Position numbers and translations under genes: made by a program | The notes under the pieces: model-generated | What the model was told of the DNA's origin: nothing | The model's database searches: none | Seen by the model: the letters and a program-made list of their open reading frames with translations, nothing else | Shown: piece by piece, positions 1 to 64,000 of the stretch | How positions within the stretch are numbered: position 1 is the stretch's first letter | Layout of the letters: each line of letters starts with the position of its first letter | IMG/VR virus record: IMGVR_UViG_3300005611_000006 | DNA length: 64,000 nucleotides | Strand: one strand, 5' to 3' | Source of the DNA: a virus | Taxonomy: Duplodnaviria; Caudoviricetes

Positions 1-1899
1 ACTAACGATACTTGGAGTGGTTGGGCAGAAGTTTGGACTTCAAGTACAGATGGTGCTGGTTCTGGTCTTGATGCTGATAATCTTGATGGTTACACTTGGG
101 CATCTTCCGGTAAGCAGGTCCGTGCTAGCGACTTTTATGCAGATAATTGGTTCCGTAATTATAATGCGGGAGAAGGACTTTATAACGAAGCAACCGGATG
201 CCATTTTGCTTCAGACGGAACAGACCAATGGACGGTAAGAGATAGTGGCAACAGTATAAGAATTGAGTTCAAAACAAATGGAACGACTCGTAGAGCAAGT
301 CTTTATGCAGATAATGGTTCTTCTATTGGATTTCTAAATGCGGCTAATCAGTGGGGTCTTCGTTATTTGTCAAATGATGGAAACTCTCCAAACCTTTATT
401 TCATGGAAGAAGCTAATGAAAGTTGGACAGGAAATCCAGGAAATGATGTTGGTAAGATTGAATACCACTCCAATCGTTTCTATATTGCTGCTGGAGCAAA
501 TTCTACAGAAATTTGTGTTTTTCGTAGGAGTGGTGCTGATAGAGTAAGGATTGATAATTCTGGTAATATTAATTTAGTATCTGGATATGTTAATTCACCG
601 ATTGGTGGGAGGTTTGCTAGACCATCAACTTTGTGGACCGGAGAATATTATGGAATAACAAATCTAGGTGGTTTATATACTGAAGGGTCTTATCGTGTAA
701 CGTTATCTTGTAATGGATATCGTAATAGTAGTAATCAGTGGACATCATATGGAGCAAACGGGAATACTGGTGCAGCTACAGTAGGTTTAGATCCAAGTGG
801 TCAAATATTTTTTGGTGTAGAGTCTAATAAAGTAAATGGAAGTGCTTCTGGAGTTACACTACTATTAACCATTAAGCCTGATGGTCTTCATAACCAAAGT
901 TGGTACAGAGCTTATGGAAATAACGGATATTATTTCCAAACTCATGGTGGGGGTTGGAATATGACAGACACCACCTGGATAAGATCTTATGGTAATAAGT
1001 CAATTTATAACAACACCGGAGCCATAAGAACTGATGGAACCCTCCAGGTGGGATCCAATGGAGCAACAATGAATGTTCCTAATGGTGGAACGCCAACTAT
1101 CAATAGCAATGTTATTTGGCACGCAGGTAATGATGGGCCTGGTACAGGTTTATATGCTGATTATTCTTATAGAAATCTTATATTTTATTCTACTAATGCC
1201 GCACAAGTTCCGGTTGTAGGTACTGATACAGTTTGGAGTAATAATACTGCAGATTATACTGCAAGATTAACAAGAGGTCCTGGACAATTTAGTTTTAATA
1301 GAAATGGTGGCGGAGTGGAGATAGGAGGAAATTTAAAGGCTCAAGGAATTTATGACTCTACTAACGGAACCAATGCCTTAGTCAGAGTTAATTCTGATGG
1401 TCTTCTTAGACGAGATAGTTCTTCTAGAAAATATAAAACCAACATTGAAGATATTCAATATTCATATACTGAAAACTTTATTGACAATTCAAGACCTATT
1501 TGGTATCAAGCATATATCCCAGATCCAGAATATCCTCAAGAATATTTGGATTTTCTACCAGAGGGTAAGGAACCAGAGCTTGAAGACTGTTATAATTTTG
1601 TAATTGGTTATAATTTTCAAGGTGGTAATATTGAGTGGGATTATCATTCAAAATGTCATAATGAAGGAGTAAATACTGATTATGGATGGTGGGGATTTAT
1701 TGCCGAAGAACTTGCTGAGGTTGATCCTCGACTAGTTGTATTTGATGAAAATCAAGAACCTATTGCAATTAATTACGATAGATCAATTCCACATATTATT
1801 ATGGAACTTAAAAAGAAACGTCAAGAAGTAAAAGATCTACAGGAATTGGTAGGTAATTTGGTATCAAGAATTGAAGCCTTAGAATCTTCAAACACTTGA
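1..1899 (+). CDS. Tail fibre protein, C-terminal part (5'-truncated by window edge), ending in an intramolecular chaperone (peptidase S74-like) domain
   Basis: Frame 1 is open from base 1 (TNDTWSGWAEVW..DGAGSGLDADNLDG). Has the WHAGNDG fibre motif and a C-terminal SSRKYKTNI...GFIAEE...YDR followed by a coiled coil. Confidence 0.85.
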   Translation, partial: TNDTWSGWAEVWTSSTDGAGSGLDADNLDGYTWASSGKQVRASDFYADNWFRNYNAGEGLYNEATGCHFASDGTDQWTVRDSGNSIRIEFKTNGTTRRASLYADNGSSIGFLNAANQWGLRYLSNDGNSPNLYFMEEANESWTGNPGNDVGKIEYHSNRFYIAAGANSTEICVFRRSGADRVRIDNSGNINLVSGYVNSPIGGRFARPSTLWTGEYYGITNLGGLYTEGSYRVTLSCNGYRNSSNQWTSYGANGNTGAATVGLDPSGQIFFGVESNKVNGSASGVTLLLTIKPDGLHNQSWYRAYGNNGYYFQTHGGGWNMTDTTWIRSYGNKSIYNNTGAIRTDGTLQVGSNGATMNVPNGGTPTINSNVIWHAGNDGPGTGLYADYSYRNLIFYSTNAAQVPVVGTDTVWSNNTADYTARLTRGPGQFSFNRNGGGVEIGGNLKAQGIYDSTNGTNALVRVNSDGLLRRDSSSRKYKTNIEDIQYSYTENFIDNSRPIWYQAYIPDPEYPQEYLDFLPEGKEPELEDCYNFVIGYNFQGGNIEWDYHSKCHNEGVNTDYGWWGFIAEELAEVDPRLVVFDENQEPIAINYDRSIPHIIMELKKKRQEVKDLQELVGNLVSRIEALESSNT

Positions 1900-1926
1900 C
1901 ATTCTTCTAAAAATTTGTTATAAATA
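1896..1926 (+). promoter_or_regulatory. Overlapping sigma70-type promoter and T4 late promoter
   Basis: TTGACA(1896)-17 bp-TATAAA; TATAAATA at 1919-1926. Confidence 0.6.
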
Positions 1927-1954
1927 AGTGAGAATTAATTTATTTAAATCTGAA

Positions 1955-2176
1955 ATGACTGATCAACAGCAACATCTTAAATCTTTACTAGATCAAAGAA
2001 ATAATCTGAATAATGAAGTTAATAACTTGAACAATGCTCTTTCAGCAAAAAAAGAAATGTTTTTGAAAGTTCAAGGTGTAATTGAATATCTTTCTGAAAT
2101 TGGAGTAACTCTTCCAGAAAACGAAGAATCTTCTAAAGAGGAATCTGAAGTTAAAGAAACTACAGTAGTTGAATGA
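1955..2176 (+). CDS. Hypothetical coiled-coil protein
   Basis: ORF 1928..2176; ATG at 1955 is the more plausible start, downstream of the promoter. Confidence 0.7.
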   Translation: MTDQQQHLKSLLDQRNNLNNEVNNLNNALSAKKEMFLKVQGVIEYLSEIGVTLPENEESSKEESEVKETTVVE

Positions 2177-2454
2177 ACATGAGTATTACATATACAGTAG
2201 CAGACTATCAACAAGAAGACAAAACTGTTGAAGTAACCTATACAAATAGTGTGGGATTTATTCATAAACGTACTGTTAATATTCCACATCTAGAAGATGG
2301 TTCAATTGACCAAGAAGAACTTGAAAATATTTTTGAAGGACAACTTCTTGGTGTTGAGAACAAAAATAGATTGGGAGTTATTCAATTTGTTGACCCAAAT
2401 CCACCAGAAGATCCAGACGATCCTGCTGTAGGTATTGCAAGCACCTCGATCTGA
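2173..2454 (+). CDS. Hypothetical protein, possibly fibre-associated
   Basis: 93-aa ORF, ATGA overlap with the upstream gene. Confidence 0.7.
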   Translation: MNMSITYTVADYQQEDKTVEVTYTNSVGFIHKRTVNIPHLEDGSIDQEELENIFEGQLLGVENKNRLGVIQFVDPNPPEDPDDPAVGIASTSI

Positions 2455-2463
2455 TATTAAGAC

Positions 2464-2497
2464 TTGACAGGGAATGTGATTCATGATACTATAAATA
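2464..2497 (+). promoter_or_regulatory. Dual psbA promoter (sigma70-type plus late)
   Basis: TTGACA(2464)-17 bp-TACTAT(2487) with extended TG; TATAAATA at 2490-2497. Confidence 0.75.
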
Positions 2498-2534
2498 AGT
2501 CAGGAAACGAACACATTTCCTTAAACTCTCATTA

Positions 2535-2640
2535 ACCGAGACCTATGGGGAGTATAAACAAGTCTCTAATACCAACACTGGAGGGTGGTGTTGGAATACT
2601 ATAAATCGTACGTTCCCCCGTACTACTACTTACCCTTTAA
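2535..2640 (+). ncRNA. Structured psbA 5' leader, likely PhotoRC-II RNA motif
   Basis: Stems GAGAC/GTCTC, CCAACACT/GGTGTTGG and GTACG/CGTAC, with complementary loops GGGGA/TCCCC; lies upstream of a phage psbA. Confidence 0.7.
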
Positions 2641-2644
2641 CGAA

Positions 2645-3727
2645 ATGACTATTACTACTATTGCACAACGCAATACTTCTACCACTTGGGAATCCTTCTG
2701 CGAGTGGGTTACTTCAACTAACAATCGTCTTTATGTAGGTTGGTTTGGAACTCTTATGATTCCAACTCTTCTTGCCGCAACTACTTGTTTCATTGTTGCT
2801 TTTATTGCAGCACCACCAGTAGATATTGATGGTATTCGTGAACCAGTCGCCGGTTCTTTAATGTATGGAAATAATATTATTTCTGGCGCTGTTGTTCCTT
2901 CTTCCAATGCAATTGGTCTTCACTTTTATCCCATTTGGGAAGCTGCTTCTCTCGATGAGTGGCTATATAATGGTGGTCCTTACCAATTGGTTGTGTTTCA
3001 CTTTCTGATTGGTGTATTCTCTTATCTCGGTCGTGAATGGGAACTCTCTTATCGTCTTGGAATGCGTCCTTGGATTTGTGTCGCTTATTCTGCTCCTGTT
3101 GCCGCTGCTTCTGCAGTTTTCCTTGTCTATCCTTTCGGTCAAGGTTCCTTCAGTGATGGAATGCCTCTTGGAATCTCGGGAACGTTTAACTTCATGCTCG
3201 TCTTCCAAGCAGAACACAATATCCTTATGCATCCGTTCCATATGCTTGGTGTGGCTGGAGTATTCGGTGGGAGCCTCTTTAGTGCTATGCACGGAAGTCT
3301 GGTTACTTCTTCTCTCGTTAGAGAAACGACTGAAACCGAGTCCCAGAACTATGGATACAAGTTCGGTCAAGAAGAAGAAACATACAATATTGTAGCTGCT
3401 CACGGTTACTTCGGTCGTTTGATCTTCCAATATGCATCTTTTAACAATTCTAGAAGCTTGCATTTCTTCCTCGCTGCGTGGCCAGTGGTGGGAATCTGGT
3501 TTACCGCCCTCGGCGTCTCGACCATGGCTTTCAACCTCAATGGATTCAACTTCAACCAGTCCATCATTGATGGTCAGGGACGAGTCCTCAACACCTGGGC
3601 AGATGTGCTCAACCGTGCAGGACTTGGAATGGAAGTTATGCACGAAAGAAACGCCCACAACTTCCCGCTTGATCTTGCAGCAGCTGAGTCCACACCTGTG
3701 GCCCTGACTGCTCCTACTATCGGTTGA
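2645..3727 (+). CDS. psbA: Photosystem II D1 protein
   Basis: [36 protein letters not shown]; 360 aa from ATG 2645; Glu130 form; no intron. Confidence 0.99.
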
Positions 3728-3746
3728 TATGATAGATGGTAGTTTT

Positions 3747-3776
3747 AACCCCCTCACAATTGTGGGGGGGTTTTTA
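3747..3776 (+). terminator. Rho-independent terminator after psbA
   Basis: AACCCCCTCACA-AT-TGTGGGGGGGTT hairpin followed by a T run. Confidence 0.8.
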
Positions 3777-3823
3777 TTAGGTATTTCTTCTATTGCAATT
3801 CCATTACTTTGTGTGATACTATT

Positions 3824-4150
3824 ATGATTGGTAAACTTGACCCCGAAGAAAATGTTATGAAAGATGTCATTAAAGATTATTGGTCGATAAGTAAAGATAA
3901 GTTTTTTGCTTGGAAGTCTAATGGAATAATGGATTTAGTTCAAAGTTCAATTGAAACTCTTGGATGGGATTCTTCAGACAATATTGCTGTTGAAATTGGT
4001 GGTACTCAAGTCTATGAGATTGATGGTGCTGGTACTAAATGGGCACCAACAAAAGGAACAAGAAAGTACAATAAAGATGCTTTTATTGTGATTAAAAATT
4101 TAGATCGCAATCCTACAATTTCTTCAAAATTAAATAACGAGGATAAATAA
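3824..4150 (+). CDS. Cyanophage-type hypothetical protein between psbA and psbD
   Basis: ORF 3809..4150, probable ATG at 3824 (MIGKLDPEE); TTGCAA/TACTAT promoter-like pair immediately upstream. Confidence 0.75.
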
Positions 4151-4155
4151 AAAAA

Positions 4156-5217
4156 ATGGTAGCTTCAACATTAACACAACAACAATCACAACGAGGATGG
4201 TTTGATGTCCTGGATGACTGGCTTAAACGAGATCGCTTTGTCTTTGTGGGTTGGTCTGGACTCCTTCTTTTTCCCACTGCTTATTTGGCAATTGGTGGCT
4301 GGCTTACTGGCACGTCGTTTGTTACAAGCTGGTACACCCACGGGTTGGCGTCTTCCTATCTTGAGGGTGCTAATTTTCTCACGGCAGCAGTGTCAACTCC
4401 TGCTGACGCTATGGGTCATTCTCTTCTTCTACTTTGGGGTCCTGAGTCTCAAGGAGATTTCGTCAGGTGGTGCCAACTTGGAGGGCTTTGGTCCTTTGTT
4501 GCTTTCCACGGTGCATTCGCCCTTATTGGGTTTATGCTCAGGCAGTTTGAAATTGCTCGTCTCGTAGGGATTAGACCGTACAATGCGATTGCTTTTTCGG
4601 GTCCTATTGCCGTATTTGTTAGTGTATTTCTCATCTACCCTCTCGGACAATCGAGTTGGTTCTTTGCGCCGTCCTTTGGCGTTGCGGCGATATTCAGATT
4701 CTTACTATTTCTACAAGGATTTCATAACTGGACGCTCAACCCCTTTCATATGATGGGAGTTGCTGGTATACTTGGGGGAGCACTTCTTAGTGCAATTCAT
4801 GGCGTTACAGTAGAGAATACATTGTATGAAGACGGTGATCAAGCAAACACTTTCAAAGCTTTTGACAGCACCCAAGAAGAAGAAACTTATTCAATGGTTA
4901 CTGCCAATCGTTTTTGGTCGCAAATTTTCGGTATTGCATTCTCCAATAAAAGATTCCTACATTTTCTGATGCTTTTCGTTCCAGTTATGGGACTTTGGAC
5001 TTCTTCTATTGGTATTATTGGATTGGCATTTAATTTGAGGTCTTATGAATTTGTGAGTCAAGAAATCCGTGCTGCTGAAGATCCAGAATACGAAACATTC
5101 ACAACAAAAAATGTGCTTCTTAATGAGGGCATTAGAGCGTGGATGGCTCCTGTAGATCAACCAGGAGAGCGTTTTGTCTTTCCTGATGAGGTTCTCCCGA
5201 GAGGGAATGCCCTCTAA
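4156..5217 (+). CDS. psbD: Photosystem II D2 protein
   Basis: [39 protein letters not shown]. Confidence 0.99.
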
Positions 5218-5251
5218 ATAATAATGCTTGTTTGTGGTTATTCAAGCAAAC

Positions 5252-5278
5252 GAAGGGGTCCATAAGACCCCTTTTTTA
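5252..5278 (+). terminator. Terminator after psbD
   Basis: AAGGGGTC-CATAA-GACCCCTT followed by a T run. Confidence 0.8.
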
Positions 5279-5289
5279 ATGTAAACTTG

Positions 5290-5297
5290 TATAAATA
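5290..5297 (+). promoter_or_regulatory. T4-type late promoter
   Basis: Exact TATAAATA 22 nt upstream of the endonuclease ATG. Confidence 0.75.
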
Positions 5298-5319
5298 ACT
5301 GTAACCACAAACAAAGCAG

Positions 5320-5952
5320 ATGAAATACTACACTTACGCATATTTGCGTGAAGACGGCACACCTTATTACATTGGTAAAGGTAAGGGAAATAGAATAAAT
5401 CTTAAACATAGAAGACGCAATACAAAACATTTTAGTCCTCCCAATGATAAAAATAGAATCATTTTTTTAAAACAAAACCTTACAGAAGAGGAAGCATTTA
5501 AACACGAAAAATATATGATTTTTGTGTTTGGTAGAAAAGATTTAGGGACAGGTATTCTTCGTAATATGAGTGATGGTGGAGAAGGATCTTCTGGATTTGT
5601 TATGAGTGAAGAAGCAAAAAGAAAATTGAGTATTTCTCATACTGGAAAAACTAAATCACTTGAAACCAGAACAAAAATGAGTGCTGCCAGTAAAGGTAGG
5701 AATATTGGAAGAAAGCATTCTGAAGAAGATAAGATAAAAATGAGAGGGAATACTGAAGAAAAATGTATTCATTCTAAAACTTATAGAATAACTTTTAATA
5801 ATGGTTATGTGATTGAAAGGAATAGTGTATATCGTTGGGCAAAGAGTGAAGGATATAGTCCACACCACATATATGCTATGGCATCTGGCAAAAGAAATAA
5901 ACATAAAGATATTGTATCTGTGGAAAAGGTAGAAAATCTGGAAGCACTCTAA
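5320..5952 (+). CDS. Free-standing GIY-YIG homing endonuclease with NUMOD3 repeats (Seg-like)
   Basis: YYTYAYL...PYYIGKG..R; conserved E and N; NUMOD3-like KSLETRTKMS and HSEEDKIKM. Confidence 0.85.
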   Translation: MKYYTYAYLREDGTPYYIGKGKGNRINLKHRRRNTKHFSPPNDKNRIIFLKQNLTEEEAFKHEKYMIFVFGRKDLGTGILRNMSDGGEGSSGFVMSEEAKRKLSISHTGKTKSLETRTKMSAASKGRNIGRKHSEEDKIKMRGNTEEKCIHSKTYRITFNNGYVIERNSVYRWAKSEGYSPHHIYAMASGKRNKHKDIVSVEKVENLEAL

Positions 5953-6009
5953 ACCACTTCCCCAACCATCACAGCACTCCTTTACAGGGGTGCTTTTTTA
6001 TTGTATAAT
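5951..6009 (+). repeat. Promoter/stem-loop repeat, copy 1 (PeSL-like)
   Basis: ACCACTTCC..AACCATCACAGCACTCC-TTTACA-17 bp-TATAAT with hairpin AGCACTCCT/AGGGGTGCT and a T run. Confidence 0.85.
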
Positions 6010-6032
6010 ACTCTTAGTGCTAATGGGGTAAT

Positions 6033-6320
6033 ATGATGACTGAATATGAACAAAAACTTTACGATGTAATTGCAAATTGGTGGGATGAACTATTTTGTTG
6101 TAATCCAGCACCATTAGATCGTGATGGTGAGTATCTTGACAAGAACTCCACTATCATTGATCTTGTCAAATCTATCAGTGATATAGATGACTGGGATAAA
6201 CCAATCCGCGAAGGTGTTGACCCTTACAATCTAACTGGAAGAGACCCAACACAGTCTGTATGGAAGAATGGTAAACGTCCTTCCCCAGATTATTACGAAT
6301 TGTGGAGTACAAATGAATGA
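6033..6320 (+). CDS. Hypothetical protein
   Basis: 95-aa ORF directly after the repeat promoter. Confidence 0.7.
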   Translation: MMTEYEQKLYDVIANWWDELFCCNPAPLDRDGEYLDKNSTIIDLVKSISDIDDWDKPIREGVDPYNLTGRDPTQSVWKNGKRPSPDYYELWSTNE

Positions 6321-6331
6321 CTGATATTTGA

Positions 6332-6577
6332 ATGATGACTAAAATCCCTATGAAAGCGATCACGATCACCTATACTAAAACGTGGTCTGTTGTGCCTGAA
6401 TCTCATATGTTTGAGGACTGGGAATGTCCACCAGACCAAGAAGCATTTGAGAGTTTTATGCTCAGTGAGTTGTTTGATGATATCTTCCATGAGATGAAAG
6501 GTGGAACTCCTATGGACTACACTGATGTTCGTCAATTTGAAGATGTTGTGGTAAATTGGGAGAGTGAAGATGACTAA
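6332..6577 (+). CDS. Hypothetical acidic protein
   Basis: 81-aa ORF in a tightly packed operon. Confidence 0.65.
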   Translation: MMTKIPMKAITITYTKTWSVVPESHMFEDWECPPDQEAFESFMLSELFDDIFHEMKGGTPMDYTDVRQFEDVVVNWESEDD

Positions 6578-6731
6578 CCTAAAAATTGAAATTGAACTAT
6601 CCAAAGATGTAGATTATCCTGGTCAAAAACTGGGTGATTATATTTGGAATTTAGAAGAGGGTGATAATCACGTTACTGGATTTTGTGACTCCGTTGGTGA
6701 ATGTTTTGAAGAAATTATTAGACACAGGTGA
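6570..6731 (+). CDS. Small hypothetical protein (53 aa, below ORF-track cutoff)
   Basis: MTNLKIEIEL...CFEEIIRHR; overlaps the upstream stop and fills the gap. Confidence 0.55.
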   Translation: MTNLKIEIELSKDVDYPGQKLGDYIWNLEEGDNHVTGFCDSVGECFEEIIRHR

Positions 6732-6774
6732 TTTCAAATGAAAATTATGAATCCAACTAACTCCAGCAAGGACA

Positions 6775-6975
6775 ATGACTGAATGGGATGAAGTTGCCGA
6801 TGTTAAGTTTCAGGAATGGTTCAGTGAGATCTATGGTAACTATTCTCATCGGTGTGAATGGTTTTATGGTGACTGTGAAGTAGAAGATGAGAAAACACGC
6901 AAAGATCTAATGATTAAATGGTTGCACTCTGCATACCTAACAGGTTATAATACTGGGAGATGTTCCAATGACTGA
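6775..6975 (+). CDS. Hypothetical protein
   Basis: 66-aa ORF with AGGA RBS. Confidence 0.65.
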   Translation: MTEWDEVADVKFQEWFSEIYGNYSHRCEWFYGDCEVEDEKTRKDLMIKWLHSAYLTGYNTGRCSND

Positions 6976-7102
6976 AGAACAACAAGAACTGTATGACATC
7001 ATAGCGGACTGGTGGGATAAAATCTTCACTGAACCCACCAAAGGTCGGTCTGCTTGTATTATTGATTTAGTTAATTCTATTATTGAGTCGAAAAACAAAT
7101 GA
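6968..7102 (+). CDS. Small hypothetical protein (44 aa), paralog of 6033..6320
   Basis: MTEEQQELYDIIADWWDKIF..IIDLVNSI matches MTEYEQKLYDVIANWWDELF..IIDLVKSI. Confidence 0.65.
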   Translation: MTEEQQELYDIIADWWDKIFTEPTKGRSACIIDLVNSIIESKNK

Positions 7103-7422
7103 GTATTCCTAATTTCAAATCTAATCACGACTGGGAAGCATTTACCCAGATCTTTGATAGTCAATGGCATTGTAAAAGAGCATTGCTGAATCGTGTCAAG
7201 AATGATTTGTTCCCTGAATATAAGTCTTGGGAACAACTTACGGCACAACATATGGAAGTGATCAACGATATCGTATCCAATCTTGTCTACGAGTGTGAGC
7301 GTCAGTTCAAAGAGACCCATCAGGACTATAAGACTGATGATGATGACATCTTCATTCCCTATCGTTCTTTCAAAGAGAATGTAACAGAAGCATTGAAAGA
7401 GGCTCTAAAGGAGGAAAACTGA
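7099..7422 (+). CDS. Hypothetical protein
   Basis: 107-aa ORF, ATGA overlap. Confidence 0.7.
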   Translation: MSIPNFKSNHDWEAFTQIFDSQWHCKRALLNRVKNDLFPEYKSWEQLTAQHMEVINDIVSNLVYECERQFKETHQDYKTDDDDIFIPYRSFKENVTEALKEALKEEN

Positions 7423-7478
7423 CCACTTCCACAACTGTCACAGCGCCCTTTACATGAGGTGCTTTTTTATTGTATAAT
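7421..7478 (+). repeat. Promoter/stem-loop repeat, copy 2
   Basis: ACCACTTCCACAACTGTCACAGCGCCC-TTTACA-18 bp-TATAAT. Confidence 0.85.
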
Positions 7479-7501
7479 GACTTTGTAGTCAATCAAATCA
7501 A

Positions 7502-7924
7502 ATGACCTCTTTCTCCCAGACCATGAAGACAAAGTTTTTTGCCGAAGGGCGCGAACTTCCTGGTTGTGTAAATGATGGTTGTTGTAATAAAGTGACTGTT
7601 CGTGAATGGAAGTATTGGAGTTTCAAATCTGAATGTTCTCGTTGCACTAATGCTCGAAAGAAAGGAAAAACTATTCCTGGTGTAAATATTCACAAGAAAG
7701 AATATTGTGAAAACCATAACGGACAACTTGGATTTGAATGCCCTGTTCCTCGTGATGGTTGGATTGGTTTTCAGAACTCTCTTGACCTTGACCATCTTGA
7801 TGGAGACCATTATAATAATATTCCAAGTAATGTGAAAACTTTCTGCAAACTTTGTCATGGTAAAAAGTCACTTGAAAATGGTGATTGCAATTCAAATAAA
7901 TCTTCTGCTCGCAATATTGGATGA
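7502..7924 (+). CDS. Zn-binding HNH endonuclease
   Basis: LDLDHLDGDHYNNIPSNVKTFCKLCH; several Cys pairs. Confidence 0.8.
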   Translation: MTSFSQTMKTKFFAEGRELPGCVNDGCCNKVTVREWKYWSFKSECSRCTNARKKGKTIPGVNIHKKEYCENHNGQLGFECPVPRDGWIGFQNSLDLDHLDGDHYNNIPSNVKTFCKLCHGKKSLENGDCNSNKSSARNIG

Positions 7925-8712
7925 ATAAAATCTTACTCGGAGACTCTCAAGAAGTCTTAAAAACTATTGGTGATGATACTGTGCATCTTACTTGCACTTC
8001 TCCTCCATATTACAATGCAAGGTCTTATTCTATTTGGCCTACCTATGAGGAGTATTTGCAGTTTCTAACTAATGTATTTGAACAGGTCCTACGGGTTACT
8101 AAACCTGGAAGAATGTGTGCCGTCAATCTATCCCCTGTGATTCAAGCAAGAGAAAGTAGAGCACATGAGAGTAAGAGACTTGCTATTCCATTTCATTTCT
8201 TTTCCCTGATGGAGAAGATGGGATGGAAGTATATCGATGATATTGTATGGGTAAAACCAGAAGGTGCGGCTATCAATCGTAATGGTGGTTTTTACCAGCA
8301 TCGTAAACCAGTTGCATACAAACCTAATATTGTAAGTGAAACTATTTTTATCTTTCAGAAACCAGCAGACTTCTTGATTGATAAAGTTGTTAGATCATAT
8401 GAAGGTGATGTATTGAAACAGTCTTTGGTGAATGAAGAATATGAAAGATCCAATGTTTGGAAGATCAATCCAGAGACTGCATCCAAACATCTTGCACCAT
8501 ATCCAAAAGAGTTGAGTGATAAAATTGTAAAATATTATTCTTATGTTGGTGACTTGGTTTTAGATCCTTTTATGGGTTCTGGAACTACTGCTATCTCCTG
8601 TGTGGATAATAAAAGGCAATACATTGGAGTGGAACTGCATCAAGAATATGTTGACATGGCAGAAAATAGGATTGCAAAGTTTTCACCACTTGATAAATTT
8701 CTAGAAGACTAA
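7921..8712 (+). CDS. Beta-class amino DNA methyltransferase (probably N4-cytosine)
   Basis: Motif IV TSPPY near the N-terminus; motif I DPFMGSGTT near the C-terminus; H.A.YP. Confidence 0.92.
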   Translation: MNKILLGDSQEVLKTIGDDTVHLTCTSPPYYNARSYSIWPTYEEYLQFLTNVFEQVLRVTKPGRMCAVNLSPVIQARESRAHESKRLAIPFHFFSLMEKMGWKYIDDIVWVKPEGAAINRNGGFYQHRKPVAYKPNIVSETIFIFQKPADFLIDKVVRSYEGDVLKQSLVNEEYERSNVWKINPETASKHLAPYPKELSDKIVKYYSYVGDLVLDPFMGSGTTAISCVDNKRQYIGVELHQEYVDMAENRIAKFSPLDKFLED

Positions 8713-8770
8713 ACCACTTCCACAACCGTCACAGCACTCCTTTACAAGGGGTGGTTTTTTATTGTATAAT
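8711..8770 (+). repeat. Promoter/stem-loop repeat, copy 3
   Basis: ACCACTTCCACAACCGTCACAGCACTCC-TTTACA-18 bp-TATAAT. Confidence 0.85.
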
Positions 8771-8799
8771 GATTTTACTGAAAGAAGAGGTAAAGAACC

Positions 8800-9195
8800 T
8801 TGGGGATGTTTGACTATATACGAAGTTCTTATCCTTTGGGTGAGGACTTTTCTGGTAACTGCCACACAAAAGACATTGAAGAAGGTATTGGTGGCACAAT
8901 GTCTCAATTCTGGATCTCTCCTAATGGTCAATTGTATTTGATTGATTACTCTCATACTGCCGACTTTGTAGAACTCAAAGAGGGTGATCTAGGATATGAA
9001 CCAGAGAAAAAGTTTAGAAACTTTGTTTGGATACCTAACGGCACTCATGGCAAGGTGAGACCTTGGAATATCACCAAATATATCACAATATATCCAGAGA
9101 GATGGGAAGGTGAATGGAAAGATTGGCCAGAGTGTCGTATTCACTTCAAAGGAGGTAAACTACAAGATTTTGATCACTTAATAAAAGGCAGATAA
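8800..9195 (+). CDS. Hypothetical protein
   Basis: 131-aa ORF (MGMFDY) with GAGG RBS. Confidence 0.7.
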   Translation: MGMFDYIRSSYPLGEDFSGNCHTKDIEEGIGGTMSQFWISPNGQLYLIDYSHTADFVELKEGDLGYEPEKKFRNFVWIPNGTHGKVRPWNITKYITIYPERWEGEWKDWPECRIHFKGGKLQDFDHLIKGR

Positions 9196-9234
9196 TTGTA
9201 AGTCAAACTAAATACTTATAAGTCGCAAGTACTT

Positions 9235-9606
9235 ATGCAACTCTACAATTCTTCAAAGGACTATTTGTATAATCTTTATACAAGTTCTTCTTCAGAGGCA
9301 AAAAGAATGTGGAGACAATCTATAAAGGATAAATGGGGAAGAAAGTGTGCTTATTGTGGAGAAACAAAACATCTTACAATTGATCACGTAATTCCTCAAT
9401 GCAAAGGTGGATTAGATCTTTTAGAAAATGTTGTATGTTGCTGTAAAAATTGTAACGGATCTAAAGGACACGAAGATTGGAAAGAGTGGTATTTGAAACA
9501 AGACTTCTTTACACAAGAAAGATATGATGCTATAATTGAATGGGTAGAAATTAAAAATAATCAAAATCTTTATAGATATAAGAAGAGAAGAAATAATGCT
9601 TCCTGA
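9235..9606 (+). CDS. HNH endonuclease (McrA-like fold)
   Basis: CAYCG..LTIDHVIP..KGG...NVV.CC..CN.SKG. Confidence 0.88.
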   Translation: MQLYNSSKDYLYNLYTSSSSEAKRMWRQSIKDKWGRKCAYCGETKHLTIDHVIPQCKGGLDLLENVVCCCKNCNGSKGHEDWKEWYLKQDFFTQERYDAIIEWVEIKNNQNLYRYKKRRNNAS

Positions 9607-9643
9607 AAAAATTAATTCATTGGTATTGGAGATTTAAAATTAA

Positions 9644-10621
9644 ATGCATTTAGCAAAAGTAGCATTAGATAATGGTGGTAGTATTCATCCTTTAATTATT
9701 CCTTCAAACTTAACAGAAGGTACTGGATTGATGAATCCTTCAGTTTATATTGATAATGGTAAAATTTTAGTTAACATAAGACATGTAAATTATACATTTT
9801 ATCACTCAGAGAAAAAGTTATTTCAGCACCAGTTTGGACCTTTAACATATGTTCATCCTGAAAATGATATGCATCTAAGGACTTGGAATTGGTATTGTGA
9901 ATTAGATTCTGATTTTAATATCACAAGGTATAATAAAATAGATACTTCAGATTTTCCAGAAAAAGAATTATGGGATTTTGTTGGTCTTGAAGATGCAAGA
10001 TTATTTAAATGGGAAGATAAGCTCTATACTAGTGGTGTACGAAGAGATCTTGATGATGTTGGAACTGGTAGAATGGAACTTTGTGAAATTGTTGTAACTG
10101 AAGATAATGTAAAAGAAGTTTCAAGAGTTCGTATTGATCCACCGAATGATCCAAATTCATATTGTGAAAAAAATTGGATGCCAATTGTTGATAAACCTTA
10201 TCATTATGTAAAATGGAGCAATCCAACAGAAGTGGTAAAAATTGATCCTAATACTGGAAAATCTGAAACTGTACATTTATCAGAAAAAATTGATTTGCCC
10301 AGAGATATTCGTGGAGGATCTCAAGTAATATCCATTGACGATCATTACATTGCGCTTACTCATGAAGTTGATTTATTTGATAGTGAAGTAGGTAGAAAGG
10401 ATGGTGTTTACCTTCACAGATTTATTGTTTGGGATAAAGATTGGAATATATTTGCATTCTCAAAAGAATTTTCTTTTATGGGTGCTGATGTTGAATTCTG
10501 TATTGGAATGCAAATTTTAGATCAGGATGTTCTTTTTACTTTTGGATATCAAGATAATGCAGCATATATATTAAAATGTTCAAAAGATACTCTTATCGAT
10601 TTTATAAATTATAAGTACTAA
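9644..10621 (+). CDS. Putative glycosidase/glycoside phosphorylase, 5-bladed beta-propeller (GH130/GH43-like)
   Basis: MNPS, GLEDARL, EKNWMP, RGGS, VEFCIG motifs. Confidence 0.6.
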   Translation: MHLAKVALDNGGSIHPLIIPSNLTEGTGLMNPSVYIDNGKILVNIRHVNYTFYHSEKKLFQHQFGPLTYVHPENDMHLRTWNWYCELDSDFNITRYNKIDTSDFPEKELWDFVGLEDARLFKWEDKLYTSGVRRDLDDVGTGRMELCEIVVTEDNVKEVSRVRIDPPNDPNSYCEKNWMPIVDKPYHYVKWSNPTEVVKIDPNTGKSETVHLSEKIDLPRDIRGGSQVISIDDHYIALTHEVDLFDSEVGRKDGVYLHRFIVWDKDWNIFAFSKEFSFMGADVEFCIGMQILDQDVLFTFGYQDNAAYILKCSKDTLIDFINYKY

Positions 10622-10622
10622 T

Positions 10623-12485
10623 ATGAAAAACTTAAATGACTTGCTAATTGATTATATTGAAGATCCGGAAATTCCTGAAAGAAATTTTGATCTTGCTAGA
10701 TGGTATGATATGAATGATCAAACTGCTTCTGCAGTTTCTTATTATCTTAGGACAGCAGAAAGATCAGATATTAAACCACTTCAGTATGTCTCCTTAATTC
10801 TTGCTGCAAAATGTTTTGAGTATCAAGGAATGAGAAATTTTACTGTGAAAGGACTTTACCAAAATGCAATTACAATTTGCCCTGAAAGACCTGAAGCTTA
10901 TTATTTTCTCTCAAAATTTTATGAAGAATTTGAAAAGGATAAAGATGGATCTTGGACTGATGCTTATTTAACTGCTTGTATTGGTGTTAGTAACTCAAAA
11001 GATAAGCATTACACTGAACTTCCTGTTGAAGTTGGATATCCAGGATATAATGGACTTGTTTATCAAAAAGCAGTAAATGGATGGTCTTGTGGAGTTTGTG
11101 AGGATGCTAGAAAAATTCTTAAAGAACTTGTATTAGATCAAAATGTAAGTGAAAGTTTAAGGGAAAAATGTTACGAGGAGTTAGTTAAAATTGACAAAAG
11201 TAATTCTTTCGTAAGTTATAAAAAAGAAGATCATTCAAAATTAAGATATAATTTTCTGGGATCTGAATACATCGAAAATAATTATTCAGAAGCATTTCAG
11301 GATATTTTTGTTCTGATGATGCTTAATGGCAAAAAGAATGGAACTTATCTTGAGATGGGATCTGGTGTTCCTTATTATGGAAATAATACGGCACTTCTAG
11401 AAGAACTTGGATGGAATGGAGTTGGACTTGATTTACATCAACCTTATGTTGATCAATATAATTCTGAAAGAAAAAATACCTCATTCCTTAAAGATGCAAT
11501 TACTCTCAATTATAAAGATTTTTTAAGTGAAAATGGATTTAAAAATCAAATTGATTATTTGCAGTTAGATTGTGATCCTGCAAGTAATACTTTTGAAGTA
11601 TTAAAGAGTATTCCTTTTGATGAGTATAAGTTTTCTGTTATTACATATGAGCACGATTACTATATTGATGATTCTAAATCTTACAAGTATGAATCAAGAA
11701 AGTACTTAGAATCAAAGGGATATGAACTTGTATTATCAAATGTTGCAGTCAATGGTTGGAAAGATTATGAAGACTGGTGGGTTCATCCAGATCTTGTAAA
11801 TCGTAAAATTATTGATTATATTAAAGATACTTCAGATAAAGTTAAAATTCCTGAAGAATATCTTTTAACTCATAAAGTAAAAAATATATCAAATACTCAC
11901 TCTATTTCTACTAATGTTAAAAAAACTTGTTGGGTTGTAGATAATTTTTATGAAAATCCTGATAAAGTAAGAGAATTCGCATTAAATCAATACTATATTG
12001 AAGGTGGTTTTGGTAGAGGGTTTATTGGTAGAAGAACAGAGAATCAATTTTTATTCCCAGGTCTTAAAGAAAAATTTGAAGAAATTATTGGGATGAAAAT
12101 TACTGAATGGGAAAGTCATGGGATGAATGGTAGATTTCAAAATTGCCACTCTGGAGAACCTTTGGTTTATCATTGCGACAGTCAAAAATGGGGAGGTATG
12201 CTATACTTAACTCCAGGTGCCCCATATCAATGTGGAACTACCTTATACGCTCATAAGCAAACAAGAGCAAGGTCTTATCACGATAGTGGTTGGGATGCTG
12301 CTTGGGCAAATGTTCCCGGAGATCCTCATTTAGATGGTACGCCATTTGAACCAGTTGATGTTCTTGGAAACGTTTATAATAGGTTAGTTATTTTTGATGC
12401 AAGTTGTATTCATTCTGCTTCTGAATATTTTGGAACAGTAATTCAAAATTCTAGATTATGGCAAATGTTTTTCTTTGATACGTAA
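10623..12485 (+). CDS. Fusion protein: TPR-like + FkbM-type methyltransferase + 2OG-Fe(II) oxygenase-like domain
   Basis: PERPEAYY (TPR); YSEAFQD..YLEMGSG..NNT and IDYLQLDCDP (FkbM); VDNFY..P, HCD..H..R (oxygenase). Confidence 0.7.
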   Translation: MKNLNDLLIDYIEDPEIPERNFDLARWYDMNDQTASAVSYYLRTAERSDIKPLQYVSLILAAKCFEYQGMRNFTVKGLYQNAITICPERPEAYYFLSKFYEEFEKDKDGSWTDAYLTACIGVSNSKDKHYTELPVEVGYPGYNGLVYQKAVNGWSCGVCEDARKILKELVLDQNVSESLREKCYEELVKIDKSNSFVSYKKEDHSKLRYNFLGSEYIENNYSEAFQDIFVLMMLNGKKNGTYLEMGSGVPYYGNNTALLEELGWNGVGLDLHQPYVDQYNSERKNTSFLKDAITLNYKDFLSENGFKNQIDYLQLDCDPASNTFEVLKSIPFDEYKFSVITYEHDYYIDDSKSYKYESRKYLESKGYELVLSNVAVNGWKDYEDWWVHPDLVNRKIIDYIKDTSDKVKIPEEYLLTHKVKNISNTHSISTNVKKTCWVVDNFYENPDKVREFALNQYYIEGGFGRGFIGRRTENQFLFPGLKEKFEEIIGMKITEWESHGMNGRFQNCHSGEPLVYHCDSQKWGGMLYLTPGAPYQCGTTLYAHKQTRARSYHDSGWDAAWANVPGDPHLDGTPFEPVDVLGNVYNRLVIFDASCIHSASEYFGTVIQNSRLWQMFFFDT

Positions 12486-12490
12486 AATCT

Positions 12491-13276
12491 ATGGAAAAAA
12501 TACCAGTAATTGGAACTGCTGTTGTGAATAGTTCATACTGGGTATCAAGACTTATTATGAGTATTGATTACCCAGTAGAAAATTTTGTTATTATTAATAA
12601 TAATGGTAGAGGAGAAATTGACTCTGAACTAGATGATTTGAAAAAATTGAATAAAAAATATATCGATAACATTAAAGTATGTCATATGCCCGCAAATATT
12701 GGATGTTCTGGTGCTTGGAATTTAATAATTAAATGTTATATGAACTCTCCTTACTGGATTATTGTCAATGATGATGTTTCTTTTGGACCAAATTTACTAA
12801 AAGAGTTTTATGACAGTGCAACAAAAAATCCTGATGTTGGTATGATACATGCAAAAGGTGGCGATTTTAATTTGGGTAGATGGGACTTATTTTTAATTAG
12901 AGATATTATTGTAAGTGAATTTGGATTGTTTGATGAAAATTTATATCCAGCTTATTGTGAAGATGCTGATTATATAATGAGATTTATGCATAGACCAATA
13001 AATAAAATCACATCTTTAGAATCTTTTTATTATCATGGACACTCCTTAGATTATTATTCTGAAGATGGTGGAGGGCAAACTAAAAAATCTGATCCGGAAC
13101 TATCAATAAAGCTGGATAAGATTGATAAAGTTAATTATAAGTATATGAATGAGAAATGGGGAGAAGGATGGAGGTCTTGTTCTCCACAAAAATATCCATT
13201 TAATAAAAAAGATATACCTATAAGCTATACTTCATACGATTTAAATTTTGTAAGATCTAAACATTTAGGATTTTAA
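12491..13276 (+). CDS. Glycosyltransferase, GT2-like
   Basis: IINNNG, NIGCSGAWN, VNDD (DxD), FDENLYPAYCEDADY. Confidence 0.8.
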   Translation: MEKIPVIGTAVVNSSYWVSRLIMSIDYPVENFVIINNNGRGEIDSELDDLKKLNKKYIDNIKVCHMPANIGCSGAWNLIIKCYMNSPYWIIVNDDVSFGPNLLKEFYDSATKNPDVGMIHAKGGDFNLGRWDLFLIRDIIVSEFGLFDENLYPAYCEDADYIMRFMHRPINKITSLESFYYHGHSLDYYSEDGGGQTKKSDPELSIKLDKIDKVNYKYMNEKWGEGWRSCSPQKYPFNKKDIPISYTSYDLNFVRSKHLGF

Positions 13277-13278
13277 AT

Positions 13279-13527
13279 ATGAATTTTACAGTCTATTCAA
13301 AAACAGGATGTCCATATTGTACAAAAGTTATTCAAGTTCTGGATTATCTTAGCGTATCTAAAGGGTATTCTATTAAAGAGTACACTTTAGAAACTGACTT
13401 TACAAAAGAACAGTTTTATAGTGAATTTGGTGAGGGATCTACTTTTCCTCAGATAATGTGTGAGAGTAAGAAACTTGGAGGATGTTCTGATACAATTAAA
13501 TATCTAAGAGAAAATAATATAATTTAA
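13279..13527 (+). CDS. nrdC: Glutaredoxin
   Basis: CPYC, TFPQI and GG motifs. Confidence 0.9.
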   Translation: MNFTVYSKTGCPYCTKVIQVLDYLSVSKGYSIKEYTLETDFTKEQFYSEFGEGSTFPQIMCESKKLGGCSDTIKYLRENNII

Positions 13528-13706
13528 TGGATGACCTAAATAATTCTAACGACCTTGGTATCAACCGAGGTTTTGAGTTAATATTAAGGAGAAAAAAACC
13601 TGATAAAAAAACTTTTTCACTTAGTTTTGACAAGATGGTTGGTCTCTTTAAAAGAGAGTTATCCATCTCCTTTAGTTTTTCCTTTGACTTAAGGAAACAA
13701 AAGTAG
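13527..13706 (+). CDS. Small hypothetical protein (59 aa)
   Basis: ORF fills the gap (INRGFELILR); TAATG overlap. Confidence 0.5.
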   Translation: MDDLNNSNDLGINRGFELILRRKKPDKKTFSLSFDKMVGLFKRELSISFSFSFDLRKQK

Positions 13707-13722
13707 CAACAGGAGAATTAAA

Positions 13723-13944
13723 ATGTTGGCAATTACTCTTGTATTCAGCGCATTGTTCGCAATTATGTCATTAGTAGTTGGAACATTACTTGGTTGGGTT
13801 TATCGAGAATATACTTGGTCACAACAACCCCAAAATTTACACCCAGAATTTTTTGATGTAAATGGTAACATTATACCAGATGAAATCATATCTGTAAGAT
13901 TTGATCAATCAATGCTGGAGGAAGAAGAAGAACCTGAAGATTAA
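13723..13944 (+). CDS. Hypothetical membrane protein
   Basis: N-terminal TM helix; HPEFFD motif; AGGAG RBS. Confidence 0.75.
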   Translation: MLAITLVFSALFAIMSLVVGTLLGWVYREYTWSQQPQNLHPEFFDVNGNIIPDEIISVRFDQSMLEEEEEPED

Positions 13945-14394
13945 ATGGAGATTATTAAAATGAAACTACCCCCTAATCAATTGATATCTGAGATTATTCA
14001 AAGAGTATCAAACGCAAAAACTAGAGACGAAAAAATTGAAATTCTTCGTCATTATGACTGCCCTGCACTAAGGGCAGTCTTGATTTGGAACTTTGCCAAT
14101 AATGTAAAGTCAGTTATTCCTGAAGGAGAAGTTCCATATACGCCTAACGATGCTCCGGAAGATACAGAGCACACAAGACTTTCTCAAGAGTGGAAAAGAT
14201 TTAATTACTTTGTAGAAGGAGTATCAGATCTTCCAAAAGTTAAAAGGGAAAATATGTTTATTCAACTTTTAGAAGGTCTTCATAAGTCTGAGGCAGAAAT
14301 TGTTTGTTTGATTAAAGATAAGCAATTAAATCAAAGATATAAAATTACAAAACCAGTTGTAAAAGAAGCTTTTCCAGATATTATTTGGGAATAA
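13945..14394 (+). CDS. Conserved T4-like hypothetical protein
   Basis: 149 aa; PEGEVPY and REN.FIQLLEGLH motifs. Confidence 0.75.
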   Translation: MEIIKMKLPPNQLISEIIQRVSNAKTRDEKIEILRHYDCPALRAVLIWNFANNVKSVIPEGEVPYTPNDAPEDTEHTRLSQEWKRFNYFVEGVSDLPKVKRENMFIQLLEGLHKSEAEIVCLIKDKQLNQRYKITKPVVKEAFPDIIWE

Positions 14395-14395
14395 T

Positions 14396-14424
14396 TTGAC
14401 ATAGAATATACTTAGCACTATACT
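14396..14424 (+). promoter_or_regulatory. sigma70-type promoter
   Basis: TTGACA-17 bp-TATACT. Confidence 0.7.
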
Positions 14425-14445
14425 TATAGAGTTGAGAATAAACTT

Positions 14446-14610
14446 ATGAACAGAGATAAACTTAAACTCATTGTAAAAAATCTTGAATTACTTGTTGATT
14501 CATTGAAGTCTGAAATAAATTCTGATGCTGAATCATATAGTTATAAAAAAATAGATTCTCGAATTGGAGAGTTAGATGACTATGATGAAATTTTTGAAGA
14601 TGATGAGTAA
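14446..14610 (+). CDS. Small hypothetical protein (54 aa)
   Basis: MNRDKLKLIVKNLELLVDSLKSE..DYDEIFEDDE, downstream of the promoter. Confidence 0.65.
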   Translation: MNRDKLKLIVKNLELLVDSLKSEINSDAESYSYKKIDSRIGELDDYDEIFEDDE

Positions 14611-14789
14611 TGAGGTATAAGGACACTATTCGACTAATAAAAAAAGCTTTAAAAAATCCTAATTTATATTCCGAAAGTGAATTATTGTATATGGAAAAGG
14701 CACTAGATAGTGCAATTATTGGTCGTGCTAGAAAAAAAATGAACAAAAAGAAAAAAGGATTTGGGTACAACAATGAATCAAAAGGTTAA
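14610..14789 (+). CDS. Small basic hypothetical protein (59 aa)
   Basis: MRYKDTIRLIKKALKNPNLY..KGFG; TAATG overlap. Confidence 0.6.
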   Translation: MRYKDTIRLIKKALKNPNLYSESELLYMEKALDSAIIGRARKKMNKKKKGFGYNNESKG

Positions 14790-15417
14790 TTTTGTCAGTG
14801 TTACTCCGGATGCAGAGAAGCATATTGCTTATTGTGCTAGAGTGAGTAATCCTAAAAATCAAGATAATGAAAATTTCCAAAATTTAATTAGGTATTGTAT
14901 TAAAAATCAACATTGGAGCATCTTTGAGCACGCTTTTATGACTCTGGAGATCAATACATCTCTAGCTATTGCAACTCAAATTTTGAGGCACCGTTCATTT
15001 ACATATCAACAGTTCTCTCAAAGGTATGCTGATAGTAGTGAACTTCAACTAAATCTTCAAGTTCCAGATCTTCGTCGTCAAGATAGTAAAAATCGTCAAA
15101 ACAGTATTGATGATGTTGATCCATTTTTGAGACAATCATTTGAAGTGAAAATTCAAAGTCATTTCTCTGAGTCAATGAAAATTTATAAGGAAATGCTTGA
15201 AGCAGGAATTGCAAAAGAATGTGCTAGATTTGTTCTTCCTCAAGCGACTAACACTCGTCTTTATATGACGGGAAGTGTAAGGTCTTGGATTCATTATATA
15301 GAACTGAGAAGTGCTCATGGAACACAAAAAGAGCATATGGATGTTGCAAACAAGTGCAAAGAAATTTTTACAGATAATTTCCCAACAATTTCATATGCCC
15401 TAGAATGGTCTAAATAA
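14773..15417 (+). CDS. thyX: FAD-dependent thymidylate synthase
   Basis: RHRSFTYQQFSQRY ThyX motif; HWSIFEH; ARFVLP. Confidence 0.96.
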   Translation: MNQKVNFVSVTPDAEKHIAYCARVSNPKNQDNENFQNLIRYCIKNQHWSIFEHAFMTLEINTSLAIATQILRHRSFTYQQFSQRYADSSELQLNLQVPDLRRQDSKNRQNSIDDVDPFLRQSFEVKIQSHFSESMKIYKEMLEAGIAKECARFVLPQATNTRLYMTGSVRSWIHYIELRSAHGTQKEHMDVANKCKEIFTDNFPTISYALEWSK

Positions 15418-15437
15418 TTTTGTGAGTTGATTTTCAA

Positions 15438-15680
15438 ATGCCTACATATCCTGTTGTAAACAAATTAACTGGAGAAAAAAAAGATCTTCAGATGTCAGTA
15501 GAAAAATATACTGAATGGAGAAATGAAAATCCCGATTGGGATAAAGATTGGAGTCAGGGCTGTGCCGGAATTGGAGAAGTCGGAGAATGGAAAAATAAAT
15601 TAGTTAGTAAATACCCTGGTTGGAACGACGTTCTACATAAAGCATCACAAGCACCCGGTTCAAGAGTAAGTAAAATCTAA
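15438..15680 (+). CDS. Conserved hypothetical protein
   Basis: 80 aa, MPTYP start; usual position upstream of phoH. Confidence 0.75.
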   Translation: MPTYPVVNKLTGEKKDLQMSVEKYTEWRNENPDWDKDWSQGCAGIGEVGEWKNKLVSKYPGWNDVLHKASQAPGSRVSKI

Positions 15681-16435
15681 TGGCAAGAAAAAGAAGAAAT
15701 CAGGATCAACCAATTGGAGTTGGAATGACCGCAAAACAAATGAAAAGAAAAAAACCTCTTAATTCAGATAGACTGGTAGATGTTAAACCAGTAACAGAAA
15801 ATCAAAAAAAACTTTTCGATCTCTATAATGAACAAAAGCACTTGTTTGTTTATGGGTGTGCTGGAACAGGTAAAACTTTTTGCTCATTATATCTTGCACT
15901 TAAAGATGTATTGAACGAAATTACACCATATGATAGAGTTGTTATTGTAAGATCTCTTGTTGCTACTAGAGAAATTGGATTTCTTCCTGGAGATCACGAG
16001 GATAAGTCAAGTCTTTATCAGATTCCTTATAAGAATATGGTAAAGTATATGTTTGAGATGACAAGTGATGCTGAGTTTGAAATGCTTTATGGAAACTTGA
16101 AGCAGCAAGAAAGTATTAAGTTTTGGAGTACTTCTTTTATTCGAGGAACAACTCTTGATAATTGTATTATTATTGTTGATGAAACTCAAAACTTGAACTT
16201 TCACGAATTAGATAGTATTATTACCCGTGTTGGGGAAGACAGTAAAATTATTTTCTGTGGTGATGCAACTCAATCAGATTTAACAAGAAATAATGAAAGA
16301 GATGGTATTATCAATTTTATGAAAATTATTGAAAGAATGCCAGAGTTCGAAACAATTCAGTTCACTACTGATGATATTGTTCGTTCTGGATTAGTTAAGT
16401 CCTATCTAGTAAATAAAATTGCTGCTGGTTTTTAA
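15680..16435 (+). CDS. phoH: PhoH-family ATPase
   Basis: GCAGTGKT, REIGFLPG, RGTTL, IIVDE, GDATQSD. Confidence 0.96.
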   Translation: MARKRRNQDQPIGVGMTAKQMKRKKPLNSDRLVDVKPVTENQKKLFDLYNEQKHLFVYGCAGTGKTFCSLYLALKDVLNEITPYDRVVIVRSLVATREIGFLPGDHEDKSSLYQIPYKNMVKYMFEMTSDAEFEMLYGNLKQQESIKFWSTSFIRGTTLDNCIIIVDETQNLNFHELDSIITRVGEDSKIIFCGDATQSDLTRNNERDGIINFMKIIERMPEFETIQFTTDDIVRSGLVKSYLVNKIAAGF

Positions 16436-17115
16436 TGTTTAATCATATTGATTTGAAACTCCCTAAACTTGAAAGGGAAACAATTGATGGTGTAAGATAT
16501 TATAAAGTTTCTGATGGAGATCAACTTAAAAAATTGGTCTCCATTACTTCTGTAACGAGTCATATTAATCGCCAAATTTTTATTGATTGGAGAAATAAAA
16601 TTGGTGAGCAAGAAGCAAATAAGATTACGAAAGCTGCAACTAGTAGAGGGACAGATCTTCATACGTTAGTTGAAAATTATTTGCAAAACATTTTAGATTT
16701 TCCTAAAGTTCAACCAATATCAACTCATCTTTTTAGAATTGCAAAGTCTAATCTTGATAATATTGATAACATTTACGCTTTAGAGAAATCAATGTACAGT
16801 TTTGAATTAGGAATTGCAGGAACTGTAGATTGTATTGCAGAGTATAATGGTGAACTAGCAATCATTGACTTTAAAACTTCAAAGAAACCAAAACCCAGAG
16901 AATGGATTGATCATTACTTCGTACAGTGCGCTGCTTATGCTTGCATGTTATACGAACTTACTGGTATAATAGTAAAGAAGTTTGTCATCATTATGACTTG
17001 TGAGAATGGAGAGTGTGAAATTTATGAAGAGTATGACAAAAAAAGATACATTAAACTATTGTATCAATATATACAAGAATTCGTTGAGTACAAATTGAAA
17101 GAATATGGAAACTAA
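16435..17115 (+). CDS. PD-(D/E)XK exonuclease
   Basis: SITSV, RGT.LH, AGTVD, IIDFKTS, Q.AAY. Confidence 0.88.
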   Translation: MFNHIDLKLPKLERETIDGVRYYKVSDGDQLKKLVSITSVTSHINRQIFIDWRNKIGEQEANKITKAATSRGTDLHTLVENYLQNILDFPKVQPISTHLFRIAKSNLDNIDNIYALEKSMYSFELGIAGTVDCIAEYNGELAIIDFKTSKKPKPREWIDHYFVQCAAYACMLYELTGIIVKKFVIIMTCENGECEIYEEYDKKRYIKLLYQYIQEFVEYKLKEYGN

Positions 17116-17362
17116 TTTAGAAAAGGTTTTAGAAAATAAGTTTCTAAGTGCCTCAAAATTTTCTCAAATTATTGAGCAATTGGTAAAAAATAATTCAGAA
17201 ATGAATTATATTGATGCAATTGTTTTTTATTGTGAAGAAAATAATATTGAACTTGAATCAATATCAAAACTTGTCAGTAAACCACTGAAAGAAAAAATTA
17301 AACGTGATGCAATTGAACTTAATTTTCTAAAGAGAACTTCTAGGGCAAAACTTTTTATATGA
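17105..17362 (+). CDS. gp33: Late transcription coactivator
   Basis: YIDAIV.YCEEN.IE; LKEKI..DA..LNFLK; synteny. Confidence 0.88.
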   Translation: METNLEKVLENKFLSASKFSQIIEQLVKNNSEMNYIDAIVFYCEENNIELESISKLVSKPLKEKIKRDAIELNFLKRTSRAKLFI

Positions 17363-17952
17363 CTCCTTTTGATGTTTACAAACAATATCTTGCATTAAAG
17401 AATCATTTTAGTAAACCCAATTATGATTATTTTAAGTATGCTGGAAAGTCAAGAGCATCAATAAATTCTTTTAATACAAGAAAAGATAAGTATTGGTTTG
17501 AAAGAATGAGTCGTCAAAAAACAGACGACGAAATCAAAAACTATTATGTTGCAAATTTTGTTGAATCTGATGCTCCAGATCGACTTTGGATAGGAGAAAT
17601 TTTTCGTGATGGAGAGCAAAAATATCAAAACTGGATGAAGAGGCAACAAAGTTTATCTTATCTTTTTAAAGAACAATCTCAAACTATATTTCTAGATTAT
17701 GATTTAGATGAAATATTTGATACATCTAAAACTCATCCTATAATTTTGAAAAAATTTTTAAGTGGTCAGATTGCAATAGAAACTATGGTAATCTACAATA
17801 AAATATTTTTATACTCTGAAGTATTTGATAAGAAACTTAAAGATCCAGTATGGGAATCTGTAAGTTTAAAGATAAAAAAGTATTCTCCTTTTCTAAATAT
17901 TGATATAAAACCATATAAGAAATATTTAAAAAATATTATAGGAGAAAAATAA
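17359..17952 (+). CDS. gp59: Helicase loader
   Basis: YLALKNHF..YDYFKY.GK; RKDKYWF; synteny. Confidence 0.88.
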   Translation: MTPFDVYKQYLALKNHFSKPNYDYFKYAGKSRASINSFNTRKDKYWFERMSRQKTDDEIKNYYVANFVESDAPDRLWIGEIFRDGEQKYQNWMKRQQSLSYLFKEQSQTIFLDYDLDEIFDTSKTHPIILKKFLSGQIAIETMVIYNKIFLYSEVFDKKLKDPVWESVSLKIKKYSPFLNIDIKPYKKYLKNIIGEK

Positions 17953-17953
17953 A

Positions 17954-18295
17954 ATGTCTTTTTTTGATTCTGATCTTGTAAAAAAAGAGATGGAAACTAT
18001 TTTAGAAATGCAGTCGGAAATTTATAAAAATATTCAATATTTTCCGAAGATGAGTAGATCTGAAAAATCTAAGCACGTAGAATTCCTTGCAGAACTTTTA
18101 GAGAAGCAAAGAATATTATATGCGAGATTAAGTTTATCTGATGATCCTGAAGCGATTGAAATGAAAAATAAAATCGAAGAAGCAGTTAATATACTAGGAT
18201 TCGAAAAAGCAGATATGAATTTAATCTTTAAATCTATGAAACGATCTATCGAACATATGCAGAAAAGTATAAGCCTTGACACTAAGGGAACTTAG
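17954..18295 (+). CDS. DUF1825-like protein
   Basis: FFDSDLV..E; YARLSLSDDPEA. Confidence 0.75.
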   Translation: MSFFDSDLVKKEMETILEMQSEIYKNIQYFPKMSRSEKSKHVEFLAELLEKQRILYARLSLSDDPEAIEMKNKIEEAVNILGFEKADMNLIFKSMKRSIEHMQKSISLDTKGT

Positions 18296-18339
18296 TGTTA
18301 TACTAGTTTAGTACAATCCATTTAATCCAAAAAATCCTA
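18276..18339 (+). promoter_or_regulatory. gp32 promoter and AATCC-repeat leader
   Basis: TTGACA(18276)-17 bp-TATACT(18299) with an internal inverted repeat; three AATCC before the ATG. Confidence 0.7.
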
Positions 18340-19239
18340 ATGTCCTTTTCAAATCTTAAGAAGCAATCTTCTCTAGGAAGTCTTACTTCCAAACTTGTAA
18401 AAGAAGTTGAGAAGATGAGTTCCACTGGAAATAACACCGATGATCGACTTTGGAAACCTGAGGTTGATAAAGCAGGTAACGGATTCGCCGTCATTCGCTT
18501 CCTGCCTGCCCCAGAAGGAGAAGAACTTCCTTGGGCGAAAGTTTATACCCACGCCTTCCAAAGCACTGGAGGATGGTTGATTGATAACTGTTTGACCACA
18601 GTCAATCAAAACTGTCCTGTATGTGAAGCAAATCGAGAACTTTGGAATACTGGAAGCAAAGCAAATCAAGATACTGTAAGAGACCGTAAGCGTAAGCTTT
18701 CATATTATAGTAACATTTATGTTGTTCAAGACAAAGCACACCCAGAAAATGAGGGTAAAGTTTTCCTTTATAAGTATGGTAAGAAGATCTTTGATAAGGT
18801 AACTGCAGCAATGCAACCTGAGTTTGAAGATGAGAAGCCTATTGATCCATTTGACTTCTGGAATGGTGCAAACTTTAAAGTCAAGATCACAAAGAAAGAT
18901 GGATATTGGAACTACGACAAATCTGAATTTGATTCTCCTGGAGCTCTTTCTGATGATGATGATGAGATGGAAGCAATCTGGAAGAAGTCTTACTCACTTT
19001 CAGACTTTGTAAATCCTGAAAAGTTTAAATCTTACGAGCAACTTCAAACTCGTTTGAATACTGTTCTTGGTAAAGCAAAAGTTCAACAAAAAGTTGATGA
19101 GTCTTTTGAAGATGAAGACAGTGGATCTGCTCCTCCTGTTCCTGAAAATCTTCGTAACGAACTAAATTCACTTTCTTCAAGTAAAGTTGAAGAAGACGAT
19201 GATGCTCTGAGTTACTTTGCTCGACTCGCTGACGAATGA
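18340..19239 (+). CDS. gp32: Single-stranded DNA-binding protein
   Basis: DDRLWK, AVIRFLP, Zn ligands H/C/CPVC, acidic C-terminal tail. Confidence 0.96.
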   Translation: MSFSNLKKQSSLGSLTSKLVKEVEKMSSTGNNTDDRLWKPEVDKAGNGFAVIRFLPAPEGEELPWAKVYTHAFQSTGGWLIDNCLTTVNQNCPVCEANRELWNTGSKANQDTVRDRKRKLSYYSNIYVVQDKAHPENEGKVFLYKYGKKIFDKVTAAMQPEFEDEKPIDPFDFWNGANFKVKITKKDGYWNYDKSEFDSPGALSDDDDEMEAIWKKSYSLSDFVNPEKFKSYEQLQTRLNTVLGKAKVQQKVDESFEDEDSGSAPPVPENLRNELNSLSSSKVEEDDDALSYFARLADE

Positions 19240-19902
19240 TTACCTTGGGGAGATAATTCTTAAATTATCTCCCTTTTTTGTATTATCATCTATGTACTGT
19301 GAAGAGAAATTATAAGACATAATTTCTTTCATATCATCAATTGCTGTTTGTAAGTATATATTTTTTAGAATATAGATGTTTCTTTTTAAATCATTTTTTT
19401 TAATTTCATATTCATAGTTTGTAACTGATTTAACTGGATTTATTGTGATAGTTTGATTTAAAGATTCATCAAAGAAAGTTACAGAAAAATCTTGATCTAC
19501 AACTTTTCCAGAGGGGACTATTAATTTTCCAGAGTTATCATAATATGTTAAAGTTTCGTAATGATGAACGTTTGTTAATTCTTGATCTGTATATTTTCTA
19601 AGTAAAAAATTCTCTAGTTCACTATCTGATAATGTCCATTCTGTTCTAACATTAATGATATTATTTGAAATTAAAACTACCCAATCATACGATGAACTTC
19701 CATAAACTTTTTCTGCAACTTGTTCTGGACGTTCATCACCAATAATTTTGTATTTTGTAAATACAACTAAATTTTGAAAGAAGTCATCACGAATCTTTGC
19801 TCTGCGAAAAAGATTTTTTACTCTCACATAATCGTATGAAGAGTTTCTATTTGGTTGTTGTGATTGGTAAAGTAAGTCTGATACTTCTCTGAAATAAGTC
19901 AT
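19240..19902 (-). CDS. gp53: Baseplate wedge subunit
   Basis: ERPEQVA..VYG...WVVL..NNI; HHYET; VTNYEYE. Confidence 0.88.
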   Translation of the reverse strand: MTYFREVSDLLYQSQQPNRNSSYDYVRVKNLFRRAKIRDDFFQNLVVFTKYKIIGDERPEQVAEKVYGSSSYDWVVLISNNIINVRTEWTLSDSELENFLLRKYTDQELTNVHHYETLTYYDNSGKLIVPSGKVVDQDFSVTFFDESLNQTITINPVKSVTNYEYEIKKNDLKRNIYILKNIYLQTAIDDMKEIMSYNFSSQYIDDNTKKGDNLRIISPR

Positions 19903-21420
19903 TTATTCTGTTAAATCTCCTATCTCTGGGTTTCCTGATGGACCATCTTGTAACGAATCATATCCTACAGTATCAATAGATTCATCATAGTTATCATTAT
20001 ATAGTGGAGTTAATTCAGTGAATGCAAGTTGAATTAAAACTGAAATTGGTTGACTTCCACCTGCTTTACTATCTTGATATGCAGCATAAAACCCATCAGG
20101 AGTGTAGTTAACTACGCATTGTTGAAGAGCACAAGTTTTAATCTTTCCTATACTTGTTATTTCTTTACCAGATGAATCTGATTTAAATTGAATGTCAAAA
20201 ACATTTGGAGCACCTAAAAAGTAAGCTGCTTGTGGATCAGTAAAGTTTCTTTTTGCTGCCATTCCTTTCTTAAAAAACTTAAGAATATATCGAATATTTC
20301 TTGCTTCTTTTTGACTTCTAGGTGTCATTTTAAATTGAAATCCAAAACTTCTTAGTTTTGGTCCTTGGAAAAGCAATTCAAGGTTTGGATTAATTGCAGT
20401 ACCAGTTATTCTTGATCTAAATGCTTCTGGATTTAAAACTATGTTTACTTTTTTAGCTAAAGCTGCAGCGGCATTTAAGCTTAAAAGTTGTTTGATGGTT
20501 TCGTTTGCTGCTGTACCAGATCCAAGAGCATCCGAAAATGCAGATTTAATTTCTTCTATAGCACTTGGAATATTTCCACTTGCTAATTTACCAGTTGCTC
20601 CTAAAGCACGACCTCCAATTAGTGCCGTTAAAGATGAAAGACTATCCTCTCCCCAAGCAGTTACACTTGTTTCCGATATATCATTTGGCATAGGAAGAAT
20701 CACTGATCCTAATGACCTTTCTTGACTTTTAAATCTTTCTGCAGAAAATCCTCCATTTGTTATTTTAGATGTATCTATATTTCCATTTGTAAGTACATCT
20801 GGAATTTCATATCTTTTTTGGGTGATAACAATTCTGTCTTGTCTGGAATTGATATCTATAGGGTATATTAAAAAAGATGAGTTAAATGGTTTATCTTCTT
20901 GAAAAATATCTGAGGTAATATCAAAAATTGCTGGTATTGTTGGCGTTGGTGGAGATGTTCCGTCTTGTGATGATCCATCATCTTCATCTGTTGTAGTTGT
21001 TCCAACTCCAGCATTTCTTTCTTCTGGTTCAATTTCTTGAGTTGATGGACTATAAAACTTTTGACTAAGTACATTATCTCTTTCAGTTTTATCTGGATTT
21101 GCTTTGACTATAAGTGGTGCGTTTATTTTTACAAGTTTTTCTAATTCAAGTCTTGCTCTGCTATCTATAGATACGACCAAATCTTCATTTAAAACTGTGT
21201 AAGTATTATCTGCTCTTTGAACCCAAATTGCGTTTCTACGAAGTCCAAAAACTGCAGATCCTTCTTCATAATATATAATCGCACCAGTTTTTTGGTTAAC
21301 TTCTAAAATTAAATCAGTAACACCTCCAGCGGCAGTTTTTGCTGTTACTCTTGTTTCATAAATTTGCTTTCCTACATTTTCTCTAGTAGTAGAAAGTTTC
21401 CAACCTTTTGGTATTGACAT
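19903..21420 (-). CDS. gp48: Baseplate tail-tube cap, with N-terminal extension
   Basis: LPMP, NPNLELLFQGP.LRSF.F.FKM.PRS, VNYTPDG. Confidence 0.85.
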   Translation of the reverse strand: MSIPKGWKLSTTRENVGKQIYETRVTAKTAAGGVTDLILEVNQKTGAIIYYEEGSAVFGLRRNAIWVQRADNTYTVLNEDLVVSIDSRARLELEKLVKINAPLIVKANPDKTERDNVLSQKFYSPSTQEIEPEERNAGVGTTTTDEDDGSSQDGTSPPTPTIPAIFDITSDIFQEDKPFNSSFLIYPIDINSRQDRIVITQKRYEIPDVLTNGNIDTSKITNGGFSAERFKSQERSLGSVILPMPNDISETSVTAWGEDSLSSLTALIGGRALGATGKLASGNIPSAIEEIKSAFSDALGSGTAANETIKQLLSLNAAAALAKKVNIVLNPEAFRSRITGTAINPNLELLFQGPKLRSFGFQFKMTPRSQKEARNIRYILKFFKKGMAAKRNFTDPQAAYFLGAPNVFDIQFKSDSSGKEITSIGKIKTCALQQCVVNYTPDGFYAAYQDSKAGGSQPISVLIQLAFTELTPLYNDNYDESIDTVGYDSLQDGPSGNPEIGDLTE

Positions 21421-21422
21421 TT

Positions 21423-21980
21423 TTATCTCCAGACTCTATTTGATGGAATTGGAATTTCTACTCCGTTCATATCCCTGACAAATTCTTCTACAGGTAGTAA
21501 ACATATAGTATCCCATTCTCTAGTATCAAAATCTAGGTAAGGACTACGGACTTCTGATATCAAGTATTTATGAGCTCCTTTAGTAAACCTTGGGATTCTA
21601 TTTTCTGCTAAACTTCTAGCAATTCCAACTCTTTCTTCTGGTGAATAATAATGTAGATTTACTGCAAAGAAAGAATTTGGTTTAAAGTCTAAAATGTATG
21701 CAAGGGGATATTTATCATAAAAAGGTAATTCTCTTCTCCACTTTGCTCTATATTCCCATAACATTAAACTGAATAATCTTGGGAAAGCACGAACAATATT
21801 TCTATCTCTACCACCCATTTCATCAACTTCATCATTTATTTCATCCGTAATCATTGAGTTAGGATTTTGTTCATACTTCATTGAACGTGCAAAGAATATA
21901 TTTGAACGATACCATTCTTTAGATTGTGACTGACCTCTTGATTTAATTTTTATTTCTTCAAAAATAGTTTGATATGCCAT
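21423..21980 (-). CDS. gp2: DNA end protector
   Basis: LPFYDKYPL, NLHY, HKYL, LPVEEF. Confidence 0.85.
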   Translation of the reverse strand: MAYQTIFEEIKIKSRGQSQSKEWYRSNIFFARSMKYEQNPNSMITDEINDEVDEMGGRDRNIVRAFPRLFSLMLWEYRAKWRRELPFYDKYPLAYILDFKPNSFFAVNLHYYSPEERVGIARSLAENRIPRFTKGAHKYLISEVRSPYLDFDTREWDTICLLPVEEFVRDMNGVEIPIPSNRVWR

Positions 21981-22414
21981 TAGACTCCTAGGTTATCTTC
22001 TGTGATAATTTGAAATTCCCATCTTCTATCAGCGCAAAATTCTTCTGCTGCTTTCCACTTTGCTTGATTTTTGGCGAATTCTCTCATTTCCACAAGTTGC
22101 TTTTGATTAACTTTTGATCTAATTTTTGGACCATTTACTTGCCTTTTTGGCTTAACCTCAATTAGACTTTCTTTTAGTTTACCATCAGCATCTTTATATT
22201 TAATATAAAAGTCTGGAAAATATTTATGACATTTATTATCTAGTGGAGATATGTATGGAATCCATATTTCTTCAGAGGACCATTTGAGTATGTTTTCATT
22301 TTTGTCACAATAATTCATAAACTTCAATTCCCAGAGAGATCTATATATTATATTTTTATGATCTCCAATATATTTTTCATTAAATGTAGGTTTGAATTTT
22401 CCTTTATAACTCAT
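21980..22414 (-). CDS. gp4: Head completion nuclease
   Basis: YRSLWE, WSSEE, YFPDF, IEVKP, NQAKW. Confidence 0.92.
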   Translation of the reverse strand: MSYKGKFKPTFNEKYIGDHKNIIYRSLWELKFMNYCDKNENILKWSSEEIWIPYISPLDNKCHKYFPDFYIKYKDADGKLKESLIEVKPKRQVNGPKIRSKVNQKQLVEMREFAKNQAKWKAAEEFCADRRWEFQIITEDNLGV

Positions 22415-22445
22415 ACATATAATATAGTACCCAGTAATTATTTAG

Positions 22446-23063
22446 ATGGTAGTAGCAAACAATCAGTTATTTATCAGTACTGAAGAAGTTACAAGAAAAT
22501 TAAAGCCAGCATTAACTACTTATTTTAGTGTATATATTCCTGAAACCAAAGAATATGGTGGAGTTAGTAGTAAAGACATTAATATATTTGCTTATGAAGC
22601 AGTTCTTCCAGGAACTTCATTTGAGATTGCACAAAATTTTGGTGATAGACAGGGTATTACGGAATCTTATCCAGTTAGAAGAATATACCCACCAATTGAT
22701 GTAAGTTTTTATGTTAATATTGATTATAATGTAATTAAGTATTTTGAAAACTGGATGCAAAGTATTTTTGAATTTAAAGGATCTCCAAGTCCAAGATATG
22801 GAAGATTTAATTATCCAGAAACATATGAAACTAATATAACAATTACTAAATTTGAAAGAGATTATAGGAAAAAATCTGATAGACTTTCCGATAAAGGATC
22901 TGCAGGATCTCCTGAAATTAAAACTAAAATAACTTATGATTTGATAAATGCATTTCCAACTAATATAATTTCTTTACCAGTTTCTTATTCTCAGACAGAT
23001 GTTTTAAAAACAACTATTACATTTAATTACGATTTATATTCTTATAGAGGACAACAAAACTAG
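22446..23063 (+). CDS. Tail-tube initiator / tube-fold protein (gp54/gp19-like)
   Basis: LPG..., NAFPTNI...VSY, TFNY; synteny. Confidence 0.6.
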   Translation: MVVANNQLFISTEEVTRKLKPALTTYFSVYIPETKEYGGVSSKDINIFAYEAVLPGTSFEIAQNFGDRQGITESYPVRRIYPPIDVSFYVNIDYNVIKYFENWMQSIFEFKGSPSPRYGRFNYPETYETNITITKFERDYRKKSDRLSDKGSAGSPEIKTKITYDLINAFPTNIISLPVSYSQTDVLKTTITFNYDLYSYRGQQN

Positions 23064-23096
23064 TGATAAATAATCATATCTGAATTTAGTATTTAA

Positions 23097-23828
23097 ATGC
23101 CTTTACCAAAAATTGTTACTCCATTATATGAGTTGACTTTACCTTCAAATAAGAAAACAGTTAAATATAGACCTTTTCTTGTGAAAGAAGAAAAGGTATT
23201 AATTCTTGCGATGGAAAGTGGTGATTCAATTCAAATTACAAATGCAGTTAAAAATATTTTAAAAGATTGTATTTTGAGTCGTGGAATCAAAGTAGATACT
23301 CTTCCAAGTTTTGATATTGAATACTTATTTTTAAATATTCGTGCAAAATCTGTAGGTGAGTCTGTTGAACTTATAATTACTTGTCCAGATGATGATGTAA
23401 CACAAGTAGATGTTACTGTAAATATTGATGAGATTCAAGTTGAAATTCCTAAAGATCATAAATCTGAGATTGAAATTGATGATAATGTAAAGATTAAAAT
23501 GAAGTATCCATCACTTCAAGAATTTGTTGATAATAATTTTGACTTTTCAAAACCAGATAGTAGTGAAGAAACTATCAATAGATCTTTTGAAATTGTTGCA
23601 TCTTGTATTGATATGGTATATACGAAAGATGAATCTTGGTCCACTTCTGATGTGACTAAGAAAGAATTAGTTGAGTGGCTTCAAACTTTTGATTCTAATC
23701 AGTTCAAAGGTATTGAAAATTTCTTTGATACTATGCCAAAATTATCACATACTTTAACTGTAAAAAATCCAAAAACTGGTGTAGAATCTGATATTGTTTT
23801 AGAAGGGTTATCAAGTTTTTTCGGTTGA
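23097..23828 (+). CDS. gp26: Baseplate hub subunit
   Basis: MPLPK, YRPFLVKEEK, RAKSVGE, LEGLSSFF. Confidence 0.9.
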   Translation: MPLPKIVTPLYELTLPSNKKTVKYRPFLVKEEKVLILAMESGDSIQITNAVKNILKDCILSRGIKVDTLPSFDIEYLFLNIRAKSVGESVELIITCPDDDVTQVDVTVNIDEIQVEIPKDHKSEIEIDDNVKIKMKYPSLQEFVDNNFDFSKPDSSEETINRSFEIVASCIDMVYTKDESWSTSDVTKKELVEWLQTFDSNQFKGIENFFDTMPKLSHTLTVKNPKTGVESDIVLEGLSSFFG

Positions 23829-24010
23829 TGCTAAGTCACGAAGACTTAGAATCATTTTATAGAATTAATTTTGCCTTGATGCAGTATCATAAATATTCAT
23901 TGACTGAGATTGAAAATATGATCCCTTGGGAAAGGGATATATATCTAACTTTACTTGAAAATCATATTAAGGAAGAAGAAGAAAAGTCATCAAGGAAGCA
24001 GAGTCTTTAA
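23825..24010 (+). CDS. gp51: Baseplate hub assembly catalyst
   Basis: NFALMQYHKYSLTEIENMIPWERDIY. Confidence 0.88.
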   Translation: MMLSHEDLESFYRINFALMQYHKYSLTEIENMIPWERDIYLTLLENHIKEEEEKSSRKQSL

Positions 24011-24013
24011 TCA

Positions 24014-26158
24014 ATGGACACTAAAGATCTTATTAATTTAAAGAAACAGAGAATCGAGGAGGAAATTCAGAAGATTATTCCCCCTGGATTCTCTTGGTCT
24101 GCTTATCCTACGGAGAAAGAAAGGCAAAAATATAGTCCAAACAGAAGTGTAGCAGAAGAAAATTGGAGAGAATTTTTAGGTCAAGATCTTGACTTAATAA
24201 TGCAAGTTGGTTATATTAAACCAACAAATCCAGAATATGCAAAGGCAATTGGAAATTTAAGATATTTTGGAGGAAAACTTAGTAACTACAAAGATTTTAT
24301 TAATAGTGGACCATTCTTCAAAGATCCAGAAGGTTCAAAAAACTTTGAAGAAGCTTGCGATTATATTATTAGGTTTTATGATCTTACAAAAATAATTGTA
24401 AGAAGAGTAGAAGAAGAGCAAAAAGTTTCAATAAGAAGAAAAGATTTAAAAGAAAAAAAAGAAAATCAATCATCAGAGAAACAGAAGAAAGCAACTAAAT
24501 TTGTATCTGGTGCAACTAAATTTAGACCAGGAAAAAGAATAACAATAAAATCTACCAAAGTAAGTGGTTTAATTCCTAAGAGAACTGCTCCACAAGAAGT
24601 TTTAGATAGAATATCAAAACCACAAGAATCTACTGTAGAAGATAGTATTGATGCCCCTAAAAAAGTTGTATCTGTTTTTGGAAAGTTAACTTTAGATTTA
24701 GTTCAGATTAATGATAACTTAGATAAAATTAGAGAAGTTATTGTAGAAGATTACAAAAAAACTAAGGAACGTAGAATAAACGAGACTAAAGAATATCGTA
24801 AGAGAGTTTCAGATCGTAGTAAAAAAATTGGTAAAAAAGATCTTGGGGATAGTAAAAAAGATCTAAAAGGTATTGTTAAAAAGTATGCTGGTAGTTTCTT
24901 TAGTGGTGCTGGTGGTGCTATTCGTGCTTTAGCATTATTTAATATGGCTGAGGCTCTAATGAGTGGAAATCCAATGAAAGCACTTGGTCCACTCCTTGGA
25001 ATTGGTGCTACATACTTACCTGTCATCGCGCAAACGATTGGTGGAATTATTGCAGCAAAAGTTATTGGTGGATTATTTAAGGGTGGAAGAGTAGCACCTA
25101 GAGGAAGAGTTCCTAGGGGAGGAAGAGTTCCTAGTTTTAGACTAGGAAAGTTTGGTAAACTTGCTGCTTTAGGAACTGGGGCACTTGCTTTAGGAGCAGC
25201 ATTTCTTAATAGAGATCAGAAAGATGAAGAAAGTTCAAAAATAGAACAAAGATTAGAATCTCTAAAAGAAGAGCAAAAAGAATCAGTATTACCAGAAGAT
25301 TTAGTTCCAATTCCACAAGAAGATCTAAAGAAATTTGAAGATTTGAATAAAAAGTTTGAGAAAGCGTTAGAATTTTTAATGAAAACGATTAAAGATAATG
25401 AAATTACAGATAAAGCTAAAATTTCATCTAGTGGTACTTCTTCTTCAGGATCATCAAGTTCTGGAGGGGGATCTAAAATTTCTCAAGAATTGCTCGATTC
25501 TGATATGAATCCGAATATGGCAGGATATTTAACTCGACTTTCTTACTTAGAAACTCGTATAAGAAATGTTCCTAATCAACAAGGGTCTGGAGCAGAAGGA
25601 TTTTTTCAAGCTATGGGACCTTTTACTCAAGAGGCAATTCAAGCATCAGGAGGATTATCTCCTCGTTCTCCGGACTTTACTACGGCAGCAAAGTCAACTA
25701 TGTCTTGGATATATGTAAATAACAAACCAGCATATGATGCAATTCTTCAGGGTAACTATGATCGTGCAGATGAACTTCTGAAAGGAACTTGGCCATCATT
25801 ACCTGGAGGATCTCAAGCACAGTCAGCGGACGTTCAAAGAAAGTCTAGAGAATATCTTAGAGGAGGAAGATCTTTCTCGACACAAACACCTGTAGAACCT
25901 CCAGATTTGACTCCAAGAACAAGGGAAAGTCTGCAAATTCCTACCCCAATTTCTCCATCTGTAAGACAATACCCCAATATTGAAACTTCTCCTCCTTCCC
26001 CAACCCCAATTATTACTCCAATACCGATTCAAAAAAAATCTGAATCATCTCCAATGTCAATGAGTGATCAAGGAAATGTAGTTATAAATCATGTCTCTAC
26101 AACATATTCTGATAATTTGTTTACATTATATTCTAGATTAATATATCAAATTGTATAA
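24014..26158 (+). CDS. Tape-measure/hub-like virion protein with a lambda-lysozyme-like domain
   Basis: Coiled-coil and Gly/Ala hydrophobic segments; LSYLET..AEGFFQ..TWPSLPGGSQ. Confidence 0.55.
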   Translation: MDTKDLINLKKQRIEEEIQKIIPPGFSWSAYPTEKERQKYSPNRSVAEENWREFLGQDLDLIMQVGYIKPTNPEYAKAIGNLRYFGGKLSNYKDFINSGPFFKDPEGSKNFEEACDYIIRFYDLTKIIVRRVEEEQKVSIRRKDLKEKKENQSSEKQKKATKFVSGATKFRPGKRITIKSTKVSGLIPKRTAPQEVLDRISKPQESTVEDSIDAPKKVVSVFGKLTLDLVQINDNLDKIREVIVEDYKKTKERRINETKEYRKRVSDRSKKIGKKDLGDSKKDLKGIVKKYAGSFFSGAGGAIRALALFNMAEALMSGNPMKALGPLLGIGATYLPVIAQTIGGIIAAKVIGGLFKGGRVAPRGRVPRGGRVPSFRLGKFGKLAALGTGALALGAAFLNRDQKDEESSKIEQRLESLKEEQKESVLPEDLVPIPQEDLKKFEDLNKKFEKALEFLMKTIKDNEITDKAKISSSGTSSSGSSSSGGGSKISQELLDSDMNPNMAGYLTRLSYLETRIRNVPNQQGSGAEGFFQAMGPFTQEAIQASGGLSPRSPDFTTAAKSTMSWIYVNNKPAYDAILQGNYDRADELLKGTWPSLPGGSQAQSADVQRKSREYLRGGRSFSTQTPVEPPDLTPRTRESLQIPTPISPSVRQYPNIETSPPSPTPIITPIPIQKKSESSPMSMSDQGNVVINHVSTTYSDNLFTLYSRLIYQIV

Positions 26159-26161
26159 TCT

Positions 26162-28237
26162 ATGGAAGATACTATTTTAAAGCCAAAGGAAACTAAGACT
26201 CCAAAGGTTACTACTAAAATAACAAAAGTTAGTTCTATTTTAGAGTTTTCTGAAAAAGCAAAAAAAAGTTCTATAAAGTTAAGAAGAACTTTCGAGAGAG
26301 GGATTTATCAAAAAAGAACTCAACTTTCAGTTCTAGATAGATATAAAAAAAGATTAGATCAAATTGAAAAAGAAGATGAAAGAGTAGCAAAAAGAAGATC
26401 AAGAAGAAAAATTAAACTTCCAGAGGTTAAAAGATTTGCTGGCAATTTTTTCACTCCTGGTGCATCTGATGATCCATTTAAAGCAATTGCAGCATTAGCA
26501 GCTTTTAATGCTGCAACTAGTGCTTCTAGTGGTAATCTTATGGATGCTATTCCCCCAGGATTAGTGGCAGGTGCTATTTTTGGGGCACCATTAATTGGTC
26601 TTGGAGTAAAATCTTTATTCAGAGGTGGTAAAAAAATACCAAGAGGATTTGATGTTACTGGAAGAAGAGTTACTAAAGGAGCACAAAAAAGGTATAGAAG
26701 AAGATTTGGTGATCGTGAGTTTAAAAAAAGATTTGGTAAAGATGCTTTAAAAAGATCTAGTAAAACTAGTCGCGTAGGGAAAAAAGTAGTCAAGGGTGGT
26801 AGAGTTGCAAAATCTTTCGGAAAATTTGGAGCAGCAATTGTTCCTGGTCTTGGAGCAGTTGTTGGTGCTGCTGATGCCACACTTAGAGCACAATCTGGAG
26901 ATGTAACTGGAGCATCTATAGCAGGAACATCTGCAGCATTAGATGCTGCAGCGGCAGCTAGCGCAGCAACTGGAATTGGATTGCCAGTTGCTGGTTTACT
27001 TTCAATAGGATCTTTTGCATTAGATCTTGTAAATTTGTCTAGAGATTTGTTTGGACTTAGTGAAGCAGAAGAAGAAAAAAATAAAAAATTAAAAGAAGAT
27101 ACTGAATCTCCTGAAGAAAGGCTTAAGAAGCAAACGGAGGAGCAGAAATCTCTTGTCGAAAGATTAAAAGTAGATCCTAATAAACTCACTTTTAATAAAA
27201 CTTTAAAAAGTTATTTAAAAGCAATTAATAAACTTGAAGATTTTGTTAAGCAATTTTCAATTAAATCTAGATCTGAGTTATCGGAGGAGGGAATTAATTA
27301 TCCTTCATCAAGACAATTAACTTCACAAGAATCATATAAAGGTCCTATAAGTGGAGAAACATTCTTCCCACTTCCTGGTGGTCAGGAAGGACAAGAACTT
27401 GGACAACAGTTTGGAGCATCTAGAGATAGTGGAACAAGATCCCATAAGGGATTAGATATGGTTAAATTTACGGGAGATCTAGCTGCTCCAGTTGTTGCAT
27501 ATAAAACTGGAAAAGTAATAGTATCAGAAACCAACGGGTACAATGGATATGTTAGATTAAGTCATGGTCAAGGATTACAGACAATGTATTATCATATAAC
27601 TCCATCTGTTCAAGTTGGCGATACTGTATATGGCGGACAACAACTTGGAACATTATACCCAGTAGGGCAAAATACACACTTACACTTTGAAATTATTAGA
27701 GATGGTATAAAGGTAGACCCTAAAGAATTTGGAACTGGAAGAAATAAAATTTCAACTCCACTATCAAGAGAAAGAGCGAAAGAATTATTTGATAACAAGT
27801 CAAAACCACAGGTCAAACCAAAGAAAGAAAAACCTGAAGAAAATAATGAACCTGGAGAAAATTCTAGTAATGAATTTAGAATTGATGGAAAAAGATTTTA
27901 TCAAGGATCAGATGAAAGATATTATAAGGAATCTCAAGATGAAACAGTAGTACTTACTGAAGAAGAATATAATAAAGCTAAAGAAAGATATGATAATAAA
28001 TCAGGAAATGTTTCAACTTTATCTAGAGGGAGAAATATTGCACAATATCCATCATACTCTCCAAGTTCAATGCAAAATCAAGTGATTCCAGTTTCAATAC
28101 CAACATTGAATCAGGATATCAAGCAACCATCAACAATGATTCAAAATTCTTCCGCACCTATGTTAATGCAAGATTTAAGTGAAGAACAAATGTTAAATAG
28201 TTTATACAAGAGAGTTTTTCTCAATACAGTAGTATAA
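26162..28237 (+). CDS. Tape-measure/hub-like virion protein with an M23 peptidase domain
   Basis: HKGLD, YYHI, HLHFE (M23 zinc ligands). Confidence 0.7.
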   Translation: MEDTILKPKETKTPKVTTKITKVSSILEFSEKAKKSSIKLRRTFERGIYQKRTQLSVLDRYKKRLDQIEKEDERVAKRRSRRKIKLPEVKRFAGNFFTPGASDDPFKAIAALAAFNAATSASSGNLMDAIPPGLVAGAIFGAPLIGLGVKSLFRGGKKIPRGFDVTGRRVTKGAQKRYRRRFGDREFKKRFGKDALKRSSKTSRVGKKVVKGGRVAKSFGKFGAAIVPGLGAVVGAADATLRAQSGDVTGASIAGTSAALDAAAAASAATGIGLPVAGLLSIGSFALDLVNLSRDLFGLSEAEEEKNKKLKEDTESPEERLKKQTEEQKSLVERLKVDPNKLTFNKTLKSYLKAINKLEDFVKQFSIKSRSELSEEGINYPSSRQLTSQESYKGPISGETFFPLPGGQEGQELGQQFGASRDSGTRSHKGLDMVKFTGDLAAPVVAYKTGKVIVSETNGYNGYVRLSHGQGLQTMYYHITPSVQVGDTVYGGQQLGTLYPVGQNTHLHFEIIRDGIKVDPKEFGTGRNKISTPLSRERAKELFDNKSKPQVKPKKEKPEENNEPGENSSNEFRIDGKRFYQGSDERYYKESQDETVVLTEEEYNKAKERYDNKSGNVSTLSRGRNIAQYPSYSPSSMQNQVIPVSIPTLNQDIKQPSTMIQNSSAPMLMQDLSEEQMLNSLYKRVFLNTVV

Positions 28238-29541
28238 TGTCATCATATCTTAATTACAAAGTTCAAGAGTTTATAATTGAATCTTTAGATGAATCTCGTT
28301 CTATAGATGCAAGTGGGTGCATATCGGCAATAAAATATTATGAGGATTTATTTTCCCCATCAATATTCATTTCTATGATTCTTGTAAATACTGATGGTCT
28401 TTTGTCATCTCTTCCAATTCGTGGAGGGGAAAGAGTTAGATTAAAAATTGATCAAGAAGCGACAAAAAAATCAATTGATATTAGTCCTACAAAAAATTCA
28501 TATTATGTATATAAAGTATATGGATCTACTACACAATCTACTAGAGAAACTTTACTCGTAGAACTTGCTCCATCTGAATTGTTCATAAATGAAACTACAA
28601 GAGTTTTTAATCGTTATCCAGAAAGTGAAGGATCAGTAGAAAGTATTAGTGAATCTGTATCAAAAATACTAAATGATGTTCTTAAAACAACAAAACCTAA
28701 AGATATTGAATCATCAATGAATAGTTATTCATTTTTTGGAAATTCTAAAAAACCTTTTACTGTTTTGACTTGGCTATGTCCAAAAGCAATACCCCAGGTT
28801 GGAAAATCTTCAGGAATATCAGGAACTGCTGGATTCTTATTTTATGAAAATAAAAATGGATATAACTTTAAAAGTGTAGATTCTTTGATTAGTGGGTTAA
28901 AAGTAAACTCTGGAAACTCAAAAAAATATGAAAAATACTTTTATACTGAAAACGTTGGCGAACCAGCATCTAGTGATGAAAATTTTAAGGTCTTAACAAT
29001 TCCAACATTTGAGAAAAATGTAAACATTTTTGAAAATTTAAGGGTGGGTATGTATTCAAGTGTAAATTACTTTTACGATATTAATACTCGCGTTCCTTCT
29101 GTTTACAATTACAAACTTACAGAAAGTTACGATATTATGAAACATGCATCTAAAAGTACTGAAAGACCAAAAATACCAAATGGACTTGAGAATTCTCCTT
29201 CAAGATTGATGGTTAAGATGATTGATAACTATACTATGGATAAATTATCTCCATCAGGAGATTCAAAAGACTTAAAGGAGAAATATCAGTCACAATCAGT
29301 TGCAAGGTATAATCTTGCATTTAGTCAAACTTTAAACTTCACAGTTCCACTTAATATGAATCTTACAGTTGGAGATGTGATTGAGTTAAATATAGGTGAA
29401 GTTACAAAACAGAGAAAACAAAGGGACGATAAAAAGTCTGGTCTTTATCTAATAAAAGAACTTGCACATTCATTTGAAGGAAATCAAGGATACACTGGAC
29501 TTAAACTTATTCGAGATTCTTATGGAGCACAACAACAATGA
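28237..29541 (+). CDS. Baseplate hub protein (gp27-like)
   Basis: LPIRGGE, GFLFYEN..GYNFKS, SGLYLI..L.H; directly upstream of gp5. Confidence 0.6.
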   Translation: MSSYLNYKVQEFIIESLDESRSIDASGCISAIKYYEDLFSPSIFISMILVNTDGLLSSLPIRGGERVRLKIDQEATKKSIDISPTKNSYYVYKVYGSTTQSTRETLLVELAPSELFINETTRVFNRYPESEGSVESISESVSKILNDVLKTTKPKDIESSMNSYSFFGNSKKPFTVLTWLCPKAIPQVGKSSGISGTAGFLFYENKNGYNFKSVDSLISGLKVNSGNSKKYEKYFYTENVGEPASSDENFKVLTIPTFEKNVNIFENLRVGMYSSVNYFYDINTRVPSVYNYKLTESYDIMKHASKSTERPKIPNGLENSPSRLMVKMIDNYTMDKLSPSGDSKDLKEKYQSQSVARYNLAFSQTLNFTVPLNMNLTVGDVIELNIGEVTKQRKQRDDKKSGLYLIKELAHSFEGNQGYTGLKLIRDSYGAQQQ

Positions 29542-31628
29542 TGTTAGAACATACATTAGTTAATCCTAATTTTGCAGGAAGAGATGGATTTAAATGGTTT
29601 ATTGGGCAGATTGCTCCAACCATTTCAAATGTAAACGAAACTCCAGAAGCAAGAGGTGGTCTTCGATGTAAAGTTAGAATTCTTGGTTATCATCCCTCAG
29701 AATCTTTAATTCGTGATGAAAACCTTCCTTGGGCTCACGTTTTAGTCCCACCAAGTTTCGGTGCTGGTGAAGGTAACTATTCTGCTATGGGATCGATTCA
29801 GCCAGGAACTACTGTATTTGGATTCTTTTTAGATGGTGATGATGGTCAGCAACCAGTTATTGTTGGTGCATTTTATTCTGGATCTGATATTGAATCTGTT
29901 TTAACTTGGAATAAAATATTATCTCAAGGAACTTCTGAGTTTAAACCGTTTAGTCCAAGTCCTAAAAAAATTACACCACCATCGACAACTCCTGCAACTC
30001 CATCATCTACAAATCAAAGTCCAGATAGAGGTGCTCCAGAAAATAGTGGAAAGGTAATTGATAAGCAGAAAAATAATCAAGAAAGACAAGAAAAGAAAAC
30101 AGTTTTATCTGAACAAACAAAAGTTTCTGGAGTTATTATAGAACCAGTTTTAAAGTGTGAAACTTCTTCAGGAGTTTTATCTCATATTACAAATTTACTT
30201 AGAGAATTTATTAAGATTTCAAACTCTGTTAAGGATGCAATTAACTATTATGTAAATCCAGTATTAAATAAGATATCTAATATCACAAACGAAATACAGC
30301 AAATTGCAAATACGATTTCTGATTTGATTGTTTATCTTTTTAAAAAAGTTAGAGATAAAATTATTTCTATAATTTACAAACTATTAAAGGATTTTATAAA
30401 CAAGCTAATTCCAGCAAAAATTAGATCTATTAAAGAACTTGCTGTTGATAAAGCAGTTAAGCAAATATGGTGTATATTTGAAAAAGTTGCTAAAAAGGTT
30501 GGTAAGTTTATATTTGACTTTCTTTTCAATTTAATAGAAAATGTGGTAAGTTTTCCTGTATGTGCTGCAGAAGCATTTTTAGGATCTATTTTAGGATCAA
30601 TTGTAAATGAAGTTACTGATGAAATTCAAGAAACTTTATCTGATATTACATCATTTTTAAGTGGATCTGTCCCTACAGTTCTTTCTATCTTAGAACAAGT
30701 AATTAATGCATCTGCAAGTGCAGTTACTTTTTTATCTTGTGAAGATAATCAATGCACTCAACAATATGCTTACGAACTGAATAAAGGTTATATACCATCT
30801 CCTGGGATTGGGTTAAAGAATGTGTTTAATTATTCTGCTTCACAAGGAGCAAAAAACTTATCAGATGATGTTAAAACATCTATTGATCAATTCTTAGGAG
30901 ATATAAGTGAAACTGGAAACTGTGATGTTACAAATATCAATTGCATAATTCCAAAAGTTTCGTTTATTGGTGGTGGTGGTTTTGATGCCATTGGAGAATC
31001 TGTTGTTAATTCTTTAGGACAAATTATTGGAGTTAATATTTTGTCTGGAGGGTTTGGATATACTTCTGCACCATTTGTTTCGTTTAACGATCCTTGTGAA
31101 TTAGGACGTGGAGTTCAAGCATATTCTGAAATTAATGATTCTGGAGAGGTTGAAAGAGTTGTTATCACAGAACCTGGAGTGGATTATCTAGGATCACAAT
31201 CTCAGTTGTCTGATCCTCAGTTAGTTGATGGTGAAAATATAACTCCTTGTGATGTTAATCCAGTTACTGAAAATGGATCGGAAGTTATTGGTTCAATATC
31301 TAAAGTTATTATTGTTGAACCTGGATTTGGATATGCAAATTCTGATTTAATTATAGATTCTTCTTGCAGAACTAATATTGATATGAACCCAGTTGTTGAT
31401 GATGAAGGAAGAATTATTTCCATTGATATTATAAATCCTGGAACATCAATTAAAGTATTTCCAAACCTTCAGATAAATAGTGAAAATGGTCAAGGAGCAG
31501 TTCTATTGCCGGTTCTTGACTTTAATACTAGGATATCAGATCCATCATCTAAGTCTGAATTTTCTTATGTTGAGACTGATTCCACTAAAGTTAAAAGTGT
31601 AAATTATTGTGCGGAGGATCATGAGTAA
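29538..31628 (+). CDS. gp5: Baseplate central spike protein, N-terminal OB domain (no T4-lysozyme domain seen)
   Basis: WFIGQI, RCKVRILGYH, LPWA, VFGFFLDG..QQPVI.G. Confidence 0.85.
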   Translation: MMLEHTLVNPNFAGRDGFKWFIGQIAPTISNVNETPEARGGLRCKVRILGYHPSESLIRDENLPWAHVLVPPSFGAGEGNYSAMGSIQPGTTVFGFFLDGDDGQQPVIVGAFYSGSDIESVLTWNKILSQGTSEFKPFSPSPKKITPPSTTPATPSSTNQSPDRGAPENSGKVIDKQKNNQERQEKKTVLSEQTKVSGVIIEPVLKCETSSGVLSHITNLLREFIKISNSVKDAINYYVNPVLNKISNITNEIQQIANTISDLIVYLFKKVRDKIISIIYKLLKDFINKLIPAKIRSIKELAVDKAVKQIWCIFEKVAKKVGKFIFDFLFNLIENVVSFPVCAAEAFLGSILGSIVNEVTDEIQETLSDITSFLSGSVPTVLSILEQVINASASAVTFLSCEDNQCTQQYAYELNKGYIPSPGIGLKNVFNYSASQGAKNLSDDVKTSIDQFLGDISETGNCDVTNINCIIPKVSFIGGGGFDAIGESVVNSLGQIIGVNILSGGFGYTSAPFVSFNDPCELGRGVQAYSEINDSGEVERVVITEPGVDYLGSQSQLSDPQLVDGENITPCDVNPVTENGSEVIGSISKVIIVEPGFGYANSDLIIDSSCRTNIDMNPVVDDEGRIISIDIINPGTSIKVFPNLQINSENGQGAVLLPVLDFNTRISDPSSKSEFSYVETDSTKVKSVNYCAEDHE

Positions 31629-32169
31629 AACAGGTTTTGTATTTAATGATCCAGAATTTGGAACAATTTATATTGGTGAAGATGATTCGGATCGAAAAAG
31701 ACAAATACAAATTAGTTCAGCATCCGGAGCAACTGTAAAGTTATTTGAGAATGGTGGATTTGAAATTCAAAGTCAAAAACCATCAAAGAAAGATGATTAT
31801 GCAGATCATATTGTAAGTCGTCAAAGTCAAGGACTTAAGATTATTTCTGAAAATGGTGGTGATATTGATATTCGCACTGAAGGTAAGTTTACAGTTAAAG
31901 CCAGTGAAATTGCACTTGAAGCAACAAATCAAAAAAGTGATTTGATTATAAAATCGAATTCAAATATTAGAATGGATGCTGGCGATACTTTAAAGATGAC
32001 TGGTGCAAATGTTGGAATTGGTGCAAGAAATAAAATGGTAATTCGTTCTACTGGAGGAATTTATCAGTCAGATACAACAATAATTTCAACAAGTGCATCA
32101 TTAATTCCAACAAGTCTAAACGATTTGTTTAATAAATTAGTAGAAAATTTACTTTTTGATATAGTATAA
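31621..32169 (+). CDS. gp5 C-terminal-like beta-helix spike protein
   Basis: Repeated short beta-strands; follows gp5; ATG 31621 preferred over GTG 31609. Confidence 0.55.
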   Translation: MSKTGFVFNDPEFGTIYIGEDDSDRKRQIQISSASGATVKLFENGGFEIQSQKPSKKDDYADHIVSRQSQGLKIISENGGDIDIRTEGKFTVKASEIALEATNQKSDLIIKSNSNIRMDAGDTLKMTGANVGIGARNKMVIRSTGGIYQSDTTIISTSASLIPTSLNDLFNKLVENLLFDIV

Positions 32170-32171
32170 AA

Positions 32172-32870
32172 ATGTCTTACATCGATCATTTAGAGTCTGG
32201 GAGCGTTCAGATTGGAGATGCTCCATTACCACCAGTATCATCTATTGATATATGGCCATCTTTAGATCCAACAAAACCTTTTTCTGCTCAAAACTGGGGA
32301 ATTTCAAATTTTGTTGGTGCTCACCATCAGATTGGAGTTCATCACGGAGTTGGATCACATCTTTTAAATGGACTTACATCTTTAATTGGATTCAAAACTG
32401 GAGTTGGTGGTCAAGTTAATGCAGAACCAAAACAGATTAGTGCTGCACCTACTATAAGTTTTTCTTCTCCAAATGGTAGTTTAAACGGATTTTGGACATA
32501 TAATGGTTCTAACATATGTGCCCCTTGTCCATCAGACAAAAGTGCGAAAGTTAATATTAAACCACTTGAAAGTTCATTAGAAAAAGTTTTAAGATTACAA
32601 GGTGTTTCTTTTGGTTGGAACTCTGAAGTAGTACCACAGAGAGCAAAATCTCAGGAAATCTCTATTGGTTTAATTGCACAAGAAGTTGAAAAGGTAATTC
32701 CAGAAGTTGTAGTTGAAGAATTAATAGAAGATAATAAATTAAAGACAATAGAATATGGAAACCTTATTGGTCTTTTAGTAGAGGCAATAAAGGAACAGCA
32801 AGATCAGATCTCAACACTAAAGGAGACAGTTGAGGAACTGTCCACTAAACTTGCAAAGCACCTCTCTTGA
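32172..32870 (+). CDS. Short trimeric spike-associated protein with a peptidase S74-like chaperone
   Basis: SDKSAKVNI..LQGVSFGW..GLIAQEVE..YGNL. Confidence 0.75.
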   Translation: MSYIDHLESGSVQIGDAPLPPVSSIDIWPSLDPTKPFSAQNWGISNFVGAHHQIGVHHGVGSHLLNGLTSLIGFKTGVGGQVNAEPKQISAAPTISFSSPNGSLNGFWTYNGSNICAPCPSDKSAKVNIKPLESSLEKVLRLQGVSFGWNSEVVPQRAKSQEISIGLIAQEVEKVIPEVVVEELIEDNKLKTIEYGNLIGLLVEAIKEQQDQISTLKETVEELSTKLAKHLS

Positions 32871-32879
32871 TGCTATGAT
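32825..32879 (+). promoter_or_regulatory. Palindromic operator-like box plus sigma70 promoter, embedded in a CDS end
   Basis: GACAGTT-N4-AACTGTC, then TTGCAA-17 bp-TATGAT. Confidence 0.65.
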
Positions 32880-32908
32880 GAGTAGGTGAAGAACCACTGA
32901 AATAAATT

Positions 32909-33079
32909 ATGCAAATTGATCGTGACCAACTGAAAGATCTTCAAGAAATTCAAGAAGATGTTGCTCAACATTTTACTGATTCTTATATTGTCAGTGGAGA
33001 AACCTATTGGACTTGTCTGCAATGCCTTGCAGAAACAAAACTTGCAGAACTCCGTGGAGAACTCACATATGATGCTTGA
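32909..33079 (+). CDS. Small hypothetical protein (56 aa)
   Basis: MQIDRDQLKDL..VSGETYWTC..; downstream of the promoter. Confidence 0.65.
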   Translation: MQIDRDQLKDLQEIQEDVAQHFTDSYIVSGETYWTCLQCLAETKLAELRGELTYDA

Positions 33080-33110
33080 CTTAAGATTAATCTTGTGATA
33101 TGATATCCTT

Positions 33111-33155
33111 ATCCGTGTGAAGGAAGTTACTTGGAGAATTAAAATTCTCCTTTTT
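33111..33155 (+). ncRNA. Candidate ~45-nt small RNA
   Basis: TTGACT(33076)-17 bp-TATGAT(33099) promoter, no ORF, GGAGAATT/AATTCTCC hairpin followed by a T run. Confidence 0.5.
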
Positions 33156-33157
33156 AT

Positions 33158-33242
33158 GCGAGTATGGCGGAATCGGTAGACGCACCAGACTTAAAATCTG
33201 TTGAGAATTAATCTCGTGGGAGTTCAAGTCTCCCTACTCGCA
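33158..33242 (+). tRNA. tRNA-Leu(UAA)
   Basis: Acceptor stem GCGAGTA/TACTCGC; anticodon loop CTTAAAA; long variable arm; GTTCAAG; no encoded CCA. Confidence 0.95.
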
Positions 33243-33244
33243 CT

Positions 33245-34003
33245 TTATAACCACTCATCATTTGCAGGATCATTAAGAAATGATAGAATAGTATCACTTT
33301 CTTGAATTGATGAATTTAATTCTGCTTTAGATTGTTCATATGAATAATTTTGAAGTTCATAATTAGATCTACTTTTCTTTAAGAAGTTAATAGTTGTAAT
33401 TAAATCATTTCTTTCATTTTGTATTGGTAAAATTTGATTTTGTAATTCTGTTATAGAATTTGCATAGCTTACACAAATAGGTCCAGTACAAGTAGCACTA
33501 TTACAAGTACCAACTGGTCCAAAGTAAGATCCTATAGAAACTTGTGAAATATAGTTTTCAGTACCTATACCAAGATTTCCTGATACAATTTCTCCTCCAG
33601 TTGGGGAAAACGGGTTATTTCCACTATAAGAATATCCTCTATAGTTTAATTGATCTCTGTTTACAGTAATTGTGGTAAATCCTGGTGGACTTCCTTCAAA
33701 AATTCCAGTTGTTCCACAACCAATTGAATTTGCGTTTTGCCCTAAAATTAAAATTCTATTTTGCAAATCTACAATTTCAGAATTTAATTCTAAAACTTTA
33801 CTATCTATTTTTTCTATTGATGAAGTATAATTTTCTATAATTTCATTTGGTCCCCATACTTTAATTTTTTCAGTTTCTCCAATTCCTGTTTGAATTGTAT
33901 ATCCTTGCTGTACAAAATTAATTTGATCTAATTGCTTTTTGTCTAAGGAATTTTTTTGAGTATAAAAATCAACTAAGTCTTGAGTTTGAGTGCTGATTGC
34001 CAT
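33245..34003 (-). CDS. Hypothetical (probably virion) protein
   Basis: 252-aa ORF; late-type ATAAATA upstream on the minus strand. Confidence 0.75.
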   Translation of the reverse strand: MAISTQTQDLVDFYTQKNSLDKKQLDQINFVQQGYTIQTGIGETEKIKVWGPNEIIENYTSSIEKIDSKVLELNSEIVDLQNRILILGQNANSIGCGTTGIFEGSPPGFTTITVNRDQLNYRGYSYSGNNPFSPTGGEIVSGNLGIGTENYISQVSIGSYFGPVGTCNSATCTGPICVSYANSITELQNQILPIQNERNDLITTINFLKKSRSNYELQNYSYEQSKAELNSSIQESDTILSFLNDPANDEWL

Positions 34004-34071
34004 AATTAAAATACTAATAAATTTATTTATTGATAAATAAGACAGAAGAAATATTGTAGGATAATCTAAGA

Positions 34072-37000
34072 ATGGCTTTAGCTAGATTAGAAAATTTTCT
34101 GAAAAATTTAAGTGGTACTGTTCTTTATGTAGATCCGGGACAGTTAGATTCAACTGATTCTATTGATAACAGAGGAAACTCTGCTTTAAGACCTTTTAAA
34201 ACTATTCAAAGAGCATTACTTGAAGCTGTTAGATTTTCCTATGTTTCTGGTGTAAATAACGATATATTTAACCAAACTACAATTTTGCTTTCTCCTGGAA
34301 ATCATTTTATTGATAACCGTCCAGGACATTATGTAGACGGATCAACAATTAAAACTTTTTCTGGATCTGTATCTTCAATTCCAGAACTTTCATTAGAAAC
34401 TAATTTTGATATTGATGATCCTCAAAATGTTTTATACACTTATAATAGTATAGAAGGTGGTGTTATAGTTCCTAGGGGAGTTTCAATTGTAGCAGAAGAT
34501 ATAAGAAAAACAAAAATTCGTCCTAAGTATGTTCCTAATCCAAATGATGATTTAATTGATAGGTCTGCAATTTTCAGACTTACTGGTGCTTGCTATATTT
34601 TTGGATTTAGTATTTTAGATGGAGATCCAAATGGAACAGTTTTTTCAAGTCCATCTTCATTAGCAAAAGTTGTACCAGCATATTCTCACCATAAATTAAC
34701 AGCTTTTGAATATGCTGATGGTAAAAATAAGCAGACTAAAGGTGGAGTAAATCTTGATAAAACTGATCTTGATATTTACTATTATAAAGTAAGTTTAGGG
34801 TATGGAAATGCTGCTGGATCTCCAATCATTGTTGATGGTTATGATAATCTTCAACCAAACCCAGAAGAAAATAAAATTGTAGGTGATTTAGGTCAAGGTT
34901 CTATTCAAATTTCTGATATTATTGCTGGAGATGGTGGATCTAATGGAACTAATGTAATTACAGTAACGACATCTGTTGATCATGGATTATCACCATTTGC
35001 TTCAATTTTAATATCTAATGTTGGAAGTGATGACCAACAAAGGGCAGAATATAATGGACCATTCACTGTTGCTCAAGTTATTAGTGATACCGAATTTACT
35101 TATCGAGTACCTTCCACACCTTTATCTTCTCTGAATCCAGATGTAGTTATTGGTGATGATGGAAGTTCTGTTAGTATAGTATCGGATACTGTATCATCAG
35201 CCTCTCCATATGTATTCAATTGCAGCTTGAGATCTGTTTTTGGAATGTGTGGACTTCATGCAGATGGATCTAAAGCTACAGGATTTAAGAGCATTGTAAC
35301 GGCTCAATTTACTGGAATTTCTTTGCAGAAAGATGATCGTGCTTTTGTTTTGTATGATGAGGATACTGGAACATATCAATATCAAGATGCATATGGAACT
35401 AGTAAATTTCTACATCAAGATTCCAGATCAACATATCGTCCAGAATGGGAAAATTTTCACGTAAAATCTTCAAATAATGCATTTATTCAATGTGTAAGTA
35501 TTTTCGCAATTGGATATGCAAAGCAATTTGTTTCTGAAAGTGGTGGAGATCAATCTATCACAAATTCTAATTCAAATTTTGGAGCAATTTCGTTATTTTC
35601 AAACGGATTTAGAGATTATTCTTTATCTAAAGATAACTGTGGATATATTACTCACATTATTCCACCAAAAGAAATTTCTTCAATAGAAGATCAAATAAGG
35701 TGTATTACAATCGACTCGTCTTTGACTAGTTCAGAAGCATCTTCAAATGGTAATACTAGAGTATACTTAAAAGATTATACTAGTTTACTAGATCCCCCAG
35801 ATAGTAAATTTAGAGGTTTTACTATCGGTGCTAAAGATTCTGATAAAATCTTTTATAATTCATCTGGAACTGAATATTCAGCTACAATTTCACCAAATTA
35901 TAAATTAGAATTTAATATTACTGATATTGATCCATTAACTGGTTATATTACCTTATTAGAACCTTTTGATATTGGAACTGAGACTGGTATTAGTACAAGT
36001 CAAAAAGTTAGGATAGTATCAAAAAATGGAATTATTCCGGATGGATTAGAATCAAATAAGGTTTATTTTATCAACAGTGATATAATACCATCTAATGTGA
36101 AGATTTCATCTAATCTATTAAACTCAAGTGGTGGACCTATCGTAGATATAAAAAATCAAAACGGTGCCAGTACTGGAAATTTAAAATTAGTAAGTAAAGT
36201 AAACGATAGATCTCCAAATGATGTTTCTTCTCCAATTAAGTGGGATGAAAGTAATAATCAATGGTATATTCAAATAGAATCTAATAGTCAATTTATATCT
36301 TCATTATCTCAAGATTTTATATTCTATTTAAAGAGAAATATTGATACTCGTTCAGAAGATGATAAGTCTTATCGAGCAAGAATAGTAATCCCTAAAGAAT
36401 TTGAAAACGCTTCTGAACCAACAACAGGATTTATTATTCAAAATACTTCTTCAGATCTTTTTGAAGAATATTCTACAGAAGCAACTCTTACATCATTAAG
36501 TCAATTTAGAAATAAGAATATAATTATAGATGCTTGGGAATCTTCAGGAACTGCACACGTAATTACAAAAAATCCACATAGATTAAGTTCTAATAATTTA
36601 GTTGAAATTTATAATCTTAAGAGTGATAATGAACCAAATCCAGTCGGACTTGGTTCAGGAACTGGATTTAATGGATCATTTAGAGTTTCTTCTGTAGAGA
36701 GTGAAACAGAATTTACATATTCTTTACCAAGCGGTGTAAATCCTGGAGGAATTAGTACTTATAGTTCTTCTTCTCAAACTTGGTTGGATGAAGGAAATTG
36801 TGATTCATCAACTTATAGAGTTCCACCATATACAATTGATTCTAATTCAAGAAATAATCTTCCATACTTTGTATGTAAAGAAGTATCCTCAGCATATCAA
36901 TGTTATAAAATTGATACTATTCAAGAATTTTCTCCAGGATCTTCAGATGGTGTATACTATGCAACTTTAAATGCTTTTAAAAATACTCCATCTGAATCTC

Positions 37001-39369
37001 CATTTAATATACAAAGTATAAAGTTTTCTCAAAGTATTGAGAATTTATATCCTAAAATTGATGTTGATAATCTCATAGCAGATCCATTAGAATCTAGAAC
37101 AATTGCTTCTAACAAAACTATAGGAAAAGTTGAAATTAATGATGTTGAGAACAGTAGTACTAAAGAATCTACAATTGAATTTCTGAGGGATTATGGATTA
37201 GCAAATCAAATTACTCAGATAAGTGTAACAGGATCAACTTGTACAGTAACTACAAATATTAATCACGGATTGAGGGGAATTCAGCAACTTGCAGTTCAAT
37301 CTGCAGGGTCTGGATTTGTAAATGGAACTTGGTATGATATACCAGTTTGTCCCTATGATGGGTCTACTCAAGGTAGAGGTGCCAAAGTTAACGTAACTGT
37401 AAGTGGTGGAGTAGTAGCTTCCGCAAGTGTATCATATCCTGGAAGTGGATATGACCCTGGAAGTCTTGTTAGAATAAAGGGAATTCCACATACAGCAACA
37501 GATGGAGCAGAAGCTGCATTGGAAGTTGCTTCTGTGTTAAATAATACTCTTGATGGTATTCAAATATTTAATTCATTAAATCCTGAAAATAATGGATTTT
37601 TTGAGATTACAAGTGTAACTCCAAATACTATTGTATATGAAAATTCATCTGCAGTAGAAGAAACTATTTCAACTGCAATTTTTATTCCATCAGGAGTAAG
37701 AAATGCTGTTTCCAATTTTTCTTCTGGGACAAGGGTAGTTACAACGAGTTCTCCAAATTCGCTTTCTGTAGGAAATAAGGTTTATTTTTCATCACTCCCT
37801 GGTCAATCATTTAATGTCGTTTCCGTATTATCATCAACTAGTTTCAAAATTGATGGGACTTCTGATCCATCAGTAGCTGACAACTTATATGAAATTTCAC
37901 TATCCACATCATTAAGAGATAGTAATTCTTCTGCTGAAAATTTAAAATCTAGACAGTATTCATTCTTCACTGGAATTTCTGCTAGAACTAGAAATAATAG
38001 TGCCGGTGAAATTAGTTCCACTGATTCTGCTGTAAGACTAGTAAGCACTATAGGATTTTTTGTAGGAGACTTCATTCAAATTGATGAAGAAATTATGTAT
38101 GTCACTTCTGTGGCAGGATCTAATTTAAATATTAGTAGAGGATTATTTAATACAAAACCAGTTTTTCATATTAGAAATTCTATAGTTAGAAAACTAAATC
38201 CAATTCCAATAGAACTGAGAAGAAACTCAATTCTTCGTGCTTCTGGACATACTTTTGAGTACACTGGATATGGTCCAGGAAATTATTCTACAGGAATGCC
38301 AACAAATCAGGATAGAGTTTTAAGTGACGATGAAGTTTTAATTTCTCAGTCTTTACCCAGTAAGGGTGGATTAGTCTTATATACTGGAATGAATAGTGAT
38401 GGAGAATTTTTTATTGGTAAAAAGAAAATTAATGCCTTAACTGGAGAAGAAGTTTTATTGTCAGTACCTTTATCTGAAGATATTACAGAAAGAACTTTTT
38501 CAAATACTTTAGATGTCACTAAACTTACAGTAAATAGGGAATTAGATGCTTCTACTGCAAAAATTACTGCAAAAACTATAGAGGTTTTAGAATCAATTAC
38601 TACTGAAGATATAACTATCAATGGAGACTTTAATATAGATTCAATTGATGTTAATGATATAAATGGAAATACTTTAACTATTGGTTCTTCTCCAGGTATA
38701 ACAACAATTTCTAATGGAACTGTTGATACTAATACAGTAGATTCTGATACAGTAAATTCTACTACAGTAAATGCTACTACAGTAAATTCTACTACAGTAG
38801 GAGTTACTACATTAAATGCTACTACAGTAGGCGTTACTACAGTAAATGCTACTACAGTAAATGCTACTACTTTTGTCGGAAAGGGAACGATTCCAATTGG
38901 TGGAATTATTATGTGGTCTGGAACTCAAGCAGAACTTGACGAAATACCCGAATGGAAACTTTGTGATGGTGATGATGGAACTCCTGATTTGAGAAATAGA
39001 TTTATTGTTGCTGCTGCTACTATTAGTAAAAGCGGAACTACTTCTCAAACAGGTTCTGATCCTTATGATCCAGGTGATACTGGTGGTAATGCTAATGCGA
39101 TTGTTCCTCCCCATTATCATTTCATTGCCGCTAATACTGGAGCAACTTCTGGTGAAGATGGAAAGGATCCACTAACAGACACGCAATTTGTTTCTGATGT
39201 GGGATTTGGTGGAGAATCAGAACTTGATGAATATCGTGATTATGTATTAGAAACTTCGAATGATGAAGCGAATGTTGGAAGATCAAGTGGACCATTTCCA
39301 TCTGATGATGGTGCAAATGCAAACTTACCACCATATTATGCACTTGCATTTATTATGAGAATATCATAA
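34072..39369 (+). CDS. Large virion structural protein with a C-terminal tail-collar-like domain
   Basis: RPFKTIQRAL N-terminal motif, beta-rich body, PIGGIIMWSG..TPDLRNRF..PPYYALAFIM; GATAAATA at 34032. Confidence 0.8.
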   Translation: MALARLENFLKNLSGTVLYVDPGQLDSTDSIDNRGNSALRPFKTIQRALLEAVRFSYVSGVNNDIFNQTTILLSPGNHFIDNRPGHYVDGSTIKTFSGSVSSIPELSLETNFDIDDPQNVLYTYNSIEGGVIVPRGVSIVAEDIRKTKIRPKYVPNPNDDLIDRSAIFRLTGACYIFGFSILDGDPNGTVFSSPSSLAKVVPAYSHHKLTAFEYADGKNKQTKGGVNLDKTDLDIYYYKVSLGYGNAAGSPIIVDGYDNLQPNPEENKIVGDLGQGSIQISDIIAGDGGSNGTNVITVTTSVDHGLSPFASILISNVGSDDQQRAEYNGPFTVAQVISDTEFTYRVPSTPLSSLNPDVVIGDDGSSVSIVSDTVSSASPYVFNCSLRSVFGMCGLHADGSKATGFKSIVTAQFTGISLQKDDRAFVLYDEDTGTYQYQDAYGTSKFLHQDSRSTYRPEWENFHVKSSNNAFIQCVSIFAIGYAKQFVSESGGDQSITNSNSNFGAISLFSNGFRDYSLSKDNCGYITHIIPPKEISSIEDQIRCITIDSSLTSSEASSNGNTRVYLKDYTSLLDPPDSKFRGFTIGAKDSDKIFYNSSGTEYSATISPNYKLEFNITDIDPLTGYITLLEPFDIGTETGISTSQKVRIVSKNGIIPDGLESNKVYFINSDIIPSNVKISSNLLNSSGGPIVDIKNQNGASTGNLKLVSKVNDRSPNDVSSPIKWDESNNQWYIQIESNSQFISSLSQDFIFYLKRNIDTRSEDDKSYRARIVIPKEFENASEPTTGFIIQNTSSDLFEEYSTEATLTSLSQFRNKNIIIDAWESSGTAHVITKNPHRLSSNNLVEIYNLKSDNEPNPVGLGSGTGFNGSFRVSSVESETEFTYSLPSGVNPGGISTYSSSSQTWLDEGNCDSSTYRVPPYTIDSNSRNNLPYFVCKEVSSAYQCYKIDTIQEFSPGSSDGVYYATLNAFKNTPSESPFNIQSIKFSQSIENLYPKIDVDNLIADPLESRTIASNKTIGKVEINDVENSSTKESTIEFLRDYGLANQITQISVTGSTCTVTTNINHGLRGIQQLAVQSAGSGFVNGTWYDIPVCPYDGSTQGRGAKVNVTVSGGVVASASVSYPGSGYDPGSLVRIKGIPHTATDGAEAALEVASVLNNTLDGIQIFNSLNPENNGFFEITSVTPNTIVYENSSAVEETISTAIFIPSGVRNAVSNFSSGTRVVTTSSPNSLSVGNKVYFSSLPGQSFNVVSVLSSTSFKIDGTSDPSVADNLYEISLSTSLRDSNSSAENLKSRQYSFFTGISARTRNNSAGEISSTDSAVRLVSTIGFFVGDFIQIDEEIMYVTSVAGSNLNISRGLFNTKPVFHIRNSIVRKLNPIPIELRRNSILRASGHTFEYTGYGPGNYSTGMPTNQDRVLSDDEVLISQSLPSKGGLVLYTGMNSDGEFFIGKKKINALTGEEVLLSVPLSEDITERTFSNTLDVTKLTVNRELDASTAKITAKTIEVLESITTEDITINGDFNIDSIDVNDINGNTLTIGSSPGITTISNGTVDTNTVDSDTVNSTTVNATTVNSTTVGVTTLNATTVGVTTVNATTVNATTFVGKGTIPIGGIIMWSGTQAELDEIPEWKLCDGDDGTPDLRNRFIVAAATISKSGTTSQTGSDPYDPGDTGGNANAIVPPHYHFIAANTGATSGEDGKDPLTDTQFVSDVGFGGESELDEYRDYVLETSNDEANVGRSSGPFPSDDGANANLPPYYALAFIMRIS
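38720..38870 (+). repeat. 15-bp tandem coding repeat (NATTV/NSTTV/GVTTV)
   Basis: Recurrent ACTACAGTAAATGCT units. Confidence 0.8.
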
Positions 39370-39398
39370 ATACCTCTATAGTGGAGCAGTAGAATTAA

Positions 39399-42300
39399 AT
39401 GTCAATACTAGACAATTTTTTCAAAGTTAAAGTTGGTTTAGGTGTTGGAACAGATACACTATATGCAAATGCTGTAGAAAAAAATATTGCTATAGGTGGA
39501 ACTTCAGCAGACTATAAACTAGATGTTTATGGAACTGTATATAGTGATAGAGATGTATTGGTCAGTCGTGATGTTGGAATTGGGACAACAGCACCTATTC
39601 ATGAATTAGACGTAAGAGGTGTTGGAATAATTTCTAGTAGGATTGGAATTGGAACCACTAATCCTGAACAAGTTTTACAAATAGGAACTGGAAGTTCTAT
39701 AATTGTAGCTACAGGTTTTGGAAGTTTTGGAATAGGAGTTTTAAATCCTGTACAAAATTTTCAAGTTGGATCTGGATCATCAGTAGTAGTTGTTACTGGG
39801 GTTGGTTCAATTGGTATTCGTACTGAAACGCCAACTTATGATTTTCAATTAATTTCTAGCCAAAGTTCAAGTGATTTTGTAATTACTGGACTTGGATCAG
39901 TTGGTATTAATACATTTTTTCCAAATTTTAATTTAGATATTGCAGGGGACTTAAGAGTTACTGGATTCGCTACAATCAATAATGAATTTGTAGGTGTTTC
40001 AACAATTGGATTTGCTTCAATTACTAATGAACTTGTAGGTGTTTCCACAATTGGATTCGCTACGATTACTAATGAATTTGTAGGTGTTTCCACAATTGGA
40101 TTTGCTTCAATTACTAATGAATTTGTAGGTGTTTCCACAATTGGATTTGCAACTATTACTGATGCTTATATAGGAGTTGCTACTGTAGGATTTGCAACTA
40201 TTACTAATGAATTTGTAGGTGTCTCTACTATTGGATTCGCTACTATTACTGATGCATTCATTGGAGTTGCTACTGTAGGATTCGCTACGATTACTAATGA
40301 ATTTGTAGGTGTTTCAACAATTGGATTTGCAACTATTACTGATGCTTATATAGGAGTTGCTACTGTAGGATTTGCAACTATTACTGATGCTTATATAGGA
40401 GTTGCTACTGTAGGAATTGCTACTATAGAAAGAGAAAAAGTAGTTGTTTCTGAAATTGAAAATCTTCTTGTTACTGGAATTACAACTACAGCAAAGTTAG
40501 ATGTTGGTATTGGTGCTACCTTAGCTAAATTTGAAAGTCTTGGAATTACTTCAGTTTATTCTTTAGATAATACGTTAATAAAAAATATTGAGCCAATTGT
40601 TGGTATTGGAACAACAATACCAACTAGAACCTTAGATATTGCAGGAGACTTAAGAGTTCGTGGTGAAATACTTGACGCAAATAATCAAGTTGGATTTGCT
40701 TATTCCGTTCTTTCTTCAAGTGGAGCTCCAGGAATTACTGATAGATTTGTTGATGGTGCAAATTTATTAATAAGAAATAAGAATTTTATTACTGAAGAAA
40801 TTGTAGGATTTATTACAGCAACTGATGGACCATTTGGAATTTATGGACCAAACTTTGATTATGGTCCAGTCGGAGTAGAAACTGGACGAGCAAAATGTAA
40901 AAGAGATCTTGGTATTATTATTGATGCAATTGCTTTTGATATTACTAGAGGAGGAAACTCTCAATCTGTTGGAGCAGGAATATCATATACTTTAGGAAAT
41001 TACTTAGAATCAAGTAATCCCGCACCAACTGGATTAGATGGATATGCTGGAGGATATGTAAAGTTTGCAACACTTGCTGGAATTAGTTCTATATCACATA
41101 TAGCACAATATGTTATTAATAACTCTCCACTTCCTAGATCACATCAATCTGGAGTTGGAAGTATTACACAATTAGTTGATACTGAAATTCTTCCAGATGG
41201 TGATAGTAATACAAATTATCAAGGTTGTGCAAATGTTGCATCAGCAATTCATACCACAGTAGGAATTGTAACGACTATTATAGAAAATAACGGAATTAAT
41301 GGTACTGGAATTAGTACAAACTATCCTTCAGGAGAATTAGAGTGGAAACCACCAGGACCTTTAATTGGAAATGAGTGGTTTGTTAATAAATTTGGTAGTG
41401 ATTCAAACAATGGGGATAGTCCAGGAAATGCTTTCTTAACTATCAAAAAAGCAGCATCAGTTGCAGAACCTGGTGATACAATTAGAATCTATGCTGGTCT
41501 ATACATTGAAGATGGTCCAATCTCTCTATCCGAAAGAGTTGCTGTTGTTGGAGAAGATCTTAGAAGAACTCTTGTTACAACTAAAGATAAAACAGATTTG
41601 TATTATGTTAAGAGAGGATGCTATGTAGCGCAGCAATCCTTTGTAGGTGAAAGTAATCCAGGCAAAGCGATGGTTTCATTCCCAACACAGGGATTTGGAT
41701 TTGCTGATGGAACAGAACAAAATTGGCAATCACCATATATTCAAAATTGCACTAATTTTGTTCCAGATAGTATTGGAATGAGAATTGATGGTTCCCGTGC
41801 TGGTGGATTTAAGTCAATGGTTCTTGATGCGTATACACAATATAATCAAGGTGGAATTGGTGTTTCAATTACTAACTTTGGATATGCTCAATTAGTTTCT
41901 CTATTTACTATTTGTTGTGATACTGCGGTTTTTTGTGATAGTGGTGGGGTTTGTGATTTAAACAATAGTAACTCTAGTTTTGGAAATTTCGGTCTTGTTT
42001 CAAATGGGGCAACTCCATTACAATATATTGGAGAAGTAACTAATGTACCTGATGTAGATAATATTGATAGTATTACAATTAATGTTGGTGCTGGAGCATC
42101 TCAAGAATTTATTGATTCTGTAGATCTTCTTCGTTTAAACAAAGATTTTATTGCATCTGAAGTTGTAGGATTTATAACAAGTTCAGACGGTCCTTTTGGT
42201 GCTGCTGGTACTAATTTTGATTATGGTGGTTCTAAAAAAGGAAGAGAACTTTGCAGGAGAGACTCTAAAATAATTATTGAAAAAATTGCCTCAGATATCT

Positions 42301-43379
42301 TGACTCTTGGAAATGGAAATTCAATTGAAGCAGGACTTGCATATAGAGATTCTGATGATGGATCTTTAACTTATCTTGGAGAGACATCTCCTCCACCAGT
42401 AGGATTTAATACTGGATATGTAAAAGATGCTGAAATTGCAGCAATTGAATATCTTGCTGGAATATCTACATTTATCGTTCAGAATATAAGTGTTCCAACT
42501 GTATATCAATCTGGTGTGGGAACATTTGCTCAAGTTAAAGATGAATCTAAAACTTATTCAGCAGGAATAAATGATTTCATAGAATCTAGATCTGGAATTA
42601 TTACTAGTATTATTGGAATTGGTACAACAGCAGCACCAACATTAATTCTTCCAAAAGGTCAAAGACCTTATAATGGTCAAATTTCAGTTATTGATACTCA
42701 ATACTATTTTGTAAGTTCTATTAGACTTACAAATCCAGGATCTGGATATGATCCAAATATACCAGTTGAAGTTATTATAGATCTTCCTTCTGATCCTAAC
42801 TTCTTTATTCCAGCAGAAGCTGTTGTTACTGAAGGTAATATTTCTAGTTCTGGGGGAATTATATCAATTGATGTTCTTGTGTCTGGGACTGGATATGATA
42901 TTAGTGATCTTCCACAAGTTACAATTTCCGATCCTCCTGGAGGAGGAATTACTGCAGAGGCAGAGGTTGTACTTGAAAAATTATTTTTCCGCCCAACAGG
43001 ATCTACTCCTGTTTCTGCTGGAGGAACAACAACTGTAACTTTTGATGAATTTATTACTTATCCAGTAAGTATTGGAGCAAGTGTTTTATTTTTCCAGTCT
43101 AGTAAAATTATTGCAAGTAGTATTACATTTGAATATGTTGGAACTGGTATAAATATTGTTGATGCTATACCTTCAAAAGGAGCAGTTCCAATTACTGAAA
43201 ATGAAATTGTTGCTACAAATGGTGGTCAAATACCATTTACAAGCACAGATCAAGGAGGAAATTTTAAAATTAGTGAAGGTATTACTATTAACCAAAATAC
43301 TGGAACAATTAGTGGGCAAGCATTTAGTAAAAGTTTGCAAGCAGAAGTTACTCCATTAATTATCGCACTTCAACAATAA
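39399..43379 (+). CDS. Large virion structural protein: 10-aa repeats, two helical C-x-R-D domains and a beta-helix
   Basis: GIGT repeats; AFLTIKKA..GDTI...G.Y.E and SPYIQNCT beta-helix motifs; late-type CATAAATA at 39365. Confidence 0.8.
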   Translation: MSILDNFFKVKVGLGVGTDTLYANAVEKNIAIGGTSADYKLDVYGTVYSDRDVLVSRDVGIGTTAPIHELDVRGVGIISSRIGIGTTNPEQVLQIGTGSSIIVATGFGSFGIGVLNPVQNFQVGSGSSVVVVTGVGSIGIRTETPTYDFQLISSQSSSDFVITGLGSVGINTFFPNFNLDIAGDLRVTGFATINNEFVGVSTIGFASITNELVGVSTIGFATITNEFVGVSTIGFASITNEFVGVSTIGFATITDAYIGVATVGFATITNEFVGVSTIGFATITDAFIGVATVGFATITNEFVGVSTIGFATITDAYIGVATVGFATITDAYIGVATVGIATIEREKVVVSEIENLLVTGITTTAKLDVGIGATLAKFESLGITSVYSLDNTLIKNIEPIVGIGTTIPTRTLDIAGDLRVRGEILDANNQVGFAYSVLSSSGAPGITDRFVDGANLLIRNKNFITEEIVGFITATDGPFGIYGPNFDYGPVGVETGRAKCKRDLGIIIDAIAFDITRGGNSQSVGAGISYTLGNYLESSNPAPTGLDGYAGGYVKFATLAGISSISHIAQYVINNSPLPRSHQSGVGSITQLVDTEILPDGDSNTNYQGCANVASAIHTTVGIVTTIIENNGINGTGISTNYPSGELEWKPPGPLIGNEWFVNKFGSDSNNGDSPGNAFLTIKKAASVAEPGDTIRIYAGLYIEDGPISLSERVAVVGEDLRRTLVTTKDKTDLYYVKRGCYVAQQSFVGESNPGKAMVSFPTQGFGFADGTEQNWQSPYIQNCTNFVPDSIGMRIDGSRAGGFKSMVLDAYTQYNQGGIGVSITNFGYAQLVSLFTICCDTAVFCDSGGVCDLNNSNSSFGNFGLVSNGATPLQYIGEVTNVPDVDNIDSITINVGAGASQEFIDSVDLLRLNKDFIASEVVGFITSSDGPFGAAGTNFDYGGSKKGRELCRRDSKIIIEKIASDILTLGNGNSIEAGLAYRDSDDGSLTYLGETSPPPVGFNTGYVKDAEIAAIEYLAGISTFIVQNISVPTVYQSGVGTFAQVKDESKTYSAGINDFIESRSGIITSIIGIGTTAAPTLILPKGQRPYNGQISVIDTQYYFVSSIRLTNPGSGYDPNIPVEVIIDLPSDPNFFIPAEAVVTEGNISSSGGIISIDVLVSGTGYDISDLPQVTISDPPGGGITAEAEVVLEKLFFRPTGSTPVSAGGTTTVTFDEFITYPVSIGASVLFFQSSKIIASSITFEYVGTGINIVDAIPSKGAVPITENEIVATNGGQIPFTSTDQGGNFKISEGITINQNTGTISGQAFSKSLQAEVTPLIIALQQ
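39960..40430 (+). repeat. 30-bp tandem coding repeat (GFATITNEFV/GVSTI.. and GFATITDAYI/GVATV..)
   Basis: Near-identical ATTACTAATGAATTTGTAGGTGTTTCCACAATTGGA units. Confidence 0.85.
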
Positions 43380-43385
43380 ACAATT

Positions 43386-43769
43386 ATGGCACAATTACCT
43401 CTAAATCAATATAGGACAATCACTGGAATTGCAGAAACTACTAATGTAGGAATATATACAACAAAAACTGGTTATACTAGCGTCGTACTTTATGCTCAAG
43501 TAGCAAATACTGGATTAGGAATTGGAACTATAAGTTTTTATCATCAAAGAGATACGAGATCAGGTGGTGGTGGAATTACAACAGAAACCACAGAATTAAT
43601 TTATAATGTTCAGGTTCCACCTAATGATGCAGTAGTTTTACTTGATGGTAGATTAGTTTTAGAAAAAACAGCACTAAAGACTGATAGTCTTAGGTTAGTT
43701 GGTGTATCATCAACTAATCCAAATCATCTTAAATATACTGTCAGTATATTAGAAACTTTAAATCAATAA
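43386..43769 (+). CDS. Hypothetical virion protein
   Basis: 127 aa, beta-rich, within the structural operon. Confidence 0.75.
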   Translation: MAQLPLNQYRTITGIAETTNVGIYTTKTGYTSVVLYAQVANTGLGIGTISFYHQRDTRSGGGGITTETTELIYNVQVPPNDAVVLLDGRLVLEKTALKTDSLRLVGVSSTNPNHLKYTVSILETLNQ

Positions 43770-43806
43770 TAAATAACTTTAACTAGGGGGATAGTGGAAC
43801 CCAAAA

Positions 43807-46800
43807 ATGGCAAGATACCTAAGCAAAAGAGTTTCAAGAACACCACAGTCAAGATTAACCTCTGATAGATATCAATTTCTTGGGTTAAATCAAGCTGAAC
43901 CTAATTTAGGAGATCCTCCTGGAGTAGAAATTCCTATTGGTCAGCAATATATGGTAGTTAGTTTAACTAACTATCCAGGTGAAAGATATTGGGTTCCTGT
44001 TCCTCCCGGAATTGTTGAGCTTGGAATTACCGTAAGAGATGAAGGTAATATTATTGGTGGATTATCTGGAATTGGATCTATTACTCAATTAAATTTTGTT
44101 GGCCCAGGAGTTACTGTAACAGGGGTTGTAACTGAAGGATTAGGTATTGCAACAGTTACTGTAGAAGCTGTTAATTCAGTAGCAGATGAACCAGTAGATG
44201 CCTTTCCGAGATTTATTGGATTTACAAGTGTTAGATCTGGTTCTGCTGTAACATCATTTGATATTGCTCCAGATACTTTAGTATTCATTCCAAATACACA
44301 AAATCTTGGTATTGGTTCAACCCAACCTCAATATGCGATTGATGTTGGGTTATCTACTGTCAGAATTCAAGGGGATATTGCAGATAAGTTTGGTGATATA
44401 GGAACTGGGTTATATTTAAAAGCGTTAGGTCCTGGATTAGGTGTTACCTGGGCTACAGCGATTGGACCTCAAGGTCTTCAAGGTATACAAGGTATTCAGG
44501 GAACACAAGGTCTTCAGGGAATACAGGGAATAACTGGGGAACAAGGTCTTCAAGGAATTCAGGGAACTCAAGGGATTCAAGGTTCTCAGGGAATTCAGGG
44601 AATTCAAGGAATTATTGGTCCTCAAGGTTTTCAGGGAAATCAAGGAATTCAAGGAATTCAAGGAGATTTAGGACCACAGGGAACTCAAGGATCTCAAGGA
44701 CCTCAAGGAATCCAAGGAATTCAAGGTGAACAGGGAATTCAAGGTATTCAAGGAATTCAAGGTGAACAGGGAATTCAAGGAATCCAAGGAATTCAAGGTT
44801 CTCAAGGAACTCAAGGAACTCAAGGAATTCAAGGTATTGCTGGAGAAGGAAATCAAGGTCTACAAGGAATTCAAGGTAGACAGGGAATTCAAGGTAGACA
44901 AGGAACTCAAGGAATTCAAGGTATTGCTGGAGATCAAGGAAATCAAGGGACTCAAGGTAGGCAAGGATCCCAAGGATCACAAGGTAGACAGGGAATTCAA
45001 GGTATTGCTGGAGAAGGAAATCAAGGTTTACAGGGTACACAAGGAATTCAAGGTAGGCAAGGTCTACAAGGAATTCAAGGTTCAGGAGCTCAAGGTTTTC
45101 AAGGTAGACAAGGTAGGCAAGGTCTACAAGGAAGACAGGGAATTCAAGGTGAAATAGGAGCTGGTCTACAAGGAATCCAAGGAATTCAAGGAGTTCAAGG
45201 AATTCAAGGAGTTTCTGGGACAGGTGGAACTCAAGGATCTCAGGGAATTCAAGGTATTCAGGGTGAAATAGGATCCCAAGGAATTCAAGGAATTCAAGGA
45301 ATTCAAGGAATTCAAGGAAGGCAGGGTCTTCAAGGTGGTGCTGGAGAAGGTGGAACTCAAGGTCTTCAAGGAATTCAAGGTGAACAAGGAACTCAAGGAA
45401 TTCAAGGAACTCAAGGAACTCAAGGAATTCAAGGAATCCAAGGCGAACTAGGAGAACAAGGAATTCAAGGAATTCAAGGAATTTCTGGGTCAGGTGGAAC
45501 TCAAGGATCACAAGGAACTCAAGGAATTCAAGGAAGACAAGGAATTCAAGGTGAAACTGGACTTCAAGGTACTCAAGGAATTCAAGGAATTCAAGGAAGA
45601 CAAGGATCACAAGGAATTCAAGGTGAACTAGGAGAACAAGGAGTTCAAGGAATTCAAGGTGGTCCTGGAGAAGGTGGAATTCAAGGATCTCAAGGAATTC
45701 AAGGAATTCAAGGAATCCAAGGAATTCAGGGTAGACAAGGAACTCAAGGAATTCAGGGTAGACAAGGAACTCAAGGAACTCAAGGAACTAATGGAACTTC
45801 TGTAACAATTGTTGGAACTTTAGCTCTTACTCCAGGCAATGAGCAAGCAGAACTTAATGCAGTTTCAAATCCTTGGTATCCACCCTCAGCTGGAGATGGT
45901 GTTATAGATTCTAATACTGGAGATCTTTGGGTTTATGACGGTTCTGTTTGGAACAATGTAGGACAGATTCAAGGAGATGATGGAGCTCAAGGTATCCAAG
46001 GAATTCAAGGAATTCAAGGAATTCAAGGAACTCAAGGAATTCAAGGAATTCAAGGTGGTGCTGGAGAAGGTGGAACTCAAGGTGCTCAAGGTAGACAAGG
46101 AATTCAAGGAATACAAGGAATTCAAGGAAGGCAAGGAAGACAAGGAATTCAAGGAGATCAAGGAGATATAGGAACTCAAGGTGCTCAAGGTAGACAAGGT
46201 AGACAAGGTAGACAAGGAATTCAAGGAGATCAAGGAGATCAGGGTATTCAAGGTTTCCAAGGAACTTCTGGATCAGGTGGAACTCAAGGTGCTCAAGGTA
46301 GACAAGGAATTCAAGGTAGACAAGGAATTCAAGGAAGGCAAGGAAGACAAGGAATTCAAGGAGATCAAGGAGATATAGGAACTCAAGGTTTTCAGGGAAA
46401 TCAAGGAAGGCAAGGTAGACAAGGAATTCAAGGAATACAGGGCAGACAAGGTAGACAAGGTAGACAGGGAATTTCTGGAACGGGCGGAAGTCAAGGAATT
46501 CAGGGAATACAAGGAATTCAAGGTAGACAAGGTTTTCAAGGTAGACAAGGTAGACAAGGACTCACTGGAACTGGTGATCAGGGAACTCAAGGTATACAAG
46601 GAATTCAAGGTAGACAAGGTAGACAAGGAATTTCTGGAACTGGTAATCAGGGAGCTCAAGGAACTAAAGGCGATAGAGGTAATCAAGGTAGACAAGGAAT
46701 TCAAGGAATCTCTGGAGAAGGAAATCAAGGTTTACAAGGAATTCAAGGTAGACAAGGTAGACAAGGTAGACAGGGAATTTCTGGATCAATAGGTCTTCAA

Positions 46801-48198
46801 GGAAGGCAAGGAAGACAAGGTAGACAAGGAATTCAAGGAAGGCAAGGAAGACAAGGAGTTAAAGGGGATAGTGGAAGCACTGCTACAAGAGCGGATGCTG
46901 CAAGATTTTTATCTCCGAAGACTTCAGATTATAATAATGTAACTCAGCAAGGAGCTTATATTGATTGGAATAGATCTGAAGCTGTTAGAGGATCTACTTG
47001 GTTTATTAATCAAAGAGGAAGCGCATCTGGAGGATGGTATTTTGCAAGTTCAAATACGTCTAATACTCTAGAAAATAATATTCTTAGATTAAGTAGAGCT
47101 GGTGATTTATATTTTGAGGGTATTTCTGGAACAACTTCAAATCAAAGTCGTGGAATTTTTTGGACTGCCTATGATAAAGAAGGAACTAGTGATAGAAGTG
47201 ATGAAGCTTCAATTCGCCATAGAACCAATATAGGAGGACTTGCTGGATCTGTACTGGAGATAAAATCTTTAAATGATTCTAATGATGGAATAAACTTTGA
47301 TGTTCCTAATAATGATAGTGTTAGGATAAGAGGAAATATTGTTTTAAATGCAGGAAACTTTACTAATTTTGTTGCTGGAACTGCAACAAGATTACAAGCT
47401 ACAGTTGCCGGAAATGATTATATTCGTATTCAAGGTGGCGGTTCAAATAATAGTGGATACTTGGAAATTGCAACCGCTGATGATGCAAGTGAACCAATTT
47501 ATGTACGTCAATATTCAGGAGTATTCTCAAACATTAGTAGAACACTTACTCTTCTTGATGGTAGTGGAAATACTGTTGTTCCTGGAAGACTGGGTGTTAA
47601 TAGATCACCATCATCTCCATATCATTTAGATGTCAGTGGACAGGGAAGATTTAGCAACTCTGTTCTTATACAGAATAATTTAACTACAACAGGACAGATC
47701 TATATTAATAATGGTTCTCCAACAATTTACTTAAGAGATAGTAATCATAGATCTTCAATGATTCATTGCAATAGCAATAGATTCTATATATTAAGAGGAT
47801 CTGGAAACAACTCAACTAGTTGGGTATCAACTAATAATCATTGGCCACTAGAAATTAACTTGGAAAATAATGATGCTGAATTTGGGGGAGCACTTACTGT
47901 TAATGGTAATATACTTTCTACTGGTACAGTTACAGCAATTTCTGATATTAAATTGAAAGATAATATTGTAACAATTGAAAATGCTCTTGAAAAAGTTATG
48001 AATCTTCGTGGTGTTAAATATAATAGGAAAGACTTAGATAATGTTACTGAGATTGGTGTGATTGCCCAAGAAGTTCAAAAAGTACTTCCTGAAGTTGTTT
48101 TTGAAGATGATGGAATTAAATCCGTAGCATATGGAAATATTATTGCAGTTTTAATTGAAGCAATAAAAGAATTAAAATTAAAATTAGACAATAAATAG
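43807..48198 (+). CDS. Collagen-like tail fibre with a C-terminal S74-like chaperone
   Basis: Long (G-X-Q)n; SDIKLKDNI..GVIAQEV..VAYGN. Confidence 0.88.
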   Translation: MARYLSKRVSRTPQSRLTSDRYQFLGLNQAEPNLGDPPGVEIPIGQQYMVVSLTNYPGERYWVPVPPGIVELGITVRDEGNIIGGLSGIGSITQLNFVGPGVTVTGVVTEGLGIATVTVEAVNSVADEPVDAFPRFIGFTSVRSGSAVTSFDIAPDTLVFIPNTQNLGIGSTQPQYAIDVGLSTVRIQGDIADKFGDIGTGLYLKALGPGLGVTWATAIGPQGLQGIQGIQGTQGLQGIQGITGEQGLQGIQGTQGIQGSQGIQGIQGIIGPQGFQGNQGIQGIQGDLGPQGTQGSQGPQGIQGIQGEQGIQGIQGIQGEQGIQGIQGIQGSQGTQGTQGIQGIAGEGNQGLQGIQGRQGIQGRQGTQGIQGIAGDQGNQGTQGRQGSQGSQGRQGIQGIAGEGNQGLQGTQGIQGRQGLQGIQGSGAQGFQGRQGRQGLQGRQGIQGEIGAGLQGIQGIQGVQGIQGVSGTGGTQGSQGIQGIQGEIGSQGIQGIQGIQGIQGRQGLQGGAGEGGTQGLQGIQGEQGTQGIQGTQGTQGIQGIQGELGEQGIQGIQGISGSGGTQGSQGTQGIQGRQGIQGETGLQGTQGIQGIQGRQGSQGIQGELGEQGVQGIQGGPGEGGIQGSQGIQGIQGIQGIQGRQGTQGIQGRQGTQGTQGTNGTSVTIVGTLALTPGNEQAELNAVSNPWYPPSAGDGVIDSNTGDLWVYDGSVWNNVGQIQGDDGAQGIQGIQGIQGIQGTQGIQGIQGGAGEGGTQGAQGRQGIQGIQGIQGRQGRQGIQGDQGDIGTQGAQGRQGRQGRQGIQGDQGDQGIQGFQGTSGSGGTQGAQGRQGIQGRQGIQGRQGRQGIQGDQGDIGTQGFQGNQGRQGRQGIQGIQGRQGRQGRQGISGTGGSQGIQGIQGIQGRQGFQGRQGRQGLTGTGDQGTQGIQGIQGRQGRQGISGTGNQGAQGTKGDRGNQGRQGIQGISGEGNQGLQGIQGRQGRQGRQGISGSIGLQGRQGRQGRQGIQGRQGRQGVKGDSGSTATRADAARFLSPKTSDYNNVTQQGAYIDWNRSEAVRGSTWFINQRGSASGGWYFASSNTSNTLENNILRLSRAGDLYFEGISGTTSNQSRGIFWTAYDKEGTSDRSDEASIRHRTNIGGLAGSVLEIKSLNDSNDGINFDVPNNDSVRIRGNIVLNAGNFTNFVAGTATRLQATVAGNDYIRIQGGGSNNSGYLEIATADDASEPIYVRQYSGVFSNISRTLTLLDGSGNTVVPGRLGVNRSPSSPYHLDVSGQGRFSNSVLIQNNLTTTGQIYINNGSPTIYLRDSNHRSSMIHCNSNRFYILRGSGNNSTSWVSTNNHWPLEINLENNDAEFGGALTVNGNILSTGTVTAISDIKLKDNIVTIENALEKVMNLRGVKYNRKDLDNVTEIGVIAQEVQKVLPEVVFEDDGIKSVAYGNIIAVLIEAIKELKLKLDNK
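44464..46875 (+). repeat. 9-bp collagen repeat (GGAATTCAA variants), interrupted at about 45787-45966
   Basis: Directly visible tandem repeats. Confidence 0.9.
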
Positions 48199-48209
48199 GA
48201 GAAAATTCT

Positions 48210-48707
48210 ATGGCAATTTTACAAACAGATTTTAATAATATAGCAGTTACTAATAATAGTGGAAAAATTTTATTAAGGACTTCTGGGTCTGTTCTAGACT
48301 ATGTTCAGAATGGTACCACTCGTGCCGAGATTAACGTAAGTGTAGGCAATGGACGTGAAATTTCGAGAATAAGACCATCTATAACTCCAAAATCAAATGC
48401 TTCCAGAATTTTAGTAACGTTTAATATAAATTGGAGTACTGACCAAAATGGTTTTTATTACTTTTCATTAAGGAGATACATTAATGGGGCTTTAAATTAT
48501 ACGACAGGTAGATTAATAACTTTTAATATAGGTGGTATTGATCCTTCACAGCTTTATAATCCAATGAATTATACTTATATTGATCATCCAAACACAACTG
48601 CAACTGTTCAATATAGAGTACTGGTTACTGCTAGTGGGCCTCTGGAGATGGATATAAATAGAGTTGGAAATCCTTATAGTTCAATGCAATTGTTGGAGTT
48701 AGCATAA
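48210..48707 (+). CDS. Fibre-tip-like beta-sandwich protein
   Basis: ITPKS..SRILV, YIDHP.TT..VQY; AGGAG RBS. Confidence 0.65.
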   Translation: MAILQTDFNNIAVTNNSGKILLRTSGSVLDYVQNGTTRAEINVSVGNGREISRIRPSITPKSNASRILVTFNINWSTDQNGFYYFSLRRYINGALNYTTGRLITFNIGGIDPSQLYNPMNYTYIDHPNTTATVQYRVLVTASGPLEMDINRVGNPYSSMQLLELA

Positions 48708-49031
48708 ATGGAATCAAATTACTTTTTAATTGAAGCAATAAAAAAATTATACTCAGGAACTTTTAGTGTTACTGAAACTGGAATTTATGAAGAAATTGAG
48801 TGGTTATCTGAAGATATTGAAAAACCAACTCTTGAAGAAATTCAAGCAGAAGTGCAAAGACTTGAAGAAGAATGGGAAAAAACAGAATATCAAAGATTTC
48901 GATCTAAAGAATACCCTCCACTAGAAGATTTTGTAGATGCTTATTATTGGGTACAAAAAGGAGAAAGTACTCTAATGGATGAATATATTTCTAGGTGTGA
49001 TGAGGTAAAAGAAAAATATCCAAAATCTTAA
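48708..49031 (+). CDS. Tail fibre assembly-like small protein (XkdW-like)
   Basis: KPT.EEI, YQR.R..EYP, VKEKYPK. Confidence 0.6.
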   Translation: MESNYFLIEAIKKLYSGTFSVTETGIYEEIEWLSEDIEKPTLEEIQAEVQRLEEEWEKTEYQRFRSKEYPPLEDFVDAYYWVQKGESTLMDEYISRCDEVKEKYPKS

Positions 49032-49067
49032 ATAATAGATAAATAACTCTAGAATTAATTTAAAGTA

Positions 49068-49412
49068 ATGTCAGTAGCAGTAGTCAATTTAGTTATTGAG
49101 CAAGGTGCTGACTTTTCATTATCTTTAACATTGAAGGCAAATGGAGAACCTATAGATTTATCTGGATATACATATTCAGCTAAAATGAAAAAGCACTACG
49201 GTGCAAATACTTCATACCCATTTACAGTCACTCCAGGAACTCCTCTTACAAATGGAGTAGTAAGTATTGGAATGTCAGAATCTTTAACCGCAACAATTCC
49301 TCCCGGAAGATATGTTTATGATGTTTTAATTACTGATGCTGGAATTGGTTCATCTGCTATTACATCAAAATACTTTAAAGGTACAGTTATAGTGGAGGGA
49401 AGTGCGTCTTAA
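49068..49412 (+). CDS. Fibre attachment/adaptor protein (BppU-like)
   Basis: NLVIEQGADF, DLSGYT, GRYVYDV; GATAAATA at 49038. Confidence 0.65.
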   Translation: MSVAVVNLVIEQGADFSLSLTLKANGEPIDLSGYTYSAKMKKHYGANTSYPFTVTPGTPLTNGVVSIGMSESLTATIPPGRYVYDVLITDAGIGSSAITSKYFKGTVIVEGSAS

Positions 49413-52400
49413 TGGAAATTGAAGTAAATAAAAACCAATCACCAATAAGTGTTGAAGTTTCAAATGGGTCTCAGATAAAATTTGAAACTAGTTCTTCTCC
49501 ACAAGTAGTTTCAGAATTAAATGGTTCTGAGAATAATTTAGAAATTAGAGCACAATTACCTTCTGGAGTTCAGGGACTACAAGGAATTCAGGGTAATTTT
49601 GGAGTACAAGGAACTCAAGGAAATCAAGGAACTCAAGGAATCACTGGTTCTCAAGGAACTCAAGGTATTCAAGGAATTCAAGGAGAACAAGGAATTCAGG
49701 GTACTTACGGTCCTAGGGGTATACAAGGAACTCAAGGAACTCAAGGAATTCAGGGTGAGTTAGGAACTCAAGGTACTCAAGGATTTCAAGGTATACGAGG
49801 AACTGATGCAAATGTTCAAGGAATTCAGGGAAATATAGGACTACAAGGAGATGTAGGAACTCAGGGAACTACAGGAACTCAAGGAACTACAGGAGAACAA
49901 GGAATTACTGGTTCTCAAGGAACTCAAGGTATACAAGGAATCACTGGTTCTCAAGGAACTACAGGAGAACAAGGAATTCAAGGAATCACTGGTTCTCAAG
50001 GAACTACAGGATTACAAGGAGATGTAGGAACTCAAGGAATTACTGGTTTTCAAGGAACTACAGGAGAACAAGGTATTCAAGGTAGATCTGGATTACAGGG
50101 TAATCGAGGATCTTTTGGATATCAAGGTCTTCAGGGAAATTTAGGAATTCAAGGAATTCAAGGAATTCAAGGAACTACAGGATCTCAAGGTATTCAAGGA
50201 CAACAAGGAATTCAAGGACAACAAGGAATTAGTGGATTTCAGGGAACTCAAGGAATTACTGGTTCTCAAGGAATTACTGGATCTCAGGGAATCCAAGGTG
50301 AATTAGGACTTCAGGGAATACAAGGAAATCAAGGAATTCAAGGAATAACTGGAGAACAAGGAATTCAAGGAATTCAAGGAATAACTGGAGAACAAGGAAT
50401 TCAAGGAACTACTGGATCTCAGGGGATCCAAGGAACTCAAGGAATAACTGGAGAACAAGGAATAACTGGATCTCAAGGAATCACTGGTTCTCAAGGAACT
50501 CAAGGAATAACTGGTTTTCAAGGAACTCAAGGATATCAAGGAATTCAAGGGGAAATTGGAGTCCAAGGTAATACAGGACAAATTGGGGATATAGGTTTTC
50601 AAGGAACTACTGGTTTTCAGGGAACTCAAGGAATAACTGGAGAACAAGGAATTCAGGGAATTCAAGGATCTTTTGGAAATCAAGGAATTCAAGGAACCAT
50701 AGGAGATGTAGGAACTCAAGGAGTCGCAGGAGTTCAAGGATCTTTTGGAAATCAAGGAATCCAAGGAATTCAAGGTCAAATTGGATCTGGATTGCAAGGT
50801 CTTACTGGAGAACAAGGAATCCAAGGAATTCAAGGAATTCAAGGACAACAAGGAATTCAAGGACAACAAGGAATTAGTGGGTTTCAGGGAATTCAAGGAC
50901 TTATAGGTTCTCAGGGTAATGATGGTAATTTTGGTGGAGCTACTTTTGATTATACATTTAGTTCAAACACATTAAACTCTGATCCTGGAGCAGGAAAATT
51001 AAAGTTTAGTGAATTTCCATTTTCGGGTTCCCTTAATTTGTATATTGATGATACTGATGATAATGGTACTAATATTGAACCATTTTTGAGAACAATTGAT
51101 GATTCAACATCAACAATTAAAGGTCATTTTAGAGTTTCAAATCGTTTAGATTCTTCTGATTTTGCTTTATTTACTATTTCTAATGTTTCAGAACTTAATG
51201 GATACTTTAATGTAAGTTCATCATATGTTTCTGGTAGTTCGCAATCTTTTACTGATGGTGAAGATGTAATTATCACTTTTGCTAGAACTGGAGATAAAGG
51301 AGATCAAGGATTTCAAGGAATTCAAGGAACTCAAGGAATAATTGGAGAACAAGGAATTCAGGGAATTCAAGGAATTCAAGGTGAACAAGGGATTCAAGGA
51401 ATTCAAGGGATTCAAGGAACTCAAGGAACTCAAGGAATAACTGGAGAACAAGGAATTCAAGGTGAACAAGGAATTCAAGGAACTCAAGGAATAACTGGAG
51501 AACAAGGAATTCAAGGAATTCAAGGAATTCAAGGTGAACAAGGAATTCAAGGAATTCAAGGAACTCAAGGAATAACTGGAGAACAAGGAATTCAAGGAAT
51601 TCAAGGATTAACTGGAGAACAAGGAATTCAAGGAATTCAAGGTGAACAAGGGATTCAAGGGATTCAAGGAATTCAAGGAATAACTGGAGAACAAGGAATT
51701 CAAGGAATTCAAGGTGAACAAGGAATTCAAGGAAGACAAGGTAGACAAGGAATCACTGGTTCTCAAGGAATTCAAGGAAGACAAGGTAGACAAGGAATCA
51801 CTGGTTCTCAAGGAACTCAAGGAAGACAGGGTACTCAAGGTCCTGGTGGACTTACAACACTTAATGCAAATACTCTTGACAATTTAGATAGTACGCAATT
51901 TCTAAGGTCTGATTCTAATGACATATACACCGGAACATTAACCGGAGCTGGAAATATCAGTTTTAGTGGAGGATATATTGAAATTGGCGACGGAAGTGGT
52001 TCTGTTGCAATGACAATTAACGATGGTTATGGTAATGCAAACCTTTGCTTTAACCACGCCTATGGAGTTCCTGATGTAACTGGTAACGCCCTTAGAATCG
52101 AGACCAACGTTGACTCCACAACAGGCGCTGCATTCTTCTTTGAGGGTAAGTCTAACGTTGCCGCAAACACCGCAACAAGTCTTAACAATCTGTTCACGAT
52201 GGACGAGGGAGGTGCAACCTGTCTTGGCAATGTTGTCTGGCACGCTGGTAACGACGGTGCTGGTTCTGGTCTTGATGCTGATTTACTTGATGGCATTAGT
52301 AGTGCAAGTTTCTTAAGGTCTAATGCTGATGATACTTTTACCGGAAATTTAGCAAATAATGGAAATAATTATATTACTTTTGGACCTAACTCTACTTGGA

Positions 52401-55400
52401 GTAGATACTTAAGAGTCGGTGGAAATGGATATCAGGGAAGTAGTACTGTTGCAAATATTGCTACCACAAATGGCAATTTACATTTAGATGCAGCAAGTGG
52501 GGGTTTTAGTACTTTACTTAACTATTATGCAGGCACAGCGGGTGTTGGTTTTGGAAACGGTTCTACTACATTTGTTGCTTGGATGGGTCCAGATGGTGAC
52601 TTGTGGAAAGGTAGTGCGGATAATAGTGGTTCTAAGTATTGGCACGCAGGTAACGATGGTTCTAGTTCTGGTCTTGATGCTGACCTGCTTGATGGCATCC
52701 AAGGTGCAAATTACGTTAGGAACAACTCCACTGCAACTATCAGTGCTCGTCATAGGTTCAATCATAATGAGATCAATAATAGCGACACCATCGCAACTGC
52801 AACCGGTAGCCTTGGCGCTTTTGAAGTTTTTAACAGCGGTGCTGGTAACGATGCCTTCATCTCCTTCCATGCTGGTGGTGACCATGCCTTCTATTTTGGT
52901 TTGGACGCTGATACCAACGACCTTGCAATAGGTGGTTGGTCAAAAGGTGCAAATAAGTACAGGATCTGGCACGCCGGTAACGACGGTGCTGGTTCTGGTC
53001 TTGATGCTGATTTACTTGATGGCATTAGTAGTGCAAGTTTCTTAAGGTCTGATGCTAACGACTATAAGACAGGCGGTTTCTTGCGTTTCAATGATAACCT
53101 AAACCTGCAGATGGGATCAGACAATGACATTTCCTTCTTCTATAACGGAAGTGATTTCTACATGGACTTCCAGACAGCGGGTGATAGCTGGTATATTCGA
53201 GACAGTGGCGATAATGCAGTTTTTGGATTCTCGGACTCAGGTAACCTTAGTCTTTATAAGGGTGATCTCAATGTAGGAGACGGTGGCGATAATTCTAGAA
53301 TACTCATCAAGAAGGCAGATAATAACGTTTCCGATCACATTCAGTTCTATAACGGAACTACAAGAATGGGCGAGATTGGATGTGAAGATACTACTTGGTT
53401 AAGAATCAACCAAGAGACTGCTAAAAATATCTTCACTCCACGTATGATTCGTGCTGATGGTGGTTTCACAGTTGGTAGCGGCACTGTCTGGCACTCTGGT
53501 AATGATGGTGCTGGTTCTGGACTTGATGCTGACTTACTTGATGGTATTAGTAGTGCAAGTTTCTTAAGGTCTAATGCTAATGATAGCATTACTGCTATAA
53601 TTACGGGTCATGCAAGCGATACAGAAGTTTTTAGATTACGAAGTTCTACTTACTCTACAAAATATGTTTACTATGGTGGTTGGAGTACAGCTAACAGCAA
53701 TGACATTTCAAGAATTAGATCCAGCGGTAACCTTCATATAGATTCTCCAGCAAACGGACATCTTTACTTGAATTGGTATGCCTCTAACAGAACTATTCAT
53801 CTCGGAAATACTGGGCAAGTAGTTAGAGCTGCTGGTTCAAATATTGTCTGGCACGCAGGTAACGATGGTGCTGGTTCTGGTCTTGATGCTGACCTGCTTG
53901 ATGGTTTACAAGCAAGTAGTTTCTTGAGGTCTAACGCTGCTTCAGAAATCACCGCTCCACTGACAATCGACTCAGACAATAATGTTAATGGTGCACTTAG
54001 GATTGAAAATAACGTAACCGATACGAATAACGACTTTTATTTTGCTCAAGAAATTTCACAGACATTATCAGGATCTCAAGTTGCAACTGCTGATCGTTCG
54101 CAGGGTGGAATCTATATGGATATCAACTCTACCAATACTGGTGGAGATACTTCCAATGATCACCGTGCATATGGAATCTACATTGATTTAGATAGCACAG
54201 GTGATGCTAATGCTGTTTATGGAATTCATGTCAATAATACTGCTACTCCAACTACAGGAACTACAAGTAATGTTTGGGCTGGTTACTTCTTTGCTGAGGA
54301 TAATGGGGGTGCTGGAGCAGTAACTAATGTTTATGGAGTACAAGCATTTGCATATTCAGATAATAGTAATTCTGATACTAATACTCAGTATGGAGGATAT
54401 TTTAAGTCATATTGTGACACAGACTCAGCAGCAGTTGGTGCTGCTTATGGAGTCTATTCTGAAATAGAAATAAATGGAACAACAGATCTCTATGGATCTT
54501 GTTATGCATTACGAGCAGAGATTGATAATAACACTAATGTCGCACAGACAAATACATCTTACTTACTTTATGGTAACTATTCGGGAACTTTACCTACAAC
54601 AGCTTATGGTGTTTACATAAACAATAATGTTCCAAGTTATTTTGGTGGTGGAATAGAAATTCCTGATGGACCAGGAACGATTGCAGGTGCAACTTTTGCA
54701 AATGGTTGGTTAAGAATTGGTACATCAACAACTGGTTGGGCATTTGATAGCAACGAACTAATCACATTTGGTTCTTGCATTGTTGGTAGTGCATCTGGAA
54801 GTTCATTAACTTTCAACGCCAGACCTGCTTTTAATGGTGGTACATCTGGTAGCAGTTCTCCATTTACTGTAGATAGTACTCAAGTAGTTACTAACCTAAA
54901 TGCTGATTTACTTGATGGCGAACAACTCAGTGATAGCGCAACTGCAAACACAGTTGTTAGTAGAAATGGATCTGCTGATATTACCTGTCGTCTTTTAAGA
55001 CCAAATTATGGAAACCAGTCAACTATTTCTGGAGCTATAGCCTACAGAGTCAATGATGGAAATGACAACTATGTTCGTTTCTGTAACGATACAGCAGCAA
55101 TAAGAACATTCCTAGGAGTAACTGCAACAGGATCTGATGGTAATTACTTAAGGTCTAATGCTAATGATGAGTATGATAATGGGCAACTAACTATTAGGTC
55201 AAATAGTGCAAATGGACACTACTGGGGAGTTGGTCTCGAATACTATAGTAGCGCCTGGAGACATACAAATGATAATAGTTGGGGTTTTGTCTTTAGAAAT
55301 AGTGGAGGCATTCTGGATATATACAGTGCTACGGCAGCTGGTACTGCAGGAGCTACTGCAACTTATAAAGCGTTCAGAATTGGGGGTTCCAGTTTACTAC

Positions 55401-58400
55401 TTCAATATGACGGAAATAATGTTTTCCATGACAGTTATCATCCAAACGCAGATAAGCTAACAACTGCTAGGACTATTAGTTTGTCTGGAGATGCAACAGG
55501 ATCTATTTCATTTGATGGCAGTGCAAATAAAACTATTTCTGTTGCTGTAGTCAATGATTCACATACTCATGATGGAAGATATTTCACAGAAACAGAATCA
55601 GATGCTAGATATCTTCATGACTATTTTGAAGCTGCTATTAATAGTCAAAGTGCAGAATCTGGAACTTGGACTAAAAGTTCTAGCTCCAGTAACTGGGGTC
55701 AACCAAAATTTAGCAATACGCATAACCAAAGAAGATATGCTGATGCAGGCGCGTACGTTCAATACAACGTACCATCAGGATATAAGTCCGCCTGGATAAG
55801 TCACCTTACATGGAACACTGGAGGATATGCTGATTGTTATGGAGTTCAAGCTGATGGCGACTTGATTTTCCTAAGAAGAATTAACACAAGACAACTGGTT
55901 GAAAACACTAATCACGGTGATCCAGATTTTCACGATGGATCTACTATTACGCATATTGGTAGTGGATTGGACCATTTTACTGCGATTAGAATTCAAAATC
56001 GAGTCGGAAGGATACACTTAACCGGTCTTGCATGGTCAAAAAATGATAACGCTGGTTATGAAGGAACTGGTATGGTTCACCCAGCGCAAATATCTCATCA
56101 AGGTGCTGGGTCTGGTCTTGATGCTGATACTCTTGATGGAGCACAACCTAGTGTAAATGCATCAAACAGCACTATTGTACAGAGACATTCATCTGGATAC
56201 ATCTACGCAAACTACTTTAACACTACCCCAAACGATGTTTCTAGTGGAGTAACAAGAATTTGCTGTGAAACAGGGAATGATGGATTTATCCGTCACGCAA
56301 CTGCTGATGCAGTTAGAGCATTTATTGATGATGGTAGGTATTTAAGATCTAATGCTAATGATACTTTTAGTGGAATTTTAACCGCAAGTGGAGCAGGAAG
56401 AATTACCTTTACAAATAATGTCGCTAATTATGATACAGCAGCTGAAATCCCAACATCAGATAATCATATTACTCCAGGCAAAGATAATGGAACAAATAAT
56501 ACTATTCCAGCAAATTTAAATCTTTGGTCTTGGTATGGAATTGGTTTTGGTCCTACAATCACCTCGCAAACAGTACCTAATGGTCAACTATCTCATTTAT
56601 TTAATGTAAGAAATGGTGATGCTACATTCCGAGGACTTCTAAGTATCTTGGGTGGAAAGATTGGAGTTAAAGCAACTCCTAGCGGTACTCCTGCTGCTAG
56701 AAATGCATTTATTGCATTAGGAGATGCCGATACAGGTATTGCACAAAATGGCGACGGTCAGCTTGAGTTGTGGGCAAATAATCAAGAATGCATAAACGTC
56801 ACAAGTGGAGGCATTACATCATATAAGAGCTGGTTTTTTGACAACAACAACCAAACTGGACAAAACAATGATTATGAAGCAGTAAGAGTTGATGCTGATT
56901 ATAGTGGAACAGCTGCGTTTACTACTAATAGAACCTTAACTGGCTTGCGAGTTACTCTAGATAGCTCAAAGTCAAACACAACAACTACTAATGGCAACAG
57001 AAAATATTTAAAAGGATTCAGGGTAGATTCAACTGCTACTCAGTTTTGCTATGACAATACTGGTATTTATTCATTAGCAAAATCAACAGGAAACGGGAGT
57101 GGAGTCGGTACTCAATCTATTTTCGGTGTATATGGTTATGCCCAGGCTTATGCGGCTGGTGGTGCCGTTAATGCCTATGGTGGCCATTTCTTAGCTTACA
57201 GAGGCGGCGGTACATCCGGCGGCACACTTTATGCAGTTTATGGTAGAGCACTGCAGACAGATAATGGATCTGGTAAATCTGGTAATGCAGTTGGCGGATA
57301 TTTTGAAGTCGAATGTGATGAAGAAACTATTGCAGATGCAAAGGCAGTTCAGGCACATATTGATCATGATGGAGGAACTATAACAACTGGACATTTATTC
57401 TACGGATCATATGCTGGCACTATAGGAACAAAATATGGATTGTACTTAACAGGTGAAGGGCAAAACTATCTATCTGGAAATTTAGGAGTTTTTTCAGAAA
57501 CAAATCGTACAGGTATGCGATTAGATGTCAATGGTTATGCAATTGCTAATCGATGGTATTGCAATAGTACAACCAGATTCATATCATCTGTATCTGGTGA
57601 TTATGGAACAGTTCAGTGTGGAGGATCTGGAGCAGGAAATTGGGAAGGATACAGCATTGATGGTCGTGCTGTTTTTATGCACGACGGTGGTAGTGCAATG
57701 GGATTGTATGACGATGTAAATAACCACTGGGCGATCCACCATACTTTCAATGGAGCCACAAAAATATATTACGACGGTTCGGAAAAATTTAGGTCAGCTT
57801 CAACTGGAGTTTATTTCAATTCTCAAACAAGAACTCGATTCGATATGTTGGCGGGAATTGATGATGGTGGAGTATATGGTGCCAACAACCAAAAATTTGA
57901 GGCTAGACATGGTACTGCTAATGGATCAACAACAGAAGGTGGACATACATTTATTAGAGGCAATAGAACAGCAGATTCGACAGCATGTTTAGAAATTCAA
58001 GTTGCCGGTGACAACAAAATCAGATTACGAGCAGATGGTAACGGAAGATTTGATGGCGGTGCAGATACTGGTAATGCTGACTATGCGGAGTACTTTGAAT
58101 GGGAAGACGGTAATCCAGATAACGAAGATAGACGAGGAATCCCTGTTGTCTTAGTTGAAGATAAAATCAGGATGGCATTGCCCGATGATGATGTCAATGA
58201 CATTATTGGTGTAATATCTGCTGCACCTGGAATTGTTGGTGATTCGGCAGAGCTTGGTTGGCAAGGACGTAATTTAAAAGATGAATATGGTGCCAAAGTA
58301 GTAAATCGTAAGCAATATTTAATCTGGAACGATGAAGAAACCGACCCTCAACCTGGCAACAATACAGATGCCGGGAATGCAGATCAAAAGCGTGAAATAA

Positions 58401-58660
58401 CAGAAAACTTCCCAGATGACCTTGATGATGAAGTCCCATCTTGGGCAATTGCAAATAACATACGGGGATATTCAGATGAACAAGTACAAAACCCTGATTA
58501 TGATCCCAATCGTGAATATGTACCAAGGTCTGAAAGATCGGAATGGGATGCAGTAGGACTTATGGGTAAACTCGTTATTCGCAATGGACTGCCAGTTAAT
58601 CCAAGGTGGAAACGAATGAAGGATATAAATGAAAATCTAAGTAAGTGGCTTGTCATGTAA
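49412..58660 (+). CDS. Giant collagen-like long tail fibre (3082 aa) with a C-terminal autoproteolytic chaperone (peptidase G2-like)
   Basis: (G-X-Q)n blocks; repeated WHAGNDGAGSGLDADLLDG; ADYAEYFEW..EWDAVGLMGK. Confidence 0.88.
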   Translation: MEIEVNKNQSPISVEVSNGSQIKFETSSSPQVVSELNGSENNLEIRAQLPSGVQGLQGIQGNFGVQGTQGNQGTQGITGSQGTQGIQGIQGEQGIQGTYGPRGIQGTQGTQGIQGELGTQGTQGFQGIRGTDANVQGIQGNIGLQGDVGTQGTTGTQGTTGEQGITGSQGTQGIQGITGSQGTTGEQGIQGITGSQGTTGLQGDVGTQGITGFQGTTGEQGIQGRSGLQGNRGSFGYQGLQGNLGIQGIQGIQGTTGSQGIQGQQGIQGQQGISGFQGTQGITGSQGITGSQGIQGELGLQGIQGNQGIQGITGEQGIQGIQGITGEQGIQGTTGSQGIQGTQGITGEQGITGSQGITGSQGTQGITGFQGTQGYQGIQGEIGVQGNTGQIGDIGFQGTTGFQGTQGITGEQGIQGIQGSFGNQGIQGTIGDVGTQGVAGVQGSFGNQGIQGIQGQIGSGLQGLTGEQGIQGIQGIQGQQGIQGQQGISGFQGIQGLIGSQGNDGNFGGATFDYTFSSNTLNSDPGAGKLKFSEFPFSGSLNLYIDDTDDNGTNIEPFLRTIDDSTSTIKGHFRVSNRLDSSDFALFTISNVSELNGYFNVSSSYVSGSSQSFTDGEDVIITFARTGDKGDQGFQGIQGTQGIIGEQGIQGIQGIQGEQGIQGIQGIQGTQGTQGITGEQGIQGEQGIQGTQGITGEQGIQGIQGIQGEQGIQGIQGTQGITGEQGIQGIQGLTGEQGIQGIQGEQGIQGIQGIQGITGEQGIQGIQGEQGIQGRQGRQGITGSQGIQGRQGRQGITGSQGTQGRQGTQGPGGLTTLNANTLDNLDSTQFLRSDSNDIYTGTLTGAGNISFSGGYIEIGDGSGSVAMTINDGYGNANLCFNHAYGVPDVTGNALRIETNVDSTTGAAFFFEGKSNVAANTATSLNNLFTMDEGGATCLGNVVWHAGNDGAGSGLDADLLDGISSASFLRSNADDTFTGNLANNGNNYITFGPNSTWSRYLRVGGNGYQGSSTVANIATTNGNLHLDAASGGFSTLLNYYAGTAGVGFGNGSTTFVAWMGPDGDLWKGSADNSGSKYWHAGNDGSSSGLDADLLDGIQGANYVRNNSTATISARHRFNHNEINNSDTIATATGSLGAFEVFNSGAGNDAFISFHAGGDHAFYFGLDADTNDLAIGGWSKGANKYRIWHAGNDGAGSGLDADLLDGISSASFLRSDANDYKTGGFLRFNDNLNLQMGSDNDISFFYNGSDFYMDFQTAGDSWYIRDSGDNAVFGFSDSGNLSLYKGDLNVGDGGDNSRILIKKADNNVSDHIQFYNGTTRMGEIGCEDTTWLRINQETAKNIFTPRMIRADGGFTVGSGTVWHSGNDGAGSGLDADLLDGISSASFLRSNANDSITAIITGHASDTEVFRLRSSTYSTKYVYYGGWSTANSNDISRIRSSGNLHIDSPANGHLYLNWYASNRTIHLGNTGQVVRAAGSNIVWHAGNDGAGSGLDADLLDGLQASSFLRSNAASEITAPLTIDSDNNVNGALRIENNVTDTNNDFYFAQEISQTLSGSQVATADRSQGGIYMDINSTNTGGDTSNDHRAYGIYIDLDSTGDANAVYGIHVNNTATPTTGTTSNVWAGYFFAEDNGGAGAVTNVYGVQAFAYSDNSNSDTNTQYGGYFKSYCDTDSAAVGAAYGVYSEIEINGTTDLYGSCYALRAEIDNNTNVAQTNTSYLLYGNYSGTLPTTAYGVYINNNVPSYFGGGIEIPDGPGTIAGATFANGWLRIGTSTTGWAFDSNELITFGSCIVGSASGSSLTFNARPAFNGGTSGSSSPFTVDSTQVVTNLNADLLDGEQLSDSATANTVVSRNGSADITCRLLRPNYGNQSTISGAIAYRVNDGNDNYVRFCNDTAAIRTFLGVTATGSDGNYLRSNANDEYDNGQLTIRSNSANGHYWGVGLEYYSSAWRHTNDNSWGFVFRNSGGILDIYSATAAGTAGATATYKAFRIGGSSLLLQYDGNNVFHDSYHPNADKLTTARTISLSGDATGSISFDGSANKTISVAVVNDSHTHDGRYFTETESDARYLHDYFEAAINSQSAESGTWTKSSSSSNWGQPKFSNTHNQRRYADAGAYVQYNVPSGYKSAWISHLTWNTGGYADCYGVQADGDLIFLRRINTRQLVENTNHGDPDFHDGSTITHIGSGLDHFTAIRIQNRVGRIHLTGLAWSKNDNAGYEGTGMVHPAQISHQGAGSGLDADTLDGAQPSVNASNSTIVQRHSSGYIYANYFNTTPNDVSSGVTRICCETGNDGFIRHATADAVRAFIDDGRYLRSNANDTFSGILTASGAGRITFTNNVANYDTAAEIPTSDNHITPGKDNGTNNTIPANLNLWSWYGIGFGPTITSQTVPNGQLSHLFNVRNGDATFRGLLSILGGKIGVKATPSGTPAARNAFIALGDADTGIAQNGDGQLELWANNQECINVTSGGITSYKSWFFDNNNQTGQNNDYEAVRVDADYSGTAAFTTNRTLTGLRVTLDSSKSNTTTTNGNRKYLKGFRVDSTATQFCYDNTGIYSLAKSTGNGSGVGTQSIFGVYGYAQAYAAGGAVNAYGGHFLAYRGGGTSGGTLYAVYGRALQTDNGSGKSGNAVGGYFEVECDEETIADAKAVQAHIDHDGGTITTGHLFYGSYAGTIGTKYGLYLTGEGQNYLSGNLGVFSETNRTGMRLDVNGYAIANRWYCNSTTRFISSVSGDYGTVQCGGSGAGNWEGYSIDGRAVFMHDGGSAMGLYDDVNNHWAIHHTFNGATKIYYDGSEKFRSASTGVYFNSQTRTRFDMLAGIDDGGVYGANNQKFEARHGTANGSTTEGGHTFIRGNRTADSTACLEIQVAGDNKIRLRADGNGRFDGGADTGNADYAEYFEWEDGNPDNEDRRGIPVVLVEDKIRMALPDDDVNDIIGVISAAPGIVGDSAELGWQGRNLKDEYGAKVVNRKQYLIWNDEETDPQPGNNTDAGNADQKREITENFPDDLDDEVPSWAIANNIRGYSDEQVQNPDYDPNREYVPRSERSEWDAVGLMGKLVIRNGLPVNPRWKRMKDINENLSKWLVM
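49565..51849 (+). repeat. 9-bp collagen repeat, interrupted by a globular domain at about 50935-51289
   Basis: Directly visible tandem repeats. Confidence 0.9.
52238..53940 (+). repeat. Dispersed ~90-bp near-identical junction repeats within the fibre gene
   Basis: TGGCACGCTGGTAACGACGGTGCTGGTTCTGGTCTTGATGCTGA.. at about 52238, 52640, 52967, 53489 and 53848. Confidence 0.85.
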
Positions 58661-58744
58661 ATCTTTAAGTATCTATTACTTATCTTCAAACCTAACAGAG
58701 TTATTTTAGTCATATTTTGATGTCTTGTCAACTATATGAATAAC

Positions 58745-58873
58745 TTGACAACTAAAATATAATGAGTTATATTATAAAAGTCTACACATCTTTGTATCTT
58801 TGAGATGTGAGACCCGTCTGTGGTGGGACGGTTTTCAAGGTGGAACACAGGGGGGTCTTCGGACCCCTTTTTT
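58745..58873 (+). ncRNA. Candidate structured small RNA or leader with its own promoter and terminator
   Basis: TTGACA-17 bp-TATATT; hairpins CACATCT/AGATGTG, CCGTC/GACGG and GGGGTC-TTCG-GACCCC followed by a T run. Confidence 0.45.
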
Positions 58874-58908
58874 CTTGTATACTGAAAGGAGTTCAAAGCA
58901 GACCCTGT

Positions 58909-61053
58909 ATGATCAACAAAGAAGTTAAAGGAATGCTTGCCAAATGTCTGGCAACTGAGAATCTTGTAGTTGAGCATCGTAATGTAATGACTGCGATGTT
59001 TGATGTTCAACGACGTGTTCTTACACTTCCAAATTGGCAGAAAGCTAGTAATACTGTATATGATCTCCTGGTTGCACACGAAGTAGGACACGCACTTTAT
59101 ACTGATAATATTGACTGGAAAGTAGAGTATCCAGATGTTCCTAAAGATTTCGTGAATGTCGTTGAAGATGCACGTATCGAACGTATGATGAAGAAAAAGT
59201 ATGGTGGTCTTTCTCGTACTTTTTATAATGGTTATCAGGAACTAAATGATGATGATTTTTTCTCAGTAAAGAATGAAAAGTTTGAGAGAATGAGTCTGAT
59301 TGATCGTATCAATCTTTATTTCAAGATTGGTGCATTTCATCAAATTCCTTTTAATGATGTTGAGAATGAATTTTTGACTCAAATCAGTCTTTCTGAGACT
59401 TTTGATGATGTTCTAAAAATCTCTCAGAATATCTATAATTATGTAAAGACAAAAGGTGATGATGATAAAATGAATTTCCCACAAATGGGAGATCACTCTC
59501 AATCTATGTCTTCAAGTTCTAGTAGTGAGGGCAATCAAGAGGGAGAAGAAGTAGAAGAAGATAATACAGGAGAAGAGGGAGATTCTGAAGAATCTGGAGA
59601 TTCTAAAGATTCTGAAGAAAATGGTGAGGGTGAAGATATTGATAATGATACAGATTCTTCTACTGGGGGAATGCAACCTGAGGATAAGGAAATAAATGAG
59701 ATGGAGTCTAAAACCTCTAGTTCTTTTGAAGAAAAATCAAAAGAACTTAATAATAGAATGGATTCGGATTCAGTTTCTTATGTTGAACTTCCTGAGTTTG
59801 ATCTAAGCAAAACTATTATTCCAAATAGTCACATTCATAAACTAAACGAGGAATTTTATTCTGATGATTATTATAAAGAATATGTCAATAGTAGTAATCA
59901 AAATTACATTGAGTTTAAGAAAAAATCTGAGAGAGAAGTATCTTATCTCGTAAAAGAGTTTGAGAGTAAGAAATCTGCAGATCAGTATGCTCGGGCATCA
60001 ATTGCAAGAACTGGCATTCTTGATACAACCAAACTTCATACTTATAAGTATAATGAAGACTTGTTTCGTAAAATTTCTGTTCTTCCTAATGGAAAGAATC
60101 ATGGACTAATTTTTATTCTTGATTGGTCTGGATCAATGTCTGATTATTTGCTTGATACTTATAAGCAACTTTGCAGTTTGATTTGGTTCTGTCGTAAGGT
60201 TAGTATTCCATTCGAGGTATATTCTTTCACTAATGATCCTAATGCATATATTGAATATGATCCAAATCACAATCCTACATATGAACCAAAAGATGGATTT
60301 ATTATGCCAGAAAAGTCATTTCGTTTGATGAATATTTTCACCAGTAAAGTAAACAATCGTGAATTGGAAAATCAAATGAAAATTATGTGGAGAATCTGTG
60401 AAGCATTCCAGAGTAGATATGGTTATGTCCCAAATCATATGTCTCTTTCTGGAACTCCTCTTGGAGAAACAATGATTGCAATGAATCAAGTTATTCCACA
60501 TTTCATTTCACAATACAAAGTTCAGAAAACTAACGTTGTTTTTCTAACTGATGGTGAGGGATATACAAATCCTTGTGGAATTTTTAGGAAAAGTTACACT
60601 GGCGAACAATACGTTGGAGCTAAGTATTCATGGCAAACTGTGATTCGTAATCGTAAAAATGGAAGAATGTATCCTGCCTATACTGAAAGAAATTTTGCTG
60701 CTTATTCAAAGGTATTGATGACATACTTGAAAGATTCATTTACAAATGTTAACTTTGTTAACTTTAGGATTGCTAATGGAAAAGAACTTTACAGTTGCTG
60801 GTCCAATTTTAGTGATAGAACAGATTATGAAAAGGTAAAAGTTTCCTTCCGAAAGAATAAGTTTGTATCTCTTGAAAAAACTGCATTTGACAAATTCTTT
60901 GTCCTTTCTTCAAATAATGTAAATGTCGATTCTGAGTTTGAAGTTGCAGAAGATGCCACAAAAACTCAAATCAAAACTGCATTTGTAAAATCTCTAGGAA
61001 AGAAGAAAGCAAACAAGAAAGTTCTCAGTGAGTTCATTTCTATGGTCTGCTGA
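58909..61053 (+). CDS. CobT-like protein: HEXXH metallopeptidase-like domain + acidic linker + VWA domain
   Basis: HEVGH, NVVEDARIE, DWSGSM (MIDAS), GTPL, FLTDGE; ATG 58909 preferred. Confidence 0.85.
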   Translation: MINKEVKGMLAKCLATENLVVEHRNVMTAMFDVQRRVLTLPNWQKASNTVYDLLVAHEVGHALYTDNIDWKVEYPDVPKDFVNVVEDARIERMMKKKYGGLSRTFYNGYQELNDDDFFSVKNEKFERMSLIDRINLYFKIGAFHQIPFNDVENEFLTQISLSETFDDVLKISQNIYNYVKTKGDDDKMNFPQMGDHSQSMSSSSSSEGNQEGEEVEEDNTGEEGDSEESGDSKDSEENGEGEDIDNDTDSSTGGMQPEDKEINEMESKTSSSFEEKSKELNNRMDSDSVSYVELPEFDLSKTIIPNSHIHKLNEEFYSDDYYKEYVNSSNQNYIEFKKKSEREVSYLVKEFESKKSADQYARASIARTGILDTTKLHTYKYNEDLFRKISVLPNGKNHGLIFILDWSGSMSDYLLDTYKQLCSLIWFCRKVSIPFEVYSFTNDPNAYIEYDPNHNPTYEPKDGFIMPEKSFRLMNIFTSKVNNRELENQMKIMWRICEAFQSRYGYVPNHMSLSGTPLGETMIAMNQVIPHFISQYKVQKTNVVFLTDGEGYTNPCGIFRKSYTGEQYVGAKYSWQTVIRNRKNGRMYPAYTERNFAAYSKVLMTYLKDSFTNVNFVNFRIANGKELYSCWSNFSDRTDYEKVKVSFRKNKFVSLEKTAFDKFFVLSSNNVNVDSEFEVAEDATKTQIKTAFVKSLGKKKANKKVLSEFISMVC

Positions 61054-61109
61054 GACGGTTCAGAGAGTGTCCATAGGGCACTCTCCCGACCCCTTATGCC
61101 TGCTATACT
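61054..61109 (+). promoter_or_regulatory. Operator-like box, hairpin and extended -10 upstream of cobS
   Basis: GACGGTT-N4-GAGTGTCCA; GAGAGTGTCC/GGGCACTCTC hairpin; TGcTATACT. Confidence 0.55.
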
Positions 61110-61151
61110 ACTTAAGTAGTTCAGCATCAGTCCTTTACACTTTACTTGATT

Positions 61152-62252
61152 ATGGAAAACGCAATTAAACTTCTCAAAGAGCAATTTGGTGCTGAATTTG
61201 GTGCTGATGCTGTTCGTTCTGTTGCTTCTGAACTTAATACAACTTATGCAACTCTCTCTAAAAAACTGTCTCAATACAAAGTATCTCGTGGTAAGTGGAA
61301 TCTCGAAGTGACTCAAGAAAAAGTAGAAGAACTTGAAAAAGATTATGCTGCTCCTGCTGTTGAAGGTGTAGCAACAATTCAATCTGTAAAGCAAAATCTT
61401 ATTCCTCAAAAAGATGATACCTTCGTCAGCTTTGGTAACTTCTCTGATATTAAAAAAATTATTAACTCCCGTCTATTCTATCCTGCATTCATTACAGGGC
61501 TTTCTGGCAATGGTAAAACATTCTGTATTGAGCAAGCGTGTGCTCAACTTGGACGAGAATTGATCCGAGTAAACATTACTATTGAAACAGATGAAGATGA
61601 TCTCATTGGTGGATTCCGTCTTGTTAATGGTGAAACCGTTTGGCATAATGGTCCGGTCATCGAAGCCTTGGAGCGCGGTGCGATTCTATTGCTTGACGAG
61701 ATTGACTTGGCTTCCAACAAGATTCTTTGCCTTCAATCAATCCTTGAAGGAAAAGGAGTCTTTCTGAAGAAGATTGGTAGGTGGGTAAATCCTTCTGCTG
61801 GTTTCAATATCTTTGCAACTGCAAATACTAAGGGTAAAGGTTCTGATGATGGACGTTTTATCGGTACTAATGTTCTTAACGAAGCATTCCTTGAGCGTTT
61901 TCCTGTAACATTTGAGCAAGATTATCCAACTGTTTCAATCGAGAAAAAGATCTTGACAAATGTTGCTGAATCGCTTAGTATTCCTATGGTGAGTGAGCAT
62001 ACTGACTTCATTACCCACCTTTGTACTTGGTCGGAAATTATCCGAAAAACTTTTAATGATGGGGGAATTGATGAAGTAATTAGTACTCGTCGTCTAGTAC
62101 ATATTCTTCGTGCTTACTCTATTTTTGGTAAAAAAGAAAAAGCAATCAAAGTTTGTTTGAATCGTTTTGATGATGAAACCAAATCTACTTTTGCAGAACT
62201 TTATGATAAAATTGATGCAGAGTTTGCAAATGATGACAAAGAAGAGGGATAA
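61152..62252 (+). CDS. cobS: MoxR/CobS-type AAA+ ATPase
   Basis: GLSGNGKT, LLLDEID, TANTKGKG, NEAFLERF, STRRL. Confidence 0.92.
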   Translation: MENAIKLLKEQFGAEFGADAVRSVASELNTTYATLSKKLSQYKVSRGKWNLEVTQEKVEELEKDYAAPAVEGVATIQSVKQNLIPQKDDTFVSFGNFSDIKKIINSRLFYPAFITGLSGNGKTFCIEQACAQLGRELIRVNITIETDEDDLIGGFRLVNGETVWHNGPVIEALERGAILLLDEIDLASNKILCLQSILEGKGVFLKKIGRWVNPSAGFNIFATANTKGKGSDDGRFIGTNVLNEAFLERFPVTFEQDYPTVSIEKKILTNVAESLSIPMVSEHTDFITHLCTWSEIIRKTFNDGGIDEVISTRRLVHILRAYSIFGKKEKAIKVCLNRFDDETKSTFAELYDKIDAEFANDDKEEG

Positions 62253-62263
62253 TTCCCTCTTTG
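62243..62263 (+). terminator. Probable terminator after cobS
   Basis: AGAGGGA-TAAT-TCCCTCT followed by TT. Confidence 0.5.
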
Positions 62264-62303
62264 TGTCTATATAAAAAAACTTTTCTTTATTCAAATAAAT
62301 TCT

Positions 62304-62441
62304 ATGTATTTACTACTCACTGAAAAGGATGCTGATACAATTTATGAAGAATATCAGGAATGGGAACAGGATGAACAATTTGAAGAAGATGAATATAGAG
62401 AAGATAGAATGGAACAAATGATCTCTAGACACTATTACTAA
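62304..62441 (+). CDS. Small acidic hypothetical protein (45 aa)
   Basis: MYLLLTEKD..EDEYREDRMEQMISRHYY. Confidence 0.5.
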   Translation: MYLLLTEKDADTIYEEYQEWEQDEQFEEDEYREDRMEQMISRHYY

Positions 62442-62462
62442 ATACCAGTATAATTATTTTCT

Positions 62463-62534
62463 GGGCTCATAGTTAAACGGATATAACTACCGCCTTCTAA
62501 GCGGTTATTCTAGGTTCGATTCCTAGTGAGCCTG
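62463..62534 (+). tRNA. tRNA-Arg(UCU)
   Basis: Acceptor stem GGGCTCA/TGAGCCT; ACCGC-CTTCTAA-GCGGT; GTTCGATT; no encoded CCA. Confidence 0.95.
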
Positions 62535-62556
62535 CTATATTTTTCCAGGATTAAAG

Positions 62557-62811
62557 ATGCTAATTGAAGAAATTTTTGTTAATGAAAAAACTGAAGAAGT
62601 TACAGTAACTGCTATTATAGAAGATGCTGTTTTAGTTTATCATCAAACTTTATTAGATCCTCCAGAATATGGTCCTGCATTGTGTATTACTTCATTCCCT
62701 TTAGAACAAATTGATTTTAATTTAAATGATAAAGATGCTCTTAAAGATTTCCTTTCAGATGCAGATTGGGAAGTATTAAGACATAAAGATTACGATTATG
62801 ATTATGACTGA
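62557..62811 (+). CDS. Hypothetical protein
   Basis: 84 aa, DPPEYGPALC. Confidence 0.7.
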   Translation: MLIEEIFVNEKTEEVTVTAIIEDAVLVYHQTLLDPPEYGPALCITSFPLEQIDFNLNDKDALKDFLSDADWEVLRHKDYDYDYD

Positions 62812-62989
62812 AAAGAAGAAAAATCTTTTTCCATATTCAATGTTTCCAGTAAGACTTGAACATATGGAAGGAAAAGACAAAAAAATATGTTTTTTTACTC
62901 ATAAAGATGATATGACTAAGTATGTGAGTAGATTAAAATTAAAGAAAAAAGACTACAAGTTTTCTGTAAAATCTGATAAAAAAAAGTGA
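62798..62989 (+). CDS. Hypothetical basic protein
   Basis: 63 aa, FPVRLEH. Confidence 0.65.
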   Translation: MIMTEKKKNLFPYSMFPVRLEHMEGKDKKICFFTHKDDMTKYVSRLKLKKKDYKFSVKSDKKK

Positions 62990-62995
62990 AACGAT

Positions 62996-63154
62996 ATGGA
63001 AATGTATAAACCTAATATTGATCAAAAGTTAAATTACTTAGAAAATGAAAATGTAGAAACCACAAATGTTTTATATGAATTAAGTAACAAAATTGATGAT
63101 TTGAATAATCGTCTACAAGTTCTTGAAAATTATCTTTTATCTGATGGCAAATAG
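62996..63154 (+). CDS. Small coiled-coil hypothetical protein (52 aa)
   Basis: MEMYKPN..LENENVETTNVLYEL; fills the gap. Confidence 0.55.
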   Translation: MEMYKPNIDQKLNYLENENVETTNVLYELSNKIDDLNNRLQVLENYLLSDGK

Positions 63155-63188
63155 TATAAATAAATCTAAGAACTAATTTAGATCTATA

Positions 63189-63665
63189 ATGAAAACCTTC
63201 AATGATTTTCTTAAAGAAGCACATATTTTTGAGATGCGTAAAGAGGATAAAGTTAAAGGCAAAGAAAAAACTCCTCTTTATGTAAATCCAAAAATAAATG
63301 TGATGAAGAAATCTGATGATGGTAAATGGAAAAAAGAAACATCTAATAGATTTTCTGGAAAGGGAAGAATAAATCCAGTGGTTTCAATGGCAAGGGCAAA
63401 ACGCCCAAGCAGTAAACAGAGTTTTGGAATGTCTGGGTATGGAGCAATGGCAAATGATCCAGGAGCACCACAACCACAAGGAACTTCTGCTGGTAAAAAA
63501 GGAATTTTTAGAGGAAAGAAAAAGAGCGATCCAGAAATTCAAAAATTGAAAAAAAGTGCTCCAATGGGAGACTTAAATAATCCAATAACTAGACTTACAG
63601 CAAAAACTCCAAAAGAAAAAATGGATCTCAAAAGAAGTAGAAGAAAAATTAACTATGGAAGTTGA
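63189..63665 (+). CDS. Basic protein with a T4 capsid-targeting-like N-terminus (candidate internal head protein)
   Basis: MKTFNDFLKEA; TATAAATA at 63155-63162. Confidence 0.65.
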   Translation: MKTFNDFLKEAHIFEMRKEDKVKGKEKTPLYVNPKINVMKKSDDGKWKKETSNRFSGKGRINPVVSMARAKRPSSKQSFGMSGYGAMANDPGAPQPQGTSAGKKGIFRGKKKSDPEIQKLKKSAPMGDLNNPITRLTAKTPKEKMDLKRSRRKINYGS

Positions 63666-63681
63666 GGGTAATTAAAAATCT

Positions 63682-63990
63682 ATGACTAAATTTAAACATA
63701 ATTTTTTTGAATATGAATGGGGTGGAGAAGATACTTGGTATACAAAATCTAAACGATGGGCAAAAAATCAAAATCCAATAGTTAAAGATTTGGCATTGGG
63801 TTTTATCGAATGGTTATGGATTAAGTGGATAGAAAGGAAAGTAAAAATGGAAATGTCTTTCGTTGATAAGCAGGCAGAAGAGATTGTTGATATGTGGGAA
63901 ATTCAAGATAAACCAATTGTAAAATCAGAGAAATCTGAAGTTGATGGACTAGATATTATTAGTATCTCTACTTTCGATGAGAATAATTAA
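63682..63990 (+). CDS. Hypothetical protein
   Basis: 102-aa ORF with GAGG RBS. Confidence 0.7.
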   Translation: MTKFKHNFFEYEWGGEDTWYTKSKRWAKNQNPIVKDLALGFIEWLWIKWIERKVKMEMSFVDKQAEEIVDMWEIQDKPIVKSEKSEVDGLDIISISTFDENN

Positions 63991-64000
63991 CGATTATGGA

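Follow-up and report, generated by a model that had tools for sequence, protein, structure and literature searches.

The window, a 64,000-nucleotide stretch of viral DNA (IMG/VR record IMGVR_UViG_3300005611_000006; Caudoviricetes), had no close relative among sequenced phages; its source is a marine cyanophage. On its plus strand, the list of open reading frames (ORFs) gave an uninterrupted psbA gene (D1) at positions 2675 to 3727, and further along lie a complete psbD gene (D2; 4156 to 5217; 353 residues), a free-standing homing endonuclease gene (5320 to 5952; 210 residues), and a PeSL-like terminator-promoter repeat (5953 to 6016). The psbD product matched Pfam Photo_RC at 7.5e-72 and solved PDB D2 chains at 1e-208, and it is a full-length Photo_RC protein with its cofactor ligands, as expected of PsbD. 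Residues are numbered here after Thermosynechococcus D2, the reference (window residue = Thermosynechococcus number + 1). The cofactor and channel residues Y160, H189, H197, H214, and W253 were all kept, as were E312, K317, H268, R294, and R348 in the tail.

The 5' portion of psbD (4156 to 4900) is a mosaic of common cyanophage alleles, judged by matches of 60-nt stretches to endonuclease-free alleles, and the remainder (4906 to 5217) is a divergent tail of the type designated FTTKN. Compared with Thermosynechococcus D2, this tail carried W266F, F270L, L291F, A295S, D297E, F311Y, Y315T, I319V, H336G, N338R, and E343D, and the substitutions named in an earlier note on this DNA were read exactly as claimed. 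Relative to a consensus built from 75 cyanophage alleles without an endonuclease, residues 241 to 353 showed 12 differences, 11 of them rare (present in no more than 2 of the 75 alleles); residues 1 to 240 showed just 2 rare differences. The same note had described the 3' codons as AT rich. The tail G+C content, 0.401, was indeed about 2 SD under the canonical mean, and GC3 was 0.30 versus 0.39 in canonical alleles, but G+C falls toward the 3' end in all psbD alleles (from 0.482 to 0.432 in canonical ones) and the window value lies inside the canonical range (minimum, 0.395). The tail gave an omega of about 0.05, a rough value given that dS was saturated (0.9 to 2.2) and that switches between serine or leucine codon families inflate dN. 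This value and the retained key residues indicated a tail that is under purifying selection and still functional. No literature was found on D2 Y315, D297, or H336.

Directly after psbD, the presence of a free-standing GIY-YIG endonuclease was borne out by an intact 210-residue ORF with the GIY-YIG motif set and NUMOD3. The NUMOD3 match (3.4e-8) fell in two stretches, and phrog_314, annotated "homing endonuclease," matched at 6.6e-14. Three parts were distinguished, namely a GIY-YIG domain (residues 1 to ~90), a NUMOD3 linker (~92 to 145), and a C-terminal DNA-binding part (~146 to 207). The GIY...YIG pair reads YTY (residues 4 to 6) and YYIG (16 to 19), with R25, E63, and N82 as the catalytic Arg, Glu, and Asn; Y4, Y6, Y16, Y17, G19, R25, E63, and N82 did not vary across 20 aligned family members. 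The Pfam GIY-YIG model PF01541 remained below threshold (E = 0.34; 11.7 bits versus a cut-off of 22.6), PDB searches gave an E value of 0.27 by sequence and 0.03 by profile, the latter to a GIY-YIG protein, and Foldseek with the AF2 model gave E values of ~0.6 to 1.5. Among the sequence, profile, and structure searches, consistent GIY-YIG matches came from VIA-align only, with residues 1 to 85 of the model (pLDDT 72) matching PD-T4-3 (9u75; Z = 6.9), UvrC (Z = 6.1), the I-TevI catalytic domain (Z = 5.7), and T4 EndoII (Z = 4.1); several GIY-YIG families thus ranked on top, all at Z values below 8. Residues 135 to 207 matched the DNA-binding part of I-HmuI (Z = 8.1) and the DNA-binding domain of I-TevI (Z = 4.4). 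Membership in the GIY-YIG group is therefore assigned from the motifs and the predicted fold, in a protein that appears too divergent for the Pfam model. Relatives of the endonuclease have C-terminal extensions of variable length.

The cassette measures 735 bp from the psbD stop codon to the PeSL-like repeat, and within this intergenic slot, outside any intron or intein (psbD and psbA are both uninterrupted), the endonuclease gene comes with a terminator, TATAAATA, and a start codon of its own. The 5' arm of a long-range RNA stem lies directly past the psbD stop codon (5225 to 5241; fold, -34 kcal/mol; z = -5.7), followed by a terminator-like G+C hairpin with a T run (5253 to 5277), the T4-type late promoter consensus match TATAAATA (5290 to 5297), and the 3' arm of the stem (5301 to 5318), which ends 1 nt ahead of the endonuclease ATG; all are on the plus strand. 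An equivalent of the terminator hairpin was present in all endonuclease cassettes inspected, and TATAAATA was kept ahead of the endonuclease ORF in the window as well as in L179, L176, L171, L162, L108, L025, L177, and L158. The stem architecture recurred with unrelated arm sequences in L176 (z = -6.7) and L171 (z = -7.2). By analogy with the T4 consensus, TATAAATA probably acts as a late promoter. Expression control by a late promoter and a hairpin is typical of T4 endonuclease genes. The computed stem may serve as a translational gate on the endonuclease: in a psbD read-through transcript it would bury the endonuclease start region, and a late transcript begun past TATAAATA would lack the 5' arm.

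At its right end, the cassette is bounded by the PeSL-like repeat, an element of ~65 nt with a hairpin, a T run, and TATAAT, copies of which begin at 5953, 7422, and 8713 in the window, each right past a stop codon. The empty site is represented by Sf-FR1, in which the psbD stop codon is directly followed by a PeSL-like element. In L179 and L002, the PeSL follows the endonuclease gene after a spacer of 52 nt. The window endonuclease ORF closes with 9 nt (GCACTCTAA, encoding AL and the stop codon) that equal a canonical psbD end; the ORF ends otherwise in L002 (GCACTATAA) and L179 (GCCCTCTAA). As a possible psbD remnant, GCACTCTAA, with 6 nt besides the stop codon, is a weak hint. A longer stranded psbD end, made up of GCACTCTAA and the following ~65 nt, both found identically at the end of Sf-FR1 psbD, was considered and rejected, since the 65 nt are the PeSL-like repeat that occurs three times in the window. 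Also rejected were L171 (with endonuclease) and L166 (without) as a filled and empty pair, which share the same extreme C-terminus but are only 79% identical at the nucleotide level, and the longer D2 proteins P0001 to P0005 (426 to 577 residues) as D2-endonuclease fusions, which contain internal duplications and are probably assembly chimeras. A further point against the L171 and L166 pair was an extra ORF ahead of the PeSL in L171.

Comparison of psbD genes with and without the endonuclease, proposed in the earlier note as a way to map the divergence boundary, placed the break at ~4876 to 4906. Upstream of ~4900, each 60-nt stretch was 85 to 100% matched among common endonuclease-free alleles (97 to 100% to Sf-FR1 at 4306 to 4455). 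Downstream of ~4906, the best endonuclease-free match was mostly 77 to 83%, and endonuclease-linked alleles matched at 85 to 100%. Two other phage backgrounds, L179 and L002, were 60 to 88% identical in the 5' part of psbD but 95 to 100% identical from ~4876 to the end of the endonuclease gene. The window cassette was 97 to 100% identical to both, and the endonuclease was 97 to 99% identical in amino acids, yet the window psbA was only 79 to 80% identical to the psbA genes of these phages and the genes downstream of the cassette were unrelated. Within the tail, patches at 4966 to 5025 and 5086 to 5205 matched L179 and L002 at 77 to 93%, from which the window tail appears to have recombined further. 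In a tree of the tails, all FTTKN-type alleles formed one clade (support, 0.965), while their 5' parts were scattered over at least four clades, so that the 5' and 3' trees were incongruent. It should be added that psbD is a mosaic over its whole length, irrespective of the endonuclease.

The F311Y and Y315T motif (pattern EYETFTTKN) was found in 19 uncultured phage contigs, 6 from IMG/VR and 13 from metagenomes. None of 421 sequenced phage records with psbD had it, nor did any psbD across the genomes of 185,579 prokaryote species; a host origin of the motif was rejected, since no cyanobacterial genome had it and the lone genome match was a Bacteroidetes MAG contig without psbD. A GIY-YIG or EndoVII-type endonuclease lay within ~100 nt of the psbD stop codon at 15 of the 18 distinct motif loci with a resolved downstream region, versus 2 of 75 canonical loci (Fisher P = 1e-12, uncorrected for relatedness; the motif loci were found via a motif search and many are related, so the P value overstates independence). 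The GIY-YIG enzymes at motif loci fell into three lineages (97 to 99, 81, and 57% amino acid identity) and the EndoVII-type enzymes belonged to phrog_3322/1035, with EndoVII-motif relatives in the post-psbD slot of L162, L167, L168, and S-SKS1. In a sample picked solely by overall psbD similarity, the scores for rare tail substitutions were 2, 3, and 12 in endonuclease-linked alleles, versus a mean of 0.20 in 70 endonuclease-free alleles (P = 1e-5). Altogether, tails were divergent in 16 of 16 endonuclease-linked alleles, the cultured phage S-SKS1 among them, and endonuclease presence was strongly linked with tail divergence across at least eight endonuclease lineages at the same site.

Presence and absence at one site among related genomes were likewise evident: an endonuclease followed psbD at 19 loci (15 FTTKN-type and 4 canonical-type) and was missing at Sf-FR1 and 72 further canonical (FYTKN-type) loci, as well as at three loci with FTTKN-type tails (L163, L166/L182, and L172). 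Not all substitutions followed this division. H336G, N338R, and E343D were also seen in endonuclease-free alleles (L037, L108, and L118), W266F/F270L is a Prochlorococcus-type motif that also occurs without endonuclease, and L291F is common in endonuclease-free alleles. The refuting observation named in the earlier note, the same substitutions common in psbD genes that lack the endonuclease, was thus made in part only. D297E, F311Y, and Y315T were nearly confined to endonuclease-linked alleles (exceptions, L163, L166, and L172). These last three were shared by GIY-YIG and EndoVII cassettes, a pattern equally compatible with convergent escape and with a single old tail lineage that one endonuclease after another has taken over. 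Because of the shared 95 to 100% tract, the conflict between the tail and 5' trees, and the link between endonuclease and tail divergence, these comparisons support the conclusion that the endonuclease gene has moved between phage backgrounds as one unit with the final ~105 psbD codons. The shared tract from ~4876, the incongruent trees, and the boundary at ~4906 are also what co-conversion of a flank with the endonuclease gene should leave. Of the homing unit with a recoded tail envisaged in the earlier note, it is this co-transfer that is borne out, and the proposal as a whole is partly supported.

The explanation that we consider probable is that a selfish cassette homes at psbD, co-converts a tail that keeps its carrier uncut, and is expressed under gated control. 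The cassette (terminator hairpin, TATAAATA, and the GIY-YIG/NUMOD3 homing endonuclease gene) would spread by intronless homing, as do T4 SegF and SegG. Upon co-infection, the enzyme would cut within or close to the conserved 3' part of psbD in a genome that lacks the endonuclease, and repair off the endonuclease-bearing genome would copy the endonuclease gene and also, through co-conversion, the final ~310 nt of psbD. The outcome would be a chimeric psbD, three-quarters of it common sequence from the 5' side and the rest a foreign tail. Since synonymous variation is typically tolerated by homing endonucleases, escape would need changes at codon positions 1 and 2, and the tail replacements, above all D297E, F311Y, and Y315T, would most likely protect the carrier from cutting. 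Cleavage of canonical psbD by the endonuclease and resistance of the window allele are thus both predicted from the sequence comparisons.

The proposed mechanism is a known one and its presumed target, psbD, is new. Intronless homing is the mode of SegF (gene 56) and SegG (gene 32), two free-standing GIY-YIG enzymes of T4 (Belle et al. 2002; Liu et al. 2003, as cited in PMC3037559). Like them, the window gene lies in an intergenic slot by a conserved gene of a T4-like phage, is variably present among relatives, and comes with apparently co-converted flanking markers; unlike them, it neighbors a photosystem gene, its tract alters ~11 amino acids, near-invariant ones included, and for it cleavage and exclusion are predictions. 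F-CphI of cyanophage S-PM2 is a free-standing homing endonuclease with an EndoVII motif that cuts psbA, and it is a group I intron splitting the site, rather than codon changes, that shields the S-PM2 genome itself (Zeng et al. 2009; PMC6083498). Both enzymes are free-standing endonucleases from the psbA-psbD region of cyanomyoviruses, and F-CphI is aimed at a photosystem II (PSII) core gene, but the window enzyme is GIY-YIG/NUMOD3 and is placed after psbD. In the atp6 gene of Allomyces macrogynus (fungal mitochondria), a mobile endonuclease ORF creates a hybrid gene and the old end is left as a recognizable stump. There too the incoming ORF brings a foreign C-terminus that replaces the one of the host gene; in the window, however, only the 9 nt of GCACTCTAA are shared with a canonical psbD end, too short for a stump.

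The target could lie outside the tail, for example at the junction of the psbD stop codon and the PeSL, which the insertion destroys, in which case the odd tail would simply be the allele of the original donor, hitch-hiking without a role in immunity. We regard this as unlikely, although a single origin is possible given that all FTTKN tails form one clade, and the same core substitutions accompany two unrelated endonuclease families. Moreover, L163, which has no adjacent endonuclease, has a D2 that is divergent over its contig's residues 87 to 353 and the highest tail score (25), and it could represent such a donor lineage. Against mere hitch-hiking, endonuclease-linked alleles outside the clade (L108, L158, L025, and S-SKS1) bear other rare tail substitutions, the extreme C-terminus has diversified repeatedly inside the clade, and the replaced residues are invariant in D2 clusters of tens of thousands of members.

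Transfer of the tail and endonuclease block by ordinary homologous recombination, between conserved psbD sequence at its left end and the repeated PeSL-like element at its right end, with the endonuclease as a passive or dead passenger, is very unlikely. PeSL promoter-terminator cassettes of T4-type phages have been described as mediators of modular shuffling (PMC2839356, PMC4122927), and the window repeat resembles them in lying right past stop codons, where it borders gene modules that vary. This repeat, found three times in the window and also in other phages, marks the right boundary exactly, and the mosaicism of psbD regardless of the endonuclease would fit as well. However, the intact endonuclease ORF lacks none of the catalytic residues and is 97 to 99% conserved over three backgrounds, at least eight endonuclease lineages occupy the one site, other post-psbD genes show no link with tail divergence, and the 52-nt spacer in L179 and L002 means that the PeSL is not always the junction. 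Under selfish homing, the explanation favored here, the PeSL would be the right-hand border only and not a mobile agent. An adaptive D2 variant that tunes PSII to a host or light niche, with the endonuclease next to it by coincidence, would account for the purifying selection on the tail and for substitutions that flank the Cl-1/proton-gate residues E312 and K317. We consider it highly improbable, for the absence of the motif from psbD of all 185,579 prokaryote species leaves no host D2 alike, the tail type follows endonuclease presence and not the psbD 5' lineage, and different tail variants accompany different endonucleases.

Cyanophages carry psbD as one of their core auxiliary metabolic genes, and the mosaicism of psbD is usually ascribed to phage-host recombination. 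Selfish post-psbD endonucleases that ferry a foreign gene end between phages would be a second driver and would account for part of this mosaicism, and psbD becomes a candidate second photosystem target of phage homing endonucleases, after psbA and F-CphI. The endonucleases are linked with replacements at D2 positions otherwise fixed across cyanobacteria and plastids. A further proposal, which we advance tentatively and hold to be rather unlikely, is that endonuclease conflict, not photosynthesis, drives the repeated replacement at near-invariant lumenal D2 residues (D297, F311, Y315, and the 336 to 346 segment) flanking E312 and K317. If so, infected cells would assemble PSII with a D2 of altered donor-side properties, and such tails could leak into host psbD via phage-host recombination, already proposed for these genes. 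The alleles amount to a naturally occurring collection of viable tail variants of D2 beside the chloride and proton channel, and the cultured phage S-SKS1, in which an EndoVII-type gene lies 60 nt past psbD and the tail is differently divergent (score, 11), is a possible experimental system.

The window was identified as part of a T4-like cyanomyovirus genome with no close relative in a set of 50,697 records of sequenced phages, DNA-level matches being confined to psbA and psbD (~80%). In gene order, psbA (2675-3727) is followed by a small ORF of family phrog_475 (3809-4150), psbD (4156-5217), a 102-nt spacer, a 210-aa endonuclease ORF (5320-5952) and, directly after it, a terminator-promoter repeat of ~65 nt (5953-6016). 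The phrog_475 ORF has a homologue placed 3' of psbD in phage locus L114; it is a mobile small gene of the psbA-psbD region.

The encoded D2 protein is full length (Photo_RC, 7.5e-72 in Pfam; 1e-208 against solved D2 chains) and retains Y160, H189, H197, H214, W253, H268, E312 and K317. Compared to Thermosynechococcus D2, its tail carries W266F, F270L, L291F, A295S, D297E, F311Y, Y315T, I319V, H336G, N338R and E343D, which bears out the reading of D297E, F311Y, Y315T, H336G and E343D, with E312 and K317 kept, in an earlier note on this DNA. Rare replacements, i.e., those found in at most 2 of 75 endonuclease-free cyanophage alleles, numbered 11 within residues 241-353 and 2 within residues 1-240. 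The tail codons had also been described as AT-richer; the G+C content of the tail (0.401) is indeed ~2 SD under the canonical mean of 0.432, but psbD genes in general show part of this 3' drop. The tail is under purifying selection (omega ~0.05, with dS saturated), and what is unusual here is amino-acid recoding at near-invariant D2 residues. The literature searched includes work on E312 and K317; none was found there on Y315, D297 or H336.

Up to ~4900, every 60-nt stretch of the window psbD matched some endonuclease-free allele at 85 to 100%. Past ~4906, the best endonuclease-free match was mostly 77 to 83%, against 85 to 100% for endonuclease-linked alleles, and this drop places the divergence boundary in the window psbD at ~4900-4906. 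The same endonuclease (97 to 99% amino acid identity) was found in two further phage backgrounds, L179 and the genotype comprising L002, L003, L164, L165 and L178. Between L179 and L002, the psbD 5' part is 60 to 88% identical; identity rises to 95 to 100% at window coordinate ~4876 and stays at that level until the endonuclease gene ends. The window spacer and endonuclease gene are 97 to 100% identical to those of both backgrounds; its psbA is only 79 to 80% identical to theirs, and the downstream genes are unrelated. Moreover, all alleles of the window tail type formed one clade (0.965) in the 3'-part tree and fell into at least four clades, interspersed with ordinary alleles, in the 5'-part tree. 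The shared tract, the boundary and the incongruent trees indicate that the psbD tail travels with the endonuclease gene, as the earlier note had proposed. Since patches of the window tail are 77 to 88% identical to L179 and L002, it has undergone further recombination with other endonuclease-linked alleles.

The DNA pattern for E-Y-E-T-F-T-T-K-N matched 6 contigs in IMG/VR and 13 from metagenomes; in genomes covering 185,579 prokaryote species it matched once, in a sequence without psbD. The window-type tail was absent from all 421 psbD-bearing records of sequenced phages (best tail identity, 87.9%). An endonuclease gene begins ~100 nt after psbD in 15 of 18 distinct window-tail-type loci with a resolved downstream region, and a post-psbD endonuclease is present at 2 of 75 canonical loci (both counts uncorrected for shared ancestry). 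Other downstream genes of canonical loci varied, with no nuclease among those tested. The enzymes at the 15 loci comprise three GIY-YIG lineages and two lineages of an F-CphI-like enzyme with the EndoVII motif, an unusual case of one post-psbD slot reused by two endonuclease families. At least two rare tail replacements were present in 16/16 endonuclease-linked alleles (medians, 12 and 8; endonuclease-free median, 0; shared ancestry uncorrected). In cultured phage S-SKS1, an EndoVII-type gene lies 60 nt 3' of psbD and the tail diverges in a different way; this phage also carries EndoVII and HNH genes directly 3' of psbA (NC_020851.1, 22787-27764). In loci L025/L026, one contig bears a GIY-YIG relative (4001-4621) that separates psbA from psbD and an EndoVII-type gene after psbD (about 7140-7700), and their D2 carries E310S, F311Y and F341L.

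The association is incomplete. H336G, N338R and E343D were found in alleles without a downstream endonuclease, W266F/F270L is the usual motif of the Prochlorococcus type and L291F is frequent; the coupling of tail changes to the endonuclease supposed earlier did not extend to these. Furthermore, L163, L166/L182 and L172 have a window-type tail without an adjacent endonuclease and could be donors, losses or tail-only recipients. The L163 fragment (1-804; D2 residues 87-353) is the most divergent phage D2 among those compared: its tail carries 25 rare replacements, and there are further changes, for example from HNWTLNP to HNYLLNP. From these sequence comparisons, we favor intronless homing with co-conversion, following putative cleavage, as in T4 SegF and SegG, with the psbA-adjacent F-CphI as the cyanophage precedent (PMC6083498, PMC3037559). 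No description of an endonuclease targeting or accompanying psbD was found in the literature searched.

In the 210-aa ORF, Pfam detected NUMOD3 (3.4e-8) and did not detect GIY-YIG (E 0.34), and PHROGs assigned the ORF to a homing-endonuclease family (6.6e-14). The N-terminal ~90 residues, including both Tyr motifs, R25, E63 and N82, are almost invariant in an alignment of 20 relatives. In an AlphaFold model (pLDDT 72), residues 1-85 align to the GIY-YIG domain of PD-T4-3 (9u75, Z 6.9), UvrC (Z 6.1), I-TevI (Z 5.7) and T4 EndoII (Z 4.1), and residues 135-207 align to the DNA-binding part of I-HmuI (Z 8.1). We read the product as a predicted intact, I-TevI/Seg-like modular enzyme. Relatives with 45 to 66% identity occupy other cyanophage genome sites, at least seven of them just 3' of psbA or between psbA and psbD.

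Within the 735-bp cassette, a stem 5' arm (5225-5241) after the psbD stop codon is followed by a terminator hairpin (5253-5277), TATAAATA (5290-5297) and the stem 3' arm (5301-5318), which ends one base 5' of the endonuclease ATG. The predicted stability of the stem greatly exceeds that of shuffled sequence (z -5.7), and this layout recurs, built from other arm sequences, in two diverged versions of the cassette, L176 (81% aa, z -6.7) and L171 (57% aa, z -7.2). In T4 endonuclease genes, the start is masked on read-through RNA and open on late RNA; at the level of predicted RNA structure, the window stem matches this design. In Sf-FR1, a phage lacking the endonuclease gene, the psbD stop directly abuts the repeat that in the window comes after the endonuclease stop, and therefore the cassette fills the slot between stop codon and repeat.

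This repeat (ACCACTTCC, a hairpin and TTTTTTATTGTATAAT) has three window copies (5953-6016, 7422-7478 and 8713-8769), each beginning directly 3' of a stop codon, and is also present in Sf-FR1, L002, L003, L171 and L179. It resembles PeSL promoter-terminator cassettes (PMC2839356, PMC4122927). Exactly between copies 2 and 3 sit a 140-aa Cys-rich HNH-like ORF (7502-7924; weak PHROG HNH matches) and, overlapping it by 4 nt, a 263-aa DNA methyltransferase-like ORF (7921-8712). Gaps of ~200 to 250 nt split psbA in L176 (322-546, codon ~289), L171 (about 4295-4502, minus strand, codon ~328) and L177 (1449-1698, codon ~328) and probably represent group I introns occupying two distinct sites; these phages also bear post-psbD endonucleases. 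Elsewhere in the window, very long arrays with a 9-nt period, coding for collagen-like Gly-X-Y, lie together with tandem repeats of 15 and 45 nt at 44426-51000 and 38700-40500, in large ORFs that probably encode fibre proteins.

Follow-up and report, generated by a model that had tools for sequence, protein, structure and literature searches.

The stretch of DNA analysed here, hereafter the window, comprises 64,000 nucleotides of a virus record (IMG/VR IMGVR_UViG_3300005611_000006; Duplodnaviria, Caudoviricetes), and the phage from which it derives is a marine T4-like cyanomyovirus with psbA/psbD. One open reading frame encodes a large tail-fibre-like protein that holds two domains resembling phycobiliproteins (PBPs), and its features are as follows.

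39399..43379, + strand: tail-fibre-like virion protein P0001, 1326 aa, holding both domains (ORF list, PHROGs)
39962..40458, + strand: about 10 tandem 15-aa repeats GFATITNEFVGVSTI, N-terminal fibre shaft (Tandem Repeats Finder, translation)
40740..41285, + strand: PBP-like domain copy 1, aa 448-629, predicted globin fold of seven helices (AlphaFold, Foldseek, VIA-align, HMM against PDB)
40896..40907, + strand: Cys500-Lys-Arg502-Asp503, aligned to the PBP bilin site Cys84-x-Arg86-Asp87 (alignments, conservation)
41226..41228, + strand: Cys610, a second cysteine, topologically like the beta-155 site (copy-1 orthologues, AlphaFold helix boundaries)
41361..42068, + strand: middle region, probably a right-handed beta-helix (3vst match, PHROG matches at aa 777-882)
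42102..42620, + strand: PBP-like domain copy 2, aa 902-1074, predicted globin fold (BLASTP to copy 1, 658-aa model)
42252..42263, + strand: Cys952-Arg-Arg954-Asp955, the CxRD motif of copy 2 (translation, alignments)
42660..43376, + strand: conserved C-terminal tail-fibre domain, aa 1088-1325 (phrog_17885, phrog_3442)

The best PHROGs match of the reading frame is the tail-fibre family phrog_17885 (E 2.9e-118), with further matches to phrog 5342 and 9851, and the gene lies inside a baseplate/tail-fibre gene block next to genes for a gp5-like hub, baseplate proteins, and collagen-like fibres. This homology and the location within the tail module together place P0001 among the fibre/baseplate proteins, and bear out an earlier assignment of both domains to a virion protein. 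The shaft repeats have a period of 45 nt, with 9.5 copies and 80% matches according to Tandem Repeats Finder. The middle region is probably a right-handed beta-helix, as its N-terminal motif resembles the beta-helix xylosidase 3vst (E 0.0067) and tail-fibre PHROGs match at aa 777-882; aa 1088-1325 form the stretch best matched by phrog_17885 and phrog_3442. An AlphaFold model of the 658-aa span covering copy 1, the beta-helix, and copy 2 is poor overall (pLDDT 48.6), with low confidence in the beta-helix part.

The two copies are the products of a paralogous duplication within P0001: aa 438-644 and 894-1094 are 43% identical over 155 columns (BLASTP, E 2e-39). In the 658-aa model, copy 2 is predicted to repeat the seven-helix pattern of copy 1, with a local pLDDT of 75-88. 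The preliminary description, made by eye, had already proposed two homologous helical domains in this reading frame; the AlphaFold helix boundaries return essentially the same spans, and the residue numbers that it gave for Cys500 (CKRD), Cys610, and Cys952 (CRRD) are correct.

Kinship with the PBPs is indicated by profile comparisons that place these proteins first. A search of 177,635 PDB sequences with the A2 profile returned 37 matches, 36 of which are PBPs, the sole exception being a papillomavirus capsid protein (E 0.3). The best match is phycocyanin alpha (E 5.5e-5), where the phage Cys/Arg/Asp fall on Cys84/Arg86/Asp87. When the domain was aligned by hhalign to 22 PBPs from Synechococcus WH7803, Synechocystis, and Calothrix, the probability was 86%; with 349 repeats it rose to 92% (E 8e-7, score 47), compared with scores of at most 16.6 for 30 column-shuffled controls and 11.4 for the reversed control. 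Among Pfam families, PF00502 ranks first for the domain members (best E 0.0034), and its six-frame match to a repeat in a viral contig reaches E 8.8e-5 and 16.4 bits at best, but no domain member or six-frame match attains the curated gathering score of 22.2 bits. Likewise, neither P0001 as a whole nor either of its two domains reached the cut-off of any Pfam or NCBIfam model, phmmer with a single sequence gave E 0.58 only, and the ESM Atlas yielded no usable match for the domain. The sequence alignment to the PBPs covers only the N-terminal two thirds of the domain.

Structure prediction points in the same direction. The template-free AlphaFold model of copy 1 has a pLDDT of 84.5 and a pTM of 0.85, and among the matches listed by Foldseek against the PDB, all are PBPs or PBP-derived with a probability of 1.00. 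In VIA-align the top eight matches all belong to the PBP family (Z 14.5-11.3), headed by phycoerythrin beta (Z 14.5) and including the bilin-binding domain of ApcE (Z 12.9, rmsd 2.0), and other globins rank below them, although helical models can reach Z values of about 13 by arrangement alone. The globin-like fold foreseen from the sequence has thus been predicted anew, with PBPs ahead of other structures in both searches. The N-terminal X-Y hairpin, which forms the alpha-beta monomer of PBPs, is missing: the alignments begin at PBP residue 24-27, and the region upstream of the phage domain is Gly-rich beta fibre sequence. Taken together, the sequence comparisons and models support the assignment of both domains as PBP-like globin folds that retain the Cys/Arg/Asp of the attachment site. 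As scores stay below the Pfam cut-off and the hairpin is absent, the phage domain is, on sequence grounds, an unannotated remote branch of the phycobiliproteins.

The CxRD motif is the hallmark of this branch. Over 1308 domain instances its conservation is 99% for Cys, 96% for Arg, and 100% for Asp, and the triad ranks with D514, Y530, and N460 as the most conserved positions, while no histidine is conserved. The extra invariant residues after the CxRD helix are an Asp, an Asn, and a Tyr. Other residues of the bilin pocket lack such conservation, among them the Asn of the GN.Y loop, which is kept in 25% of the phage instances. What the preliminary description had noticed by eye, a likeness to the PBP "KCxRD...GG" helix with its preceding "N" helix, was reproduced in the HMMER and hhalign alignments. 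For the second cysteine the picture is mixed. Within the pair only copy 1 keeps it, as had been stated, and Cys610 does stand directly ahead of the last helix, which begins one residue past it in the AlphaFold model. Copy 1 and 8/8 copy-1 orthologues have Cys610, but among the 168 instances that align at this position only 30% have a cysteine. Of the two cysteines whose conservation was in question, the first therefore holds across the family and the second does not; judged from the alignments, the latter is a lineage-specific trait and no family-wide feature.

More than 1300 copies of the domain occur in 150 proteins and fall into 572 clusters at 50% identity, often in tandem within virion fibre proteins of 800-6400 aa, where a single giant protein can hold up to 34 copies. 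In P-HM2 and S-PM2, homologous domains are located in proteins annotated as gp7 and as tail fibres. The model phages S-PM2, Syn9, P-HM2, and S-SM1, which can be cultivated and purified, all carry the domain, as do Syn19 and S-RSM4. The wide distribution of this repeat module, and its expansion to as many as 34 units in giant proteins, is a point that the preliminary description did not contain. It had asked whether phages of non-photosynthetic hosts share the domain equally, and they do not: in tblastn searches of 50,697 phage records, two different queries matched 260 and 142 records, all of them cyanophages save one uncultured "Marine virus" record per query. Among sequenced phages, the domain is confined to those of cyanobacteria, with a single uncultured marine virus as the exception.

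Compared with the PBPs, the phage domain shares the globin-type helical fold, and the B-helix Asn, the GN.Y loop, the CxRD of the E helix, and the Gly-Gly turn that follows all align. It differs in that it lacks the X-Y hairpin and possesses the additional invariant Asp, Asn, and Tyr, and whereas PBPs are cell-encoded, free subunits of 160-180 aa, the phage-encoded domain is a module within far larger fibre proteins. A second comparison is with the BBAGs or photoglobins, PBP paralogues that act outside the light-harvesting antenna (Rockwell et al. 2023, PMC10151467). CXRD is the bilin-binding motif of both PBPs and BBAGs, and some BBAGs with this motif are described as binding bilin covalently without a lyase (PMC10151467). 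BBAGs are cellular proteins that stand alone and whose genes cluster with those for heme oxygenase and FDBR, in contrast to a domain fused into virion proteins. No such clustering was found in the window or its closest relatives, and bilin genes are usually not adjacent to the domain; one viral contig (G003) does encode heme oxygenase and a PcyX-like reductase as well as structural proteins with the domain, and its heme oxygenase and FDBR genes lie about 30 kb from the domain-bearing genes. The domain also recalls the Ig-like and collagen-like repeats that decorate fibres, as it is a modular bead in or between beta-helical segments with a copy number that differs widely among phages. Unlike these, it consists of helices only, in a globin-like fold, and has a ligand-site motif conserved at 99-100%, a trait not known from decoration domains of purely structural function.

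Because the pigment-attachment motif of PBPs is kept in a tail fibre, virions of this phage may be pigmented and able to sense light. The explanation that we favour, to which a probability of roughly 0.5 is assigned as a whole, is that cyanophage fibres contain a PBP-derived domain family that is loaded with bilin in the host and is perhaps light-responsive. The domain is here a remote PBP homologue, a globin-type core minus the X-Y hairpin, and cyanophages insert it as a module, from one copy to about 34, into tail-fibre proteins and gp7-like proteins of the baseplate. As virions assemble in the infected cyanobacterium, a bilin, probably phycoerythrobilin, would be taken up by each domain and fixed through a thioether to the CxRD cysteine; its source would be the host or, for some phages, the phage itself. 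Attachment may be autocatalytic, as in BBAG globins, or may be aided by a phage CpeT-like protein or by host lyases, and the fibres would thereby become chromophore-bearing. Most speculatively, light absorption could shift the conformation of the fibre or baseplate, leading to light-dependent adsorption of some cyanomyoviruses. From the motif we infer a putative bilin-binding function, and to our knowledge no pigmented particles of a cyanophage have been reported. Of the reading in the preliminary description, the PBP-like fold and the place in a virion protein are supported, and bilin attachment, the part of host lyases, and a role in light sensing, photoprotection, or docking stand as hypotheses.

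A serious contender, though with odds short of even, is a module free of pigment, in which the PBP-derived helical domain serves as a rigid decoration or a host-surface knob that binds a receptor, and in which CxRD and the Asp, Asn, and Tyr maintain fold stability, mediate inter-domain contacts, or bind a ligand other than bilin, such as a metal or a component of the host envelope. The use of the domain as a repeated bead is usual for structural repeats, the invariant polar residues D514, N520, Y530, N460, and E467 have no known bilin role in PBPs, and the lineage of the window shows no bilin or lyase genes. The beta-helix part of P0001 has further conserved cysteines, so that a free cysteine is not exceptional in this protein. 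However, the CxRD triad of PBPs serves the chromophore and not the fold (PMC10151467), it is the most conserved feature across more than 1300 diverged copies, and it would have to be a coincidence, or a matter of phylogeny only, that the domain is confined to cyanophages and, as described below, occurs together with cpeT.

Two further explanations are far less probable. The domain could be a helical bundle that resembles PBPs by chance or analogy rather than by ancestry, in keeping with the modest sequence scores (below the Pfam gathering score, and E 0.58 in phmmer) and with the VIA-align Z of about 13 attainable from helix arrangement. Such convergence is highly improbable given that three independent methods rank PBPs first and ahead of all other globins, that the hhalign score stands well clear of its 30 shuffled controls, and that the motif matches a functional site residue by residue, along with the B-helix Asn and the GN.Y loop. 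A globin-type sensor with another cofactor, either heme, as in globin-coupled sensors, or cobalamin plus bilin, as in photocobilins, is just as hard to credit: the best structural matches outside the PBPs are globin-coupled sensors, RsbR, and photocobilin globins (Z 10-11), but PBPs rank higher by structure and are alone in the sequence search. Heme binding in particular was rejected, because the domain has no conserved histidine to act as the ligand.

The bilin-loaded reading can be set beside the distribution of cpeT. Across 21 genomes, cpeT occurs in 12/15 with the domain and 0/6 without it (Fisher p = 0.0015, uncorrected), so all 12 of the cpeT-bearing genomes carry the domain, and in S-PM2 cpeT lies 1.4 kb upstream of the giant fibre gene that contains it. 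S-ShM2 and S-SKS1 bear the domain with no detectable cpeT. As P-SSM2, S-SSM7, and S-SM2 cluster together in a single-gene tree, the joint absence of domain and cpeT in this group may be one evolutionary event, and the correlation is small and confounded by phylogeny. Neither the window nor its closest relative (155 kb, 76% complete) contains heme oxygenase, bilin reductase, or CpeT, tblastn of the S-PM2 CpeT against the window gave no match, and among the relatives of the window the search for heme oxygenase, FDBR, and CpeT was negative except for contig G003. P-SSM2 carries pebS and ho1 (PMC3037559) and yielded no match to the domain, and the domain alone therefore does not explain phage bilin synthesis. 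The T-type lyases are known to act at Cys155 rather than at Cys84 (PMC10452541). The domain was also considered as an explanation of the HO/PcyX genes of pelagiphages; Mosig and HTVC008M gave no match, and the idea was rejected for these two phages.

A similar comparison can be made for adsorption. P-HM1, P-HM2, and S-PM2 require light to adsorb, and P-SSM2 and P-SSP7 adsorb in darkness (PMC6628666); host photosynthesis is not needed for the light-dependent adsorption of some cyanomyoviruses, according to Jia 2010 as cited in PMC6628666, and dim red light is reported to have no effect (PMC6628666). The domain has 5 matches in P-HM1, 5 in P-HM2, and 9 in S-PM2, and none in P-SSM2 or P-SSP7, a correlation that is small (5 phages, two of one species) and confounded by phylogeny. 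That cyanophage particles carry their own bilin photoreceptors, matured by CpeT in the host and gating adsorption by light, is a doubtful though conceivable extension; photoreceptors borne on the particle would account for the light-only attachment of P-HM1, P-HM2, and S-PM2 independently of host photosynthesis.

If the domains bind bilin, they would constitute, as far as is known and as far as the literature was searched, the first case of a light-absorbing chromoprotein that forms part of a virus particle, and a molecular candidate for the light-dependent adsorption of some cyanomyoviruses. They would also offer a candidate answer to the role of phage cpeT, which "remains unresolved" (PMC3037559), and a candidate reason for the phycobilin synthesis genes in phages of Prochlorococcus, a host that lacks phycobilisomes, whose presence "remains a mystery" (PMC3037559). 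Even without a pigment, the domains form a new and very large branch of the phycobiliprotein/globin superfamily, one relevant to how the phycobiliproteins arose and spread horizontally.

The window belongs to the genome of a T4-like cyanomyovirus and carries gp32, gp59, gp53, and baseplate and tail-tube genes, together with a cluster of fibre genes of very large size. The 1326-aa product of ORF 39399–43379 (P0001) matches PHROG tail-fibre families and carries two copies of a phycobiliprotein (PBP)-like domain, which are separated by a probable β-helix (3vst-like N-terminal motif); a 45-nt tandem repeat array lies upstream of copy 1, and a conserved fibre C-terminal domain (PHROG match) lies downstream of copy 2.

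Features of the window
2585–3727, psbA (Photo_RC, E 3.5e-89)
4156–5217, psbD (Photo_RC, E 7.5e-72)
39962–40458, tandem repeat in the N-terminal part of the fibre, ~10 copies of the 45-nt (15-aa) unit GFATITNEFVGVSTI
40740–41285, copy 1 (aa 448–629)
42102–42620, copy 2 (aa 902–1074)

Higher-order periods of 90 and 180 nt in the array suggest recent duplications. P0001 terminates in ...VTPLIIALQQ and is followed, within 43386–48198, first by a 127-aa ORF (phrog_1276) and next by a 1463-aa collagen-like fibre; a NUMOD3 homing-endonuclease-like ORF (5320–5952) follows psbA and psbD.

The two segments are real paralogues, as the preliminary description had proposed, with 43% identity over 155 columns (E 2e-39), and its numbering of Cys500, Cys610, and Cys952 is correct throughout. 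Its reading of a PBP-like fold and motif is likewise supported. In a phmmer search of all PDB sequences, copy 1 finds only two matches, both phycocyanin α on the Cys84 helix, at an E-value (0.58) that alone is not significant. An HMM built from 32 phage domains of the window and IMG/VR contigs (A2) finds 37 PDB matches, 36 of which are PBPs, the exception being a papillomavirus capsid protein (E 0.3); the best match is phycocyanin α (E 5.5e-5, profile positions 3–80 on residues 27–103), and the phage Cys, Arg, and Asp fall on its Cys84, Arg86, and Asp87. When A2 is aligned by hhalign with 22 genuine PBPs from the genomes of Synechococcus WH7803, Synechocystis salina, and Calothrix, the probability is 86% (E 4.7e-6), and a profile of 349 repeats with <60% mutual identity reaches 92% (E 8e-7, score 47), against scores of ≤16.6 for 30 column-shuffled PBP alignments and 11.4 for the reversed alignment. 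In the reverse direction, A2 members have PF00502 as their best-scoring Pfam family (E 0.0034), and this model also detects one viral-contig repeat at 16.4 bits (E 8.8e-5), short of the 22.2-bit cut-off.

Template-free AlphaFold prediction from phage sequences only yields a seven-helix model (pLDDT 84.5, pTM 0.85), and the listed Foldseek PDB matches are all PBPs or PBP-derived (probability 1.00, TM about 0.5–0.6, about 190 columns). The top eight hits of an exhaustive VIA-align search are phycoerythrin, ApcE, and allophycocyanin chains (Z 14.5–11.3), followed at lower ranks by globin-coupled sensors, RsbR, and photocobilin globins (Z 10–11) and by classical globins (Z 6–8). The alignments start at PBP residue 24–27, which indicates that the phage domain lacks the X–Y hairpin, the element that builds the α–β monomer in PBPs. 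The agreement of phmmer, HMM–PDB, hhalign, and structure prediction argues for PBP kinship, and the domain is very probably (about 0.9) a diverged branch of the PBP/globin lineage that has gone unannotated. This kinship is reflected in no Pfam, NCBIfam, or UniProt name, and full-text literature searches found no description of the domain.

The domain of P0001 recurs widely as a repeat module. When 1.84 billion representative proteins were scanned in full with HMMER, 572 reached E ≤ 1e-3 and 127 reached E ≤ 1e-30. The best 150 of the 572 range from 790 to 6382 aa in length; a single protein has up to 34 matched stretches, and 1322 instances were located in the 150, mostly spaced 100–200 aa apart (median 159). 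Over about 1308 instances, the outstanding motif is Cys (99%), x, Arg (96%), and Asp (100%). On its N-terminal side stand Asn (97%), Glu (83%), and Tyr (82%), and on its C-terminal side Gly (80%), Asp (83%), Asp (99%), Gly-Gly-Asn (84%), and Tyr (99%). Cys610 is invariant only among copy-1 orthologues, and a Cys occurs family-wide in 30% of the instances aligned at that column.

A tblastn search of 50,697 phage records with copy 1 matched 260, all Synechococcus, Prochlorococcus, or 'Cyanophage' entries apart from one uncultured 'Marine virus', and a divergent repeat from another contig matched 142 of the same make-up. The pelagiphages Mosig and HTVC008M gave no domain match. In cultured phages the domain is located in gp7-like baseplate and tail-fibre giants, and in BFVD the predicted structures of tail and structural proteins from many Synechococcus phages show this fold. 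In one non-T4-like IMG/VR viral contig (G003), whose ATP ligase has its nearest relatives among Bacillus phage ligases, the regions 37595–49246 and 78921–80125 encode two structural proteins that contain the PBP-like domain, a heme oxygenase, and a PcyX-like bilin reductase with Pelagibacter phage Mosig as its nearest match. Through this contig, phage bilin synthesis may be connected with virion globins beyond the cyanomyoviruses.

The chromophore motif of PBPs is CXRD, in which Cys binds the bilin covalently while Arg and Asp form hydrogen bonds with it, and bilin biosynthesis-associated globins with CXRD attach bilins without lyases (Rockwell et al., PMC10151467). In more than 1300 copies that have diverged widely, nothing is conserved as strongly as this triad, which speaks for a ligand site having been kept; against this stand several other bilin-pocket residues, which are not conserved in the phage family, and the extra invariant polar residues that the family has of its own. 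A functional bilin site is a plausible hypothesis at roughly even odds. A heme globin is unlikely, because no histidine is conserved.

The domain co-occurs with cpeT, whose role in phages 'remains unresolved' (Sullivan et al., PMC3037559).

Domain and cpeT across 21 genomes (Fisher p = 0.0015)
Domain and cpeT, 12 genomes: P-HM1, P-HM2, S-PM2, S-SM1, P-RSM4, Syn33, Syn19, Syn1, S-SSM5, P-SSM4, Syn9, S-RSM4
Domain without cpeT, 3 genomes: S-ShM2, P-SSM7, S-SKS1
Neither, 6 genomes: P-SSM2, P-SSP7, S-SM2, S-SSM7, S-CRM01, S-TIM5
cpeT without domain, 0 genomes

P-SSM2, S-SSM7, and S-SM2 cluster together in a single-gene tree, so the Fisher statistic overstates independence, and the joint absence in marine T4-like phages may be one event. 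There is also counter-evidence to a tie with bilins and light: T-type lyases are known for the β-155 site, not the Cys84 site; P-SSM2 has pebS and ho1 and lacks the domain; and the window's lineage has the domain and no detectable cpeT, heme oxygenase, or bilin reductase. P-SSM7 gave only a sub-threshold cpeT candidate in this search, and the count of 12/16 given by Sullivan et al. (PMC3037559) suggests that it does have cpeT. The cpeT gene of S-PM2 is situated 1.4 kb upstream of a giant fibre gene with the domain. In this genome (NC_006820.1, 163952–177267), the CpeT-like gene, together with a 2OG-Fe(II) oxygenase, directly precedes the 'short tail fiber' gene, whose 3779-aa product bears the domain, and the many RefSeq tRNA features inside its open frame look like an annotation coordinate problem. 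The closest counterparts of the window's own tail protein (phrog_350, 28237–29538) are those of P-SSM2 and S-SSM7 (38–40% identity) and of S-SKS1 (48%); as P-SSM2 and S-SSM7 lack the domain, baseplate lineages that are fairly close differ in whether they carry it.

Liu et al. (PMC6628666) report that adsorption in the dark is absent in P-HM1 and P-HM2 and present in P-SSM2 and P-SSP7, note that light-dependent adsorption of S-PM2 is independent of host photosynthesis, and propose light-sensitive receptors or tail fibres. Profile searches of the complete genomes found five domain matches in P-HM2, five in P-HM1, nine in S-PM2, and zero in P-SSM2 and P-SSP7, the absence in P-SSM2 being confirmed by six-frame hmmsearch with filters off and three HMMs. 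Domain presence fits the light requirement perfectly, but the comparison covers no more than five phages, of which two belong to a single species. A role in a light-dependent process is a plausible hypothesis, albeit one of rather low probability. The most fitting place for the domain is within the PBP/globin superfamily, as a new variant that occurs in a new context, phage virion fibres, as a repeat module.
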